Origin: Neoechinorhynchus agilis
Lineage: Eukaryota; Animalia; Acanthocephala
DNA length: 64,000 nucleotides
Direction: 5' to 3'
NCBI GenBank assembly: GCA_051530055.1
Contig: CM121343.1
Span: 7,752,152-7,816,151, forward strand
Below, piece after piece: positions 1 to 64,000 of the stretch. The notes below the pieces were generated by a model. It had not been told where the DNA came from. It saw only the letters and a program-made list of their open reading frames with translations, and ran no database searches. The position numbers and the translations under genes were made by a program. Position 1 is the first letter of the stretch; every line of letters starts with the position of its first letter.

Positions 1-900
1 ATATGACTGCGGCCATTAAGGAGGTCAATTATCTGCGAGCTAAAAAACGGCTTCTCGCTCTCTTAACTTTTCTTGAAGACGCACTCCCTATGATGGGTCT
101 GCAGCTGAACCCCAAGAAAACCCAGTTTATTATTAAATCCAAGTCACGGACGGGCAAAATAAAGCTTTTGGAGGCATTCAACAATTTTTTGGTACCAATA
201 TTAACAAAACCTCCTCTAAGCTGACCATTTTGGGTTATTCATTTACGGCTAATTTCTCCCCCTTTCATGACTTAGCCAAACTTAAAAAATAATTAAAACT
301 TGCGAACATAAAGGCACGAAGACCTCAACGGATAGGCCTTCCTTTGAAGTGTATTCGTTCAGTTTGGAACGCATGGGCTATTTCGGACCTTGTTTTTACT
401 CCTGCGGCCGACCACCTGACCAACGTATGGTATTCCGCGATACCTTCCTTAAAGCTCTCCAACATCTTCAATACCCTTGGGCGCATACTACAGATTGGTC
501 CGACAAAACGTACCGATGGATCGACTTTAAAATATCCTGAATCGCTATCCTCACTGTCCGATCCAAAATTTGTAAATACATTGCGATTCCTAACGAATAA
601 ATCCTTGTTGTGCCGATCGATACTTGGCCCGCATCACATCTTCTCCTTCTTTTTGGGAATCATACCTCTGATGCGGCCTACGCTCCCTTGAACTCCGTCT
701 TGGTAGCGTGATTGGTCGAGCCGCCCTTGCCATTCGCATGTCCGTTATCGAATATGATTTCGGTCGGAACTCTAAAATGGCGCAAAAACTGTTTTTAGTT
801 TGTTGATCGTTTCGAACGCCGATGTTGAACTTATCGGAATGATCTCTGGCCAATGATTATAGGCATCTATAAGGACTAGATAAAGTTGCTCACCGATTGG
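1..900 (+). mobile_element. Decayed non-LTR retrotransposon RT/thumb remnant (L1/Tx1-like)
   Basis: GLQLNPKKTQFI (post-YADD RT motif), then ILGYSF...LAKLKK and IGLPLKCIRSVWNAWAISDLVF, resembling the L1/Tx1 thumb region. Broken by frameshifts and stops. Confidence 0.4.
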
Positions 901-912
901 TTCTGCGAAATC

Positions 913-3900
913 TTAGTGAATTCGAGCCCACGATTCCTCTAGTACATCCCATTGGTACATTGGAGCCTCCTCGGAATCAGGCCTCCTGCTTTGACAACTT
1001 TTGCACGTTCCCAGCTTATGTTCTATGTCCTCATGGATGTTGGGCCACCAACAGTAGTATCTCGCCAGATCAGTCATTGCTAAGATTCCTGGGTGTCCCA
1101 TATGTAAGACATCTAGTGCTTTACTTTCAATGCCTGAGGAATCACTAGACGCTCTAACCACAGGATTACTACGTCCTCTAACGATAATTTGTGTCTCCGA
1201 GAGGAATGTTGACTCAACTCTCGAGGTACGATCAACGACCAACCGTTCACTAAGTAACGTTTCACTCTCCGCAGTTCCGGATCCGATTCGGCTGTGGCGC
1301 GCATCTTTTTCAAGCTCAGCTCCATCTCGCTCATCATGTAATTCTGCATCATGTTGATTTCATGATCTTCTTCGTCGGTAGGAGCACATATCAGCTATTC
1401 GATTGTTTTGTCCTCTGACAAATTCGAGTTCATAATTATATTGAGATAGTTCGATACCTCAACGGATTAAACGCTGGTTCGTCATCTTAGCTAAGTTCCG
1501 GTTAACTCCATAAATGTATTTCAACGGTTTGTGATCACCTTAAATTTCCGGCCTACTAAGTATTGGTGGAATTTCCGCACAGCGAAAATTATGGCTAAGT
1601 CCTCTTTTTTCACTTGGGCGTAATTCTTCTCTAGACTCTTGAGAGTTCTAGAAGCATAGGCAACCGGTAACGCATTCCCATCAGCCTGCACCTGTATTAA
1701 CACCATTCCAAAACCCTTATAGCTTGCGTCACGCCATAACTCGGTTTGTTTCTCCATTTGGAACGTTTTGAAAACTTGAGCATCCATTAGGGATTCGCGC
1801 ACTTCTTGGAAGGCATGCTCGTGTTCGGAATTCCACTCCCAGGCTCTTCCTTTGTTGGTTAGTTCATATAGTGTCTTACATTTAGACTGTAGTTCTGGAA
1901 TGAATTTGTTCAGAAAATTGACTGCTCCCAGAAACGACCTTAGTTCCCCTTTATTTGATGGTCGCTGTAAGGCCAAAATTGCTTGAATCTTTTTTTTACT
2001 TGGTTGAATGCTATCGCGATGTAATGTGTGTCCCTGGAATTGTATTGTGTTTTGTAGGAACACGCACTTTTGACGATTTGATTTCAATTCCACTCGATTG
2101 AATCTATTGAATACTTCGGACAGGCTTGATAAGTGGTCCTTGAGGGTTTGACCCGTAATCAGCACATCGTCGAAATAAATTGCGAATCCAGGGATTCCTT
2201 CGAGTAGTTCATCCATATAACGTTGGAAGGCTGCTGGTGCTGAACTGATTCCAAGAGGTAGTCTTTTATAGCGGAAAAATCTTCGATGGATAGAAATTGT
2301 CAAGTATTTTCTCGAGTTCATGTTGACAGGCTGCTGCAAATACGCGTCCTTTAAATCGAGCCTGGAGTATTGTTCTCCTCCCGCAATTTGGTTCACAACC
2401 TCCTCCCACGTAGCAATGGCGTAGCTATCGATTGATAGATATGGATTAATTGTGACTCTAAAATCACAGCATATCCTGATATCACTGTTAGGTTTCCTAG
2501 CAATCACAATTGGTGCGACCCAATCGATTGAGTCTTTACGCAAATCCACTTTTTCCAGGATATTTGCTTTCAATTGCCTTATCAACTCTTTTTCCACTTT
2601 GTCTTTCAATGTCAGTGTAATTCGCCAACTAGTCCATCTTCTTGGTGTTGCATTTAAGGCGATCGCTAATGATATTTCTGTATTGTTAACCGGAGCGGCC
2701 GAACAGTCAAAAACCGATTTATGTTTCATTAATAACTATACGATTGAGTGAATGACGGAACCTCCGCATGTTCCAACCTGCTGACAAGGTAGACTATGAC
2801 GCACATAACTCTGCCATGGGATTTCAAAAGCATTAATCCAAGGGCGCCCGAATAAGCTGTACTTGCCGTTCCGCACTACCATTACCTCCAATAGCCTTTG
2901 TCTCGTTCCCAAAATCACATCGATGTTGCGTTTCCCCAGTTTATGCAAACATTTGCCACCATACGCCCGCAGGGGTTTAACAGGAGTCAGGGTCGGCTGT
3001 CCTATCCTACGCCAATCCATCATGGTTAACACGGACACACACTGGCGCCCATGTATCATATTCCGTTGTGATTGTTATTTATTTATTTGGACATCTAGCT
3101 CGGGAATATGATCCTGTCCTTCCGCTGTACTGTGTACATCCGATATCGCGTTCAGCTCTTCCAGTTGATCTGAAGGATTCCGCGATCGACAACATGATCA
3201 AAAATGGCCCTGACGCTGGCACTTGAAACATTTTTGTTTCTAGCTGGACAATTCTGTTGATAGTGTTCGAGTCCGCATCTTCCACTACGTCCCAGTTCGA
3301 GGTGCTCGACCTTGGTTGTATCTTGCTGTCCTCCGACTGATTCTGTCAGGGATTCTCGACTTACCCACCTTTCCTTCCATGACGTATCTTTCGACATTTC
3401 GAAAGTATCACATATTTTGATCACGTCATTCAAGGAAGGTGCTCTCATTTGGAGAATCTGGTTTCTGACTACATCGTGCAACGTTCTCATAACTATTTGA
3501 TCACTGATGTGGTCATCGATTGCTTCTTTTTCCGAACTGATCGATTTGTTCAAAAATTCGCACAATCGAGCTTTTTCCCGTAGATTCGCGATCCAGTAAA
3601 CATACGACTGACCGTTTTTCATTTCGCACTGACTAAATGCAAAACGTGCCGCAACAAAATGAATTGGCCCCGCGTAGTGCACGTCTGCTAGCTCTATTAG
3701 CTCTTTATAAGTGTACTCATTGACCTCCTTACCGGCGCAGATACTCGCTATCAATTGATATGTGCTCGGACCGACCCAAGAGAGAAACATATCGCTCATC
3801 ATTATTCGACTACAGACACCTTGTGCCGCAAAATGAAAGTCCAACTGCTGCTTGTAGTTTCGCCAACTCTCTTTTTCCTCCTGAAAGGGGCGGAAAATCG

Positions 3901-3950
3901 CTGCTCTATCTTGGCCACTCCCTCGTCAACAACTGCTGCAATAGTTGTAA
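913..3950 (-). mobile_element. Ty3/gypsy LTR retrotransposon, Mag/K02A2.6-like, decayed and 3'-truncated in the integrase
   Basis: Gag (3152-3844), protease region (2736-3059), RT with RLDLKDAY, YKRLPLGISSAP and YFDDVLI plus RNase H (1521-2729), and integrase HHCC (LHMGHPG...CKSC, 913-1242), in gypsy order. Confidence 0.9.
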
Positions 3951-4008
3951 AGATAAAATCCATGAGTATGTGGCGGTGGGAAAAAATTATATCAAAGAAT
4001 GACTTTAT

Positions 4009-4050
4009 TTGAAATATTTCGTCCAATCACAATGGACTTCTTCAGTCAAT
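4009..4050 (-). ncRNA. Penelope-type type I hammerhead ribozyme
   Basis: Minus strand reads auuga-CUGAAGA-a-gucca(uugugau)uggac-GAAA-UA-UU-ucaa: full core, 5-bp stem II, palindromic AUAU stem III and 4-bp stem I. It lies at the 3' end of a GIY-YIG fragment. Confidence 0.7.
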
Positions 4051-4265
4051 TATCTAAAAAGGAATTTGGCAACCTCAATGGGGAATAATCTGTCTTGTTT
4101 CCCTCGAAAGTATTGGCTCCCTGAATGTACGTGGCCTCGATAATAACACGCTCAACCTTATGGTCATTGCGTGTCAACACATATGCGTCGTTATTATCGA
4201 TATTATGGCCCGTAGTCAGAGAGTGGGAAACCACAGCGGAGTTCGTGCCCTGTTTCTTCAGTGAA
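4046..4265 (-). mobile_element. Penelope-like element GIY-YIG endonuclease C-terminal fragment
   Basis: SAVVSHSLTTGHNID...ERVIIEATYI matches the C-terminal half of the PLE endonuclease. Cut on its 5' side by satellite DNA. Confidence 0.7.
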
Positions 4266-5695
4266 TAGCGATTTCCGACGTTAATAAAGCAGCCATCGAT
4301 CATCCCTTATGTTCATTTAGTACATCTCAACGCGCTGATTCAAAATCTAGTTTAGGATTTGCGATAGCTGTCATGGTTCTTGAGTTATTCGTCTTTCAAT
4401 TTTTACACCAATAACTTTGATTACGGACATCAAAACGTCAAGGAATTTTAAATCAAATAAACTTTTCTAGATCTACAATTAAAGCAGATTTCACCTGCAT
4501 TTAATGTTTTTTGTGGCTATGTAAATCTTAACATTTAGTTTGAAGATTGATGTTCATAAAATGCACATGAATTTAATCCATGGTGCGGTAACGCGGCATA
4601 GATCTTATATAACATTGAGAGCATATCTAATGCGCTGATTTCAATGGTATTATCCAATTTTAATTACTCTTGCAAATTTAGTAATCTTTTACTGTGATGA
4701 CTTTTGACGGAATACAACAATGCGGTTTGCGGCGTTAATAATATAGCTTTTGTTCATCGATTTTGTCCATATAGTGCATCTCGACGCGTTGATTCCTCAT
4801 ATGTTTTCAGATTTTCGATAGCTACCGCGGTTCTTGAATTATTCGTCTTTCAATTTTTAGACCAATAACCTTAATTAAAGATATCAAAACGCCAATAAAT
4901 TTCAGATCAAATTAACTTTTATAGATCTAATTTAAAAGCTAATTTCACCTGTATTTACGGTTTCTTAGCTTTGACAATCTTAAACTTTTGGCTTTTATAT
5001 TGATGTTCATAAAAGACACCTGAATTTAATCAATAGTGCTATGACGCGGCTTAGATCTTATAAAATAATTGGAGCACATCTGATGCGCTGATGTCAATGG
5101 TACTAACCAATTTTAATGAATCTTGCAAATTTAGTGATTTTTCAGTGTTATAACTATGTAAGGAATATAACAATGCAATTTCCGACGTTAATAATATAGC
5201 TGCCGTTTATCGATTATGTCCATATAGTTCACCTCGACGCGCTGATTCCAAACCGGTTTTCAAATTTGCGATCGCTGCCACAGTTTTTGGGTTATTCGTC
5301 TTTCAATTTTTACATTAAGAACCTTGATTAATGATATTAAACCTAAATTAATTTCAAATCAAATTATCTTTTATACATGTTCTTTTGAAGCTGATTTCAC
5401 CTGTATTTACTGTTTTTTATAGCTTTGTCAATCTTAAAATTTTGTTTGAAGATTGATGTTCATAAAAGCCACCTGAATTTAATCCGTTGTGCGATGACGC
5501 GGTTCAGATCTAGTAAAGCATTTTAAGCATATCCGATGGTCTGATTTCAATGGTATTATCGAATTTTTGGTGAAACTTGCAAATTTAGTGATATTTCACT
5601 GTTATAACTATTTACGAAATATTACAATGCGATTTCCATCGTTAATAATATAGCTGTCGTTTATCGGTTATGTACATATAGTTCATCACGACGCG
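4266..5695 (-). repeat. About 3 divergent copies of the 454-bp satellite, inverted relative to the main array
   Basis: gcaaattta recurs at 4672, 5125 and 5579 (period 453-454). The reverse complement matches aaccatgatagctatcgcaaatcc...aatcagcgcgtt..gatgtacta of the 52-62 kb array. Confidence 0.9.
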
Positions 5696-5699
5696 GCGA

Positions 5700-5995
5700 G
5701 TTCAAGGCGACGAGAGATGATGGCTGGGGTAGAGAAGGCGTAAACCGGACGGTGTCACAGTATTCCCGTGGCGAGAAGGAAAATGCCTTAGCAACATAAA
5801 ATTCGTCACTATTAAACCAGGGGAGCAGCAACCGCCGCTGAGGAACGCAAAAGGTCCAAATACAGGGACCTGAGTCGAAATCATTATTGTGCTCCCTTTG
5901 GCGTCGAGACGCTCGGGTTGTTTGGTACCGCGGCGCGAGACCTGGTCAAGCAATTGTCTAGGAAATTGAGACGAATCACTGGCGATAGAGTTTGC
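5700..5995 (+). mobile_element. CRE-clade non-LTR fragment (restriction-like endonuclease region)
   Basis: RKPDGVTVFPWREGKC...AEERKRSKYRDL...PFGVETLG. Nucleotide similarity to 42754-43212. Confidence 0.85.
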
Positions 5996-6830
5996 CACCT
6001 GATCGAATTTTAGAGGAAAGGAAGTTTCTGCGGGCGATAAGTATTTTCTTAGTAAGTGCGTTTTGTAAACAGGGAGAGTCTGGAGAGTTATTGCGATGGG
6101 CCTTCGAAGCTTGCCTTTGTAGAAGTTTCAAAATGGGGGTTATCCATAGTGGATCGCCGTTGGAGATCCTAATGAATTTCCTGTGAATTACCGAAATTAG
6201 GGAATTTTTTATGATTGAGATTACGGAGAACATGGCTAAGGAATGGTCATTTGTGTTGTCAGAGTGGAATGCGCGAATATTAGAGTTAAACAACTTTATA
6301 AAATTTTGGATGTGACGATCACGTTTATCCCAGACGAGAAAACGAGGAGATTTCATACGCTGAGGTGGGGTGGTAGGAGTAATAAGGGCAGAAGAGTGGT
6401 CAGAGTTCGCGTGGGGAGGGAGTTTAGAGGCGGATGAGTAGGCGTCGATATTTGTGAACACTTTGTCGAGGTGAGCGTCAAGACGAGTTGAGAAACTCGG
6501 AGAAGGGCGAAAGAGGAAATAGCTTATTGAAGCACCCTGTAATTAAGAAATGGTGTGAATTTGTGGAGTTTGAGCTCCATCATTGAATCAAGTTGGCGCA
6601 AAGAGGACTCAGGGCGAGGGACAGGAGGGCGATAGGTTTCAGCAATTGTGAATTCTCTAAGCCTATTTCCTAGAGGAGCTATGAAATGGAATGCGATGAA
6701 TTCTACATCGGAGTTTTACAGCGACCCTGTGAGAGATGAAGAGTATGGTAGCGATTGCCATACGTAAAGTAAAACCCATCTCCTGGACGGTAGTCGCGAT
6801 AATTATGGAAGGATGACTAGAAGATCCTCT
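5996..6830 (-). mobile_element. CR1/L2-like LINE ORF2 fragment (AP endonuclease plus linker)
   Basis: AETYRPP, LITGCFN, LDKVFTN, LPPHANSDH and PLWITP motifs. Frameshifted. Confidence 0.7.
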
Positions 6831-7153
6831 TTCTTGAAAGTCATTACACCAGCAAAATTCACCGAATCAGAAATAGAAACAATGACTTATAACATGTTTT
6901 CAGATTAATTGCTTTATTATGCATATTTAGGATTATTTTATGGACTTATATCGAAAGAACTATGATAAGGAAAAGAGCAACAGCAAAAAAACGATTCAGC
7001 TTTAAAAGTGGATCAAGAAAAGTTAATTGAGAATCCATTTATATTTTTATCTAAATAATCAAGGATTATATTATCTTATTTCTGAAAATGTCGATATGTG
7101 TGGTACCGGGGAAAGTGATTGGAAGTATTGTTTAGGTCTCCACCCGGTAAATG

Positions 7154-7266
7154 ATTATTTATTAAAGACGTTTCGAACCTCATCGGGTCCATCATCAGTT
7201 TGTAACAAACAAACTGATGATGATGATGAACCCGACGAAGTTCGTAGAACGTCTTTAATAAATAAT
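7154..7266. ncRNA. Fold-back pair of Penelope-type hammerhead motifs (intact on minus strand ~7163-7203, degenerate on plus strand ~7209-7256)
   Basis: About 50-bp inverted arms around a 5-bp spacer. The minus arm reads acaaa-CUGAUGA-u-ggacc(cgauga)gguuc-GAAA-CG-UC-uuu. Confidence 0.7.
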
Positions 7267-7350
7267 TATCTTATTTCTGGCTAGCAGGTTACATATTATT
7301 CTTTTTATTCAGGCGAAATAAAGAAAAATGATTTAATTTAATTGATAATT

Positions 7351-7560
7351 TCAAAGGGGACGAACAATCGCTGAAGGGAGGAAACTCACAGGTGAGTCCC
7401 GTCTTCTAGAGAGGTGCCTGAGAATCCGCAGGGATACAAAACTCGTAACCGTACAGCTAATGGTCTAAGTGGTTTCATCACTTCCCTGGCCCGGAAAGGT
7501 GGGCTGTGCCATCAAGGAAAATTATCGACCGTGTAAGGGATGCTCACTTCAACACTTAGA
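7351..7560 (+). mobile_element. 5'-truncated copy of the tRNA-derived SINE (full copy at 33516-33810)
   Basis: Colinear with 33607-33800: tcaaaggggacga...tcgctgaagggaggaaactca...tgagtcccg...ttccctgg...gggctgt...aaggaaaattatc. Confidence 0.65.
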
Positions 7561-7742
7561 GAATAATCAAGGATGTTTGTCTAAAAATTGATACACGTAT
7601 AACTCGGGAACCGTGATAGCTATCACTAAGTGCATATTTTATTACAAACGTATTATACTCATTAAAAAATCAAAAAGTCCTTTTGTTTTCCTTTACGTTC
7701 ATATTTTAAGAATCATACAGAATTGTCTTCGGGTAGAATTTG

Positions 7743-9665
7743 ATTCGAGTTTGGCGATGTTTTCCCCCGGATTGTTGTTGGTGTTGATCATTTATTTTAA
7801 AATATTTCGTAAGCTTTTTGCTTACCTCTTCAATTATATCTACAAATTAAGCTAAAAGTCAAAATTGGACTATAGGAGTGGATAGCTGCGGTGATCTAAC
7901 GTTTTGTTTTGTCCTGAATTTTGGGAAGTACAAGCGTATGATTCGCTTTGTTACTCTCCATGGTTACATTCCCTGTGATGTATATTGCCTCCATTACCAA
8001 TCTCCTCCATAAATTAGCCTCAGGCTATATTATTGATGCTCATGTCCGAAGTCCACACGGTGTTTTTCCTTCTCCTGATGATTGGAGATCGCTGAGGAAC
8101 CATCAAACCTCCTGCGCGCCTGCTTGTGTTGTGTTATTCTTTTGGACAATCCTTGCATCGTTTGTCCCAAATAGATAGGATCACATTCCATGCACGGGAT
8201 TTTATATACCTCCCTTGTACATTCTCTACTGTTCTTCTTCTTGAGTAATCCTGTGTTAGTTGAACCTTTGCTGTACGATATTCTTAGGTTCGGATATTTT
8301 CCCTTCAGTCCATTTAGCTTCTTACTTGCCGTTTTGCTCACGATCTTAAGAGATGCATGCATCTTGGGTTCAGCTGTCTTGCTTTCTTTTACTCGTTTTG
8401 GACTGTTGATTCGTTGCATGCCCCGCTTGATTATCCACCACGGTTATCCTCTTGATTTAAGCACTTGTGTTATGTTGCGATATTCTTGATTGGGTGTGCT
8501 CACTTTTGACGTTATTTGTTTGACTCGTTGGAAGTACGAAGTTACTGTGGATAGTTTGTGTCGCATTGGCTGGTGACTGGTCCATACTATGGGTCCCCAA
8601 GGTAAGTTGGGTTTATGGTACATCGACGTTTCGACTGTACCTCTTTTTCCCAGATTCATTAGAACATCCAGGAAAGAGATGTGACCATTTTCCTCTTGCT
8701 CAACTGACCATTGAATATCGCTATTTCATTTAAATCTTCCTTAAGTCTGTTATGGTCGATATTAAGGTTCGTAATGATGAATGCATCATCCACATATCTT
8801 CTCCTCAACCTATGATGTATCGTTTGGAGGTTAGAAACTTGTCCTCCCATTTGCGCATATAAAGGTCTGCCAGGACTGGTGCTAGAGACGATTCCATAGC
8901 CACACCATCACACTGATCATAATATTTGTGATTGAATTCGAATGACGTTTTACACGTACACCAACTTAGGAGGTCCAGTCTGGGTTCAGGACAATTCTGT
9001 TCTAGTAAATAAGCAGCCATATTCATTGTCTCCACTAATGAGATGTTAGTAGATAGAGAATTAACGTCCGCTGTGAAAAATTGATGTTCGTGATGTTGTC
9101 CCTGTCTGATGAAAGCAGCGAAAGCTGAGCCATCGGCAATATACGAGGTCGCAGGTGGTTGAGATTGCCGAAGTATGCTATTGATTTTCTTTGCCAATTT
9201 GTGATTAAACGTATCATATGAAGCGATGATCGGACGGAATTGTAAACTCGGCTTATGTATTTGAGGGGATAAATACATAAACGCGCTCGATGCGGATGTG
9301 GATCTCGTTTGCTGATGAAAGATATTCTATATGAGCGACGAATTGACTAATCTTCTTAACATCGAGTTCAGTTCCGTCTCCCTCTTCCTTGTAGGGTCAT
9401 AATGGAGTTCCTTGAATTTTTGAGATGAGAGTATATTGTGGGCAGCCATATTGTATTCATCTAAATCGACGGCGACTGTGTCTCTTCCTTTGTCTGATTT
9501 TAAATGGCAATCGATTCGATTGATCCACTCCTATAGTCCAATTCTGACTTTTAGCTTAATTTGTAGATATAACTGAAGCGGTAAGGAAAAAAGCTTACGA
9601 AATATTTTCAAATAAATGATCAACACCAACAACAAACCGGGGAAAAACCATCGCCAAACTCGAAT
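7743..9665 (-). mobile_element. Penelope-like element (RT plus GIY-YIG, frameshifted) bounded by ~140-bp inverted repeats
   Basis: KSDKGRDTVAVD, PQIHKP...RPII, DVNSLSTNI, DGVAMESSLAP, RRYVDD, VYKIPCMECDPIYLGQT...RITQH. Inverted repeats at 7743-7882 and 9523-9665. Confidence 0.9.
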
Positions 9666-10294
9666 TTAAAGAATGTTTAATTAAAATCGTGAACATTTTT
9701 ATTTGATATTATAGATTTCTTTTCACTAGAATTGTTTATCAGTTATTTTGTATTTGTAAAAAGTTAAGAACGCACAGAGTACTATATTCTTCGCTTTCTA
9801 AAATACTGTTTAAATCTAGTGCACTTAAATGAAATCTAAATTAATTTTTGTCTGATTTTGGTACTAATTCGTGTAATGATTTCGGATGAACTTTTCTTAC
9901 ATTACACTTTTGTTCTTTATCTGAGTTTTCGTTGAATCACTTGTCTAGATGAGATGAAACGCGTTTTTCTTTATAGTAAACTGTTGAGTGTATTATCGTT
10001 ATTCTTAGTCTACTATTATTGCATATCTTTATTGTCTATGAATTTTGGAATAAGTGATACCACTTTGAATTTCTCATGATGAATTCTACTTGATAATAAC
10101 ACGTTTATTCATCAAAGCAGAGAATAAGACCCATGTCACGGGTGGTTTCTCTTGTACTTTCATTGGAGTAAATAAGGCATTGCGGCGATTGATTGAGCAA
10201 CCACTGTTTGTTGGGCTTGATTTGATGATTTTAAGAAGATCCACGCCCTCTCCTACTCCGCGGCGCTCAAAACACTCTGGGCTATCTGTTTAGA

Positions 10295-13200
10295 ATGCTT
10301 ACGTTTTTCATGCTGCTCTTAATGGTAAAGTTAGTGTGGTTCAACGTTCAAGCCGTGCAACCTCAACGTAATAACAGTGAAGCAGGCACGGTCTTAAAAA
10401 CGCCGCAAGCAACATCAAAATTAAAGAACTTAATTTTTCACCATGCCTCATTTAACGTAAGGTTCTCGTCTTCTTAATTCTTCTTATTCACGTTCAATCA
10501 GAGCTGTTATCAATCATGCATTAAGGATGTAGCTCAAAATAAAAACACCTATAATAAAAGTACTCTTAAATCTCGTACGAGTCGAGGAAAAGGTATAATT
10601 ATTCTAAATTGGCGCTACTATATTTAAATAGTCTGGGTGCTTGGTTTGACTTGCACTACTGCCATTAACATCGCAAGCTTGGTTGGTTACCTCTTGAAAC
10701 CTTGTATGAAAAGGCGTGAATTTGATTGGATTCTTATGGTTTTAATTGGAGTTGCTATTGGATCAATGGCTGGCAGTGGAATTCTGCATTTGATTCCTGA
10801 GGTATGGTTAGTCTGTTTCTTTGACGTTACAAAATCAAAAGCAGGGATTTGGAATAACGAATGATGGCGATAGGAATTATGTTTTGAAAGCAATAGTGGT
10901 TATGTTTGGACTATACTGTTTCTATTTAATCGATAGGATTTTAAAAATCTTAACAACTGATCAAGTCCGTTTGCAATATTCGGTTGGTATATTGGAAGTG
11001 AGAATGTTAAAACCCTGTTTGTGCGTGTTTGTTTTAGGACCGAAGTGCGATTGAGGAGCATAAGCATCAAATGGAATTGGTAGAAACAGCAGGGGCCCAA
11101 TCGATCGATCACATGAATCCAACACACGTGATTGATTCACTCAGTTCCGATCGAGAAAAACAATTTCTGAGTCCAATTACAAAAATTTACGACGACAAGG
11201 AAGTAAGCATCGTATCAGTTGCTTTTATTTTGTAGATCCAAAAACGACAATTTCATCTTTATTTGTGGTTGACAATATTGCTATACGAAGTTATGCCTTG
11301 GCTTCTAGGCATCATTCTTCTCTTGTTTACCTATTGCAGGCCGAGATCAGGAAAATCAGACCTTCCATTGATCTCATCTGTTCAAGGGCCTCTGAACTTT
11401 TCCCTCACGATGCTCTCTTCCTTTTAAAAAATTGCATCTTCATTCCACGCATCCTCCATAAACTGCGGTCAACCCCTTCCTTTCAATGTCAGCCCGAATT
11501 GAGAGAGATTGATGGTTCTTTAAGGGATGGTCTATGTAAGATCCTTAATATTAAGCTCCCCGACACTGGCTGGACCCAGGCATCTTTGCCCACAAGCTGC
11601 GGAGGGATCGGTATTCGTGCCAGCTCAGCCATTGCGCTTCCAGCCTTTCCATCGTCTCTTAGTAGGTCCAAGCGCCTTTCCAGATTGATTTTGAGACATA
11701 ATTTTGAGGAGGACATCAGCCTGGAGCCCGCTCTTCATCTTTGGATGTGTCTGTCTAACCTCGACAAGATTCCAGACCTCCCGGAAAACAGAAATCGTGG
11801 GACATTCCGTTAGTGGAGCGTGTTCACACCTCACTTTTTGACTCGCTCTCCGACGTGGATAGAACGCGATTAACTGCAGTTTCCTGCAAAGAGTCCGGCG
11901 CCTGGTTGAAAGCTGTACCATCAGCAAATCTCGGTTCGAGATTAGACGGCGAGGCTCTCAGAATCGCAGTGTCTCTGAGGCTCGGGCTCCCGGTTTGTAT
12001 CCCTCACACCTGCCGATGCGGGACGGAAGTTGACCCCTCGGGCAGGCACGGATTAGCCTGTAAACGCTCAAGTGGCCATTTTGCTAGACACGCCGAAATA
12101 AACGCATTGCTGAGCCGTGCTTTGAAAACGGCTAACTCTCCGAATATCCTCGAGCCTAGCAACATCTGCAGGATCGATGGGCGTAGGCCGGATGGAGTTA
12201 CCGTTTTTCCTTGGAGCAGGGGGAGATGTCTCCTATGGGACGCAACATGCGTCGACTCCCTTGCAGCCAGCAATCTGCGAGATGCATCCTCCGGGGCTGG
12301 GGGAGCCGCATCAGCAGCTGAGCTTCGTAAGGTTGCAAAATACGCTGATTTTACAAATTCTTATCATTTTGTCCCCTTCGCAGTGGAAACCTTAGGAGCT
12401 TTCGGACGTGCGGCGAGGAGTTTTGTTCTCGAACTGGGGCATCGCCTGATCAACTCGACCAATGACAGGAGGGCTCGCTCGTTCCTAGTACAGAACATAT
12501 CCTTGGCTATCCAGCGAGGAAACGCAGCGAGTGTCTTGGGGACGGTGAAGTACGATTGAGAATAATAAAAGTTATTCAATTAAAAAAAATTATTGAACCT
12601 TCGATAATTTTATTGACGTTCACCAGTTGCACACACCCAACAACAAAACGTTTAAACAATCACCACCGTCCAAGAAGAAGAGGCATCGCTCTCCCCTTAG
12701 TGGTCACGACCACACTCACTGCGTTTCCTCTTTTCTATCGGGAGACCAATGTTTTGGCGTAGGAAGGCACCAGCTCTTGACATATTTTATTTTTAGAGTA
12801 CAGATGAGCAAAATGTTCAATCTCTTTTGGATACACGCGTTGTCAGTAAGGAATGTAGTGTGTTTTGGTCAATGAGAACAATCGCGCCTGTGGCATGGAT
12901 GGTCCTTATATGCGACGCACTCCATAATTTTGTTGACGGTCTCGCTATCGGGGCAGCGTTCAGTGATGACGTTACGAAAGCGATCAGTGTTTGTTTAGCA
13001 GTTGCTTTTGAGGAAATTCCCAACGAACTTGGTCAGTACTCTTATTTGAGTTTAACCCTTTTAATTATACTCAATTTTCTTTGCTTAGGTGATTTTGCTG
13101 TACTACTCAACTCAGGGCTTGGACTCAAACCGGCGCTTTTTCTAAATTTCGTAGCAGCCTGCTCAAATTACATCGGTCTTAGTGTTGCCATAATTATAGG

Positions 13201-13491
13201 CGAGCTTTCTCAAATTCATCATTGGATATATTGTACTGCCGGTGGAATGTTTCTTTATATATCACTTGTAGTGATGGTGAGCGATTAACTTACCTTTTTT
13301 TGCTATAAAAGGCACTTGTGTAGGTAAACGAGCTCAACAACATGGGCGATAGATTATCATCAAGGACACAAAAAAACCTATGGCCAGTTTTTATAGTTCA
13401 AAATCTTGGACTAATTTGTGGTTTCCTTATCATGTTATTCTTTGCGTTATATGGAGACGAAATCAAAAATATAACCGTTAGTGCTCCCTAA
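10295..13491 (+). CDS. SLC39A14: LIV-1 subfamily ZIP metal transporter (SLC39A8/A14-like), about 9 exons
   Basis: Signal peptide, GILHLIPE, His-rich loop GHDHTH, DALHNFVDGLAIGAAF, EEIPNELGDFAVLL, TAGGMFLYISL. Manual exon model: 10295-10456, 10502-10592, 10632-10801, 10845-10997, 11038-11202, 12627-12758, 12797-13031, 13089-13276, 13324-13491. The exact paralogue is uncertain. Confidence 0.88.
11340..12590 (+). mobile_element. 5'-truncated CRE-clade non-LTR element inside a ZIP intron
   Basis: HDALFLLKNC...GGIGIR, CCHC finger CRCG...HGLAC...RHAEIN, RPDG...WDATC (RLE), IQRGNAASVLG, then an A-rich tail. Confidence 0.92.
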
Positions 13492-14139
13492 TTTTTAAGT
13501 GCAAATAAAATGTGATTTGTGGGACTCTTTAACCAACAATAACAACTTTGCCTCTATCTCCTTGACAAACCGCGAGTATCATAGATTTTTAATAAAGTTC
13601 CTCCGTGCATAATTTTAAAGATATCATCAAAGCTTTTAACATCGTTCCTTTATTTTTAGTATCCTACTTGTCGAAAATCCAACCAGAAAATAGGCTTCCG
13701 GCTTGCAAATTCCTAGATCGTCCTAAGAATGAAATTTCTTGCTCAGACCGATTAATCGAGTCTCAGATGTTTCATTTATTCTATGAATACCTTTCAATGG
13801 AGCCTATGATCTATAATAGCACATAAGTTTAAGTAACGAATGAAGCAATAAGTTATTTTAGTTCAAACAGGATACTAGATAACCGTTGGCCTAAGACTTA
13901 TACATTAGAAAGATCGTCTTTCGGAAGCTGCATTTAGGAATATTTAAACGTCGCCCTCATAAACAAGAAAAAGATGTACTCATCGAAACAAAGTGATTCG
14001 CCGAGAGGATGTGGGTGCTTTTTAGACTGACTAGCATAAATCGTCTCCATTTCAACGACTGAAATTTTAAAACACATTTTTAATTTGAGAAATATAAAAC
14101 AAAAAATGTGTTTGGCAAATTCTTGTCTTCAAATGTTAT

Positions 14140-14260
14140 GTTTGTTCGGCAGCTTCCTTGATGGCCGCGGCATTGCCGCGTTGGATCGCCGCGCTGAGTC
14201 GCTGCAACAGGAGGATAAAAACTTCTTACATGTTGGGATGAGCTCTCCAAGAAGACAGCC
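14140..14260 (-). mobile_element. Short CRE 3'-end fragment
   Basis: Minus strand encodes LLQRLSAAIQRGNAAAIKE, the CRE C-terminal motif. Confidence 0.7.
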
Positions 14261-14445
14261 AAATTCTGAGAAACAATAACTACTCTACCCGCATGGCGGA
14301 CTAATGAAAACTCGTAGCATCGAAAGTTATGGAAAATTTCCCCTTAAGCCGCGCAATCTGCGTCACAAATTTAAATTACTCAAATTTCTTTCGTATCATT
14401 TTCATCGAAATGTGAGAATTTCCAGTTTCAAGGTTGTCCCACGAC

Positions 14446-14599
14446 CTACAGATACAGTTGATTTATTTGCCTATCTTTCGCCGTATGACGGCTTCAACTG
14501 AGCAATTGTTTTCAGAGCTTTATTTTCCTCTAAAAATAATTGCCCAGTTGAAGCCATAAAACGGCGAAAGCTAGACAAATGAATCAACTATATCTGTAG
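14446..14599. repeat. Fold-back element with 72-bp inverted arms, each carrying a hammerhead-like motif
   Basis: Arms 14446-14517 and 14528-14599 are near-identical reverse complements around a 10-bp spacer. Confidence 0.8.
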
Positions 14600-15189
14600 A
14601 AATTAAATCAGAAAATTAACACAATATAACTGTTTTGCGTTGTTGATTCACGCTTTTGACCTCTCTTGTACTCGTCATACCATGTATAGAAGCTGATTGT
14701 TTACCCTTTGGTGAGGTTTGCGTGATTGTGTTAGCTTTCGACGGTTCATTATCTCGAAAACTCTTTCTTATATTAATAGCTCAGTCGTACATCCGAGTAG
14801 TCATCGTGCCTCAATATTAAGCTGTATTTTTATCCTTTTTTTTATTTATCCACTTGTACTCACAAACAAACCGTCACAATTTTTTTTAATATATCGAAAT
14901 GTCTTTATTAACCTGTTGGCAAGTGCTAATTTTAAAATTATTACATTGTTTTTGAACATGAAGGGACTCACACAACGCTCTCGCAGCAAATAGTAAAAGA
15001 ATACTGTTTTTTTGTTGACATTGTTCATTTTTGATCGAAAAAATCGTCGTTTCAGCGAGTGCTGAAACACCATAAAATAGGTTTATATAAACACGTTTTA
15101 TTAATGTAAGAAAAGAACGATCCACACACTTGCCAGCATCTATCTTTGCTGAAGGTGTCTGGATGACGGATGCTGAAGGCAAGGGAGGT

Positions 15190-15790
15190 GGGACTTATAT
15201 TTGAAAGAGTTTTACAGGAGAATGACCGGTTGGGAGTCTTTCCTTGTTCTCCGGTTGTTAAGGAAAGATTGGGCTTGGGGGAGGAAAGAATTTTGGTTGA
15301 AAGTGGTAAGAGCGAGGGGGATGAAAAAGGTTGGGGTTACGGGTGTTAGATGAGGGAAGAAAATTGTGGAGGGGTTGAAGAAGACGGAGGGCGTTTTTGG
15401 AGGAAATGGAGGTGGGCGTCGAGGGGAGGGAGTGAAGTCTCGCATATTCTCGCTGATCTCTTGTGGAAGGTTTCGAGGGAATGGAGAGCATTGACGGAAA
15501 GGGCGAGGAAAGCGTATGTAAGGATAGGGAGGATGGCAGAAAGATAAAAGTGAGCAAAGTATTTAGGGGATACGCCGAGACGCCGGAGGAGTTTGAGAAG
15601 GTAAAGACGAGGGTTTGCTTTAAAGAGTGTAAATGAAATGTGGGAATCCCATTTAAGGTTTTCTTTGAAAGTCAGGCCCAGTATTCGGAAAGAAGATGAG
15701 CGTTGGACGGGGAGAGGCGCGGGGATAAGGTTGCGTTTGGAAATTTGGGGCTGTAGATGTTCCGAAGTCATTGTTCACCCAATACTCATC
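15190..15790 (-). mobile_element. CR1/L2-like LINE ORF2 C-terminus
   Basis: FRILGLTFKENLKWDSHI...KANPRLYLLKLLRRLG...FYLSAILPILTY...NTRNPNLFHPPR. Confidence 0.85.
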
Positions 15791-15849
15791 ACAAGATCTT
15801 AATAAGGAAAATTGTTCAACCCACTAAATTATTAAGCACGGGGGTTGCT

Positions 15850-17900
15850 TTGAGAATGGCGAAATTTTGATGTTATAGGTTGTTGTAGAACGCGTTGAAA
15901 TGCATATGCGTGATGTTTACCGCTAGAGCATTTTGCAAACGCTAGCGTCAAAAAATAGTCTCGAACATTTTTAAACAAATTATGTGCTCACCATCTTCAA
16001 ACTAATTAGCTCTGTAGTAAGGCGAAGTCCGAGTTTCGGTATGAGGGTTATTTCGTCGTCTACAGGACTTTTGAATGATTCAACCAAAAATTGATCAATG
16101 ATTTTCATCGACCAAGTTCTGGTTTTCTGAGTGCGATTATGTGTGACTCTGATAACCGCTTAGACAGCTCTGCACGAAGACGGGTTAAATTTGATTAGAA
16201 TTTCTAGCAAACGTTCGCACGGCATTTGACTTAGTTTGACATTGAAACTCGACCAAAAATTATTGTTGACAGTTTACACTATTTAATCGATGTTGTCTAA
16301 AGTAGTAAATGAATTCTATTGTTTTCTTAATATCCAGATAAGAATTGTGACCGCATTCGCTAGCCCAAAATTGGAAAGAATAACATCAACGTACCATAAA
16401 TGTTTGGGACTCATAGTAAGACCATTTGATTTGGATGTTAAAGCTCTCAAATCTAAATGGTTTCGACTGCCACATTGCATTTGCCAATACCCAAATATTA
16501 GACTACATAGCGAGATCTTTTTATGCAAAGAAATAGCATTGCCTTGTCCGGTTTTTCTTATCCATCCTCTAAGCTTTCTTTAATCTTCAAAACATTATGC
16601 TTCCCTTCGTTGGTTTGACGTTATTTTTTATTTATTGCTCACTGTCTCAACTTTTAAAGGCAATAATCTCATGTGTCGGCAAGAATATAACCCACAATGA
16701 AATATCAATTTTTAACAAATATGAAAATGGTAGATAAACCACGGCTGACTAAGGTGAATTTGAGTATTTTAACGTATCTGCGACTCGTAGGCGGATTATG
16801 ATATTTTAAAACTATCAAAATTTTTAGTTATTTATCATCCGAATGTCAATGTTAAAGTATTTATTGCCTTATCGTAAGTGGTACTAACGTTACTTGTTCT
16901 ATTGGTGCATTTAGTCTGACCTGGATAACGACTTCAACAGCTTCTGAAATATGACAACGAAGTGATCCTTTTATTCGTTGAATGCGCACTTATACTTACT
17001 AAAGTGTAGTAGTAGATTGAATAGGAGTTCACTTAAGAAAGTTTTTTATCGCTATCAATGGACTTAACATGTTGCTCGGCAACTTCGATTGTGATGAGAG
17101 TCTATATTTAATATCATTTTTCTTCTTTCATCATACTTTTGTTTTGATTTCTTGCTTTGGAGAAATGTGACAAAACACAAACAATTCTTACTAACAGTAA
17201 AAGTCCACATATACTCACGATATTCACAAAATGTTTTTAACCGCTTCAAACACTACTTCGTGCTCGTGTACATAGTTTACTTAATATCTTTCCGCAAAAC
17301 TTATCTTCGTTTGTGTTGACACTATTACGAAATTCACCTTTGTTTGTTACCTTTAAACGATTCTTATTGAACCTCGTAGCCCTTAGGCCATTATTTCTAA
17401 CGGTAGCCAGACGATTTACCTTCTCTTGAATGTAGATTTTAGAACTTACCTCTAAAGTTTACTTCTGGCATCAACGTTCATTTAAGTTATCTTCCTCGAA
17501 ATGGAGTCTATCTCTAGGCTCCGTCATGCAAACACTTTCTTTACTACTAGCAATAATATGTTTACAATTAGCTATCCCAATTTGCGTTTTCCTTAATCCA
17601 AGTGCATCCGAATTTACATCACGAGTAAATAAGGCAATAATATCTTCCCATCTTTATTGTACTTTTAACATTTCAAGAGAAGCGTCCATTTTGTCGGTTT
17701 CATGGATCGTGTGCGGATTTCGAAAGCCTTGTACATACTCTAATGCTTTATTATCGTTAAAGGCGGTAATTAGGACACCCTTAAATGTATTGGATTACAC
17801 ACCATTGACGTTAACAGTTTTCCTTACGCTATAAAGCTTTTCTTGTTTGGATTTAATCTTAAAATTAATTGGATTGTCTTCTGAAATAACCTGAGCCGGC
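15850..17900 (-). CDS. Putative multi-exon gene of unknown function, possibly with an N-terminal MSP/PapD-like segment
   Basis: Open exon-like blocks flanked by GT/AG (NPINFKIKSKQEKLYSVRK; GVLITAFNDNKALEY; RWEDIIALFTRD; KIIDQFLVESFKSP). The full splice path is not resolved. Confidence 0.3.
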
Positions 17901-18044
17901 TAATCATTTTTTGCTGACTTTAATAACATGTAAAATTGACAATATAATCGTGATTATAGCATTTCTGAGGTTTATGATGTCTTGATACCATAACGTCCTG
18001 AATCAGCCCGTGTTGATTAAATAATCGGTAAATTTTTCAGATTA

Positions 18045-21000
18045 ATGATACTCAATGGATCCGATACTATTTCCTCTCCAATTGCTTTGGGCCAAACAAT
18101 TCCAGCCGATTTGACCGAATCCTACAATGAAATCAAAAATTCCAATGTTGGAGAGTCGCGGTTTGCGACTTTCCTTATTGACTTTATAGCTAAGGAAACG
18201 AGTGATGTTGAATTAAATGAAGTGGAAGCCGTCATGAAAAACCGTTGTAATGAGCCGGCCATTGTACAGCTATGGCGACCTACGCTTTGTATTTTAAGTT
18301 CGTTTCTTACCAAAAAGCATGCAAATCCGGATAAATCTAGGGTGTGTGAATGCATATTCAGAATTGGCCTAATTGCTGTCGATAGTCAAGGCTGGTCCGT
18401 TCTCGATAAGTTATTTAATATTATCGAAGAAAAGCGTTTAACAGCAACAGATAAATCACTGATGTTTGCAGTAATTCAAAGTATTCTTTTAAGGATTGAC
18501 TATCCTTTAAACGACGAGATAAATGGAAGATTGCAGTCTAAAATTCAATGTTTAATCAAAACTTCTACAAGTGTTCTTGATCTCTATGGATTGTGTGAGT
18601 TATGTTTTCGAATCTCCGAGCGCTTTGATATCACATGCGATATAACCAAGGTTGCGATCGATCACCTTCTTGGATGGTGTTTGGAAGGAATTGAGCCTGA
18701 TCGTGGTTTTCGTGTTTTAAAAATGATAAGTCCAAGACTTCTATATTCTCTCACCGAATATGCATCTGATTATGTCACCAATACTATAATGTGTCGAACA
18801 TTAGCCGCAGTTGAACTACATTTACAAACCTTACAAGATGCACCCTTCAATGTTGACACTTTGTGCTGTTTGTTGCGGATACTGGAATGGGTTTGCCTTA
18901 GTGTCTTTAATCCGATTGATCATGACACCGCGTTAACAATTATCCGAGTTTTGTTTCATGGATCGATGACATTGAGAAGGTACGAAATACGAGTTTGGCG
19001 TGTTGTCAATGAATTTCTATTCCGTCTATCGGAGTCACTTAATATTCCCATATCACAAAGATTCAGTCACTTGGTAGAATTTTTGGAAATAATACTTTAA
19101 TTATCATTGGTCGGTTTTTTGACATTGTCGTTGGAGTCTGCCTCGCAGTTGATGGCTGCAAAATATTTAAAGTCGAACAGCTCGGTATAAAATGCGACCT
19201 ATAAATTTAGCCACAGAAAAGCTATTACTATAACATTCTAAATTTTTTAACACTGTAAATATTTTTTATTGATCGTTGTGCGTCTTATCGATTAGCATGA
19301 TTTATAGTATGTACTATTGTTTATTCTGAATCTTGGAGCATATTGGGTCCAGTGATTTACCGAAGGATACAGACAACTCTTTGTTCTAATTTCATCAGCT
19401 AGCTATGTGATCACATTCTATGTAACTGAATGATTGTGCTAGACGACGTTCTAAATTTTGTTATATTCCAAGTTAATTACTTTTGTTCATCTGTATCGTA
19501 CCGAGAAAACGAAATTTCGATGAAGTCAACAAGTAACTATGGTTTGGCCGATTACGATGCTTCACTGATCGAGTTGTGTTCGCTGTGCATATCTCTAATG
19601 TATGAGTCGGCAAATTTCACTTCGGCCATTCTATTTGAAGATTCGTATTTATGGAACGCAAAGTTTAACCATTTGACATCCAAGTCGCCAAAAAGTTCCA
19701 AAGTAATTATTATGCTATTTGACATTATGGTAAGAATGTCATGTGCATGCGATGTTTCGAAATGTCATGTTGTTCGCGAGTTTGTTCACTTCTCCTCGAA
19801 GATTAACCGCGACGTGAATGCTGAGTCAGTTGTTATTTTCGATCTTGCTTTATTGGCAACCGTTCGAGATAGTCTAAGCAACGAAGCTATTTGTGTGATC
19901 GTTAAGGTCGTGGAGAAACTCATGGATGAAATGATTGACCAAGGCAGCTTCTCTGGGCAGCTCTCGGAACGTATTCTTCAAGGGGCGATTGCATTCTTCA
20001 AAAATGTTCGCTTTCAAAGTAACCGTATTATTCGTTGGATCGAAAATATGATTGAAACGGACAATAATAGATACACTGCGTTAGAGTGGTTTGCACAATT
20101 TGCTCAGGCGCATTTGTCTCGCGAACTAGTTAGCAATCCTCGCTTTGAACGCTTGGTAAAACGTGTCTTGTCACTTGGAAATTCTGGAGAACAAAAGGAG
20201 AAATTGAAGGTTGCATCCATTTTAAAGGCATTAGCTCCAAACCTTGTCCCTTTTTATGATTCAATTTGTGATCTGTACATGAGAAATACTATGATAAATG
20301 TGGATAAGATTGTACGAAATGAGTATCATGCTTTATCCTATTGCCTTCCTACTCACGTTGTCGCCAAAAGTCGTTCCTTTCATCAAGTTGTTAATTTTAT
20401 AACGGAGCTAAAACCTTATACAATACTGGATTTCATCATTGAAGGAAAGTGTGGAGGTCTGCAAAGTGGTTGTCAGGAATGGCGGTCAATTGTTAAGCTC
20501 GTGTCGGCATCACTTGTTCGAAATCGATTAGAGAGTAGTTATGGCGATGCTGTAAGAACTTTCGAAGCAATCGCAGAAGCATTCAATGATCATCGGGATA
20601 TCCTTAGGACTCGGCAGACATTTCGCCAGTTCAATTTGAGGCTTCGGTTGTTGTTTCTTTTGTTTGAGAATATTCAAAAAGATGTACGCGCATTGATCGA
20701 GTATAAGCGATCAATTTGCGAATTGTTGCCTAATGAGGACTCAGAGCTGCGCGATTTCTATTTAGGATCGCAAACCCGAATATACGACGAATTATTCCGA
20801 GTGACCTTAATAGCCGCGGAGTTAGCTATTTCGCACGGCTACTACTCTTTCGCTGTGAAAATAAGGGTTTAAGTTAGTGGGTTTATCGACAGAAGTTTTT
20901 GTCCCCTGCAATTAAGTATCGTGCGATGAGGGGAATAACCAAGCTTATTTTGTGTGTTGTGCAGTCAAAAATTGAAGATATGCTTTACATTTAGGCGGAA

Positions 21001-24000
21001 AACAAAATTTGTTTTTATTCTTCATCGAGTCGACATCACCTTGAACCTTTATTGGTACGATGCATTTGGTATCTAATGAGACGACCAGTTAACTCACCAA
21101 AGATATTATCGAATTGTGTTGTCTGGTTAGCATCGTGTTATATTAATCTGCGCTTATCAAGTTACATCGAAGGACTTAAATCCGTTAATTCTGTTGTGGT
21201 TTCTGGTGATTGGTTAGATGGTGCGAAATGTGACTGCAACGGAGCATACGAGGACGCAGTGGAGATCTACGAAAGGCATATTTGTGAGTTACTCACAAAT
21301 AAAGCCGAGTTAGGCAATTTTGCAGGCAAAAAAACATTGTTAGAATTTTTAAATATGCGCATCGCGAAATGCATGCTAAATCTTGATGACAACTATGCTC
21401 ATTATTATCAATGGCTCAGCGAAATCGAGGATATAGATCAAGACAATCAAATCGAAACTCCTGCGTCTCCTTATAACATGAGCGTTCTGAACGTCTTAAC
21501 TAGTTTTAGCGAGCGGCAGTTTGAGGAACTTCGTGGCACATTGACTGCGATGAAAACGGATTCTAATGATACTGATGAATATATAAGAAACTTCTGTACA
21601 AGAGATTCAAAATATTTTAATGATCAACTTGAAGCATTAGTATGCGTCAAGTTGATTGAATCTGCAAGCTTTAGAAGATATGATTCCAAATGCCTTGAAA
21701 TCGCGAGCGAGATCATAGATTCCAGTATATGCGTCGACTCGATTGACCCTCTTGGTCCTAACAGGTTTTACATTCTGGATCAAATTGTAAACGCTAGGAA
21801 ACAGGGTGTTCTGCTCTCATCAATAAACTCATACAAACTCCATCGCTCTATTCATCGCATAGATTTAATGAATTTCGCTAATCGGTTCGCAAAAAATGAA
21901 ACAAGTCGCTACTGTGAACAGATTGCTCATTTAGCTCGACATCATCGAAATTATAGATTGGCTAGTCACAAAGCTGATGCTAGTTCATTCGAAAACTTAA
22001 AATTTATTTTCAATGGGTACGAACAGTCTGTCGATACGAACAAACTCTTAAATACGGATGGATCTCTCAATGGTAGCAGAATGCGGTGGATAGTTAAGCA
22101 AATAAGACCAAATTTGCTTTTTAGCCATATATTTAACGAACTGGCATCATTACAATCAATCCAAGTCGAATTACGTGAAATAATTGGTAATTTGAATTTG
22201 ACTCGTATTGATAGGTCAGTTAAGGAAGATTTATCAGACGAATTAGCGAATAAATTAAGCGGTCTTCAATACTGCTTGATCGCTGATGATTGGAAGTCAC
22301 ATCACCGGCTAGCGCAATTCTGTCTAAATCTTATGACTAACCCGAAAACGCTGGAGCTCAGTGGTCGACACAATCAAGAAACATTCGCTCTCATGGCTAT
22401 AACCCATTTGAAAGAGTCACTGAGACGTGATGGTGATACGTATGACTGTCTTCATGTCCTTTCCCTACTTGATAGCTATCCTCGATTGGTAAATGATGTA
22501 TTTTGTACTGAATGTACATTCCCACCACATTTATGGCTACGTGTACTCCCGCAACTCGCCCATCGCTACGCCGCTCATAATTGTTGCCAATCTGAAATGG
22601 TTTTTGTGACACAAGTTTTGAATTCGCTTGCCAATCAGTGTCCATGGTCTATAGTGTATTCCGTTCTGAGAGAAAATGTTAATGATAGTCGTCACTTATG
22701 CATGTTTCCTGAGAATTTATTGAGCAAAACAAAAGCCTTTATTGATCATATTAAAAGCATGGCAGACCCAAAGACAAGTATTTGGATGTCAAAACTTAGG
22801 GAGTTATATCATCTTCAAACGGAGCTACGTTCGTCGTTGAGCAAAGACGCAAAAAAGGGCATAATAAAAAAATTAATGCGATTTTATAACTTAAAGAAGA
22901 ATTTAGACGATATAATCACGATGGGTGTGAGCTATGTCGAAAATGAGAAAGATCTCGATGAAGTTGTGGAAATACTTCAAACTTTCCTTACCTCCGAGGG
23001 ACTGAAGATTGAACAGGATAAGCAACTTCGCTATGTCAGCCTATTCAAGTTGAATCAGCGACTGGCGGAACTAACTGATTTCGGAGTCGCTGTGCCGACT
23101 TGCCTCAATGTTAGTTCACCGAAAGAGCTTCGTATGGTATCTTTCATTGATGATGAAATTGAGATTTATAAATCGCTCTCACGTCCAAAAAAGTTTGTAT
23201 TTCATCTGACGGACGGTTCAATAGCTGAGTATGTTCTTAAGTCTTCACCCGGTCTTGAATTGGAACAGCGCATAATGCAAATGCTTGCGTATGGGAATCA
23301 TGCGTTATCCAAATTGAATCGTACTCATAGAGATATTCATCATCCCTTGTACACAAGTCGAACTTACGACATATGTCTAATTGGTCGTGATTATGGATTT
23401 GTCGAGGTAGTGAAAGGATGTCAAGCTCTTTTGGAGCTCCACTTGAATTACCAAGAACGTAAAAAATTATCCAACATTAAGAATCACTTGCTAAAAGTTG
23501 ATCGAAAGGACACGTCTTCGATCGATTCAAAACGCCATGCTCTCTTGACAAGTATTGAGCGAACACCCTGTGATATGATTAGCCATAAACTGTATTTTGG
23601 TCGCAGTGACGGCAGTGCAAGTACTTGGTTAGGTGCTGTAATGAGATTCACCAGGTCAAGCGCAGTTATGTCAATGTTTGGGATGCTGCTTGGACTCGGT
23701 GATCGCCATTTGAATAATATTTTATGCGACTTCAAAACGGGCGAGACGGTACATATAGACTTTAATGTTTGTTTCGACTCGGGATTGGGTCTCGATAATC
23801 CCGAAACGGTTCCATTCCGTCTTACTCAGAATATCGTTTACGCGTTTGGACCTCATGGACTTGATGGCAACTTCCGACAGGACTGTCAAAATGTCATAAG
23901 CGCGCTTAGACATTCGTCAAATGGACTGTTCACCTTGATGCAAATGTGTTTCGAGGATTCCTATAAGATCATTTCAAACCATATTTTTAAGGAAGAAATC

Positions 24001-27000
24001 GTGAGTGACGATATTCCCTTCGATCGGCTCTCCACTCTTCGCCTTAATAATCGTTACACACGTTTACTGGAAAAAATGGATGAGGTGCTGGAAGTCGTTC
24101 AATCAGCCTTAAATGAAACATGCAAATCGATGAGTGCATGTGTAGAGGCCCGTATGGTGATCGAGAGATGCAATGAAGAAGTCAAGACCTTGGAGGGAAT
24201 TAGATTATACTTGGTGTCCGCAATACGCTCCGACCAACACGACATTCATACTTTAAAGCGGCGTCATAATTTGGCAAAGGGATTGTCTATCAAAAAAGCC
24301 GTGATTTTAGGAGAGCTTACCCACTTGGTGGCAGATGTAAACAAATCGGTCGCAAGGGTTGATTCTGCCTATTGTGCTATAAGAACATCCCACAACTTAG
24401 TTCCGAAACTTACAGCCGAACGATTAGAGCAGCTTTCCATCAATCCGATCTCGCTCCCACTATCGATAGACAACGATTTGCAATCGCTCATAGCGAAAGA
24501 CGCCCAATTGTGCACTCAATTGCAGTCTTTTTTCCCTAACGTTGAACGTGAAAATCGACATATGCTCAATACAACAGTAAAGCTCGCTGACTTCCTACAA
24601 TGTGTCCCAAAATGCCCATCAGACTATACTGGGTTCGCATCTATTGCTACTCATCTTGATTCGCTTATGTTTTGCTTTGAACAAACTTCACTGCCTCCAT
24701 CCTTACCAGTAGAATTCGATGGTGTATCCAAAATACTGAACCACTATCGGCACACGTGCTTGGCCTACTCAAGAAGCGTCAGTGCCCTTCAAAGTATTTC
24801 TACACAAACGGTGGCACTACCATCGGATGTTAAAGAAGCTCTTTTATCAATCGAGCGTCGTTCTTTGAGTGGTTCATGGCCCCCGAATGAACTGCGTGAT
24901 CTTCAATGGGAAATTGCTCTAGAACAATACGTAGATGTTATGACCAAAGTGATTGAAGAGTGGCGGATAAATGATCACAAGCTCGATAAGATTGCATTTG
25001 ATATATTTGAAAGATGTCTGAAAGTTATCGAGGGACTGAAACAATTGTTAGATTCATCGACCATCAGTGATGTTGTCATGGCAGATTTTGAAGTGCAAAA
25101 CTGGTCAGGTGAATTGAGGGTGATTGAAAAAGAGCGAAATCGAATTTCCGAAAGTCTTTATCGGACAAATGGATCTGCTTCGTATTGCTCTAGTACTCAA
25201 ATATCGTTTCAATTGAAAAAAGATTGTGAACTACTTGATAAGAGAATGGGAGCATTATTGACTTCAAGTAAGTTATTTACACGTTCAATCGCATTTACGT
25301 TTCTCTTTTTAAGAAGTGCCTGAGATGATGTTTGTATTCGATAAAATTACGACGATTCAGTCAATGATCACGGACATCATTGAACTAGCCCAGAACTCAT
25401 TCATTCAGGAAATTCCATTCGATTTTGATGTTCAACGACCGACCATAGCTGATAATTTGACAGTACGTACGCTTTACCCGATTTCGCCATTTTTATTTAA
25501 TCCTCAGATGTACTCCCATGTATACTATTCGAGATACGTTCATGAGTAGGTGCTGGTGGAACTCTGGCCTTATAGCTTGCAGTAGGGATTATTGTGAAAG
25601 TCGGTCTTTTGTTAGATTTTATCACAGTGGGAATAAAGCAATCGAAACTTTAGCAGTTCGGTAATTTCAACAACTACGAATTTGTTTGGTGCAAAATAGC
25701 TTTTTTGCCCCTAACCGTATTTCAACAAATGATAGTCAGCTGTTCATATTTTCGGTCTTAAATGGTTCAGAAGTGTTAGTAATCTCTTCTGATATTCTAG
25801 GTAAAAATCCATGGCACGAAGACGCTTGCTTTTATTGAGCAGAAACTTATAATCGCGAAAATCGAAGCTCTAACAAGTGCATTGCGGATGAATTTTGAGC
25901 ATGGCGATGAGTGGAATACCTATAATTGGAGACTGAAACGACTTTTGGTTGACTGTCTCAATTACATACGCATTGGATATCCTAGCCTATCTTATAGCAT
26001 TCATGAAATCATTGCGGGTGACAAAATGCGTCTGCCGAGTTTCACACCTCGAACTAGTGAAGTGGCTCGCAACGTTGTAACTACAATAATGGATCTAAGT
26101 TGCAAGCGCAAATGCTCGTTGGCATGGATGTGCGGAGCAGATGCCTGCGAAAAGGGAAACCCTCTAAGATTTGAACCAATAACACAAGCAGAGGTCGATG
26201 CAGTTTTTGCAATGAATAAATTCGAAAAGGTATTTTTAAGGGTCGACAATTCATCTTTGCATCCCAGAATAGGTCATAAATCACCATGCAAGTGTTCGGA
26301 GGCGCTTTGAAGAAGCAATAGGAGAACTGAAAAGAAACGAATACAGACTTGAGCAAAAACTGCGGTGGATATCGGGGAGCAGTCGTATTCACGCAAACTT
26401 GGATTCCTTCGTCCTGCAACGAAATGAGCGTTCAAAAATTATAGACTCTTTTATAAAAGCAGACGAGCAAATGAACCGATTCTTCAAAGACCTTATATGG
26501 CTCACTTCAAACAGAAAAATTGTGGATTCCTCCAGCGCGAAGTATTCATTTCAGGGTTATACTCGAACGATCGCAGAAATTGAAAGGAAGCTCCGTGATC
26601 TAAGTATAAAAGTTAATTGCAAGGACTATCTGGTTAGCAAATGTGAGCGTAACTTTATTGCGCTAATTGGTGAATCTTCAGTACCAGATAACTTTACTGA
26701 GGCTTCGATTGACCGTTTTATTAGACAGGTCCACGATTCACTTTCCAGCCTTCGCGCTCAGATCACATTTAGCAGGAAGAGAATCGATAGAGTAAAGTGC
26801 CGAGATCGACTGACTCTAAAAGAAAATCTTATTAATTCTTATAAATTGTTTATGGATACTTTTGAGCCTTTCATGAACTATGCCAAGATATTAATTAGAA
26901 TGGGCGAGCGTAATGAACAACTCCATAGTTTGGTTTCTGCGTATGATGGACACGTAGCGAAAATCGAAGAGATGTGTCTATGGGTCAAAGGAATAGGTGA

Positions 27001-27271
27001 TAGTGAAGAATTCGATTTAAGTCTCGGGGAGTTTTCTCAGTCTGTAAAGCAATTCAAAATGATTGACTTTAGATGCACTATTGACGGTAACCGTTCCCTC
27101 GAAAAAAAAGCGTCACTTCATCTGCTACTCGACAGTCTTAGAACAAGACTCGTTGGGTCCAAATATAATGGTGATGACAGCGTAGTCGATCAGGTGGATG
27201 ATGCAATCGAAACGGCTACAAATATTGACAATCTAAGTATGTTGTACGAAGGATGGATGGCTTGGGTATGA
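18045..27271 (+). CDS. SMG1: SMG1 PIKK-family serine/threonine kinase (nonsense-mediated decay), multi-exon with a ~4.3-kb exon
   Basis: HEAT-like N-terminus, kinase GLGDRHLNNIL...HIDFNVCF...PETVPFRLTQN, a long post-kinase insertion and the SMG1-type FATC ATNIDNLSMLYEGWMAWV*. Start codon and some small exons are uncertain. Confidence 0.93.
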
Positions 27272-27724
27272 CGAAAGGAACACTTTTGGCCGTAATTTAG
27301 TGAAGCGAATGCAGCAAAATGTTCTTGGTGCGGCCGAGGACGTATAATGTGAACGTTTGAAATTCTATTCTGACGTAAATCGATTGCTCATACAAATAAT
27401 TATGAGTGTTGCAGTTAATAACGGGCGTTTCTCTTTTTTGTAAGTTTGTATCCCATGTAGGTCCCTTAAAACTCCGGAATAATCAGAGAGTCCGAAGGAC
27501 ATGACTTATCCGTTAATTTCTTATTGTACGTGGGGGTAATGGACTCTGAATGAAATGATATTGAAATTGGAATTGTAATATAGCGAAACTTCCTATGATA
27601 TCGTCGACGTTTTTAAACTCGCATATATACATTTCTCAATCATTTTTATTGAGGATTACATTCGATTGGTTAGATATGCTGCTATTTTGGTCGCTTGTCA
27701 ACACTCGAGAGGGATCATTGAAGA

Positions 27725-28430
27725 AGAAATATATTTCGACTGATTGAATCAGAGTCCTTTTATCGATTCTATCTAAAATTTCATAAGAATTTGCAACAAA
27801 CACACGACATGATTGTTCTCGTTTTGACCAGGAAACCAGGGAATGTCAACCCCGTAGGTTTATCAGTCGATGGAATTTTCTATTTTCACTACAGAGAACA
27901 CTGGTCTTGTCGAACCCAGTTAAGTGTGTGGTTCTGTGCCCATGATTTAAAATCGCTGAAGTCTTATCGTGATTCGTACTTGTGTTCAAGCAGACGGGTT
28001 TCTTTGAACAGCTCATTGTTTCACCTACGTAGGCCATTTCGCAGTCGTTGCAGGGGATGCAGTAGACTACATCGGAACTATTTTTTAGTTCATATTTTCT
28101 TTTAAAGATGCCCACGATAGTCGGGGTTCTCTTGTAGGCAAACGGGGAATTTCGAATTTCCGAGGGTCCTGCGTAAAAGATTAGAGCAAAAATCATCAAT
28201 AAATCCAGATCAAATGAATGCCACGTCGCTTAGTTTTCAACGATTGGGTCGGAAATATCGCTCCTTCTTACAAACCTGCCGTATCGTCCAATCCGGGTAG
28301 TCTCTTCTTTTTAACATAATCTTAATATTCTCGATCTCACGGTTCCTCTCATGATCAATATTGCAAACCCTGATAGCTCCCCTGAATAACGACTGTGCAG
28401 TGCTTATTTTGAAAGCTTAAAGCGAGTTGG
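27725..28430 (-). mobile_element. Penelope-like element 3' fragment (thumb plus GIY-YIG) with a decayed hammerhead at its end
   Basis: VYCIPCNDCEMAYVGET...SAILNHGHRTTH. At 27726-27767 the minus strand reads gact...agtc-GAAA-UAUAU with a degenerate CUGA box. Confidence 0.8.
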
Positions 28431-28559
28431 TTTTTCATGGTGCGCTTTGCCAATAGATTCCAAGTTTCCGGTATATGGAAGCTTGACAATCTGTTCTCTT
28501 CACACAAACATCGAGGAAAGTTATCGTGTTATTTTTGTTTTCGTAGGAGGTTGACCATT

Positions 28560-29600
28560 GAATTGTCTTATCTTTATTGCCACACACTCAAAATCCGCTC
28601 AGAAACAAATCCACCCAACTCCTACACTTGCCAAGTTCTGCAAACTACATCCCCTTCAAGCTCTTTCAAACAACCATTTCTCTCCATTCTTTTCACTAAC
28701 ATAAGAGGTCTGTCACCAAAAATTGATCATCTTTCACTTTTAGCCACTACCACCAACGCAGACATTCTGGTCATTGTGGAAACATGGCTGCACTCCTTCA
28801 ATTCCGACATCGCCTTAATCCTTGTCTACACGTCTTTCCACTCTTAAATGTCTTACCCTTAACCAAGTGTTTTGAAATCGTCCCCTCAATCCCAAACAGC
28901 CCTTCCGATCAGCCACTTCTTCCTTTTCCAATCAATCATGTCTCCTCTGTCAGGAGTTTGTGTCTCGTGTTAAGAGGGAGGCTACAAGAGGTGAAATAAA
29001 AGTTACTTTAAGGAGACGTGGTCTCGGGCTAAAGGGATTTTTGGAGGGAATGCGCATAACAGTTAATGAGGGAGGAATAGTGGAGTGAATGTCGGGGAAA
29101 GGAATTGATCGATTCTAAGGATTTGGTGGCGGTTTTGTGCATCAGCGGCGGGGGCTTCCGGCATACCAGAAATAAAAATGGTGCGATTTATATCCTTGAA
29201 GGAGGAGTGCACGACACGATGGGTCGAATTCAGGGAGGCGTTCCCAACGAATCTTCGCTTGAGTTTGCAATACTGATGGAATCTACCAAAACCGTATCCT
29301 CCTTCATGGAAGCTACACTAGCCGATTTCTGTAAAACTTTAGCCAGTTTCTTAGAATTCCCTTTGGGAGTTTTTGCCTGCCTCTTTAGACCGCTAGATTT
29401 ATTCTCTTTGTGCTTTTTGATTTCGACTGACTGTTCACTTCTAAGAGCTTCCTTTTCCCACTGAATCCATTAATATATCTTAACTGTACTCATCACTTCA
29501 ATCAATGAACCCTTTAAAGCATCGGTAGCTTGTTCAAAGCACCTTTTAGTGCAGCATCAATAAGCGTAGAATACTTGGCCGATTCTCGTTTTTGCTGTTC
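28560..29600. mobile_element. CR1/L2-like LINE 5' fragment: ORF1 on minus strand, start of APE domain on plus strand
   Basis: Plus strand has ILFTNIRGLSPKIDHL...ADILVIVETWL. Minus strand has RTIFISGMPEAP...RPSLTR, typical of ORF1. Confidence 0.6.
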
Positions 29601-29699
29601 ATTGATTTGAGCAGAGAGTAGACGTTGACGTACGCTGGACACTTAGAAATTCAAACTGCGCCGTTCGCCTATATCACAAGAGAAAGCTGACTATCGCGG

Positions 29700-29830
29700 G
29701 CATATTTAAAAGAAAACCTCTACCGCATCCCCTGCAACGACTGCGAAATGGCCTACCGTCTGCTTGAACACTAGTACGAATCACGATGTGACGATACGAT
29801 TTCAGCCATTTTAAATCATACTCACCAAAC
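29700..29830 (+). mobile_element. Penelope-like GIY-YIG fragment, inverted copy of ~27950-28070
   Basis: gcatcccctgcaacgactgcgaaatggcctac...cgtctgcttgaacac..gtacgaatcacgat is shared with the minus-strand copy. Confidence 0.8.
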
Positions 29831-30049
29831 CGGAGGTTATAATCAACGAGCTACAGTACGTCGTTGACAATGGCACCTCATATGACGATTAGTCCTTGTT
29901 CTGCATCTCAAAAAATCCAATCCCGGCCTTCTTGACTAAGTCGACAGGAATTTTATTACCTAGGAGCACTGCTAGTAAAGAACAATATCGACGTAAAATA
30001 AAAATAGCAGTTTGAGGTTTTCCGATAATATCCAACATTTGCAAATCCA

Positions 30050-30215
30050 ATTCTACTGTCTTCGACAAAATCTTACCAGGATCACTCAGCTGCCGTCCTG
30101 GTGTAACGGTCGAAAGAACGGATGCAGCGCTCCTTGCCGTTGCAAAGCAAGGCTTTTGTTTTGTATGAGGAATGTTCCTGCTCTCGGATCGCCAGTGGTT
30201 CGTTTATAAGGATTT
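30050..30215 (-). mobile_element. CRE 3'-end fragment
   Basis: Colinear with 42770-42900 (ggatcactcagctgccgtc...ggatgcagcg...ctcggatcgccagtg). Confidence 0.8.
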
Positions 30216-30229
30216 TGTCAAAATTAAAA

Positions 30230-30400
30230 GGTTAGCCCCACCAGAACGGACTTTCCAACCCAACCGGATATTCTCAATCGAACGGACACATCCTCACCCG
30301 AACGAACCGTTCCCGACTGGATACCCGAACCCATATTAACGGATGAGGACCCAAAGGTACATGGGTCCTCCCAAACCTTTCTTTGTATTCTCAATAAACG
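30230..30400 (+). mobile_element. Isolated LINE 3'UTR and tail with terminal stem-loop and AATAAA
   Basis: Shares ccagaacggac and tgaggacccaaaggtacatgg with 46290-46410. Hairpin at 30345-30370, AATAAA at 30393. Confidence 0.7.
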
Positions 30401-32190
30401 TAATTCGCACTCATCAGAAGCATAAATTACAATCTTTCAGCAATAACCGCTGTTGATTTTGTTCAAATGAGGTCATCGAAATCGTGAACTTTTGGAAGCC
30501 CAACACAATTAATCAGATCAAAACGAATATTTGTTTCTCCAAGCGTTGTTGAGCTCATTCGGGTTTAGGTCGAAAGGAATGTGTATCGATCTAAACGTAC
30601 TTCTATATCTTTTTCATATACGATATCCATGACATAATTCCACAATAGCAAGGGCCTTTATCATGAATAGCTCAATTTTCAGTTTGAAAAGCTTGTTCAG
30701 TCCGCTTTACTCGCTCATTGTGTGCTGTGAAAATCAGTACTTTCCTGTCCTTATCGTGTAATAATTCATTAAATTTGAATCTCCACGAAGCACACTGCCC
30801 TCCAAGAAAGGTTTTTTTAGTCACACACAGTTAGGAGATTTGCATGAACCAGCGGGCAGCCACTTGTATTTTCTTTTTACCGTAAACTTTATAAAAATAC
30901 ATAGTTACGCAAACAAATTTCAGGAAAAAATGGTGCGCGGTGAACTTATCGTATAAACCGGCAATAATTGTCCTTCTATGAAAAATTATTGACTTGCTTG
31001 TAAACCAGCGGTTTTTAAAACACAATTTGCTCATTAACTGTTTATTTTTGCAGCGGGAAATGATATTGCTGAAGTATTTTAAAAATAGATACGAGTCTTC
31101 AAAATAAAAAGAATTTTAATTATACTCGAAGCATCAATCACTCCCCAGTTTGCCGCCGATGGAGGTCGTGCTCGTAATGCTAATGGATTTCCCTCGCCGG
31201 ACAGCCATGTTTATCCCCGTTATGAGGAAAGTCTTATTCCTATGGTTGCCGGACGTTTTTATAGTGGGACAATCAGACCCACCGATAGATCACAGGGATT
31301 AGTGTCAATGGGCCAGGCTGGATTGTCAAGTAATTTCCTAATAATGGCACCATCGATTGACGAATGATCTTTGAGTAATGATGGAATGTCCCTTCTCGTC
31401 GTGTAAAATTCATAATGATCGTTTTATTGGATCAAAAACCTCTTTTTTCTTCGACTCCGTCCATGGGAACGTTGTAGATATAATGGAAAAGTCCTAAGCA
31501 TACTTGCATTCTCTTGGAGAGCCGAGATTTAAGCAATTCAACCCTAGTCAATGATGTTAGCAAGCGCAAAGCAATCATCCAGGCGGTACGAGTGACTGGA
31601 TTGCATAAGCTATGGATTTGTTGCGCAAGAAAAGCGACTTCTTTCATCGGTTCAACAAAATTAGTTTTTAGTTCAAACACTATTTTGGAGCACGTGTCCT
31701 TTCCTTTAGAACTAAGGAAGGAAAATAGTACGTGAGACCTTGAAACAAACTAATTTCAGGATTATATGGTTTGACATCGAACTTCCCAGTACGAAGAGAG
31801 TAATTTTAAAGATACGATTTAGCCATCTTGAGGACTTTCAAATTTTTTTTGTGCTTTGGTTCCCTACTCTCATTCAAATCAAAATCATTTGGTTTTTATA
31901 AGTTTTCAAACTTTTGTTTTTAATTGAGCGTAATGTCCAAGCAAAAATCGGTGTGTGGTCCGCCGATGCGGTCACCATTCGCCCGATCAGCTCCGGATAA
32001 CCGAAAAGCATCCGGATTGCTTGGTTACATCTAATCAAATTTAGAAACTTGGTTCATATCCACGTCACTTAGTTACGCTCATCAGTGCGATGATTATGTT
32101 TGTAAATGTGCAAATAGTACTACTTGTTTGGCTACTACTACTACCAGCGAATACTGATTTGAACCCGTTCACATTTTACACAATCGATCG

Positions 32191-32736
32191 ATGGTGTTTT
32201 GCGTGATTGTTATATGTTCATTGATAAGTCTAGTCTATGGAGCCAGAGGAAAGGCGCCAGTTGTAAACATAATTTACGATTTTAGTCCGTCTCAAACAAA
32301 TGAGAAACTAATTGCAATAACAGACCTAAAGAATCCTCTAACCGCACCGAGGAACCTTCCTGAAGATACGGCATATACGGAGGAGTTAGAAGCGATCAGG
32401 CCACAAAACTCGATAGTGGACTACATTAAAGTCAAGCTGAATCAATGCATGATGCCCAACGGCAAATGGGTTTCTATATACCCAAGAGAATTTTATTTAC
32501 CGAATATTCAGACTATCATGATGGAACAAATGCAGGCGCGTGATGTGGTGGATGGCAACCCCTTGGAACTGCAAAAAGTCTATTCAGAATCAAGGATTGC
32601 TCCTGCGTGGACATGGACGTCGGATGAGAAGGGCAATTCTGTATGGAAAAAATGTAAATGCCTCATTCCTTGGAAACTTGAAGAACGATACGTATATAAG
32701 CTGAATTTTAATCAGGCTTCCCAAAAAACGACGTGA
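32191..32736 (+). CDS. Intronless 181-aa orphan protein with predicted signal peptide
   Basis: ATG-initiated ORF with a hydrophobic N-terminus ending ...LVYG-A and AATAAA directly after the stop. No family recognised. Confidence 0.65.
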   Translation: MVFCVIVICSLISLVYGARGKAPVVNIIYDFSPSQTNEKLIAITDLKNPLTAPRNLPEDTAYTEELEAIRPQNSIVDYIKVKLNQCMMPNGKWVSIYPREFYLPNIQTIMMEQMQARDVVDGNPLELQKVYSESRIAPAWTWTSDEKGNSVWKKCKCLIPWKLEERYVYKLNFNQASQKTT

Positions 32737-33056
32737 AATAAAATAAATGCATACATAGTGATTTAAGAATCACATCGAACATATAAAAGTTCTGAATGTG
32801 CATTAGCTACAAATACGAATCAAGTTGGGATAATAGAACATGGGACAGACTCTAAGAGCACATAATGAATTCGCTTGGAGTATTAGAGGCAATTCGAGAC
32901 CGAAACCTACCCTTGGGAGAGGAACCGCAAATTTCCATGAACTTGTGTCTTCAGATTTCTAAGTTATTTTTAGGCATGACCACTATTTGTCTGATTTGAG
33001 CAGCCACAGATGATCTGAAGCTTTCTTAGGGGCGGCTTTTCACGAATGGACCTTAT

Positions 33057-33057
33057 C

Positions 33058-33091
<34 letters not shown>

Positions 33092-33170
33092 TCATCTATA
33101 CCAGCTAGGGTCGCTCTGGACATTTAGATGAATCGCGGGCGAAATCGAGCGCATTATTTCAAGGCAAATA
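33057..33170 (-). repeat. (CAA)11 microsatellite, probably the 3' tail of a minus-strand RTE-like fragment
   Basis: caac repeat at 33057-33090. The RTE at 45416 also ends in ...TGTTGTTGT on its coding strand. Confidence 0.55.
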
Positions 33171-33515
33171 TTTAGAAATGATACTTATCCTGGCCGTTTT
33201 TAATCAATAGCGGAGAAAGCAAAGGAGAAACGATAAATCAACATTCGTCTACTCTTTATCGTTTACTCTTTATCATTAATTGCGTTCTACTATTCACGTT
33301 GCATCAAAACACTTCATCGCGTATTGAACACTTAAACAACGCTAAGATCAAGACCCTTCCTTTGCAATGTCCTCCCTAACCTCAATTATAAAATTTTTTT
33401 ATGAAGATTCGCCAGCCGGTAACTTATATCAATGTGTGGCTTTTTATCACACGGCTGATTAAATTCAATGGCCTTGAATTAATAAATATAAAAACTGGCT
33501 GAGTTTGTACATTTC

Positions 33516-33810
33516 GTAGTTGTGTCGAGGTGGTCAAGTGGGCTAATGTCCGCGATCCCGATTAAGGGGCTAGTGGTTCAAATCCGTTACCACCAATGAC
33601 GCACAATCAAAGGGGACGATATATCGCTGAAGGGAGGAAACTCACTGATGAGTCCCGCCTCCTGGAGGTATCTGAGGATCCGGAGGAATGTACAAACTCA
33701 TAACCGTTTGTTTCAGGGTATTAGATGATTTTAAGCGCTTCCCTGGACCGGATCGTTGGGCTGTGTGCCCAAGGAAAATTATCAGCCGTGTGATAGAAAG
33801 GCCACGCATT
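33516..33810 (+). mobile_element. tRNA(Ser/Leu)-derived SINE with a structured central core
   Basis: Head gtagttgtgtcgaggtggtcaag (A box)...ggttcaaatcc (B box) with a long variable arm and a broken acceptor stem. The body is shared with 7351-7560 and the tail with ~44290-44345. Confidence 0.7.
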
Positions 33811-33829
33811 CATATAAAATATTCTTTAA

Positions 33830-34470
33830 CTTCGACAATACAAAAAGAAATTAATTCGAATATCGAATCGTTATCCACGAAGGATAACTCCCATCTTAAA
33901 TATCCTGATTTTCCCGGTTTACAGAAAGTCCCTCAAAATACTTGTTGCCCACAAAACCTTCCTGCTCTTGCTAAATTTTACAACATGTTTAAATCACAAA
34001 TTCGTCGCCTTTAATAAACGTTTAGTGGAGTAGCCTCTAAAATTTGCGCAGTTGATTTTCCCCCGCTCGCCGAATTCATTTATAAGATTTTTATCAAACA
34101 ATCGAAACGCCTCTCAACCCTAGCACCAAATTTTTTTAACACATTTTATTCTCATTTTCACACGAACACAATACTCGCAATCCCAATTCGTTTAATTTTC
34201 CTATACCGCCGTTCCTTTTTCAATACTGCCCGATATTCTCGGCTATCATAACCCGAAATGAACCTGAGGAAAGATGCAACCTCACAAACTCTCCTTCAAA
34301 CAATAACCACCAATTCCAACTCGACCAAATGTTCAAACCCGCCCGGCGGACTCGTTATCCACCCCAAAATCAACGACCGCATTCATTGATCCTATCGGAA
34401 CTCGAGTGTTTATGAGGAACCCAAGTTACGTGGTTCCTATTCTTTGTGCTTTAATTAACTAATAAAGACG
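33830..34470 (+). mobile_element. CR1/L2-like LINE 3' end
   Basis: HNTRNPNSF-type ORF2 C-terminus shared with 45270-45415. 3' hairpin at 34415-34438, followed by AATAAA. Confidence 0.75.
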
Positions 34471-35437
34471 AGTAGCGTAATGTTGCCATAGTCTCCCCTC
34501 CTTTATATTCTCCAAAAGAGGGCACACTTTGTTAATCCACTTCCTAGCTTCTGCTCTAAAGGACCTTCGTATTTGCACCTTCTGTGCAGTCGAAATGTAA
34601 GTGGACATTAAAAAATCTGTTTTTCATATGAAGTTGTGAATCACATTACAACTCGGGCTTATATTGCTGCACGCAGTAAAATTTAAAAATGTTTTTTGAT
34701 TTGATGCCCGAGATTGAAATTTTCATGACGGAAAAATCAAAACATCTTAGCGAGTTTAACGGCCTCCTTTCCCCTTTAAAAGTTATTTACATAAGGGCGG
34801 GCCACGTGAGACAGCTTAACTGGCCGAATGTTGAGCACTGCTGAACTGTACTAAACTTGACTACTCTAAGAAGCATGCAAATAAATTCGCGATATCTCCA
34901 AGCATTTTCTAAAAGTGCAATACAACGTCGAGTTTATGTAATCCCACTTGCAGTTTACATCACTAATTTTCTATAAAATCCAAAGTGCCATCACTCCGAG
35001 AAGAGCGTCATTCCGTTGACTACAGACATCAATTGAAGACCATTTAATTTATAAAAATGGTATTTTAAAGATCGTTTTTGTTTCAATATTAATTTCCTAG
35101 GATTTAAATTGCAAGGAGACTTTAATCGAGAAAAAGAAGGTGAAGACAACCGTTAATTCATAATGATTTCCTTTACGGTGGTAGAATTTTCACATTGATT
35201 TCGACTAAGTTACTTTTAGTGGTTGCATGGCATTTTTCCATGACTACAAAAGCATATTGTACCGCATCCATGTTCGTATATTCCATGGTGCATGGACTAT
35301 CTTGAGGAAGTCTATGTTTGCAAGAACTGCAATCGATCGATCAGCATGTAAAAGTAAATGCACGGAGATGGTAGATTTAGCGGTAAAAAAGTATAACAAA
35401 TTTAGGCTGTGAGTGCAGCGCGCAGGGAATAAATCCT

Positions 35438-38400
35438 ATGAAAAAGGGTACCGAATGTGATTCGACTGGTGAGACCAAAGGAAACGAGGAATATTCTGCA
35501 GTCCAGTTGTCCAAAAATAGCTTAAAATATGGTTCTATAAACAATCGCGATTGTCATTCAATGAGTGACATTGATCCTATCTTCTACGAGAAATTCAAAG
35601 AATTTCTGGAAAACAAGCTACCCCGCTTAAATCTTTCACAGGAAAATATGGCAGATCTCGACGAAAGTGATCTGTTTATGGAGCTGGTGAGGGACATTTC
35701 GAACGAACTTAATGTAGAACAACTATGCCATAAAATACTGACGAACGTGGTCTTGATCAGTAATGCCGATAGGAGTAGTTTGTTTTTAGCTAGAGGCTCC
35801 GCAGAGAAAAGATTTCTAGTGTCGGTTCTATTCGACGTAACACGGAATTCAACTGTCGAAGATACGATCCAAGAGGGTGAAATGCAGATCCATATTCCGT
35901 TTGGTGTAGGCATAGCTGGACACGTCGCCCAAACGAAAAGAGGAATTCGAATCGACGACGCTTACGCTGTAGGTTTTATTATAGATTCGGTCAAAAGGAT
36001 TCGCATTTTGTCGACATAGGACCCGCGATTTAATAAGGAGGTAGACATCAAGACAGGATACGCAACTCATAGCATTTGCTGTATGCCGATATTGAACCGA
36101 AATGGTGATGTTATGGGAGTTGCGCAGTTGATTAACAAGAAGGACAAAGATCACGTTTTTAGCAATAGGGACGTAGAAGTATGTTTATGCATTCATTAAA
36201 AGACTAATTCCAAGAAAATTCCACTTCGGGTCTTCGAAAATTATTTGACATTTTGTGGAATAGGGCTTTATAATGCCCAACTATTTGAAACTTCGATAAA
36301 AGAATGTAGAAAAAATAAGGTATGCTATACAGAATTGCTTTAAGATTGATGTGAAATACTTCAAAAAAAATTAATTTAGGTTCTACTTGATATGACCAGA
36401 AGTATTTTTCAAGATCAGACCAACATTGATGATCGCGTGAAGCTTATCCTTGAAGAGATATCTGGGTTGATAGAATGCTCACATTGTATTGTTTTTCTTT
36501 GCAATGATTTTAATGTACATTTTTTTGAGATTGATTACTTCATTTATTGCTCGTATAGAGCATCAAGACAGATTTTATAAAAGGATACAAAATTGGCAAA
36601 GGGCAATCTTTCGAGTGTATAAAGTAGTATTTTCCATAATTTCATTGAATAGCAACATCTTTGTAGGGAACCTGAACTCAATGGATCTATTGCAGCAAAA
36701 ATAGGATCAACGTTATTGGATTCCAATCATGATTACGTGATTTTGGATCAATCTGAAATCGAAAGTTATTTGGGTGGTGTCGCCGATGAGGTTACATTAG
36801 ACCTCAGGTGTAAATCGTTATTTTTCATTACCATTTAGGATATAAGGCAAAACATTTCAAAGGGTCAAATCAAGGATTTGTTGTGTATAGCGATTCGTAG
36901 TGAGACAAAATTGCATATTGGTGCAGCTCTCACCATCAATAAGGGATGCATGGAAGTATTTAATGCTGAAGATGCAGAACTTTTACAGGTAGGTTATTTT
37001 ATGACTAAAGTGGCATTTATCTTTAATTTAAGGCCTTTGGCATATTTTGTGGCATCGGAATTTATAATTCTAAAATCTACGAAGACTTGCAGGCTGTAAA
37101 TGCAAAACAGCGGGTTGCACTGGACGTACTGTCTTACCATACGACGGCTGATGAGAAAGATGTATTCGCATACATGGCTAAACCTACTCTAAATTTAAGT
37201 TCCATAATGAGCGATCAGCTGAACTTTAATGATGAAATTCTAACTGATGATCAGACGGTAATGTTCGCCGTTCAAATGATGGAAGACCTGGGATTTGTAA
37301 GGATATTTAATATTAAACTAAAGGTGTTCTTCTATTATCCATTTGCTTCAATGGAATATCGTATTTCTTTAGGTACTATACAGCTACGTACTGACCGTAA
37401 AGAAGAACTATAGATCTGTTACATATCATAATTGGAGACATGGATTGAACGTTACACAAGCAATGTTCATGATACTTAAGGTAACGAGTGCTAGTGAAGA
37501 TCATTTGCTATATAAACCTTTTAGTCATTAACGAAAATTGAGTTTACAGAACTGGAGAAGTTTGCATTGATGATTGCATGCCTTTGCCACGATCTGGATC
37601 ATCGAGGAACCAACAATGCATTTGAATTTAAGATTGAATCGCCGCTGGCTATGTTATATAGCTCATCTACACTTGAGCATCATCACTTCGATCAATGCGT
37701 CATGATCCTCAATAATGATGCCAACAATATTGCAAAAAGCCTAAACGAGGAACAGTACCGTCTCCTCATAGATTACATGGAAGATGCTATATTGAGCACG
37801 GATCTTGCAGTTTATTTTAAGTACGAACAATATTTTTCTATATTTTGTTGTTTTTATCACACCGTGCTGCCGCCGCCTAGACGACGGGAAATATTTCGAT
37901 CGTACGTAGCCGATAATGCTGTCGATTGGGAAAGAGAAGGCAGAAAAAAGGTTTTACGGGGGATGCTAATGACTGCGTGCGATCTAGCGGCAATATGTCG
38001 TCCCTGGAACATTCAAGAAGCAGTTGCACATAGGGTGGCAAACGAATTCTTTGAACAAGGTGACATTGAAAGGCAAAAGCTAAATATCGAGCCAATTGTA
38101 AGTGCGTGATAAAATCCGGAGGGATGTTTAAATAGCTTGCGACAGGCAATGATGGATCGCCGTAAAAAAGACGAGCTTCCTTCGATGCAAGTTGGTTTTA
38201 TACAAAATGTTTGCATTCCTCTCTATGAGGTAAACGAGCTAAGATTTTTAAGGAACGAAACACTGTGTTTTTAAGGTATTGGCTAAAGTTGATCCAGTTC
38301 TAGAGCAGCTTCTGAATAGCTGTAGAGAAAATCAAGAACATTGGAGTCGCTTGGACAAGGAGCGTATTGAATTAGGTCAACATATTTATTATACACACGC

Positions 38401-38700
38401 ATTTACATGACTTTTCACGAGTACTTTGATTTTCAGGCGAGCTTCAATTACCGACTACCCTTGATAAGCAAGATGAATTTTCGGGTAATGATATAGATGT
38501 ACGCTACCACTATCGTGCCATTTTGAATGCCCTACGATCCATGTTTTCAGATAAAATGCAAAATGACAATACCAACTGTTCCATACAAATCACCAGGGCA
38601 GCAGAGTTTAGAAACAAGCGATAAAAATGCAAACCAAGTTCATAAGGATCATAGTTGCCTTAAAAAGCTTTCGTGCATGGATGCGTGTTTGTTAATTTAA
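35438..38700 (+). CDS. PDE6: cGMP phosphodiesterase, GAF-GAF-catalytic, PDE5/PDE6-like with C-terminal CaaX
   Basis: GAF-A (ADRSSLFL...[16 protein letters not shown]), [47 protein letters not shown] last exon at 38551-38700 ends DACLLI*. The PDE5/6/11 assignment needs phylogeny. Confidence 0.88.
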
Positions 38701-38815
38701 AAATCAAATAAATATGAACACAGTCGTAGAATTGAGAACAACATTAGAATAAGTATTCAGCAATTTATGTATTGTCGCAAAACCACGGGATCTTTAAGCA
38801 ATAGAATCGCACGCG

Positions 38816-41667
38816 CTAACAGCACCTTTGTCTTGGCTTAACGTCCCTTTTGATATCCTGGCCTTTAAATTGTCTGGGTACTTTTCTTAACCGCTGTAAC
38901 TGACTAAGCAAACATTCAATAGACGGTGCTAAAGTCACCTTACAAAAAATCAGTAGGCGTACCTAACCAACTCAATGAGGATGTCATTAACATTAAGACC
39001 AGTTCGTGCACTTGTTTCGATGAAACTTACTTTAAGATCATGTGAAAGTTTAGCGCCAGCCAGCCTCGAGACCATGTCGACGTCCGATTTAATGCGGAGA
39101 TCCAACTTGTTTGCAACTAACACAACTGGAACTATGATCTCTAGCGCCCCCTTCGAAAAAAGTGCGTAAACTTTTGACCACTGAAATCCATTATTTTTAC
39201 CTGAATCTCCTCAATCCAAAATCTCGTCGATTTAAACGATTTATCATTCGTCACGTCGTAGACAAGCACTACACCATCGGCTCGACGATAGTAAGAACGA
39301 CTTAAACACCGGAATCTTTTTATCGAGAAACGTGCAAAAGAATGAAAAATATGTGATCTACCAACCTTTCTTGCCCCGCAGTATCCCATAAATGGATAGT
39401 AATTTGTTGTCCATCGAATACCATTTGTTTTGCAAAGAAATCGACACCTAGGTTTTAATTGCGATTCTCAATTAAAAGCTCCACCAGGAACGAACCTAGT
39501 GTTGCTTTAGAAAACTGCGAAAAATCGTCTCCACAAATAGTTTTTATTAAGGAGGTTTTGCCGACACTCGAATCACCGAGAAATATTATTTTATAGCTGT
39601 TAGCTTTAGGCAAAGACTTCATTTTACGTTTGGGTGCCACCATAAACACAATTAAAATCTTGAAATATGGTAGGAAAGTTAACTTACCGTATAAATATCA
39701 TCACTTGGTGAAGTTCCTTCTTTTCCGGTCGGACTTGGTGGCAACGAAAATGATTCAATTCCGAAAAAAACGCCTATTGCGGAGAATATGTCAAGGACAT
39801 TTCATTTTTTGTATTTTGCATAATTTCCTAGCCCGGTCAACAAATGAAATTCGAAAAAATTGTTTAAGGTGGCAAAACTAACAAAAAAGCGTCGCAACAA
39901 TATCAAGGTAACCCATGTAAACTAATTGATACTATGCCAAATAAAACTAATTTTTTAGGCGTTATGGAATAGTTCGAATTTTCCGATATTAGCGCAGATT
40001 CTGAAGGCCGAATTAAAATGTACTAACATGCACGTTTAGCGTTCATGCAAGGCGGTATGATGGTGTGCCCAGCCACGAGCTAAGGGAACATTTAGATGAA
40101 GTTTTCATTAATGGACATTGCCGTACGGATGGGTTGGTTCTTCAAAAAGCAACCGGAAATCGGGTTTGCTGTAAAATGATACATTGGAATTGCCGCATTT
40201 TCGATTTTATCCCAAAATCCTTTTGCTCACTATTTTTTTCAGCCATTTTAATGAGATTAGTATCGTCCATGTTTACATGACATTGTGGTTCGGAACCCCG
40301 AGTATGAACGTTATTCGGTATAGAATGGTCTGAAACCTGTAAAAACGGGTTTAATTGGAGGAGCGTTTTGAATAGAAGCTCACGGTTGAATAGAGTCGAC
40401 TTCCATTACTTCCACATAAAACAATTTGACTTTTGAGCAAATCATTCTCATCCAATAGTTTGCTGTTACTACAACTGTTGTTGCCTTTATAATATGCTAA
40501 AAAACAAAAAAAGACTAACGTGAGAAGAGTGAGTTGATCACGTAACACTTCGTTCTGGTCTAGTAAAGATCGATTTATCATCTCTTTGGCATCTCGTATC
40601 TCATCTAGATTTTCCAATAAAGTAGTTTTAAGCTGTTCTAACTTCTCAATTGCTTTAAAAAACGTCGTTGAGCATAAACCCTCTTCAAAATCATCGTCAT
40701 GGCTTGACAGACTTTTGGATTTTGAACTCGAGTTAGTTTTCCCCTCAACCCAGTTAGATCGGCGGATCTATACCACAAATTACACTGAACCATGGACATA
40801 TACTTAAAGCACAAAAGGCTTGCCTCTGCTCCCATGTAGTCGTTAGCTTGAATTGCTTTTTGATATTTGCTTTCCAAATCTGCTAAACTTTTGTCATATC
40901 GTGTCCGCTCCTTTATAATACTGAAGTCGAAAGTATATATGGAACTTTTACCTCCTTTCGAATGCAATGTTCTCGCCTAGCATTTTCTCTTTCATTATCT
41001 TCCTCGAATTGAATTAATTTGGTGTTAGCCATATCTTTCTCTCTTAAGAAATAATAGATTTGTCATCAAAGTCTAAAAAAACGCCTACTCCCAGTATACC
41101 GCTTAATGGTTTGAGAAAGTCGCTTGATTTCCAAGGCTTGTCTCTCTACTTCCTTGAGTAACCCATGTAGAACATTTTGAAAGCCGGTTTGAATGCCAGG
41201 CTCAATTCCATCATGCAGCAATGAATTAAGATTGCGAATTTGTTCATAGCTAAAATAAGATTTAGCTGCTCGAAATTCCTTGTGAACCCACAAAGAAGTG
41301 GAGCCAATGGAGTAAGGGTTGATGTTGTTGTTGGCACTATGATCATTAGGGTCCGAGAGAGCGCTATGAACATCAGAATCTTGATCGTCTGATGTGTTTA
41401 ATTCTGTCCATTAAAGAATGCCAAATGCTTCTTTGTTTATTAGTGGTAATACGAACCTTGATTAGGAGGCGTTTGCATTTCAAAATGTTCACTATCCGGT
41501 TGTATAGAGGGGATTTCTTTACCTGACCATCCGCTGTGTGTGGTGTATCGAGGTACAAGGCCAATGAGAGCAATTTGTTCATGATAAGACTTGAACATCT
41601 GACGCCCAATCAAGCCTCCTTTTGCTGTAACAGCGCAAGCGTAGGCGCCGGGTGTGGAGATGATCAC
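38816..41667 (-). CDS. RASEF: RASEF/Rab45-like large Rab GTPase (coiled coil plus Rab domain, CC terminus)
   Basis: Coiled coil FQNVLHGLLKEVERQALEIKRLSQTIKR, GDSSVGKT, WDTAGQER, RSYYRRADG, ANKLD, ETSAR. The spliced end is RQRCC* (stop 38816-38818). The 5' end is unresolved. Confidence 0.82.
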
Positions 41668-42699
41668 TTAGAAATGCATGTGAAAAGTAACTTCTACTAA
41701 TATGGCTGCTAATCAGATTCATATAACGCCACGCAGAACAAAATAACTTTACATGCAGCGTTAAATATAATTGAATTTTTCATCAGCTTCAAAGTCTCAT
41801 ATTAGTAAGAGAAAAAAACGAAGCGGTACGCCATGAATACTCATCGCCCCTAAAAAAGATTCTATAATGCTCCAAGTGCATAGGGAACACAGTTCTGTCG
41901 CTTTTTCTATTTGCATATCCACGATCTACTTTCGCTTTCAACCTAAGAGTTCTCAACAAGACAGCGAATAGTCAACGAGCACTAAGAAAACTAACTGGAT
42001 AACCATTGCTAAAGGTGGCGCATTCCATACAGTATCGGTTTCATAATTCTGAGAGAACCTATTGACATTTACTTCATTTTTCAGTGCCAACTTTTTTGAT
42101 CTGTGTGTTTCGTTTAAGAATGTGACCGGTTTGCCAATGTGACGCTGGGTTGTGGACCGAAGCAACGTCGAAAACAGGTACTAAATCTACATTATACCAC
42201 CCTGTGAAGTGAACACTTCGTCATTGCTGAAGCCAGCAGTAGTATTGGCGATTACGACAAACTGAACTTTGCAAAATATAAAGAACGCTAACCGTTTGGC
42301 GTTGCCCGAGAAAGCTTAATAAAGAATGGACAATAAGTATACTCTATAATGCGCAAAATAAAAATATTCAAACTCTATAATCTGACCAATTCAAAAATCA
42401 ACGCCGTTATTATTATGTTAATTCGACGCTACTATCAATGGGCATTCCTTTGCGGTCTTCAATTTCATTTGATCAAATGCTAGTATTTTGTCCATAACAA
42501 CGATCATTTCGCAAACGGCGAGTTCAGAATCATTCTTACAATCTTACATGTCGTTCACCACTATGTAAATAATCTCTTCCAATTCGAATCAATATCGATT
42601 AGAAAAGATAGACCCGACGATTTGAATTTAACAACAAAATTTTCGCTTTCTAAATAACTCGGAAGCCAAATATATTGCATGTACATAAGTGTAACTTCA

Positions 42700-44290
42700 G
42701 TTCAAATTAAAGTTCTTTTGATTGAAAAGACAACATATCCCGAGGAGCAAAAATCATTTACACCACAGTTTTGGATCACTCAGCTGCCGTCTTGATGTAA
42801 CGATCGAAAGGACGGATGCAGCGTTCCCTCGTTGCACTGCCAGAATTATGTTTTGTAGGAGGAATTCTCCTGATCTCGGATCGCCAGTGATTCGTCTGAG
42901 TCTCTTGGACAATTGCTTGACCAGGTCCTGTGCCTCGGTACCAAACAACCCGAGCGTCTTCAGGTCCCTGTATTTGGTCCTTTTGCGGTCCTCAGCGGCG
43001 GTTGCTGCTCCTCCTGGTTTAATAGTGACGAATTTTATGTTGCTGACTGCGAGCGTGTCCACGAACGTGGCGTCCCACAGAAGGCACTTTCCTCGCCACG
43101 GGAATACTGTGACACCATCCGGTCTACGGCCATCGAGTCGGCAAATATTGTTCGGCTCTAGGATGTTGGGCGCATTAACAGTATTCAGGGCACGACTAAG
43201 AATTGCGTTCATTTCGGCGTGTCGTGAGTACCTCCCGCCTGATTGCCGACAGACGAGACCATGGCGTCCCTACGGATCCACAGTCGCTCCGCAGCGGCAG
43301 CGATAGGATGTGCACATCGATACCTAAAGTCTCAGGGACACTGCAATCCTTACTGTCTCGTTCGAGAGAAGGGTACCCACAGAAGCGATTGGGATAGCAT
43401 TGAACCAAGCACCCGATTCCCTTGTAGAGACTGTCGCTAATCGATTTCGGTTCACTAGGTCACAAGAATCTGAAATTAAAGAGTTATGAATTCTCGCTAC
43501 CAGGGGTGAGTCCCAAACTGATTGTTTGCAACCATTGACGGGGACCTGCTCGCTGTCTGAATCTCCACACCAAAGATTAAGCGAATCTACGATATCTTCA
43601 TCCAAAGTATAATTCTCGCGAAGAACGGATTGAACTATTTTGCGGCTTGCTTCATACAATCCCAAGTAAGGTGACAGAGAAATATCGGCAGCTTTTCGGA
43701 TATCCAAACTGCCGGACGACACAGACAAGGACGCTTGACGCCAGGCCTCGTCCGACAGTTGAGTATTTAAAATTTTCTCGATAGAGGCTTTCACCGTCTC
43801 GTCTAATTTTTGCCAGCTTATCCTTATGTCTAAGAAAGGTGCTGTGGGCAGTTTATACAACGATTTTGGAACGAAGAGGGTTTTCTTGATCAGAAAAAGA
43901 GCCTCGTGTGAAGATAATTCATCATCTCGTTCGCACAGCAAAGAAAGTTACGGGTGAAGATTGGCAATGTCTGCTTCAACATTAGAACCAAAAAAATGCA
44001 GCTTCCTAGAAGACGCAATCGATCTAGAGTGATCAATTCTATCCCCGGGCCAGGTTCTGAAAATCTTTAACGACAGTTTGCCTGGACGCCTCATCTTCAG
44101 CCTTAATCACTAAAATCTCGCATTTCACAACAATCAATGCCAATTATCGCCGTCTTCTTTCACGAACGTCTCCAAATCGTGCAGTAAAACAGAGGGGTAA
44201 CCTCCGAGCGTGGCATCGTCCGGGTACCAGCCGCTAAAGCTGGCCTGTAGAGAGTGCGCGACAGGATTGATTGTGAGTGAGAAGGCTAGC
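42700..44290 (-). mobile_element. CRE-clade non-LTR element, 5'-truncated in RT, decayed
   Basis: WYPDDATLGG (RT), HEALFLIK, AWFNAIP, RRPDGVTVFPW, VQRGNAASVL. Confidence 0.9.
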
Positions 44291-44949
44291 CCAAGGAACA
44301 AAATTATCAGCCGTGAAAAAAGCTCACTTGAACGAAGAATAAATGTAACCGGGTAATTAGACTTAAAAAGATAAAATAATTCCATTTTATTTAGTTATCA
44401 TCGCAAATAGATAAAATTACATATTAAATCGAGGTTGCGTCAATAACCAAAGCAGACATTTTAAACTAAAACCAAACTGACCATCGCAAGTCTTAGTCCA
44501 AGATTTTCGTTGATAGAAACAAAAAATATACAATAAAAAGGATAAAAAGTATGACGATCGGAAAAGTAAAACTATACGTCACGTATTTCATGAACACGTC
44601 ACCGCGGAGAAACCACGTGTTCCCTTTTCGGTCCTCCCGTTACACTTACGTAGGGTTTCTGTTGTATGTATCAAATTTGCAAAGAATGGCCAAATTTCAG
44701 AAATACATTTTGATTAGATTGAAAACTCGGAAATGCGCAAGTGCATTAACCTGAAGATCGTAATATTGAAAGGAAATTAGTCTGGATGCTAAATTCGGAA
44801 ATTTGTGGGAAAAGATTGCACTTCATCAATGAAAAATCGTTCACTTTCTACAAAACTTCGGAACACTGAGTATTCAGAGAAGTGAGGTGCTATCTCGAAT
44901 ACTGGCAAAAAGGTGATAAAAATATGCTGTTAATTAATTCAACCTTTGA

Positions 44950-46440
44950 CAACATCATTTCGAGTTGATCCTATCACTACCATAACCCCACGTCCTACCC
45001 CGATCTTCCAGGGCATTTAATTTCAATCAAAGTTGAAACAGGACTCACACATCACTCTATCCCTCAAGCGCAACACTTTTAAAATTTATCTCCTTAAACG
45101 CCTCCGACATTTAGGAATCCCTTCACCCGATCTCTACAAATTTTGCTTCTGATTTATCGTTCCATCCCCAATCATAAATCTAGCGTCTTGAAATTCTTCA
45201 TAAAAGAGCATCTAAAATTTGCACAACCGACTTTTCTCCTCTCACCGAATGCCTTGATACTATTTTCATAAAACAATCAAAACGCCTCTCAACCCTACGA
45301 CCACAATTTCTTCCACATATCACCCCTTTTTACACGAGCACAACACTCGCAATCCCAATTCGTTTCATCCTCCTTCGACCTCGAAACTCCCTATGCCTCC
45401 GTTCCTTTTTCCATAACAACAACATTTCTTTGAACTTTTCTCTCACTTGAGAGGTCGTTCTTTTCAGCATTGTCGTTTTTCGTCTTTGTTCTCCTTTCCC
45501 AGCGTCTTGAAATCTCCGCTCACACTATCCTTCCACCTCTTCTTGGGCCTCGATCTTCTCCTTTTCCCCTCGAGCTCGATTCTCGTGTCACCTGCAGGTT
45601 CCATCGCATCCGCCTCTTAGCGATTGCCTCCTCGATCGGCTCGACAGCAAACAGCTTTCGCACCTCCTAATTGGGCACTCGATCCTTGCGTGTCAATCCT
45701 GCGGACCATCTCAGCATCCGCATTTCGTTGATGGCTAATCGTTGAACGTCTTCCTTCTTCGTAGCCCACTTCTCTGCTCCATGGAGCATGGCGGTTCCCA
45801 CTACTGCCTTGTACACCCGCCCTTTGAGCTTGTTCGAAAGACGCTTATCGCAGGGGATGCCTGTTGTCATCCTCCAGTTATTCCACACGCATTGAACTCT
45901 TTGTCCGATCTCACATTGCATGTTCAACAGGCTGCCCAAATATTTGAAGATCTTTTCGATCTGAGTTCCTTGCCTGTTCACCCTCAATCCGTTGCTTTCT
46001 AATCGCTGTCGCCAACTCTCCAGCAAATTCCTGAGCGTGTCCACATCCCTAGCTGTGAGCACCAATTCGTCCGCGAATAGTATCATCCATTTCTCTTTCC
46101 GCATTTCCTAGGATGTCCATCACGATCGTGAACAAGAATGGGCTCAGGGCCGAACCCTATTGCAAACTCACGGACTCGGAAATAGTCGGTGGTTCTGCTG
46201 TGGCATCGAACGTAGGTGTAGCACTCTCGATCCGTTCCTTTTCCCATACTGCCCAATATTCTCGGATATCAGAACTTGAAATGAACTTCCCACCAGAACG
46301 GACATTCAAACCCGCCCGGACTCGTAATCCACTGCAAAATAAACAGCTACATTCATTTTTCCTCTAAGAACTCGAGTTTTCATGAGGACCCAAAGGTACA
46401 TGGCTCCTATTCCTTGTTCAATAATAAAACGTATTATTAT
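44950..46440 (+). mobile_element. CR1/L2-like LINE 3' end split by an RTE insertion
   Basis: YLLKRLRHLG...HNTRNPNSF up to 45415, resuming at 46231 and ending in the family hairpin (46384-46408). Confidence 0.8.
45416..46230 (-). mobile_element. 5'-truncated RTE-clade LINE with 18-bp target-site duplication
   Basis: GSALSPFLF, ILFADELVL, FKYLGS, KGRVYKAVV...EMRMLRW. TSD tccgttcctttt(t/c)ccata at 45398-45415 and 46231-46248. Confidence 0.9.
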
Positions 46441-47177
46441 CCTTGGAAGGTCCGAGACATCCAATTGATGGAATAATTACAATAATATGACAATCACATA
46501 AGTTTTGTTAAAAGTTGTGCCGTTACAGAACGCTGCTGCCCATAGGGCAGAACGATAGAAGACTTCGAAAATTCTGACTTAAAATTGGCGTTTTAAGTCA
46601 GTTCAAAACAGAAAAATTTATTCGGAAATCTTTATTTCCATAGGGCGCAACTTGTATGGGCGTGATTGTATTAATTCTGGTGCGTCAAAAGAACTCAAAT
46701 CAATATTGTAACTCGGAGGACACGATTAGAATCCGATTACATGGCCACCAGGAAGTACTTATTTGGATGTCGTCGTTTCTAAGCTGCCAATCTCTTATTG
46801 GTTATTGCAGCGACAAAAGATCAACCACCATAGGAACCACAGGGAAAGTATTCGCTTTCATCCGAGGCTGCATGATGATACATCCATAGCTAATGGACTT
46901 TTAATGGAGCATTTGAAAACGCGGTCAAGCAGTTTGTTATATTCGTTTTAGTTGCCAATATTGACCGTGTTACTTTGGGTGAGCTAAAATTATTGGATTC
47001 TTTCGTACTTATAAGAATTACCACGACACAGATGCTAATTGCACAAGTGATCATTTTATCGTATTAACATTTGAAGAAATTCAATTTTTAATTGTCTACT
47101 ATGTTCGTATCTTACCGTGAGTTAACGTAATCGCTTTTCCTCCTGTATTTTCGTTTGAACGTGTACATATTTGGAAG

Positions 47178-47594
47178 ATGAAAGAAGATAATGAAGAAAT
47201 GATCAAAGTCAACACCGGGTCCGATTCGGTCAATGATCAACAACCGCTTCTACGTCGCCGTTTAATAAAACCCGTACCAGTTAGAGGGACTTCGTTGATT
47301 GCCGGACAAGATGCATTGAATCTTTCTGCTTCTACGAGAACGCTGACTCCCGTGATGAATAGTCAATTCCTTAGTTTCAATTTAGGTGAACAGAGCAAAC
47401 GTCCATATTTGGATTTTAGAAAGGCTTGTGCAGCCACTTTGTATCCCACAATGCCGGATTCACCGAGCCCCGTCAAATTTACGAGCATGTTGATTGATTA
47501 TGAGGAAACGGCCGAAAGCGGTTCGTGGCGCCGCTCTATGGCTGATCTAGACCTTAGCGAGATTGAAAACGACAATTCATTCGACCGCTATTGA
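47178..47594 (+). CDS. 138-aa low-complexity protein with a FAM53-like RPYLDF motif
   Basis: ATG-initiated ORF containing KRPYLDFRK, which resembles the FAM53 RP(S/Y)LDFxK motif. The rest is not recognisable. Confidence 0.5.
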   Translation: MKEDNEEMIKVNTGSDSVNDQQPLLRRRLIKPVPVRGTSLIAGQDALNLSASTRTLTPVMNSQFLSFNLGEQSKRPYLDFRKACAATLYPTMPDSPSPVKFTSMLIDYEETAESGSWRRSMADLDLSEIENDNSFDRY

Positions 47595-48215
47595 CTCTCC
47601 TGAATAATCTCTTTTCCTGTTTGGATTTAATTGTGCCTCGATGTGCCACTAGAACGATGATGATCATCAACTTTCCATTCTGAGTTTTAGCTTAAAATCA
47701 ACCATTAGTTTGGCTTTATGCCAAGAACTAATCGGCTGACGCATTCAATAATCAAGCAAAGAAACCCTGGGTTGTTATTATATCTCATTTACTCTTGTTG
47801 AATCGCAATTAAGACAAATAGTGATTATTTCGGAATATATTTTGATCTTAAGCAAAGCTAGACTTTCGTTTCGCTGCTTCTAATTTTCCCTCAGCTAGTT
47901 CCTGCTGATGGTTCCTAAAATGATCTTAATACTGATACAAGCAAAAATGAACTCAATATGAAAAACCTCAAATAGTCCTTATTTTAAGTATACGAAAATT
48001 CTTCCTTCCGTCAGTTGGCAAAAAGTTTACACTTGAGTTAAACCCCGCAAATGTGAGCAACCATCGTCTTTCGGCAAAATCTTTGCAATCCTGACTACTT
48101 TTTAAACTGAATCAACAAAAATGACTTTGGCAAAAGAACAAAACTATCAAATCGCCGTGAACACCACGTCAGTTTCTAGGACGAATTAATTTAGTGAAAA
48201 ACTTGCGAAACAATA

Positions 48216-48258
48216 ATTGACTGAAGAAGTCCAATGTGACTGGACGAAATGTTTCAAT
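48216..48258 (+). ncRNA. Solo Penelope-type hammerhead ribozyme (same family as 4009-4050)
   Basis: auuga-CUGAAGA-a-gucca(augugac)uggac-GAAA-UG-UU-ucaau, with 5-bp stems I and II. The downstream ~30 bp also match the 4.0-kb copy. Confidence 0.7.
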
Positions 48259-48626
48259 CATTCTTTGGTATATAATTTTTCCTCACTTCCACAGACTCGC
48301 GTATCGTACATATTGATTCATTGTTGATCCGCGGACTTCAAGTATAACTTTCGCCATCTTATACCTGATTAGTATTATCATTGCTATTTCGCGGCCTAAT
48401 GACTTCTGGGTATACCATGTACAAGCACTATTGAGCGATCGCTATTTTTTAATATTTTGTGTCTGCCACGTACAAGACGGTGCAATCGCACTTAATTCCA
48501 GTTTTTAATTTCTTTCGTATTTCAAACGCGGAATCACAATTGTTGACGTAAGTAATCTATTCGAAAACGGACGGCGATAATAGCACGGAAAACGTCATAA
48601 AAGTAGTGAGTTTTAATAGAATAATT

Positions 48627-49016
48627 TCACTCAAGTAACCTTTGGCGCTTACATCCATTCGGGAAACATCCAGAGGACGTCGTACAGGGCTCGTCGTGGC
48701 CTGTTAAAGTTTGTTCGGGCTTTCGTATTATGAACACGGCCTGATGGATGACGGAGTCATCGTCGATGTCGAGTACAATGAGGCCCTTTTTGCTGTGGAA
48801 TCTTATAATTCCTTTCATCACTTTCACATCTTCCCAATCTTCAAGCATCGCTTCAGTTTGCGTTGACTTACTCTAATATCTGGAAGAAATGATTTTTAGA
48901 TTCTGCTTATTTTCCAATACCTTTTTTTCACTGATTTGCAATGATGAAGCGTCGGTTTTGGAGTCGTCCGTCACTGTTTTATCACTTTTACTCCTTAGTC
49001 TTTTTCTATAGCTCAT
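48627..49016 (-). CDS. Two-exon 113-aa orphan with a basic N-terminus and a KSTQT motif
   Basis: Exons 49016-48921 and 48872-48627, joined in frame by a 48-bp GT-AG intron: MSYRKRLRSK...KSKSTQTEAMLEDW... Confidence 0.55.
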
Positions 49017-49639
49017 CTAGAGAATTGGTTAGCTTGTATTGTAAAAGCACAAAAGTATTAATCTTGCAAGCGTTTCCAGGGGATACACAAGTAATCCACG
49101 AAGGAAAATGATTACTCGCTCATTTTGGCTTGTTTACGAATCTGAGAGTAATGATAAAGTAAAACAAGAGACAAAGGTAACGTGACCATTGGTAAACAAA
49201 TTAAAAGCATGAGATTGAAGGTAGTTCGAAAAAACTCAATCAATGCGAACTTGAGAAAACCGGCACATGGCATCATAAATTTTATTAGTGCGCTGCCTGA
49301 AATTTTTTTGCGAATTTTACATTCTTTCGTGAAAGTATATTTCGATAATGACTCCAATCGATGGAGCGTGGAATTTTTACTACCAAGGTTGTGCCCGAGC
49401 CCCAGGTCGGTGTAGAAAAGGAATAGCAAGCTGTAATTGGATGCACTTATTGATTTTGGATGCTTTATTCAACTTTTATACACGCTTCCAATAACGATGG
49501 ACATTATGACGAACACTCGTGTATCATCATGCTTGAAGCGATAAATCTACATTATCAATATTGCAGCCATGTATTTATCATCACATAGCCTCACACTGTT
49601 TTTAGTTCCCATACACTCAGGGCCTTAGGACATCTTCTT

Positions 49640-51860
49640 TTGAGCCTTTCGGCTACTTATCTTTTGGGAGCCTCTTGGCTAACTCACACACATCGGAGGC
49701 GCTCAACCCCATTCAAGGGACAGGATCAACCCTCTTTTGGGGCCGATGGGCGATCTCAAACCTGACCCCAACCCTTCCAGCAGCCTCGCACAACACCCGT
49801 GGAACCCAGCGACCAATCGAGCGCATTTTGAACGCGCACACCACTCGGCCTGCGGCCATGTAACGCACATTAATGTTGAACGTTTAAGTTGTTTTCCATT
49901 TTCGTTTTTTAGTTAAAAAAAGCCTTACAACAGGAATCGCGAGAAATGGTATCATCATAGGACTCAGTGTCCAGCACGAAATGCGGTCTGTCATTATTGC
50001 AATAGGAACGGTCATTTTCAAGCTGTATGCGAGGTAAAGCTGCGAAGTAAAGGAAAACCCATAGTGTCGACCATCACCTCAAGTGCTATAAAAGGATATG
50101 ATTCTGAACTCAAGGACTCAATCGTAGATATAGAACTCGAAGGGTATGCATCGAAGGCACTCGTAGACAGCGGAAGCACAACCAACTTCATTGATTCTGA
50201 TTTAGGACGGCAGATCAACGCAAAGACAGAAACATGTTCAAAAAAAGTTGTAATGGCAGACATCGATAGAATAATGGATAGTTCATCTCGCTGTAATCTT
50301 AATATCATCATAAACGGGCAAACATATGCGAACATAGAATTCAACGAGTTATCCAGGTTGTGTTGTCCGATCATTCTTGTTTGGACCTTTTTAAGGAAAC
50401 ATTCGAAAGTATCATTCCGATTGGGAAGACAAACAAAGAAGATCGAATTTACAAATGCGGAACATGGAAGCCATTGACAACGCCAACTAGACGACAGCCC
50501 CTTCACATACGAATATTTGTTGACTGTGAGTTAAAGCGGATGCTAGAGGACGAAATCATTGAAAATGGTCGCTCACCTTGGAGAGCGCAAGTGCTTACTA
50601 TTGAAAAGGAAGGTAAAAGACGACTCGTCATTGATTACTCAAAAGCTGCTAACCGTTATACGACGCTGGACGTTTATCCGCCGCCGAGGATAGGTGATCT
50701 CATTGATCAGATACCAAAGTTTACAGTTTTTTCCAAGATTGACTTAAAGTCAGCCTACCACCAACTGGGAATTCTGAAGAAAGGAAAATGCTTTACAGCT
50801 TTCGAGGCTAATGGTAGATTGTACCAATTTCGATGGATTCCCTTCGGTATTACTAAATGGGGTAGCTAGCTGTCTTTCAACGTGCAATCGATGATATTAT
50901 CCAGAAAGAAAACCTCCTCGGGACTTATTTGGACGATGTTATCATCGGAGGAATCAATCAAGTCGATTACGATGAAAAACTCACCAAATTCTAGACCGTA
51001 GCTCAAAAGTTGCGAATTGCACTGAACAAGGGTAAGAGTGTTTATGGAATTTGCAAGATACGCATTTTGGGCCATGAAATCGAGAACGGACAAAAACGTC
51101 CCGATCCGGAAAGAGTGACGGTTCTGCAAGATCGTAAAGGGTCACAGAATGCGTATGAGTTAAGGTGAATCGTTGGATTATTTTCCCACTACGCGAAATG
51201 GATCAAGAACTTTTCTGCTCAGATGCAACCCCTCGTTAGGGTGGAAACCTTTCCAACCGAAGAAATTCAAGTGAAGTCATTTGACGCGCTGTGCACTTAT
51301 ATTATAAAGTCCACGTTAACGACTATAGATTTTTTAGAGACGTTCACCGTCGAAACTGATGCTTCGGAATCGGCCATCTATGCAGTTTTGAGTCAAGATG
51401 GATGCCCGGTAGCATTTTTGTCTCGATCTCTAAACAAAAGTGAGTCCAATCAATCATCGGTTGAAAAAGAAGCTTTGGCTATTGTCCAATCACTCAAATT
51501 TTGGCGTCATTATTTATCAGGACGAGTATTCACAATAATCACAGATCAATGTTCAATCTCATTCGTATTCGATTGCCAGCATTGTAGCAAAATAAAGAGC
51601 GAAAAGGTTATCGAGATATGTACGTGCTTCAGGAAAGCTTTATGTCATCCGGGAATAACTCCACTTTATCGATACGTGCAAGATCACAGTCTGCCATACT
51701 CCGTCGAAGATGTACTTTCGATTGTGACGAAATGTGAAATTTGCTCACAACTGAAGCCGACCTTTTTCTAGAGCAATGTTGGCCCTCTGGTTCAAGCAAG
51801 GCGACCTTTCGAGCGCATTTCGATAGACTTTAAGGGTCCTGTGCCTATGCGAATCGGGGC
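49640..51860 (+). mobile_element. Ty3/gypsy LTR retrotransposon, decayed, truncated in the integrase core
   Basis: Protease ALVDSGST, RT RLVIDYS...KIDLKSAYHQ...IPFG, RNase H TVETDAS...EKEALAI, integrase HPG...CEIC...ISIDFKGP. Confidence 0.9.
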
Positions 51861-51899
51861 CAATGTGGACGCTTGTAGTATTTTTATTGAACATTCACA

Positions 51900-52430
51900 C
51901 ACGCTTTACTAAATGTTAAGATCGACAAAACCGCAAAAACAGTCAATGCAGGTTAGATCAGCTTTAAAATTAGATCTAGAAAAGTTAATTTGATCTGAAA
52001 TTTATTGACGTTTTGATATCTTTAATCAAGGTTATTGATCTCAAAATTGAACAACGAATAACTCAAGAACGGTGGCAGCTATCGACAATATGAAAACAGG
52101 TTTGTAATCAGCGCGTCAAGACAAACTATTTGATCATAATCCATAAACGACAGCTATATCATTAATGTCAGAAAACCGCATTGTTATATTTCGTCGCAAG
52201 TCATAACAGTAAAAGATCACTAAATTTGCAAGATATACTAAAATTGGATAATACCATTGAAATCAGCGCATCAGGTATGCTCAAAATATTTTATAAAATC
52301 TAACCCGCGTCTTCGCACTACGGATTAAATTCAGGTGTCTTTTAAGAACATCAACCTTACAAACCAAATGTTAAGATTGACAAAAACATTAAACGCAGGT
52401 GAAATAAGCTATAAATGCAGATCTAGAAAA
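51900..52430 (+). repeat. Divergent edge monomer(s) of the 454-bp satellite (same subtype as 4266-5695)
   Basis: Carries the ataaacgacagctatat segment found in the 4.3-5.7 kb copies but absent from the main array. Junction near 52430 with a short agatctagaaaa duplication. Confidence 0.8.
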
Positions 52431-55400
52431 AGTAGATCTAGAAAAGTTAATTTAATCTTAAAATGTAACAACAAATAACGCAAGAACCATGATAGCTATC
52501 GCAAATCCGAAAACAGATTTGGAATCAGCGCGTTAAGATGTACTAAATTAGCTGATTCCGTACACTACAGCTGTAATATTCGCATCGGAAATCGCATTAT
52601 CATATTTTGCCAATATTCACAGGAGGGAAACATCACTAAATTTGCAACAATCATTAAAATCAGATAATACCATTGAAATCAGCGCATCAGATATGCTCAA
52701 AATGTTTTTTCATTTCGTAACAAGTTTCGAGCACCACAGATTTAATTCAGGTGTCTTTTATCAACTTCAATCCTTAAACAAAGTTTCAAAACTTAACAAG
52801 TTACATCAAACCGTAACTGCAGGTGAATTCAGCGTCCAAGGTAGATCTAGAAAAGTTAATTTGATCTTAAATTGATTGATGTTTTAATATCAATAATCAA
52901 GGTAGTTGGTCCCAAAATGTAACAACAAATAACTCAAGAACCATGATAGCTATCGCAAATGCGAAAACAGATTTGGAATCAGCGCGTTAAGATGTACTAA
53001 ATTAGCTGACTCCGTACACTACAGCTGCAATATTCGCATCGGAAATCGCATTGTCATATTTTGCCAATATTCATAAGAGTGAAAGATCACTAAGTTTGCC
53101 AGACTCGTTAAAATCAGATAACACCATTGAAATCAGCGCATTAGATATGCTCAAAATGTTTTTTCATTTCGTAACAACTTTCGAGCACCACAGATTTAAT
53201 TCAGGTGTCTTTTATCAACTTCAATCCCAAAACTAAGTATCAAAATTTTACAAGCAACATCAAACCATTATTGCAGGTGAATTCAGCGTCAAAAGTAGAT
53301 CTAGAAAAGTTAATTTGATCTTAAATTGATTGATGTTTTAATGTCAATAATCAATGTAGTTGGTCTCAAAATGTAACAACAAATAACTCAAGATCCATGA
53401 TAGCTATCGAAAATCCGAAAACAGATTTGGAATCAGCGCGTTAAGATGTACTAAATTAGCTGATTCCCTGCACTACAACCGTAATATTCGCATCGGAAAT
53501 CGCATTATCATATTTTGCCAATATTCACAAGATGGAAAAATAACTAAATTTTCAAGAATCATTAAAATCAGATAACACCATTGAAATCAGCGCATTAGAT
53601 ATGCTCAAAATGTTTTACTATTTCGTAACAACTTTCGAGCAGAACAGATTTAACTGAGGTGTCTTTTATGAACCTCAATCCTAAAACTAAGTGTCAAAAT
53701 TTAACAAGCAACATCAAACCGTTATTGCAGGTTAATTCAGCGTCAAAAGTAGATCTAGAAAAGTTAATTTTATCTTAAATTGATTGATGTTTTAATATCA
53801 ATAATCAAGGTAGTTGGTCTCAAAATGTAACAACAAATAACTCAAGAACCATGATAGCTATCGCAAATCCGAAAACAGATTTGGAATCAGCGCGTTAAGA
53901 TGTACTAAACTAGCAGATTCCATACACTACAGCCGTAATATTCGCATCGGAAATCGCATTATCATATTTTGCCAATATTATCAAGAGGGAAAAATCACTA
54001 AATTTGCATGAATCATTAAAATCAGATAACACCATTGAAATCAGCGCATTAGATATGCTCAAAATGTTTTTGTATTTCGTAACAACTTTCGAGCAGAACA
54101 GATTAAACTGAGGTGTCTTTTATGAACTTATATCCTAAAACTAAGTGTCGAAATTTAACAAGCAACATCAAACCGCTATTGCAAGTGAATTCAGCGCCAA
54201 AAGTAGATCTAGAAAAGTTAATTTGATCTTAAATTGATTGATGTTTTAATATCAATAATCAAGGTAGTTGGTCTCAAAATGTAACAATAAATCACTCAAG
54301 AACCATGATAGCTATCGAGAATCCGAAAACAGATTTGGAATCAGCGCGTTAAGATGTACTAAATTAGCTGATAGCGTACACTACAGCCTTAATATTCGCA
54401 TTGGAAATCGCATTATCATATTTTGCCAATATTCACATGAGGGAAAAATAACTAAATTTGCATGAATCATTAAAATCAGATAACACCATTAAAATCAGCG
54501 ATTTAGATATGCTCAAAATGTTTTACTATTTCGTAACTACTTTCGAGCACAACAGATTTAACTGAGGTGTCTTTTATGAACTTCAATCCTAAAACTAAGT
54601 GTCGAAATTTAACAAGTAACATCAAACCGTTATTGCAGGTGAATTCAGCGTCAAAAGTAGATCTAGAAAAGTTAATTTGATCTTAAATTGATTGATGTTT
54701 TAATATCAATAATCAATGTAGTTGGTCTCAAAATGTAACAATAAATAACTCAAGAACCATGATAGCTATCGAGAATCCGAAAACAGATATGGAATCAGCG
54801 CTTTAAGGTGTACTTCATCAGCTGATTCCGTACACTACAGCCGTAATATTCGCATCGGAAATCGCATTATCATATTTTGCCAATATTCACATGAGGGAAA
54901 AATAACTAAATTTGCATGAATCATTAAAATCAGATAACACCATTAAAATCAGCGATTTAGATATGCTCAAAATGTTTTACTATTTCGTAACTACTTTCGA
55001 GCACAACAGATTAAACTTAGGTGTCTTTTATGAACTTCAATCCTAAAACTAAGTGTCGAAATTTAACAAGCAACATCAAACCGCTATTGCAAGTGAATTC
55101 AGCGTCAAAAGTAGATCTAGAAAAGTTAATTTGATCTTAAATTGATTGACGTTTTAATATCAATAATCAAGGTAGTTGTTCTCAAAATGTAACAATAAAT
55201 AACTAAAGAACCATGATAGCTATCGAGAATCCGAAAACAGATTTGGAATCAGCGCGTTAAGATGTACTTCATTAGCTGATTCCTTACACTACAGCCGTAA
55301 TATTCGCATTGGAAATCGCATTATCATATTTTGCCAAAATTCACAAGAGGGAAAAATCACTAAATTTGCATGAATCATTAAAATCAGATAACACCATGAA

Positions 55401-58400
55401 AATCAGCGATTTTGATATGCTCAAAATGTTTTACTATTTCGTAACTACTTTCGAGCACAACAGATTTAACTTAGGTGTCTTTTATGAACTTCAATCCTAA
55501 AACTAAGTGTCGAAATTTAACAAGCAACATCAAACCGTTATTGCAGGTGAATTCAGCGTCAAAAGTAGATCTAGAATAGTTAATTTGATCTTAAATTGAT
55601 TGATGTTTTAATATCAATAATCAAGGTAGCTGGTCTCAAAATGTAACAACAAATGACTCAAGAACCATGATAGCTATCGAAAATCCGAAAACAGATTTTG
55701 AATCAGCGCTTTAAGATGTACTAAATTAGCTGATTTCGTACACTACAGCCGTAATATTCGCATCGAAAATCGCATTATCATATTTTGCCAATATTCACAA
55801 GAAGGAAACATCACTAAATTTGCAAGAATCATTTAAATTAGATAACACCATTGAAATCAGCGAATTAGATATCCTCAAAATGTTTTTGTATTTCGTAACA
55901 ACTTTCGAGCATAACAGATTTAACTGAGGTGTCTTTTATGAACTTCAATCCTAAAACTAAGTGTCAAAATTTAACAAGCAACATCAAACAGTTATAGCAG
56001 GTGAATTCAGCGTCAAAAGTAGATCTAGAAAAGTTAATTTGATCTTAAATTGATTGATGTTTTAATATCAATAATCAAGGTAGCTGGTCTCAAAATGTAA
56101 CAACAAATAACTCAAGAACCATGATAGCTATCGAGAATCCGAAAACAGATTTGGAATCAGCGCGTTAAGATGTATTAAAATCAGATAACACCATTGAAAT
56201 CAGCGCATTAGATATGTTCGAAATGTTTTTGTATTTCGTAACAACTTTCGAGCAGAACAGATTTAACTGAGGTGTCCTTTATGAACTTCAATCCTAAAAC
56301 TAAGTGTCGAAATTTAACAAGCAACATCAAACCGTTATTGCAGGTGAATTCAGCGTCAAAAGTAGATCTAGATAAGTTAATTTGATCTTAAATTGATTGA
56401 TGTTTTAATATCAATAATCAAGGTAGTTAGTCTCAAAATGTAACAACAAATAACTCAAGATCCATGATAGCTATCGCAAATCCGAAAACAGATTTGGAAT
56501 CAGCGCGTTAAGATATACTTCATTAGCTGACTCCGTACACTACAGCCGTAATATTCGCATTGGAAATCGCATTATCATATTTTGCCAATATTCACAAGAG
56601 GGAAAAATCACTAAATTTGCATGAATCATTAAAATCAGATAACACCATGAAAATCAGCGATTTAGATATGCTCAAAATGTTTTACTATTTCGTAACTACT
56701 TTCGAGCACAACAGATTTAACTAAGGGGCATTTTATGAACTTCAATCCTAAAACTAAGTGTCGAAATTTAACAAGCAACATCAAACCGTTATTTCAGGTG
56801 AATTCAGCTTCAAAAGTAGATTTAGAAAAGTTAATTATATCTTAAATTGATTGATTTTTTAATATCAATAATCAAGGTAGTTGGTCTCAAAATGTAACAA
56901 TAAATAACTCAAGAACCATGAAAGCTATCGAGAATCCGAAAACAGATTTGGAATCAGCGCGTTAAGATGTACTTAATTAGCTGATTCCGTACACTACAGC
57001 CGTAATATTCGCATTGGAAATCGCATTATCATATTTTGCCAATATTCACAAGAGGGAAAAATCACTAAATTTGCATGAATCATTTTAATCAGATAACACC
57101 ATTGAAATCAGCGATTTAGATATGCTCAAAATGTTTTACTATTTCGTAACTACTTTCGAGCACAACAGATTTAACTAAGGGGCATTTTATGAACTTCAAT
57201 CCAAAAACTAAGTGTCGAAATTTAACAAGCAACATCAAACCGTTATTGCAGGTGAATTCAGCGTCAAAAGTAGATCTAGAATAGTTAATTTGATCTTAAA
57301 TTGATTGATGTTTTAATATCAATAATCAAGGTAGTTGTTCTCAAAATGTAACAATAAATAACTCAAGAACCATGATAGCTATCGAGAATCCGAAAACAGA
57401 TTTGGAATCAGCGCGTTAAGATGTACTTCATTAGCTGATTCCGTACACTACAGCCGTAATATTCGCATTGGAAATCGCATTATCATATTTTGCAAATATT
57501 CACAAGAGGGAAAAATCACTAAATTTTCATGAATCATTAAAATGAGATAACACCATTAAAATCAGCGATTACGATATGCTCAAAATGTTTTACTATTTCG
57601 TAACTACTTTAAAGCACAACAGATTTAACTGAGGTGTCTTTTATGAACTCCAATCCTAAAACTAAGTGTCGAAATTTAACAAGCAACATCAAACCGTTAT
57701 TGCAGGTGAATTCAGCGTCAAAAGTAGATCTAGAAAAGTTCATTTGATCTTAAATTGATTGATGTTTTAATATCAATAATCAAGGTAGTTGGTCTAAAAA
57801 TGTAACAACAAATAACTCAAGAACCATGATAGCTATCAAGAATCCGAAAACAGATTTGGAATCAGCGCGTTAAGATGTACTAAATTAGCTGATTCCGTAC
57901 ACTACAGCCGTAATATTCGCATCGGAAATCGCATTATCATATTTTGCCAATATTCACAAGAGGGAAAATCACTAAATTTGCAAGAATCATTAAAATCAGA
58001 TAACACCATTGAAATCAGCGCATTAGATATGCTCCAAATGTTTTACTATTTCGTAACTACTTTCAAGCACAACAGATTTAACTTAGCTGTCTTTTATGAA
58101 CTTCAATCCAAAAACTAAGTGTCAAAATTTAACAAGCAACATCAAACCGTTATTGCAGGTGAATTCAGCGTCAAAAGTAGATCTAGAAAAGTTAATTATA
58201 TCTTAAATTGATTGATGTTTTCATATCAATAATCAAGGTAGTTGGTCTCAAAATGTTACAACAAATGACTCAAGAACCATGACAGCTATCGAGAATCCGA
58301 AAACAGATTTGGAATCAGCGCGTTAAGATGTACTAAATCAGCTGATTCCGTACACTACAGCCGTAATATTCGCATCGGAAATCGCATTATCATATTTTAC

Positions 58401-61400
58401 CAATATTCACAAGAACGAAAAATCACTAAATTTGCAAGAATCATTAAATACAGATAACACCATTGAAATCAGCGCATTAGATATGCTCAAAATGTTTTAC
58501 TATTTTGTAACCACTTTCGAGCACAAATGATTTAACTTAGGTGTCTTTTATGAACTCCAATCCTAAAACTAAGTGTCGAAATTGAACAAGCAACATCAAA
58601 CCGTTATTGCAGGTGAATTCAGCGTCAAAAGTAGATCTAGAAAAGTTAATTTTATCTTAAATTTATTGATGTTTTAATATCAATAATCAAGGTAGTTGGT
58701 CTCAAAATGTAACAATAAATAACTCAAGATCCATGATAGCTATCGCGTATCCGAAAACAGATTTCGAATCAGCACGTTAAGATGTACTTCATTAGCTGAT
58801 TCCGTACACTACAGCCGTAATATTCGCATCGGAAATCGCATTATCATATTTTGCCAATATTCACAAGAGGGAAAAATCACTAAATTTGCAAGAATCATTA
58901 AAATCAGATAACACCATTGAAATCAGCGAATTAGATATCCTCAAAATGTTTTTGTATTTCGTAACAACTTTCGAGCATAACAGATTTAACTGAGGTGTCT
59001 TTTATGAACTTCAATCCTAAAACTAAGTGTCAAAATTTAACAAGCAACATCAAACCGTTATTGCAGGTGAATTCAGCGTCAAAAGTAGATCTAGAAAAGT
59101 TAATTTGATCTTAAATTGATTGATGTTTTAATATCAATAATCAAGGTAGCTGGTCTCAAAATGTAACAACAAATAACTCAAGAACCATGATAGCTATCGA
59201 GAATCCGAAAACAGATTTGGAATCAGCGCGTTAAGATGTATTAAAATCAGATAACACCATTGAAATCAGCGCATTAGATATGTTCAAAATGTTTTTGTAT
59301 TTCGTAACAACTTTCGAGCAGAACAGATTTAACTGAGGTGTCTTTTATGAACTTCAATCCTAAAACTAAGTGTCGAAATTTAACAAGCAACATCAAACCG
59401 TTATTGCAGGTGAATTCAGCGTCAAAAGTAGATCTAGAAAAGTTCATTTGATCTTAAATTGATTGATGTTTTAATATCAATAATCAAGGTAGTTGGTCTC
59501 GAAATGTAACAACAAATAACTCAAGAACCATGAGAGCTATCGAAAATCCGAAAACAGATTTGTAATCAGCGCGCTAAGATGTACTAAATTAGCTGATTCC
59601 GTAAACTACAGCCGTAATATTCGCTTCGGAAATCGCATTATCATATTTTGCCAATATTCACAAGAGGGAAAAATCACAAAATTTGCAAGAATCATTAAAA
59701 TCAGATAACACCATTGAAATCAGCGAATTAGATATGCTCAAAATGTTTTTGTATTTCGTAACAACTTTCGAGCACCACAGATTTAACTGAGGTGCCTTTT
59801 ATGAACTTCAATCCTAAAACTAAGTGTCAAAATTTAACAAGCAACATCAAACCGTTATTGCACGTGAATTAAGCGTCAAAAGTAGATCTAGAAAAGTTAA
59901 TTTGATCTAAAATTGATTGATGTTTTAATATAAATAATCAAGGTAGTTGGTCTCAAAATGTAACAACAAATAACTCAAGAACGATGAGAGCTATCGAAAA
60001 TCCGAAAACAGATTTGTAATCAGCGCGTTAAGATGTACTAAATTAGCTGATTCCGTACACTAATGCCGTAATATTCGCATCGGAAATCGCATTATCATAT
60101 TTTGCCAATATTCACAAGAGGGAAAAATCACTAAATTTGCAAGAATCATTAAAAGCAGATAACACTATTAAAATCAGCGCATTAGATATGCTCAAAATGT
60201 TTTACCATTTCGTAACTACTTACGAGCACAACAGATTTAACTTAGGTGTCTTTTATGAACCTCAATCCTAAAACTAAGTGTCAAAATTTAACAAGCAACA
60301 TCAAACCGTTATTGCAGGTGAATTCAGCGTCAAAAGTAGATATAGAAAAGTTAATTTTATCTTGGAATTGATTGATGTTTTAATATCAATAATCAAGGTA
60401 GTTGGTCTCAAAATGTAACAACAACAAATCAAGATCCATGACAGCCATCGAGAATCCGAAAACAGATTTGGAATCAGCGCGTTAAGATGTACTAAATTAG
60501 CTGATTCCGTACACTACAACCGTAATATTCGCATCGGAAATCGCATTATCATATTTTGCCAATATTCACAAGAGGGAAAAATCACTAAATTTGCAAGAAT
60601 CATTAAAATCAGATAACACCATTGAAATCAGCGCATTAGATATGCTCAAAATGTTTTACTATTTCGTAACTACTTTCGAGCACAACAGATTTTACTTAGC
60701 TGTCTTTTATGAACTTCAATCCTAAAACTAAGTGTCAAAATTTAACAAGCAACATCAAACCGTTATTGCAGGTGAATTCAGCGTCAAAAGTAGATCTAGA
60801 AAAGTTAATTATATCTTAAATTGATTGATTTTTTAATATCAATAATCAAGGTAGTTGGTTTCAAAATGTAACAACAAATAACTCAAGAACCATGATAGCT
60901 ATCGAGAATCCAAAAACAGATTTGGAATCAGCGCGTTAAGATGTACTAAATTAGCTGATTCCGTACACTACAGCCGTAATATTCGCATCGGAAATCGCAT
61001 TATCATATTTTGCCAATATTCACAAGAGGAAAAAATCACTAAATTTGCAAGAATCATTAAAATCAGATAACACCATTGAAATCAGCGCATTAGATATGCT
61101 CAAAATGTTTTACTATTTCGTAACTACTTTCGAGCACAACAGATTTAACTTAGGTGTCTTTTATGAACTTCAATCCTAAAACTAAGTGTCGAAATTTAAC
61201 AAGTAACATCAAACCGTTATTGCAGGTGAATTCAGCGTCAAAAGTAGATCTAGAAAAGTTAATTTGATCTTAAATTGATTGATGTTTTAATATCAATAAT
61301 CAAGGTAGTTGGTCTCAAAATGTAACAATAAATAACTCAAGAACCATGATAGCTATCGAGAATCCGAAAACAGATTTGGAATCAGCGCGTTAAGATGTAC

Positions 61401-62191
61401 TTAATTAGCTGATTCCGTACACTACAGCCGTAATATTCGCATCGGAAATCGCATTATCATATTTTGCCAATATTCACAAGAGGGAAAAATCACTAAATTT
61501 GAATGAATCATTTAAATTAGATAACACCATTGAAATCAGCTCATTAGATATGCTCAAAATGTTTTTGTATTTAGTAACAACTTTCGAGCAGAACAGATTT
61601 AACTGAGGTGTCTTTTATGAACTTCAATCCTAAAACTAAGTGTCAAAATTTAACACGCAACATCAAATCGTTATTGCAGGTGAATTCAGCGCCAAAAGCA
61701 GGTCTAGAAAAGTTAATTTTATCTTAAATTGATTGATGTTTTAATATCAATAATCAAGGTAGTTGGTCTCAAAATGTAACAACAAATAACTCAAGAACCA
61801 TGATAGCTATCGAGAATCCGAAAACAGATTTGGAATCAGCGCTGTAAGATGTACTTCATTAGCTTATTCCGTACACTACAGCCGTAATATTCGCATCGGA
61901 AATTGCATTATCATATTTTGCCAATATTCACAAGAGGTAAAAATCGCTAAATTTGCAAGAATCATTAAAATAAGATAACACCATTGAAATCAGCGCATTA
62001 GATATGCTCAAATTGTTTTTGTATTTCGTAACAACTTTCGAGCAGAACAGATTTAACTGAGGTGTCTTTTATGAACTTCAATCCTAAAACTAAGTGTCAA
62101 AATTTAACAAGCAACATCAAACCGTTATTGCAAGTGAATTCAGCGTCAAAAGTAGATCTAGAAAAGTTATATTTATCTTAAATTGATTGAT
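52430..62191 (+). repeat. 454-bp AT-rich satellite array, about 22 monomers
   Basis: ggaatcagcg anchor at 52521, 52975, 53429...61832 with 454-bp spacing, except two 343-bp monomers and one 453-bp monomer. Confidence 0.97.
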
Positions 62192-64000
62192 GGTTCGGGT
62201 GGTAATATCTGGTCGGAGGGATTCCTATTAGGATGGGAATATCCAGTCGAGGACGGTTCGTTCGGGTGGTAATATCTGGTCGGAGGGATTCCTATTAGGA
62301 TGGGAACATCCAGTCGAGGACGGTTCGTTCGGGTGGTAATATCTGGTCGGAGGGATTCCTATTAGGATGGGAATATCCAGTCGAGGACGGTTCGTTCGGG
62401 TGGTAATATCTGGTCGGAGGGATTCCTATTAGGATGGGAATATCCAGTCGAGGACGGTTCGTTCGGGTGGTAATATCTGGTCGGAGGGATTCCTATTAGG
62501 ATGGGAACATCCAGTCGAGGACGGTTCGTTCGGGTGGTAATATCTGGTCGGAGGGATTCCTATTAGGATGGGAATATCCAGTCGAGGACGGTTCGTTCGG
62601 GTGGTAATATCTGGTCGGAGGGATTCCTATTAGGATGGGAACATCCAGTCGAGGACGGTTCGTTCGGGTGGTAATATCTGGTCGGAGGGATTCCTATTAG
62701 GATGGGAATATCCAGTCGAGGACGGTTCGTTCGGGTGGTAATATCTGGTCGGAGGGATTCCTATTAGGATGGGAATATCCAGTCGAGGACGGTTCGTTCG
62801 GGTGGTAATATCTGGTCGGAGGGATTCCTATTAGGATGGGAACATCCAGTCGAGGACGGTTCGTTCGGGTGGTAATATCTGGTCGGAGGGATTCCTATTA
62901 GGATGGGAACTATCCAGTCGAGGACGGTTCGTTCGGGTGGTAATATCTGGTCGGAGGGATTCCTATTAGGATGGGAATATCCAGTCGAGGACGGTTCGTT
63001 CGGGTGGTAATATCTGGTCGGAGGGATTCCTATTAGGATGGGAACATCCAGTCGAGGACGGTTCGTTCGGGTGGTAATATCTGGTCGGAGGGATTCCTAT
63101 TAGGATGGGAACTATCCAGTCGAGGACGGTTCGTTCGGGTGGTAATATCTGGTCGGAGGGATTCCTATTAGGATGGGAATATCCAGTCGAGGACGGTTCG
63201 TTCGGGTGGTAATATCTGGTCGGAGGGATTCCTATTAGGATGGGAATATCCAGTCGAGGACGGTTCGTTCGGGTGGTAATATCTGGTCGGAGGGATTCCT
63301 ATTAGGATGGGAACTATCCAGTCGAGGACGGTTCGTTCGGGTGGTAATATCTGGTCGGAGGGTTCCTATTAGGATGGGAACATCCAGTCGAGGACGGTTC
63401 GTTCGGGTGGTAATATCTGGTCGGAGGGATTCCTATTAGGATGGGAATATCCAGTCGAGGACGGTTCGTTCGGGTGGTAATATCTGTCGGAGGGATTCCT
63501 ATTAGGATGGGAATATCCAGTCGAGGACGGTTCGTTCGGGTGGTAATATCTGGTCGGAGGGATTCCTATTAGGATGGGAATATCCAGTCGAGGACGGTTC
63601 GTTCGGGTGGTAATATCTGGTCGGAGGGATTCCTATTAGGATGGGAACATCCAGTCGAGGACGGTTCGTTCGGGTGGTAATATCTGGTCGGAGGGATTCC
63701 TATTAGGATGGGAATATCCAGTCGAGGACGGTTCGTTCGGGTGGTAATATCTGGTCGGAGGGATTCCTATTAGGATGGGAATATCCAGTCGAGGACGGTT
63801 CGTTCGGGTGGTAATATCTGGTCGGAGGGCTGTCTATTCGGATGGGAACTATCAAGTTGGGGACGGTTCGTTCGGGTGGTAATATCTGGTCGGAGGGATT
63901 CCTATTAGGATGGGAATATCCAGTCGAGGACGGTTCGTTCGGGTGGTAATATCTGGTCGGAGGGATTCCTATTAGGATGGGAACTATCCAGTCGAGGACG
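62192..64000 (+). repeat. 67-bp G-rich tandem array, about 27 near-identical units, running off the window end
   Basis: Unit cgggtggtaatatctggtcggagggattcctattaggatgggaatatccagtcgaggacggttcgtt, with variants gaatatcc/gaacatcc/gaactatcc and one divergent unit near 63830. Confidence 0.97.

Follow-up and report, generated by a model that had tools for sequence, protein, structure and literature searches.

What is the DNA that closes a chromosome scaffold of the acanthocephalan Neoechinorhynchus agilis, and where does it come from? The telomere motif of Acanthocephala is described as unknown in the literature. FISH and Southern hybridization with known probes were negative in Pomphorhynchus, cytogenetic reports from 2009 onward state that acanthocephalan chromosomes are not labelled by any known telomere probe, and the motif is still listed as "unknown" in reviews and karyotype papers of 2023-2025. 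Those reports suggest either an unknown motif or another mechanism of maintenance; "a novel GC-rich sequence" has been proposed and genome sequencing called for. Chromomycin (CMA3) staining revealed GC-rich heterochromatin at every chromosome end in three Acanthocephalus species. In this genus, some species-specific satellites, among them ALc98 and AAc72, have also been placed terminally. The stretch of DNA analysed here, called the window, comprises 64,000 nucleotides of N. agilis (assembly GCA_051530055.1, contig CM121343.1, positions 7,752,152 to 7,816,151, forward strand), and its last 1.8 kb are a G-rich tandem array. The initial annotation of the window proposed that this array had expanded from a minisatellite in the 3'UTR of a LINE, and that it represented either the recent birth of a satellite from a transposable element or a retroelement-derived repeat of the chromosome end. 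Our analysis suggests that the array is probably a young satellite derived from a retroposon, forming the distal block of this end of chromosome 3, and points to a short dispersed repeat as its donor.

Results

Position of the Array in the Assembly

The genome of N. agilis was published as 46.2 Mb with 94% of the sequence in three scaffolds; a further 99 scaffolds of the assembly are unplaced. It was assembled from nanopore and Illumina reads with a hybrid strategy (MaSuRCA/Flye), scaffolded with Hi-C data (instaGRAAL), and curated manually. Only 4.2 Gb of nanopore reads were available, from a pool of 50 worms, and the assembly paper does not contain any telomere analysis. The three chromosome records (19.4, 16.4, and 7.8 Mb) have six chromosome ends, one of which is covered by the window.

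Window position x corresponds to record position x + 7,752,151. This mapping is anchored by the locus of an N. agilis PI3/PI4-kinase on the record (L001, 7763227-7789422, not reversed) that is identical base for base to window 11076-37271; window base 64000 is therefore the last record base, 7,816,151 of 7,816,151 in CM121343.1, and the array is terminal in the assembly. An interstitial array followed by a LINE ORF2, which the initial annotation had named as the finding that would speak against a telomere, is thus not what is present at the end of the 7.8-Mb scaffold. The terminal position holds at the level of the assembly, and contigs often stop in tandem repeats. No N was found anywhere in the 64-kb window, and the layout toward its end runs from genes through transposon-rich DNA and a 10-kb satellite to the array.

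Structure of the Terminal Array

Tandem Repeats Finder reported positions 62193-64000 as one array with a period of 67, 26.9 copies, and 97% matches (score 3459). When this segment (plus strand) was cut at a fixed anchor, 27 units of 67 or 68 bp were obtained, the last of them reaching the final base of the scaffold. The terminal, highly homogeneous 67-bp array that had been noticed in the sequence was thereby recovered in full. Nearly all the variation among the units is confined to one site, which reads AATATCC in 15 units and AACATCC in 7 (variants A and B, both 67 bp) and AACTATCC in 4 (variant C, 68 bp); in addition, two units carry 1-nt deletions. As variants A and B each equal variant C minus one nucleotide, part of this variation could be consensus error. 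A lone divergent unit of 68 bp (63802-63869, plus strand) is 90% identical to the consensus. A comparison of units at different spacings gave a higher identity at lag 3 (0.58 versus 0.37, p = 0.015), a value that is not significant when corrected for nine lags.

The array is G-rich on the plus strand, with G/(G+C) = 0.70, and its G-rich strand runs 5' to 3' toward the window end, as first described. Its GC content of 51% exceeds that of the adjacent 454-bp satellite (32%) and that of the remaining window (40%). Seen by eye, each unit consists of two diverged sub-repeats of ~33 bp. The hairpin that had been proposed for each unit stood in part: the palindrome TCCTATTAGGA is present, but the predicted DNA fold of the unit is not clearly more stable than those of shuffled sequences (z = -1.6). 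The array is non-coding, with stop codons in every unit on the G-rich strand and no long ORF; a 35-aa ORF taken from it has no entry in a public gene-position index.

Junction with the 454-bp Satellite

Directly proximal to the array lies an AT-rich satellite with a 454-bp unit (51908-62192, plus strand, ~10 kb). Its main block at 52456-62192 contains ~21 units that are 93-94% alike, and its most divergent copies are located at 51908-52455. The two repeats are fused as abruptly as the initial annotation had stated, the join falling at 62192/62193 in the middle of a satellite unit. The junction reads "...cttaaattgattgatg" and then "gttcgggtgg...", where the uninterrupted satellite would read "ttttaatatc".

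The Match at 30.3 kb

In the 62 kb of the window outside the array, a sole match to the array was found. As had been reported for about 30297-30323, the reverse complement of the unit is present there, with 27 of 29 bases identical at 30295-30323 (BLAST, E = 3e-5). A gapped local alignment widened the match to ~100 columns, or 1.4-1.5 units, with a score of 31 versus a shuffle maximum of 19, so that the similarity, on which the proposed origin depended, is significant. An 11-mer common to the array and 45.1 kb was judged to be a chance occurrence, about two such being expected. The divergent array unit had been thought to resemble the repeat at about 30258-30295; it is no closer than the consensus to 30258-30294 (75% versus 76%).

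The proposed LINE 3'UTR could not be recognized around the match. To the left of the match, at 29.6-29.79 kb, stands a coding remnant, a degenerate GIY-YIG (Penelope-like) fragment with deletions. A better copy faces it head-to-head on the minus strand; the homology between the two ends at 29787. Between the remnant and the match lies a separate LINE fragment on the minus strand (30079-30203), 85% identical to 42773-42895. No significant similarity to the tail at 30.3 kb was obtained for the 3' region of the Penelope-like copy on the minus strand (score 21, with a null mean of ~21). A LINE or Penelope 3'UTR was rejected as the source of the match on these two grounds, the break of the plus-strand homology at 29787 and the dissimilarity of the minus-strand 3' region.

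The match belongs to a non-coding dispersed repeat, which we call X and whose full-length copies share no upstream ORF. The X copy at this place (30236-30402, plus strand) is 5'-truncated. Its ~1.4 C-rich units (30238-30323) are followed by the X 3' hairpin (gaggaccca...tgggtcctc) and then by AATAAA, a layout like that of an X copy from chromosome 1 (L007, see below), with an internal deletion and 1.4 units left.

A Dispersed SINE-Like Repeat

X is a dispersed repeat of ~540 bp, with full-length copies of ~540-570 bp. An nhmmer model of 538 positions, made from four long copies, gave 14 matches, corresponding to ~11 copies, in 218 kb over all three chromosomes. This sample consisted of the window and of loci fetched from the three chromosomes, all look-ups outside the window being interstitial. 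In the sample, X occurs about once every 15-20 kb; were this density representative, the 46 Mb would probably hold thousands of copies. The copies have a common 3' end, in which a hairpin with a 9-bp stem precedes TTCTTTGT, AATAAA, and a tail resembling (TTA)n. At the other end, three or four copies start at the same 5' position, and several are 5'-truncated. No ORF was found in the full-length copies, and they have nothing in common upstream of ~33.93 kb. From the 5'-truncation pattern and the common 3' end, X looks like a SINE-like non-autonomous retroposon; the label "retroposon" rests on these two features, since neither target-site duplications of its own nor a partner LINE were found in the sampled copies.

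Two full-length copies are present in the window. The first (33911-34481, plus strand) is intact. The second, also on the plus strand, is interrupted by a LINE insertion and is split into a 5' part (45101-45413) and a 3' part (46231-46442) that carries the hairpin and AATAAA without a significant array-like motif. The interrupting sequence (45414-46230, minus strand) is a 5'-truncated RTE-like LINE fragment with the reverse transcriptase motifs GSALSPFLF and FADE and a 3' end of the form (TTG)n. A target-site duplication of 17 bp, CCGTTCCTTTT(T)C(C)CATA, flanks it, and the first copy provides the corresponding empty site at 34.2 kb. The RTE piece is therefore an insertion into X and not part of it. 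The duplication and the empty site also led us to reject the ideas that the X tail arose as a template-switch chimera or that it serves as 5' leader to an RTE element on the minus strand. A weaker nhmmer match (E = 9e-6) identified an internal fragment of X at 6000-6131 on the minus strand.

No Rfam family was detected across the window at gathering scores and none at E <= 10 in 29500-30800. An origin of X from a hammerhead ribozyme, a small RNA, or a tRNA was rejected, as X gave no match in Rfam and none with ARAGORN. The predicted folds of X were unexceptional (z = -1.2 and -2.0).

Homology between X and the Array

In one subfamily of X, a C-rich minisatellite with 0.8 to 2.5 units is located internally, immediately before the hairpin; it is followed by the ~100-150 nt of 3' sequence that hold the hairpin, TTCTTTGT, and AATAAA. 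On the sense strand of X the repeat is C-rich. An interstitial copy on chromosome 1, at ~14.35 Mb (L007, 6585-6754), contains 2.5 units and is 83.6% identical to the array over 116 bp (BLAST, E = 1e-26). In its middle unit (L007_U2, 68 nt), 59 of 67 bases (88%) agree with the 68-bp array variant, GGATAGTTCCC included. The states GTCCCC and GATAGTTCCC (in reverse-complement orientation), which are kept in the divergent array unit at 63802-63869, are also found in this middle unit. On chromosome 2, an X copy with ~0.8 units (L004) matched the array with a score of 25 versus a shuffle maximum of 19-22. Together with the copy at 30.3 kb, three of the eight X copies tested had a significant match; the copy at 34 kb and two in another locus (L003) had none.

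Identity between the dispersed X units and the array is 76-91% (a difference of 9-24%), and the array units are near-identical among themselves. No second 67-bp array was seen in the ~216 kb sampled outside the terminal one. Exact scans with the array unit returned 0 matches in JGI metagenomes and in bacterial and archaeal genomes, which argues against contamination, and four 15-mers of the unit did not occur in a full-text literature search.

Discussion

Origin of the Array

The origin of the array from a transposable element is well supported. The array is homologous to a repeat within X and is far more uniform than the dispersed copies, which would fit a recent amplification and suggests the recent birth of a satellite from a transposable element, one of the two readings offered at the outset. 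The array itself is not a copy of X or a LINE inserted in place, since on its proximal side it borders directly on the 454-bp satellite, with neither the X 3' hairpin nor any other 3' part of X in between; on the other side it is bounded by the end of the assembly.

Slippage and unequal exchange could have amplified a minisatellite of two to three units within X. The uniformity of the array would then be upheld by gene conversion or unequal crossing-over, with three single-site variants remaining. As for the sharp junction, an existing array may have been copied onto the end of the satellite during recombination or break repair, rather than placed there by retrotransposition. As to function, the array would most likely be part of the GC-rich heterochromatin of the terminal or subterminal region; a true capping role is a separate claim and a less likely one. 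We infer the direction of descent, from X to the array, as the simplest reading. The reverse could also have occurred, X having captured a unit of an older terminal repeat, and the restriction of significant matches to a subfamily of X would agree with such a capture.

Satellites of this kind are already known. In pea, the satellite PisTR-A is said to derive from the hypervariable 3' region of Ogre retrotransposons, and in the Drosophila virilis group the DINE-TR1 arrays are reportedly satellites born from repeats inside a transposable element. Similar to these cases, the unit of the N. agilis array is homologous to a short tandem repeat within a dispersed element, the number of repeats varies among the dispersed copies (0.8-2.5 units in X), and a long uniform array exists from which, on the visible side, the rest of the element is missing. 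Unlike in these cases, the donor is an acanthocephalan SINE-like element, short and non-coding, and the array is found at the very end of a chromosome scaffold instead of in pericentric heterochromatin.

Is the Array the Chromosome End?

Telomerase-made repeats have a short unit, ~5-30 nt, copied from one RNA template. With a unit of 67/68 nt, two sub-repeats of ~33 nt, and three interspersed variants, the array is not a repeat of the telomerase type. It is possible, although we think it rather unlikely, that it is the capping repeat of N. agilis, that is, a telomerase-free telomere of the satellite type that would run outward at all six ends and be kept up by recombination or by break-induced replication between the ends, as in Chironomus, Anopheles, or the Mg-Tel element of Meloidogyne. 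The chromosome-scale scaffold closes with the array, and its G-rich strand points outward in the 5' to 3' direction; an outward orientation, however, has a 50% probability by chance, and assemblies commonly end in satellites that lie inward of the real telomere. On neither strand of the 64-kb window was there a run of at least 3 copies of any of the ten canonical short telomere motifs searched for. The sharp join to the subterminal satellite resembles an end healed by the copying of an array. With 51% GC in a background of 32-40%, a relatively GC-rich, G-rich array at the last base of the scaffold accords with the GC-rich, CMA3-positive chromosome ends described for acanthocephalans, although those cytogenetic data stem from other genera. 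Against a capping role it also weighs that a single end of the six has been seen, with 1.8 kb of array assembled.

Satellite-type ends that lack telomerase repeats are formed by the 340-350-bp terminal repeats of Chironomus and the 820-bp terminal repeats of Anopheles. A comparable case in favour of capping is Mg-Tel of Meloidogyne, a G-rich, directional element found at scaffold ends in telomerase-less nematodes (PMC10630426). As in these systems, a complex, non-hexamer repeat is the last assembled sequence in N. agilis, one strand is G-rich and directional, and no canonical motif has been detected in the host lineage. The N. agilis unit is much shorter than those of Chironomus and Anopheles, and the array is known from one end and 1.8 kb of assembly.

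A broader proposal, tentative in the same way, is that the array represents the DNA that replaces TTAGGG-type telomeres in Acanthocephala, or at least in Neoechinorhynchus, pointing outward on six ends and extended without telomerase. Such extension could proceed by recombination between ends. As an alternative, the G-rich 3' end might anneal to the C-rich minisatellite in X RNA and prime reverse transcription, in an Athena-like manner with an internal template. Athena and Coprina are Penelope-like elements that are deficient in endonuclease and occur in bdelloid rotifers and others (PMC8557442). Bdelloid rotifers and N. agilis belong to the same larger group (Syndermata), and in both cases a retroelement RNA would contain the reverse complement of a G-rich terminal repeat, which in principle would allow it to anneal to an overhanging G-rich 3' end. 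In Athena, the reverse-complement repeats stand at the very 3' end beside a hammerhead ribozyme; the C-rich repeat of X, by contrast, is internal, ~100 nt from the 3' end, and not terminal, no hammerhead ribozyme was found, and X encodes no reverse transcriptase. The Penelope-like fragments of the window also differ from Athena and Coprina in having a GIY-YIG nuclease domain, and they are unrelated to X.

The array thus provides a concrete, testable candidate for the chromosome-end DNA of Acanthocephala, and a specific 67-mer turns a question that is open for the whole phylum into read mapping and one FISH experiment. Presence of the array at all ends would add a new case of telomerase-independent ends among animals, with the evolutionary source of the repeat, a retroposon minisatellite, identified. 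If the array were present at this end only, it would be a clean, datable example of the birth of a satellite from a mobile element. In either case the kind is one already known, a satellite derived from a transposable element and possibly a satellite-type chromosome end.

Less Likely Readings: Assembly Artefact or Single Retroelement

That the array owes its position to an assembly artefact, through a chimeric join of satellite and array or a terminal contig that was misplaced or misoriented, the array being in reality internal or unplaced, seems improbable to us. Such errors could be expected from a hybrid assembly based on 4.2 Gb of nanopore reads and a 50-worm pool, scaffolded with instaGRAAL and curated by hand, and the single-base indel variants of the array look like nanopore consensus noise. 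Nevertheless, the last 64 kb are free of N, and the orderly layout from genes to transposons, 10-kb satellite, and array is that of a subtelomere. Homologues of the unit elsewhere in the same genome show that the array is not foreign DNA, and the exact scans of bacterial and archaeal genomes and of JGI metagenomes, which were without a match, also count against an artefact.

Telomeric retrotransposons are known from Drosophila (HeT-A, TART, and TAHRE) and from Bombyx (SART and TRAS). It is very unlikely that the array is, in a similar manner, the expanded internal repeat of one retroelement (X or its partner LINE) attached with its 3' end centromere-ward and continuing beyond the assembled end: the orientation would fit, since an X with a proximal 3' end would put the G-rich strand on the plus strand, but ~100-150 nt of X 3' sequence are missing between satellite and array, no sampled X copy has more than 2.5 units, and the array has no long ORF. 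The hairpin and AATAAA tail of X, searched for in reverse complement, were not found between the satellite and the array, which is at odds with a telomere-specific retroelement. The array shares with the Drosophila and Bombyx elements an orientation that would suit attachment by a centromere-ward 3' end, and it differs from them in that the element 3' end is absent at the proximal junction, in that it has no coding sequence, and in that it is made of 67-bp units and not of whole elements.

Two further ORFs were noted in the window. A 402-aa Gypsy ORF has no entry in the public gene-position index. The other, which spans 1423 aa at 21-25 kb, encodes a PI3/PI4-kinase that has a FATC tail; its product is 100% identical to the N. 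agilis protein ACOME3_010340.

Terminal Array and Dispersed Repeat X

In the G-rich array of 67/68-bp units at the scaffold end (62193-64000), the variants AATATCC and AACATCC each correspond to AACTATCC minus one base, the deleted positions being adjacent. Part of this "variant" pattern might reflect nanopore consensus error and not true polymorphism, although both the 67-type and the 68-type forms of the unit are present in the chromosome 1 copy of X, a SINE-like dispersed repeat. Two further copies of X were located on chromosome 2, at positions 15627-15823 (+ strand) and 16253-16645 (- strand) of the fetched locus L003. They form an inverted pair with a gap of around 430 bp, and the near-identity of the two extends into their 3' flanks, which suggests a local inverted duplication.

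The 454-bp Satellite

A second block of the ~454-bp satellite (3.1 units, 79% alike) was found at 4268-5695, 47 kb proximal of the terminal block and in the opposite orientation. Within the terminal block, the copies that it most resembles (80-82%) are the most proximal ones (51908-52430). This second block is the older of the two. The 454-bp unit also occurs as two 343-bp deletion variants (55824-56167 and 58890-59233), whose spacing of 3066 bp indicates a higher-order duplication of ~3.07 kb within the satellite.

Transposable Element Fragments

Two degenerate Penelope-like (GIY-YIG) fragments are arranged head-to-head, one at 27846-28600 (- strand) and the other, with deletions of 26 bp and 32 bp, at 29600-29790 (+ strand). 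An AP-endonuclease-like LINE fragment is located at ~28.6-28.85 kb (+ strand). Another LINE, with the RT motif YPDD, occupies 42760-44300 (- strand), with further fragments at 30079-30203 and 5739-5986. The C-terminal domain of this LINE harbors CxxC...H...C, RH, and PDG...D motifs and resembles a restriction-enzyme-like nuclease. Its relatives are widespread across invertebrate and metagenome data; in N. agilis itself, eight carry gene annotations, and some of these appear to be fusions with host genes. At 45414-46230 (- strand), an X copy is interrupted by the insertion of an RTE-like LINE fragment that is truncated at its 5' end, finishes in (TTG)n at its 3' end, and has a clean target-site duplication of 17 bp; the X copy located at 34.2 kb preserves the empty site.

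A pair of inverted repeats of 143 bp, 94% alike, is present at 7743-7883 and 9523-9665. Together with the ~1.9-kb segment between them, which includes an ORF of 157 aa, they may form a DNA transposon.

PIKK Gene near the Chromosome End

Just 37 kb from the chromosome end lies a PIKK gene (18045-27271; ACOME3_010340, 1922 aa) with the domains PI3_PI4_kinase and FATC. The two ORFs directly upstream (351 aa and 480 aa), annotated as separate genes and without Pfam match, may be N-terminal exons missing from the PIKK gene.
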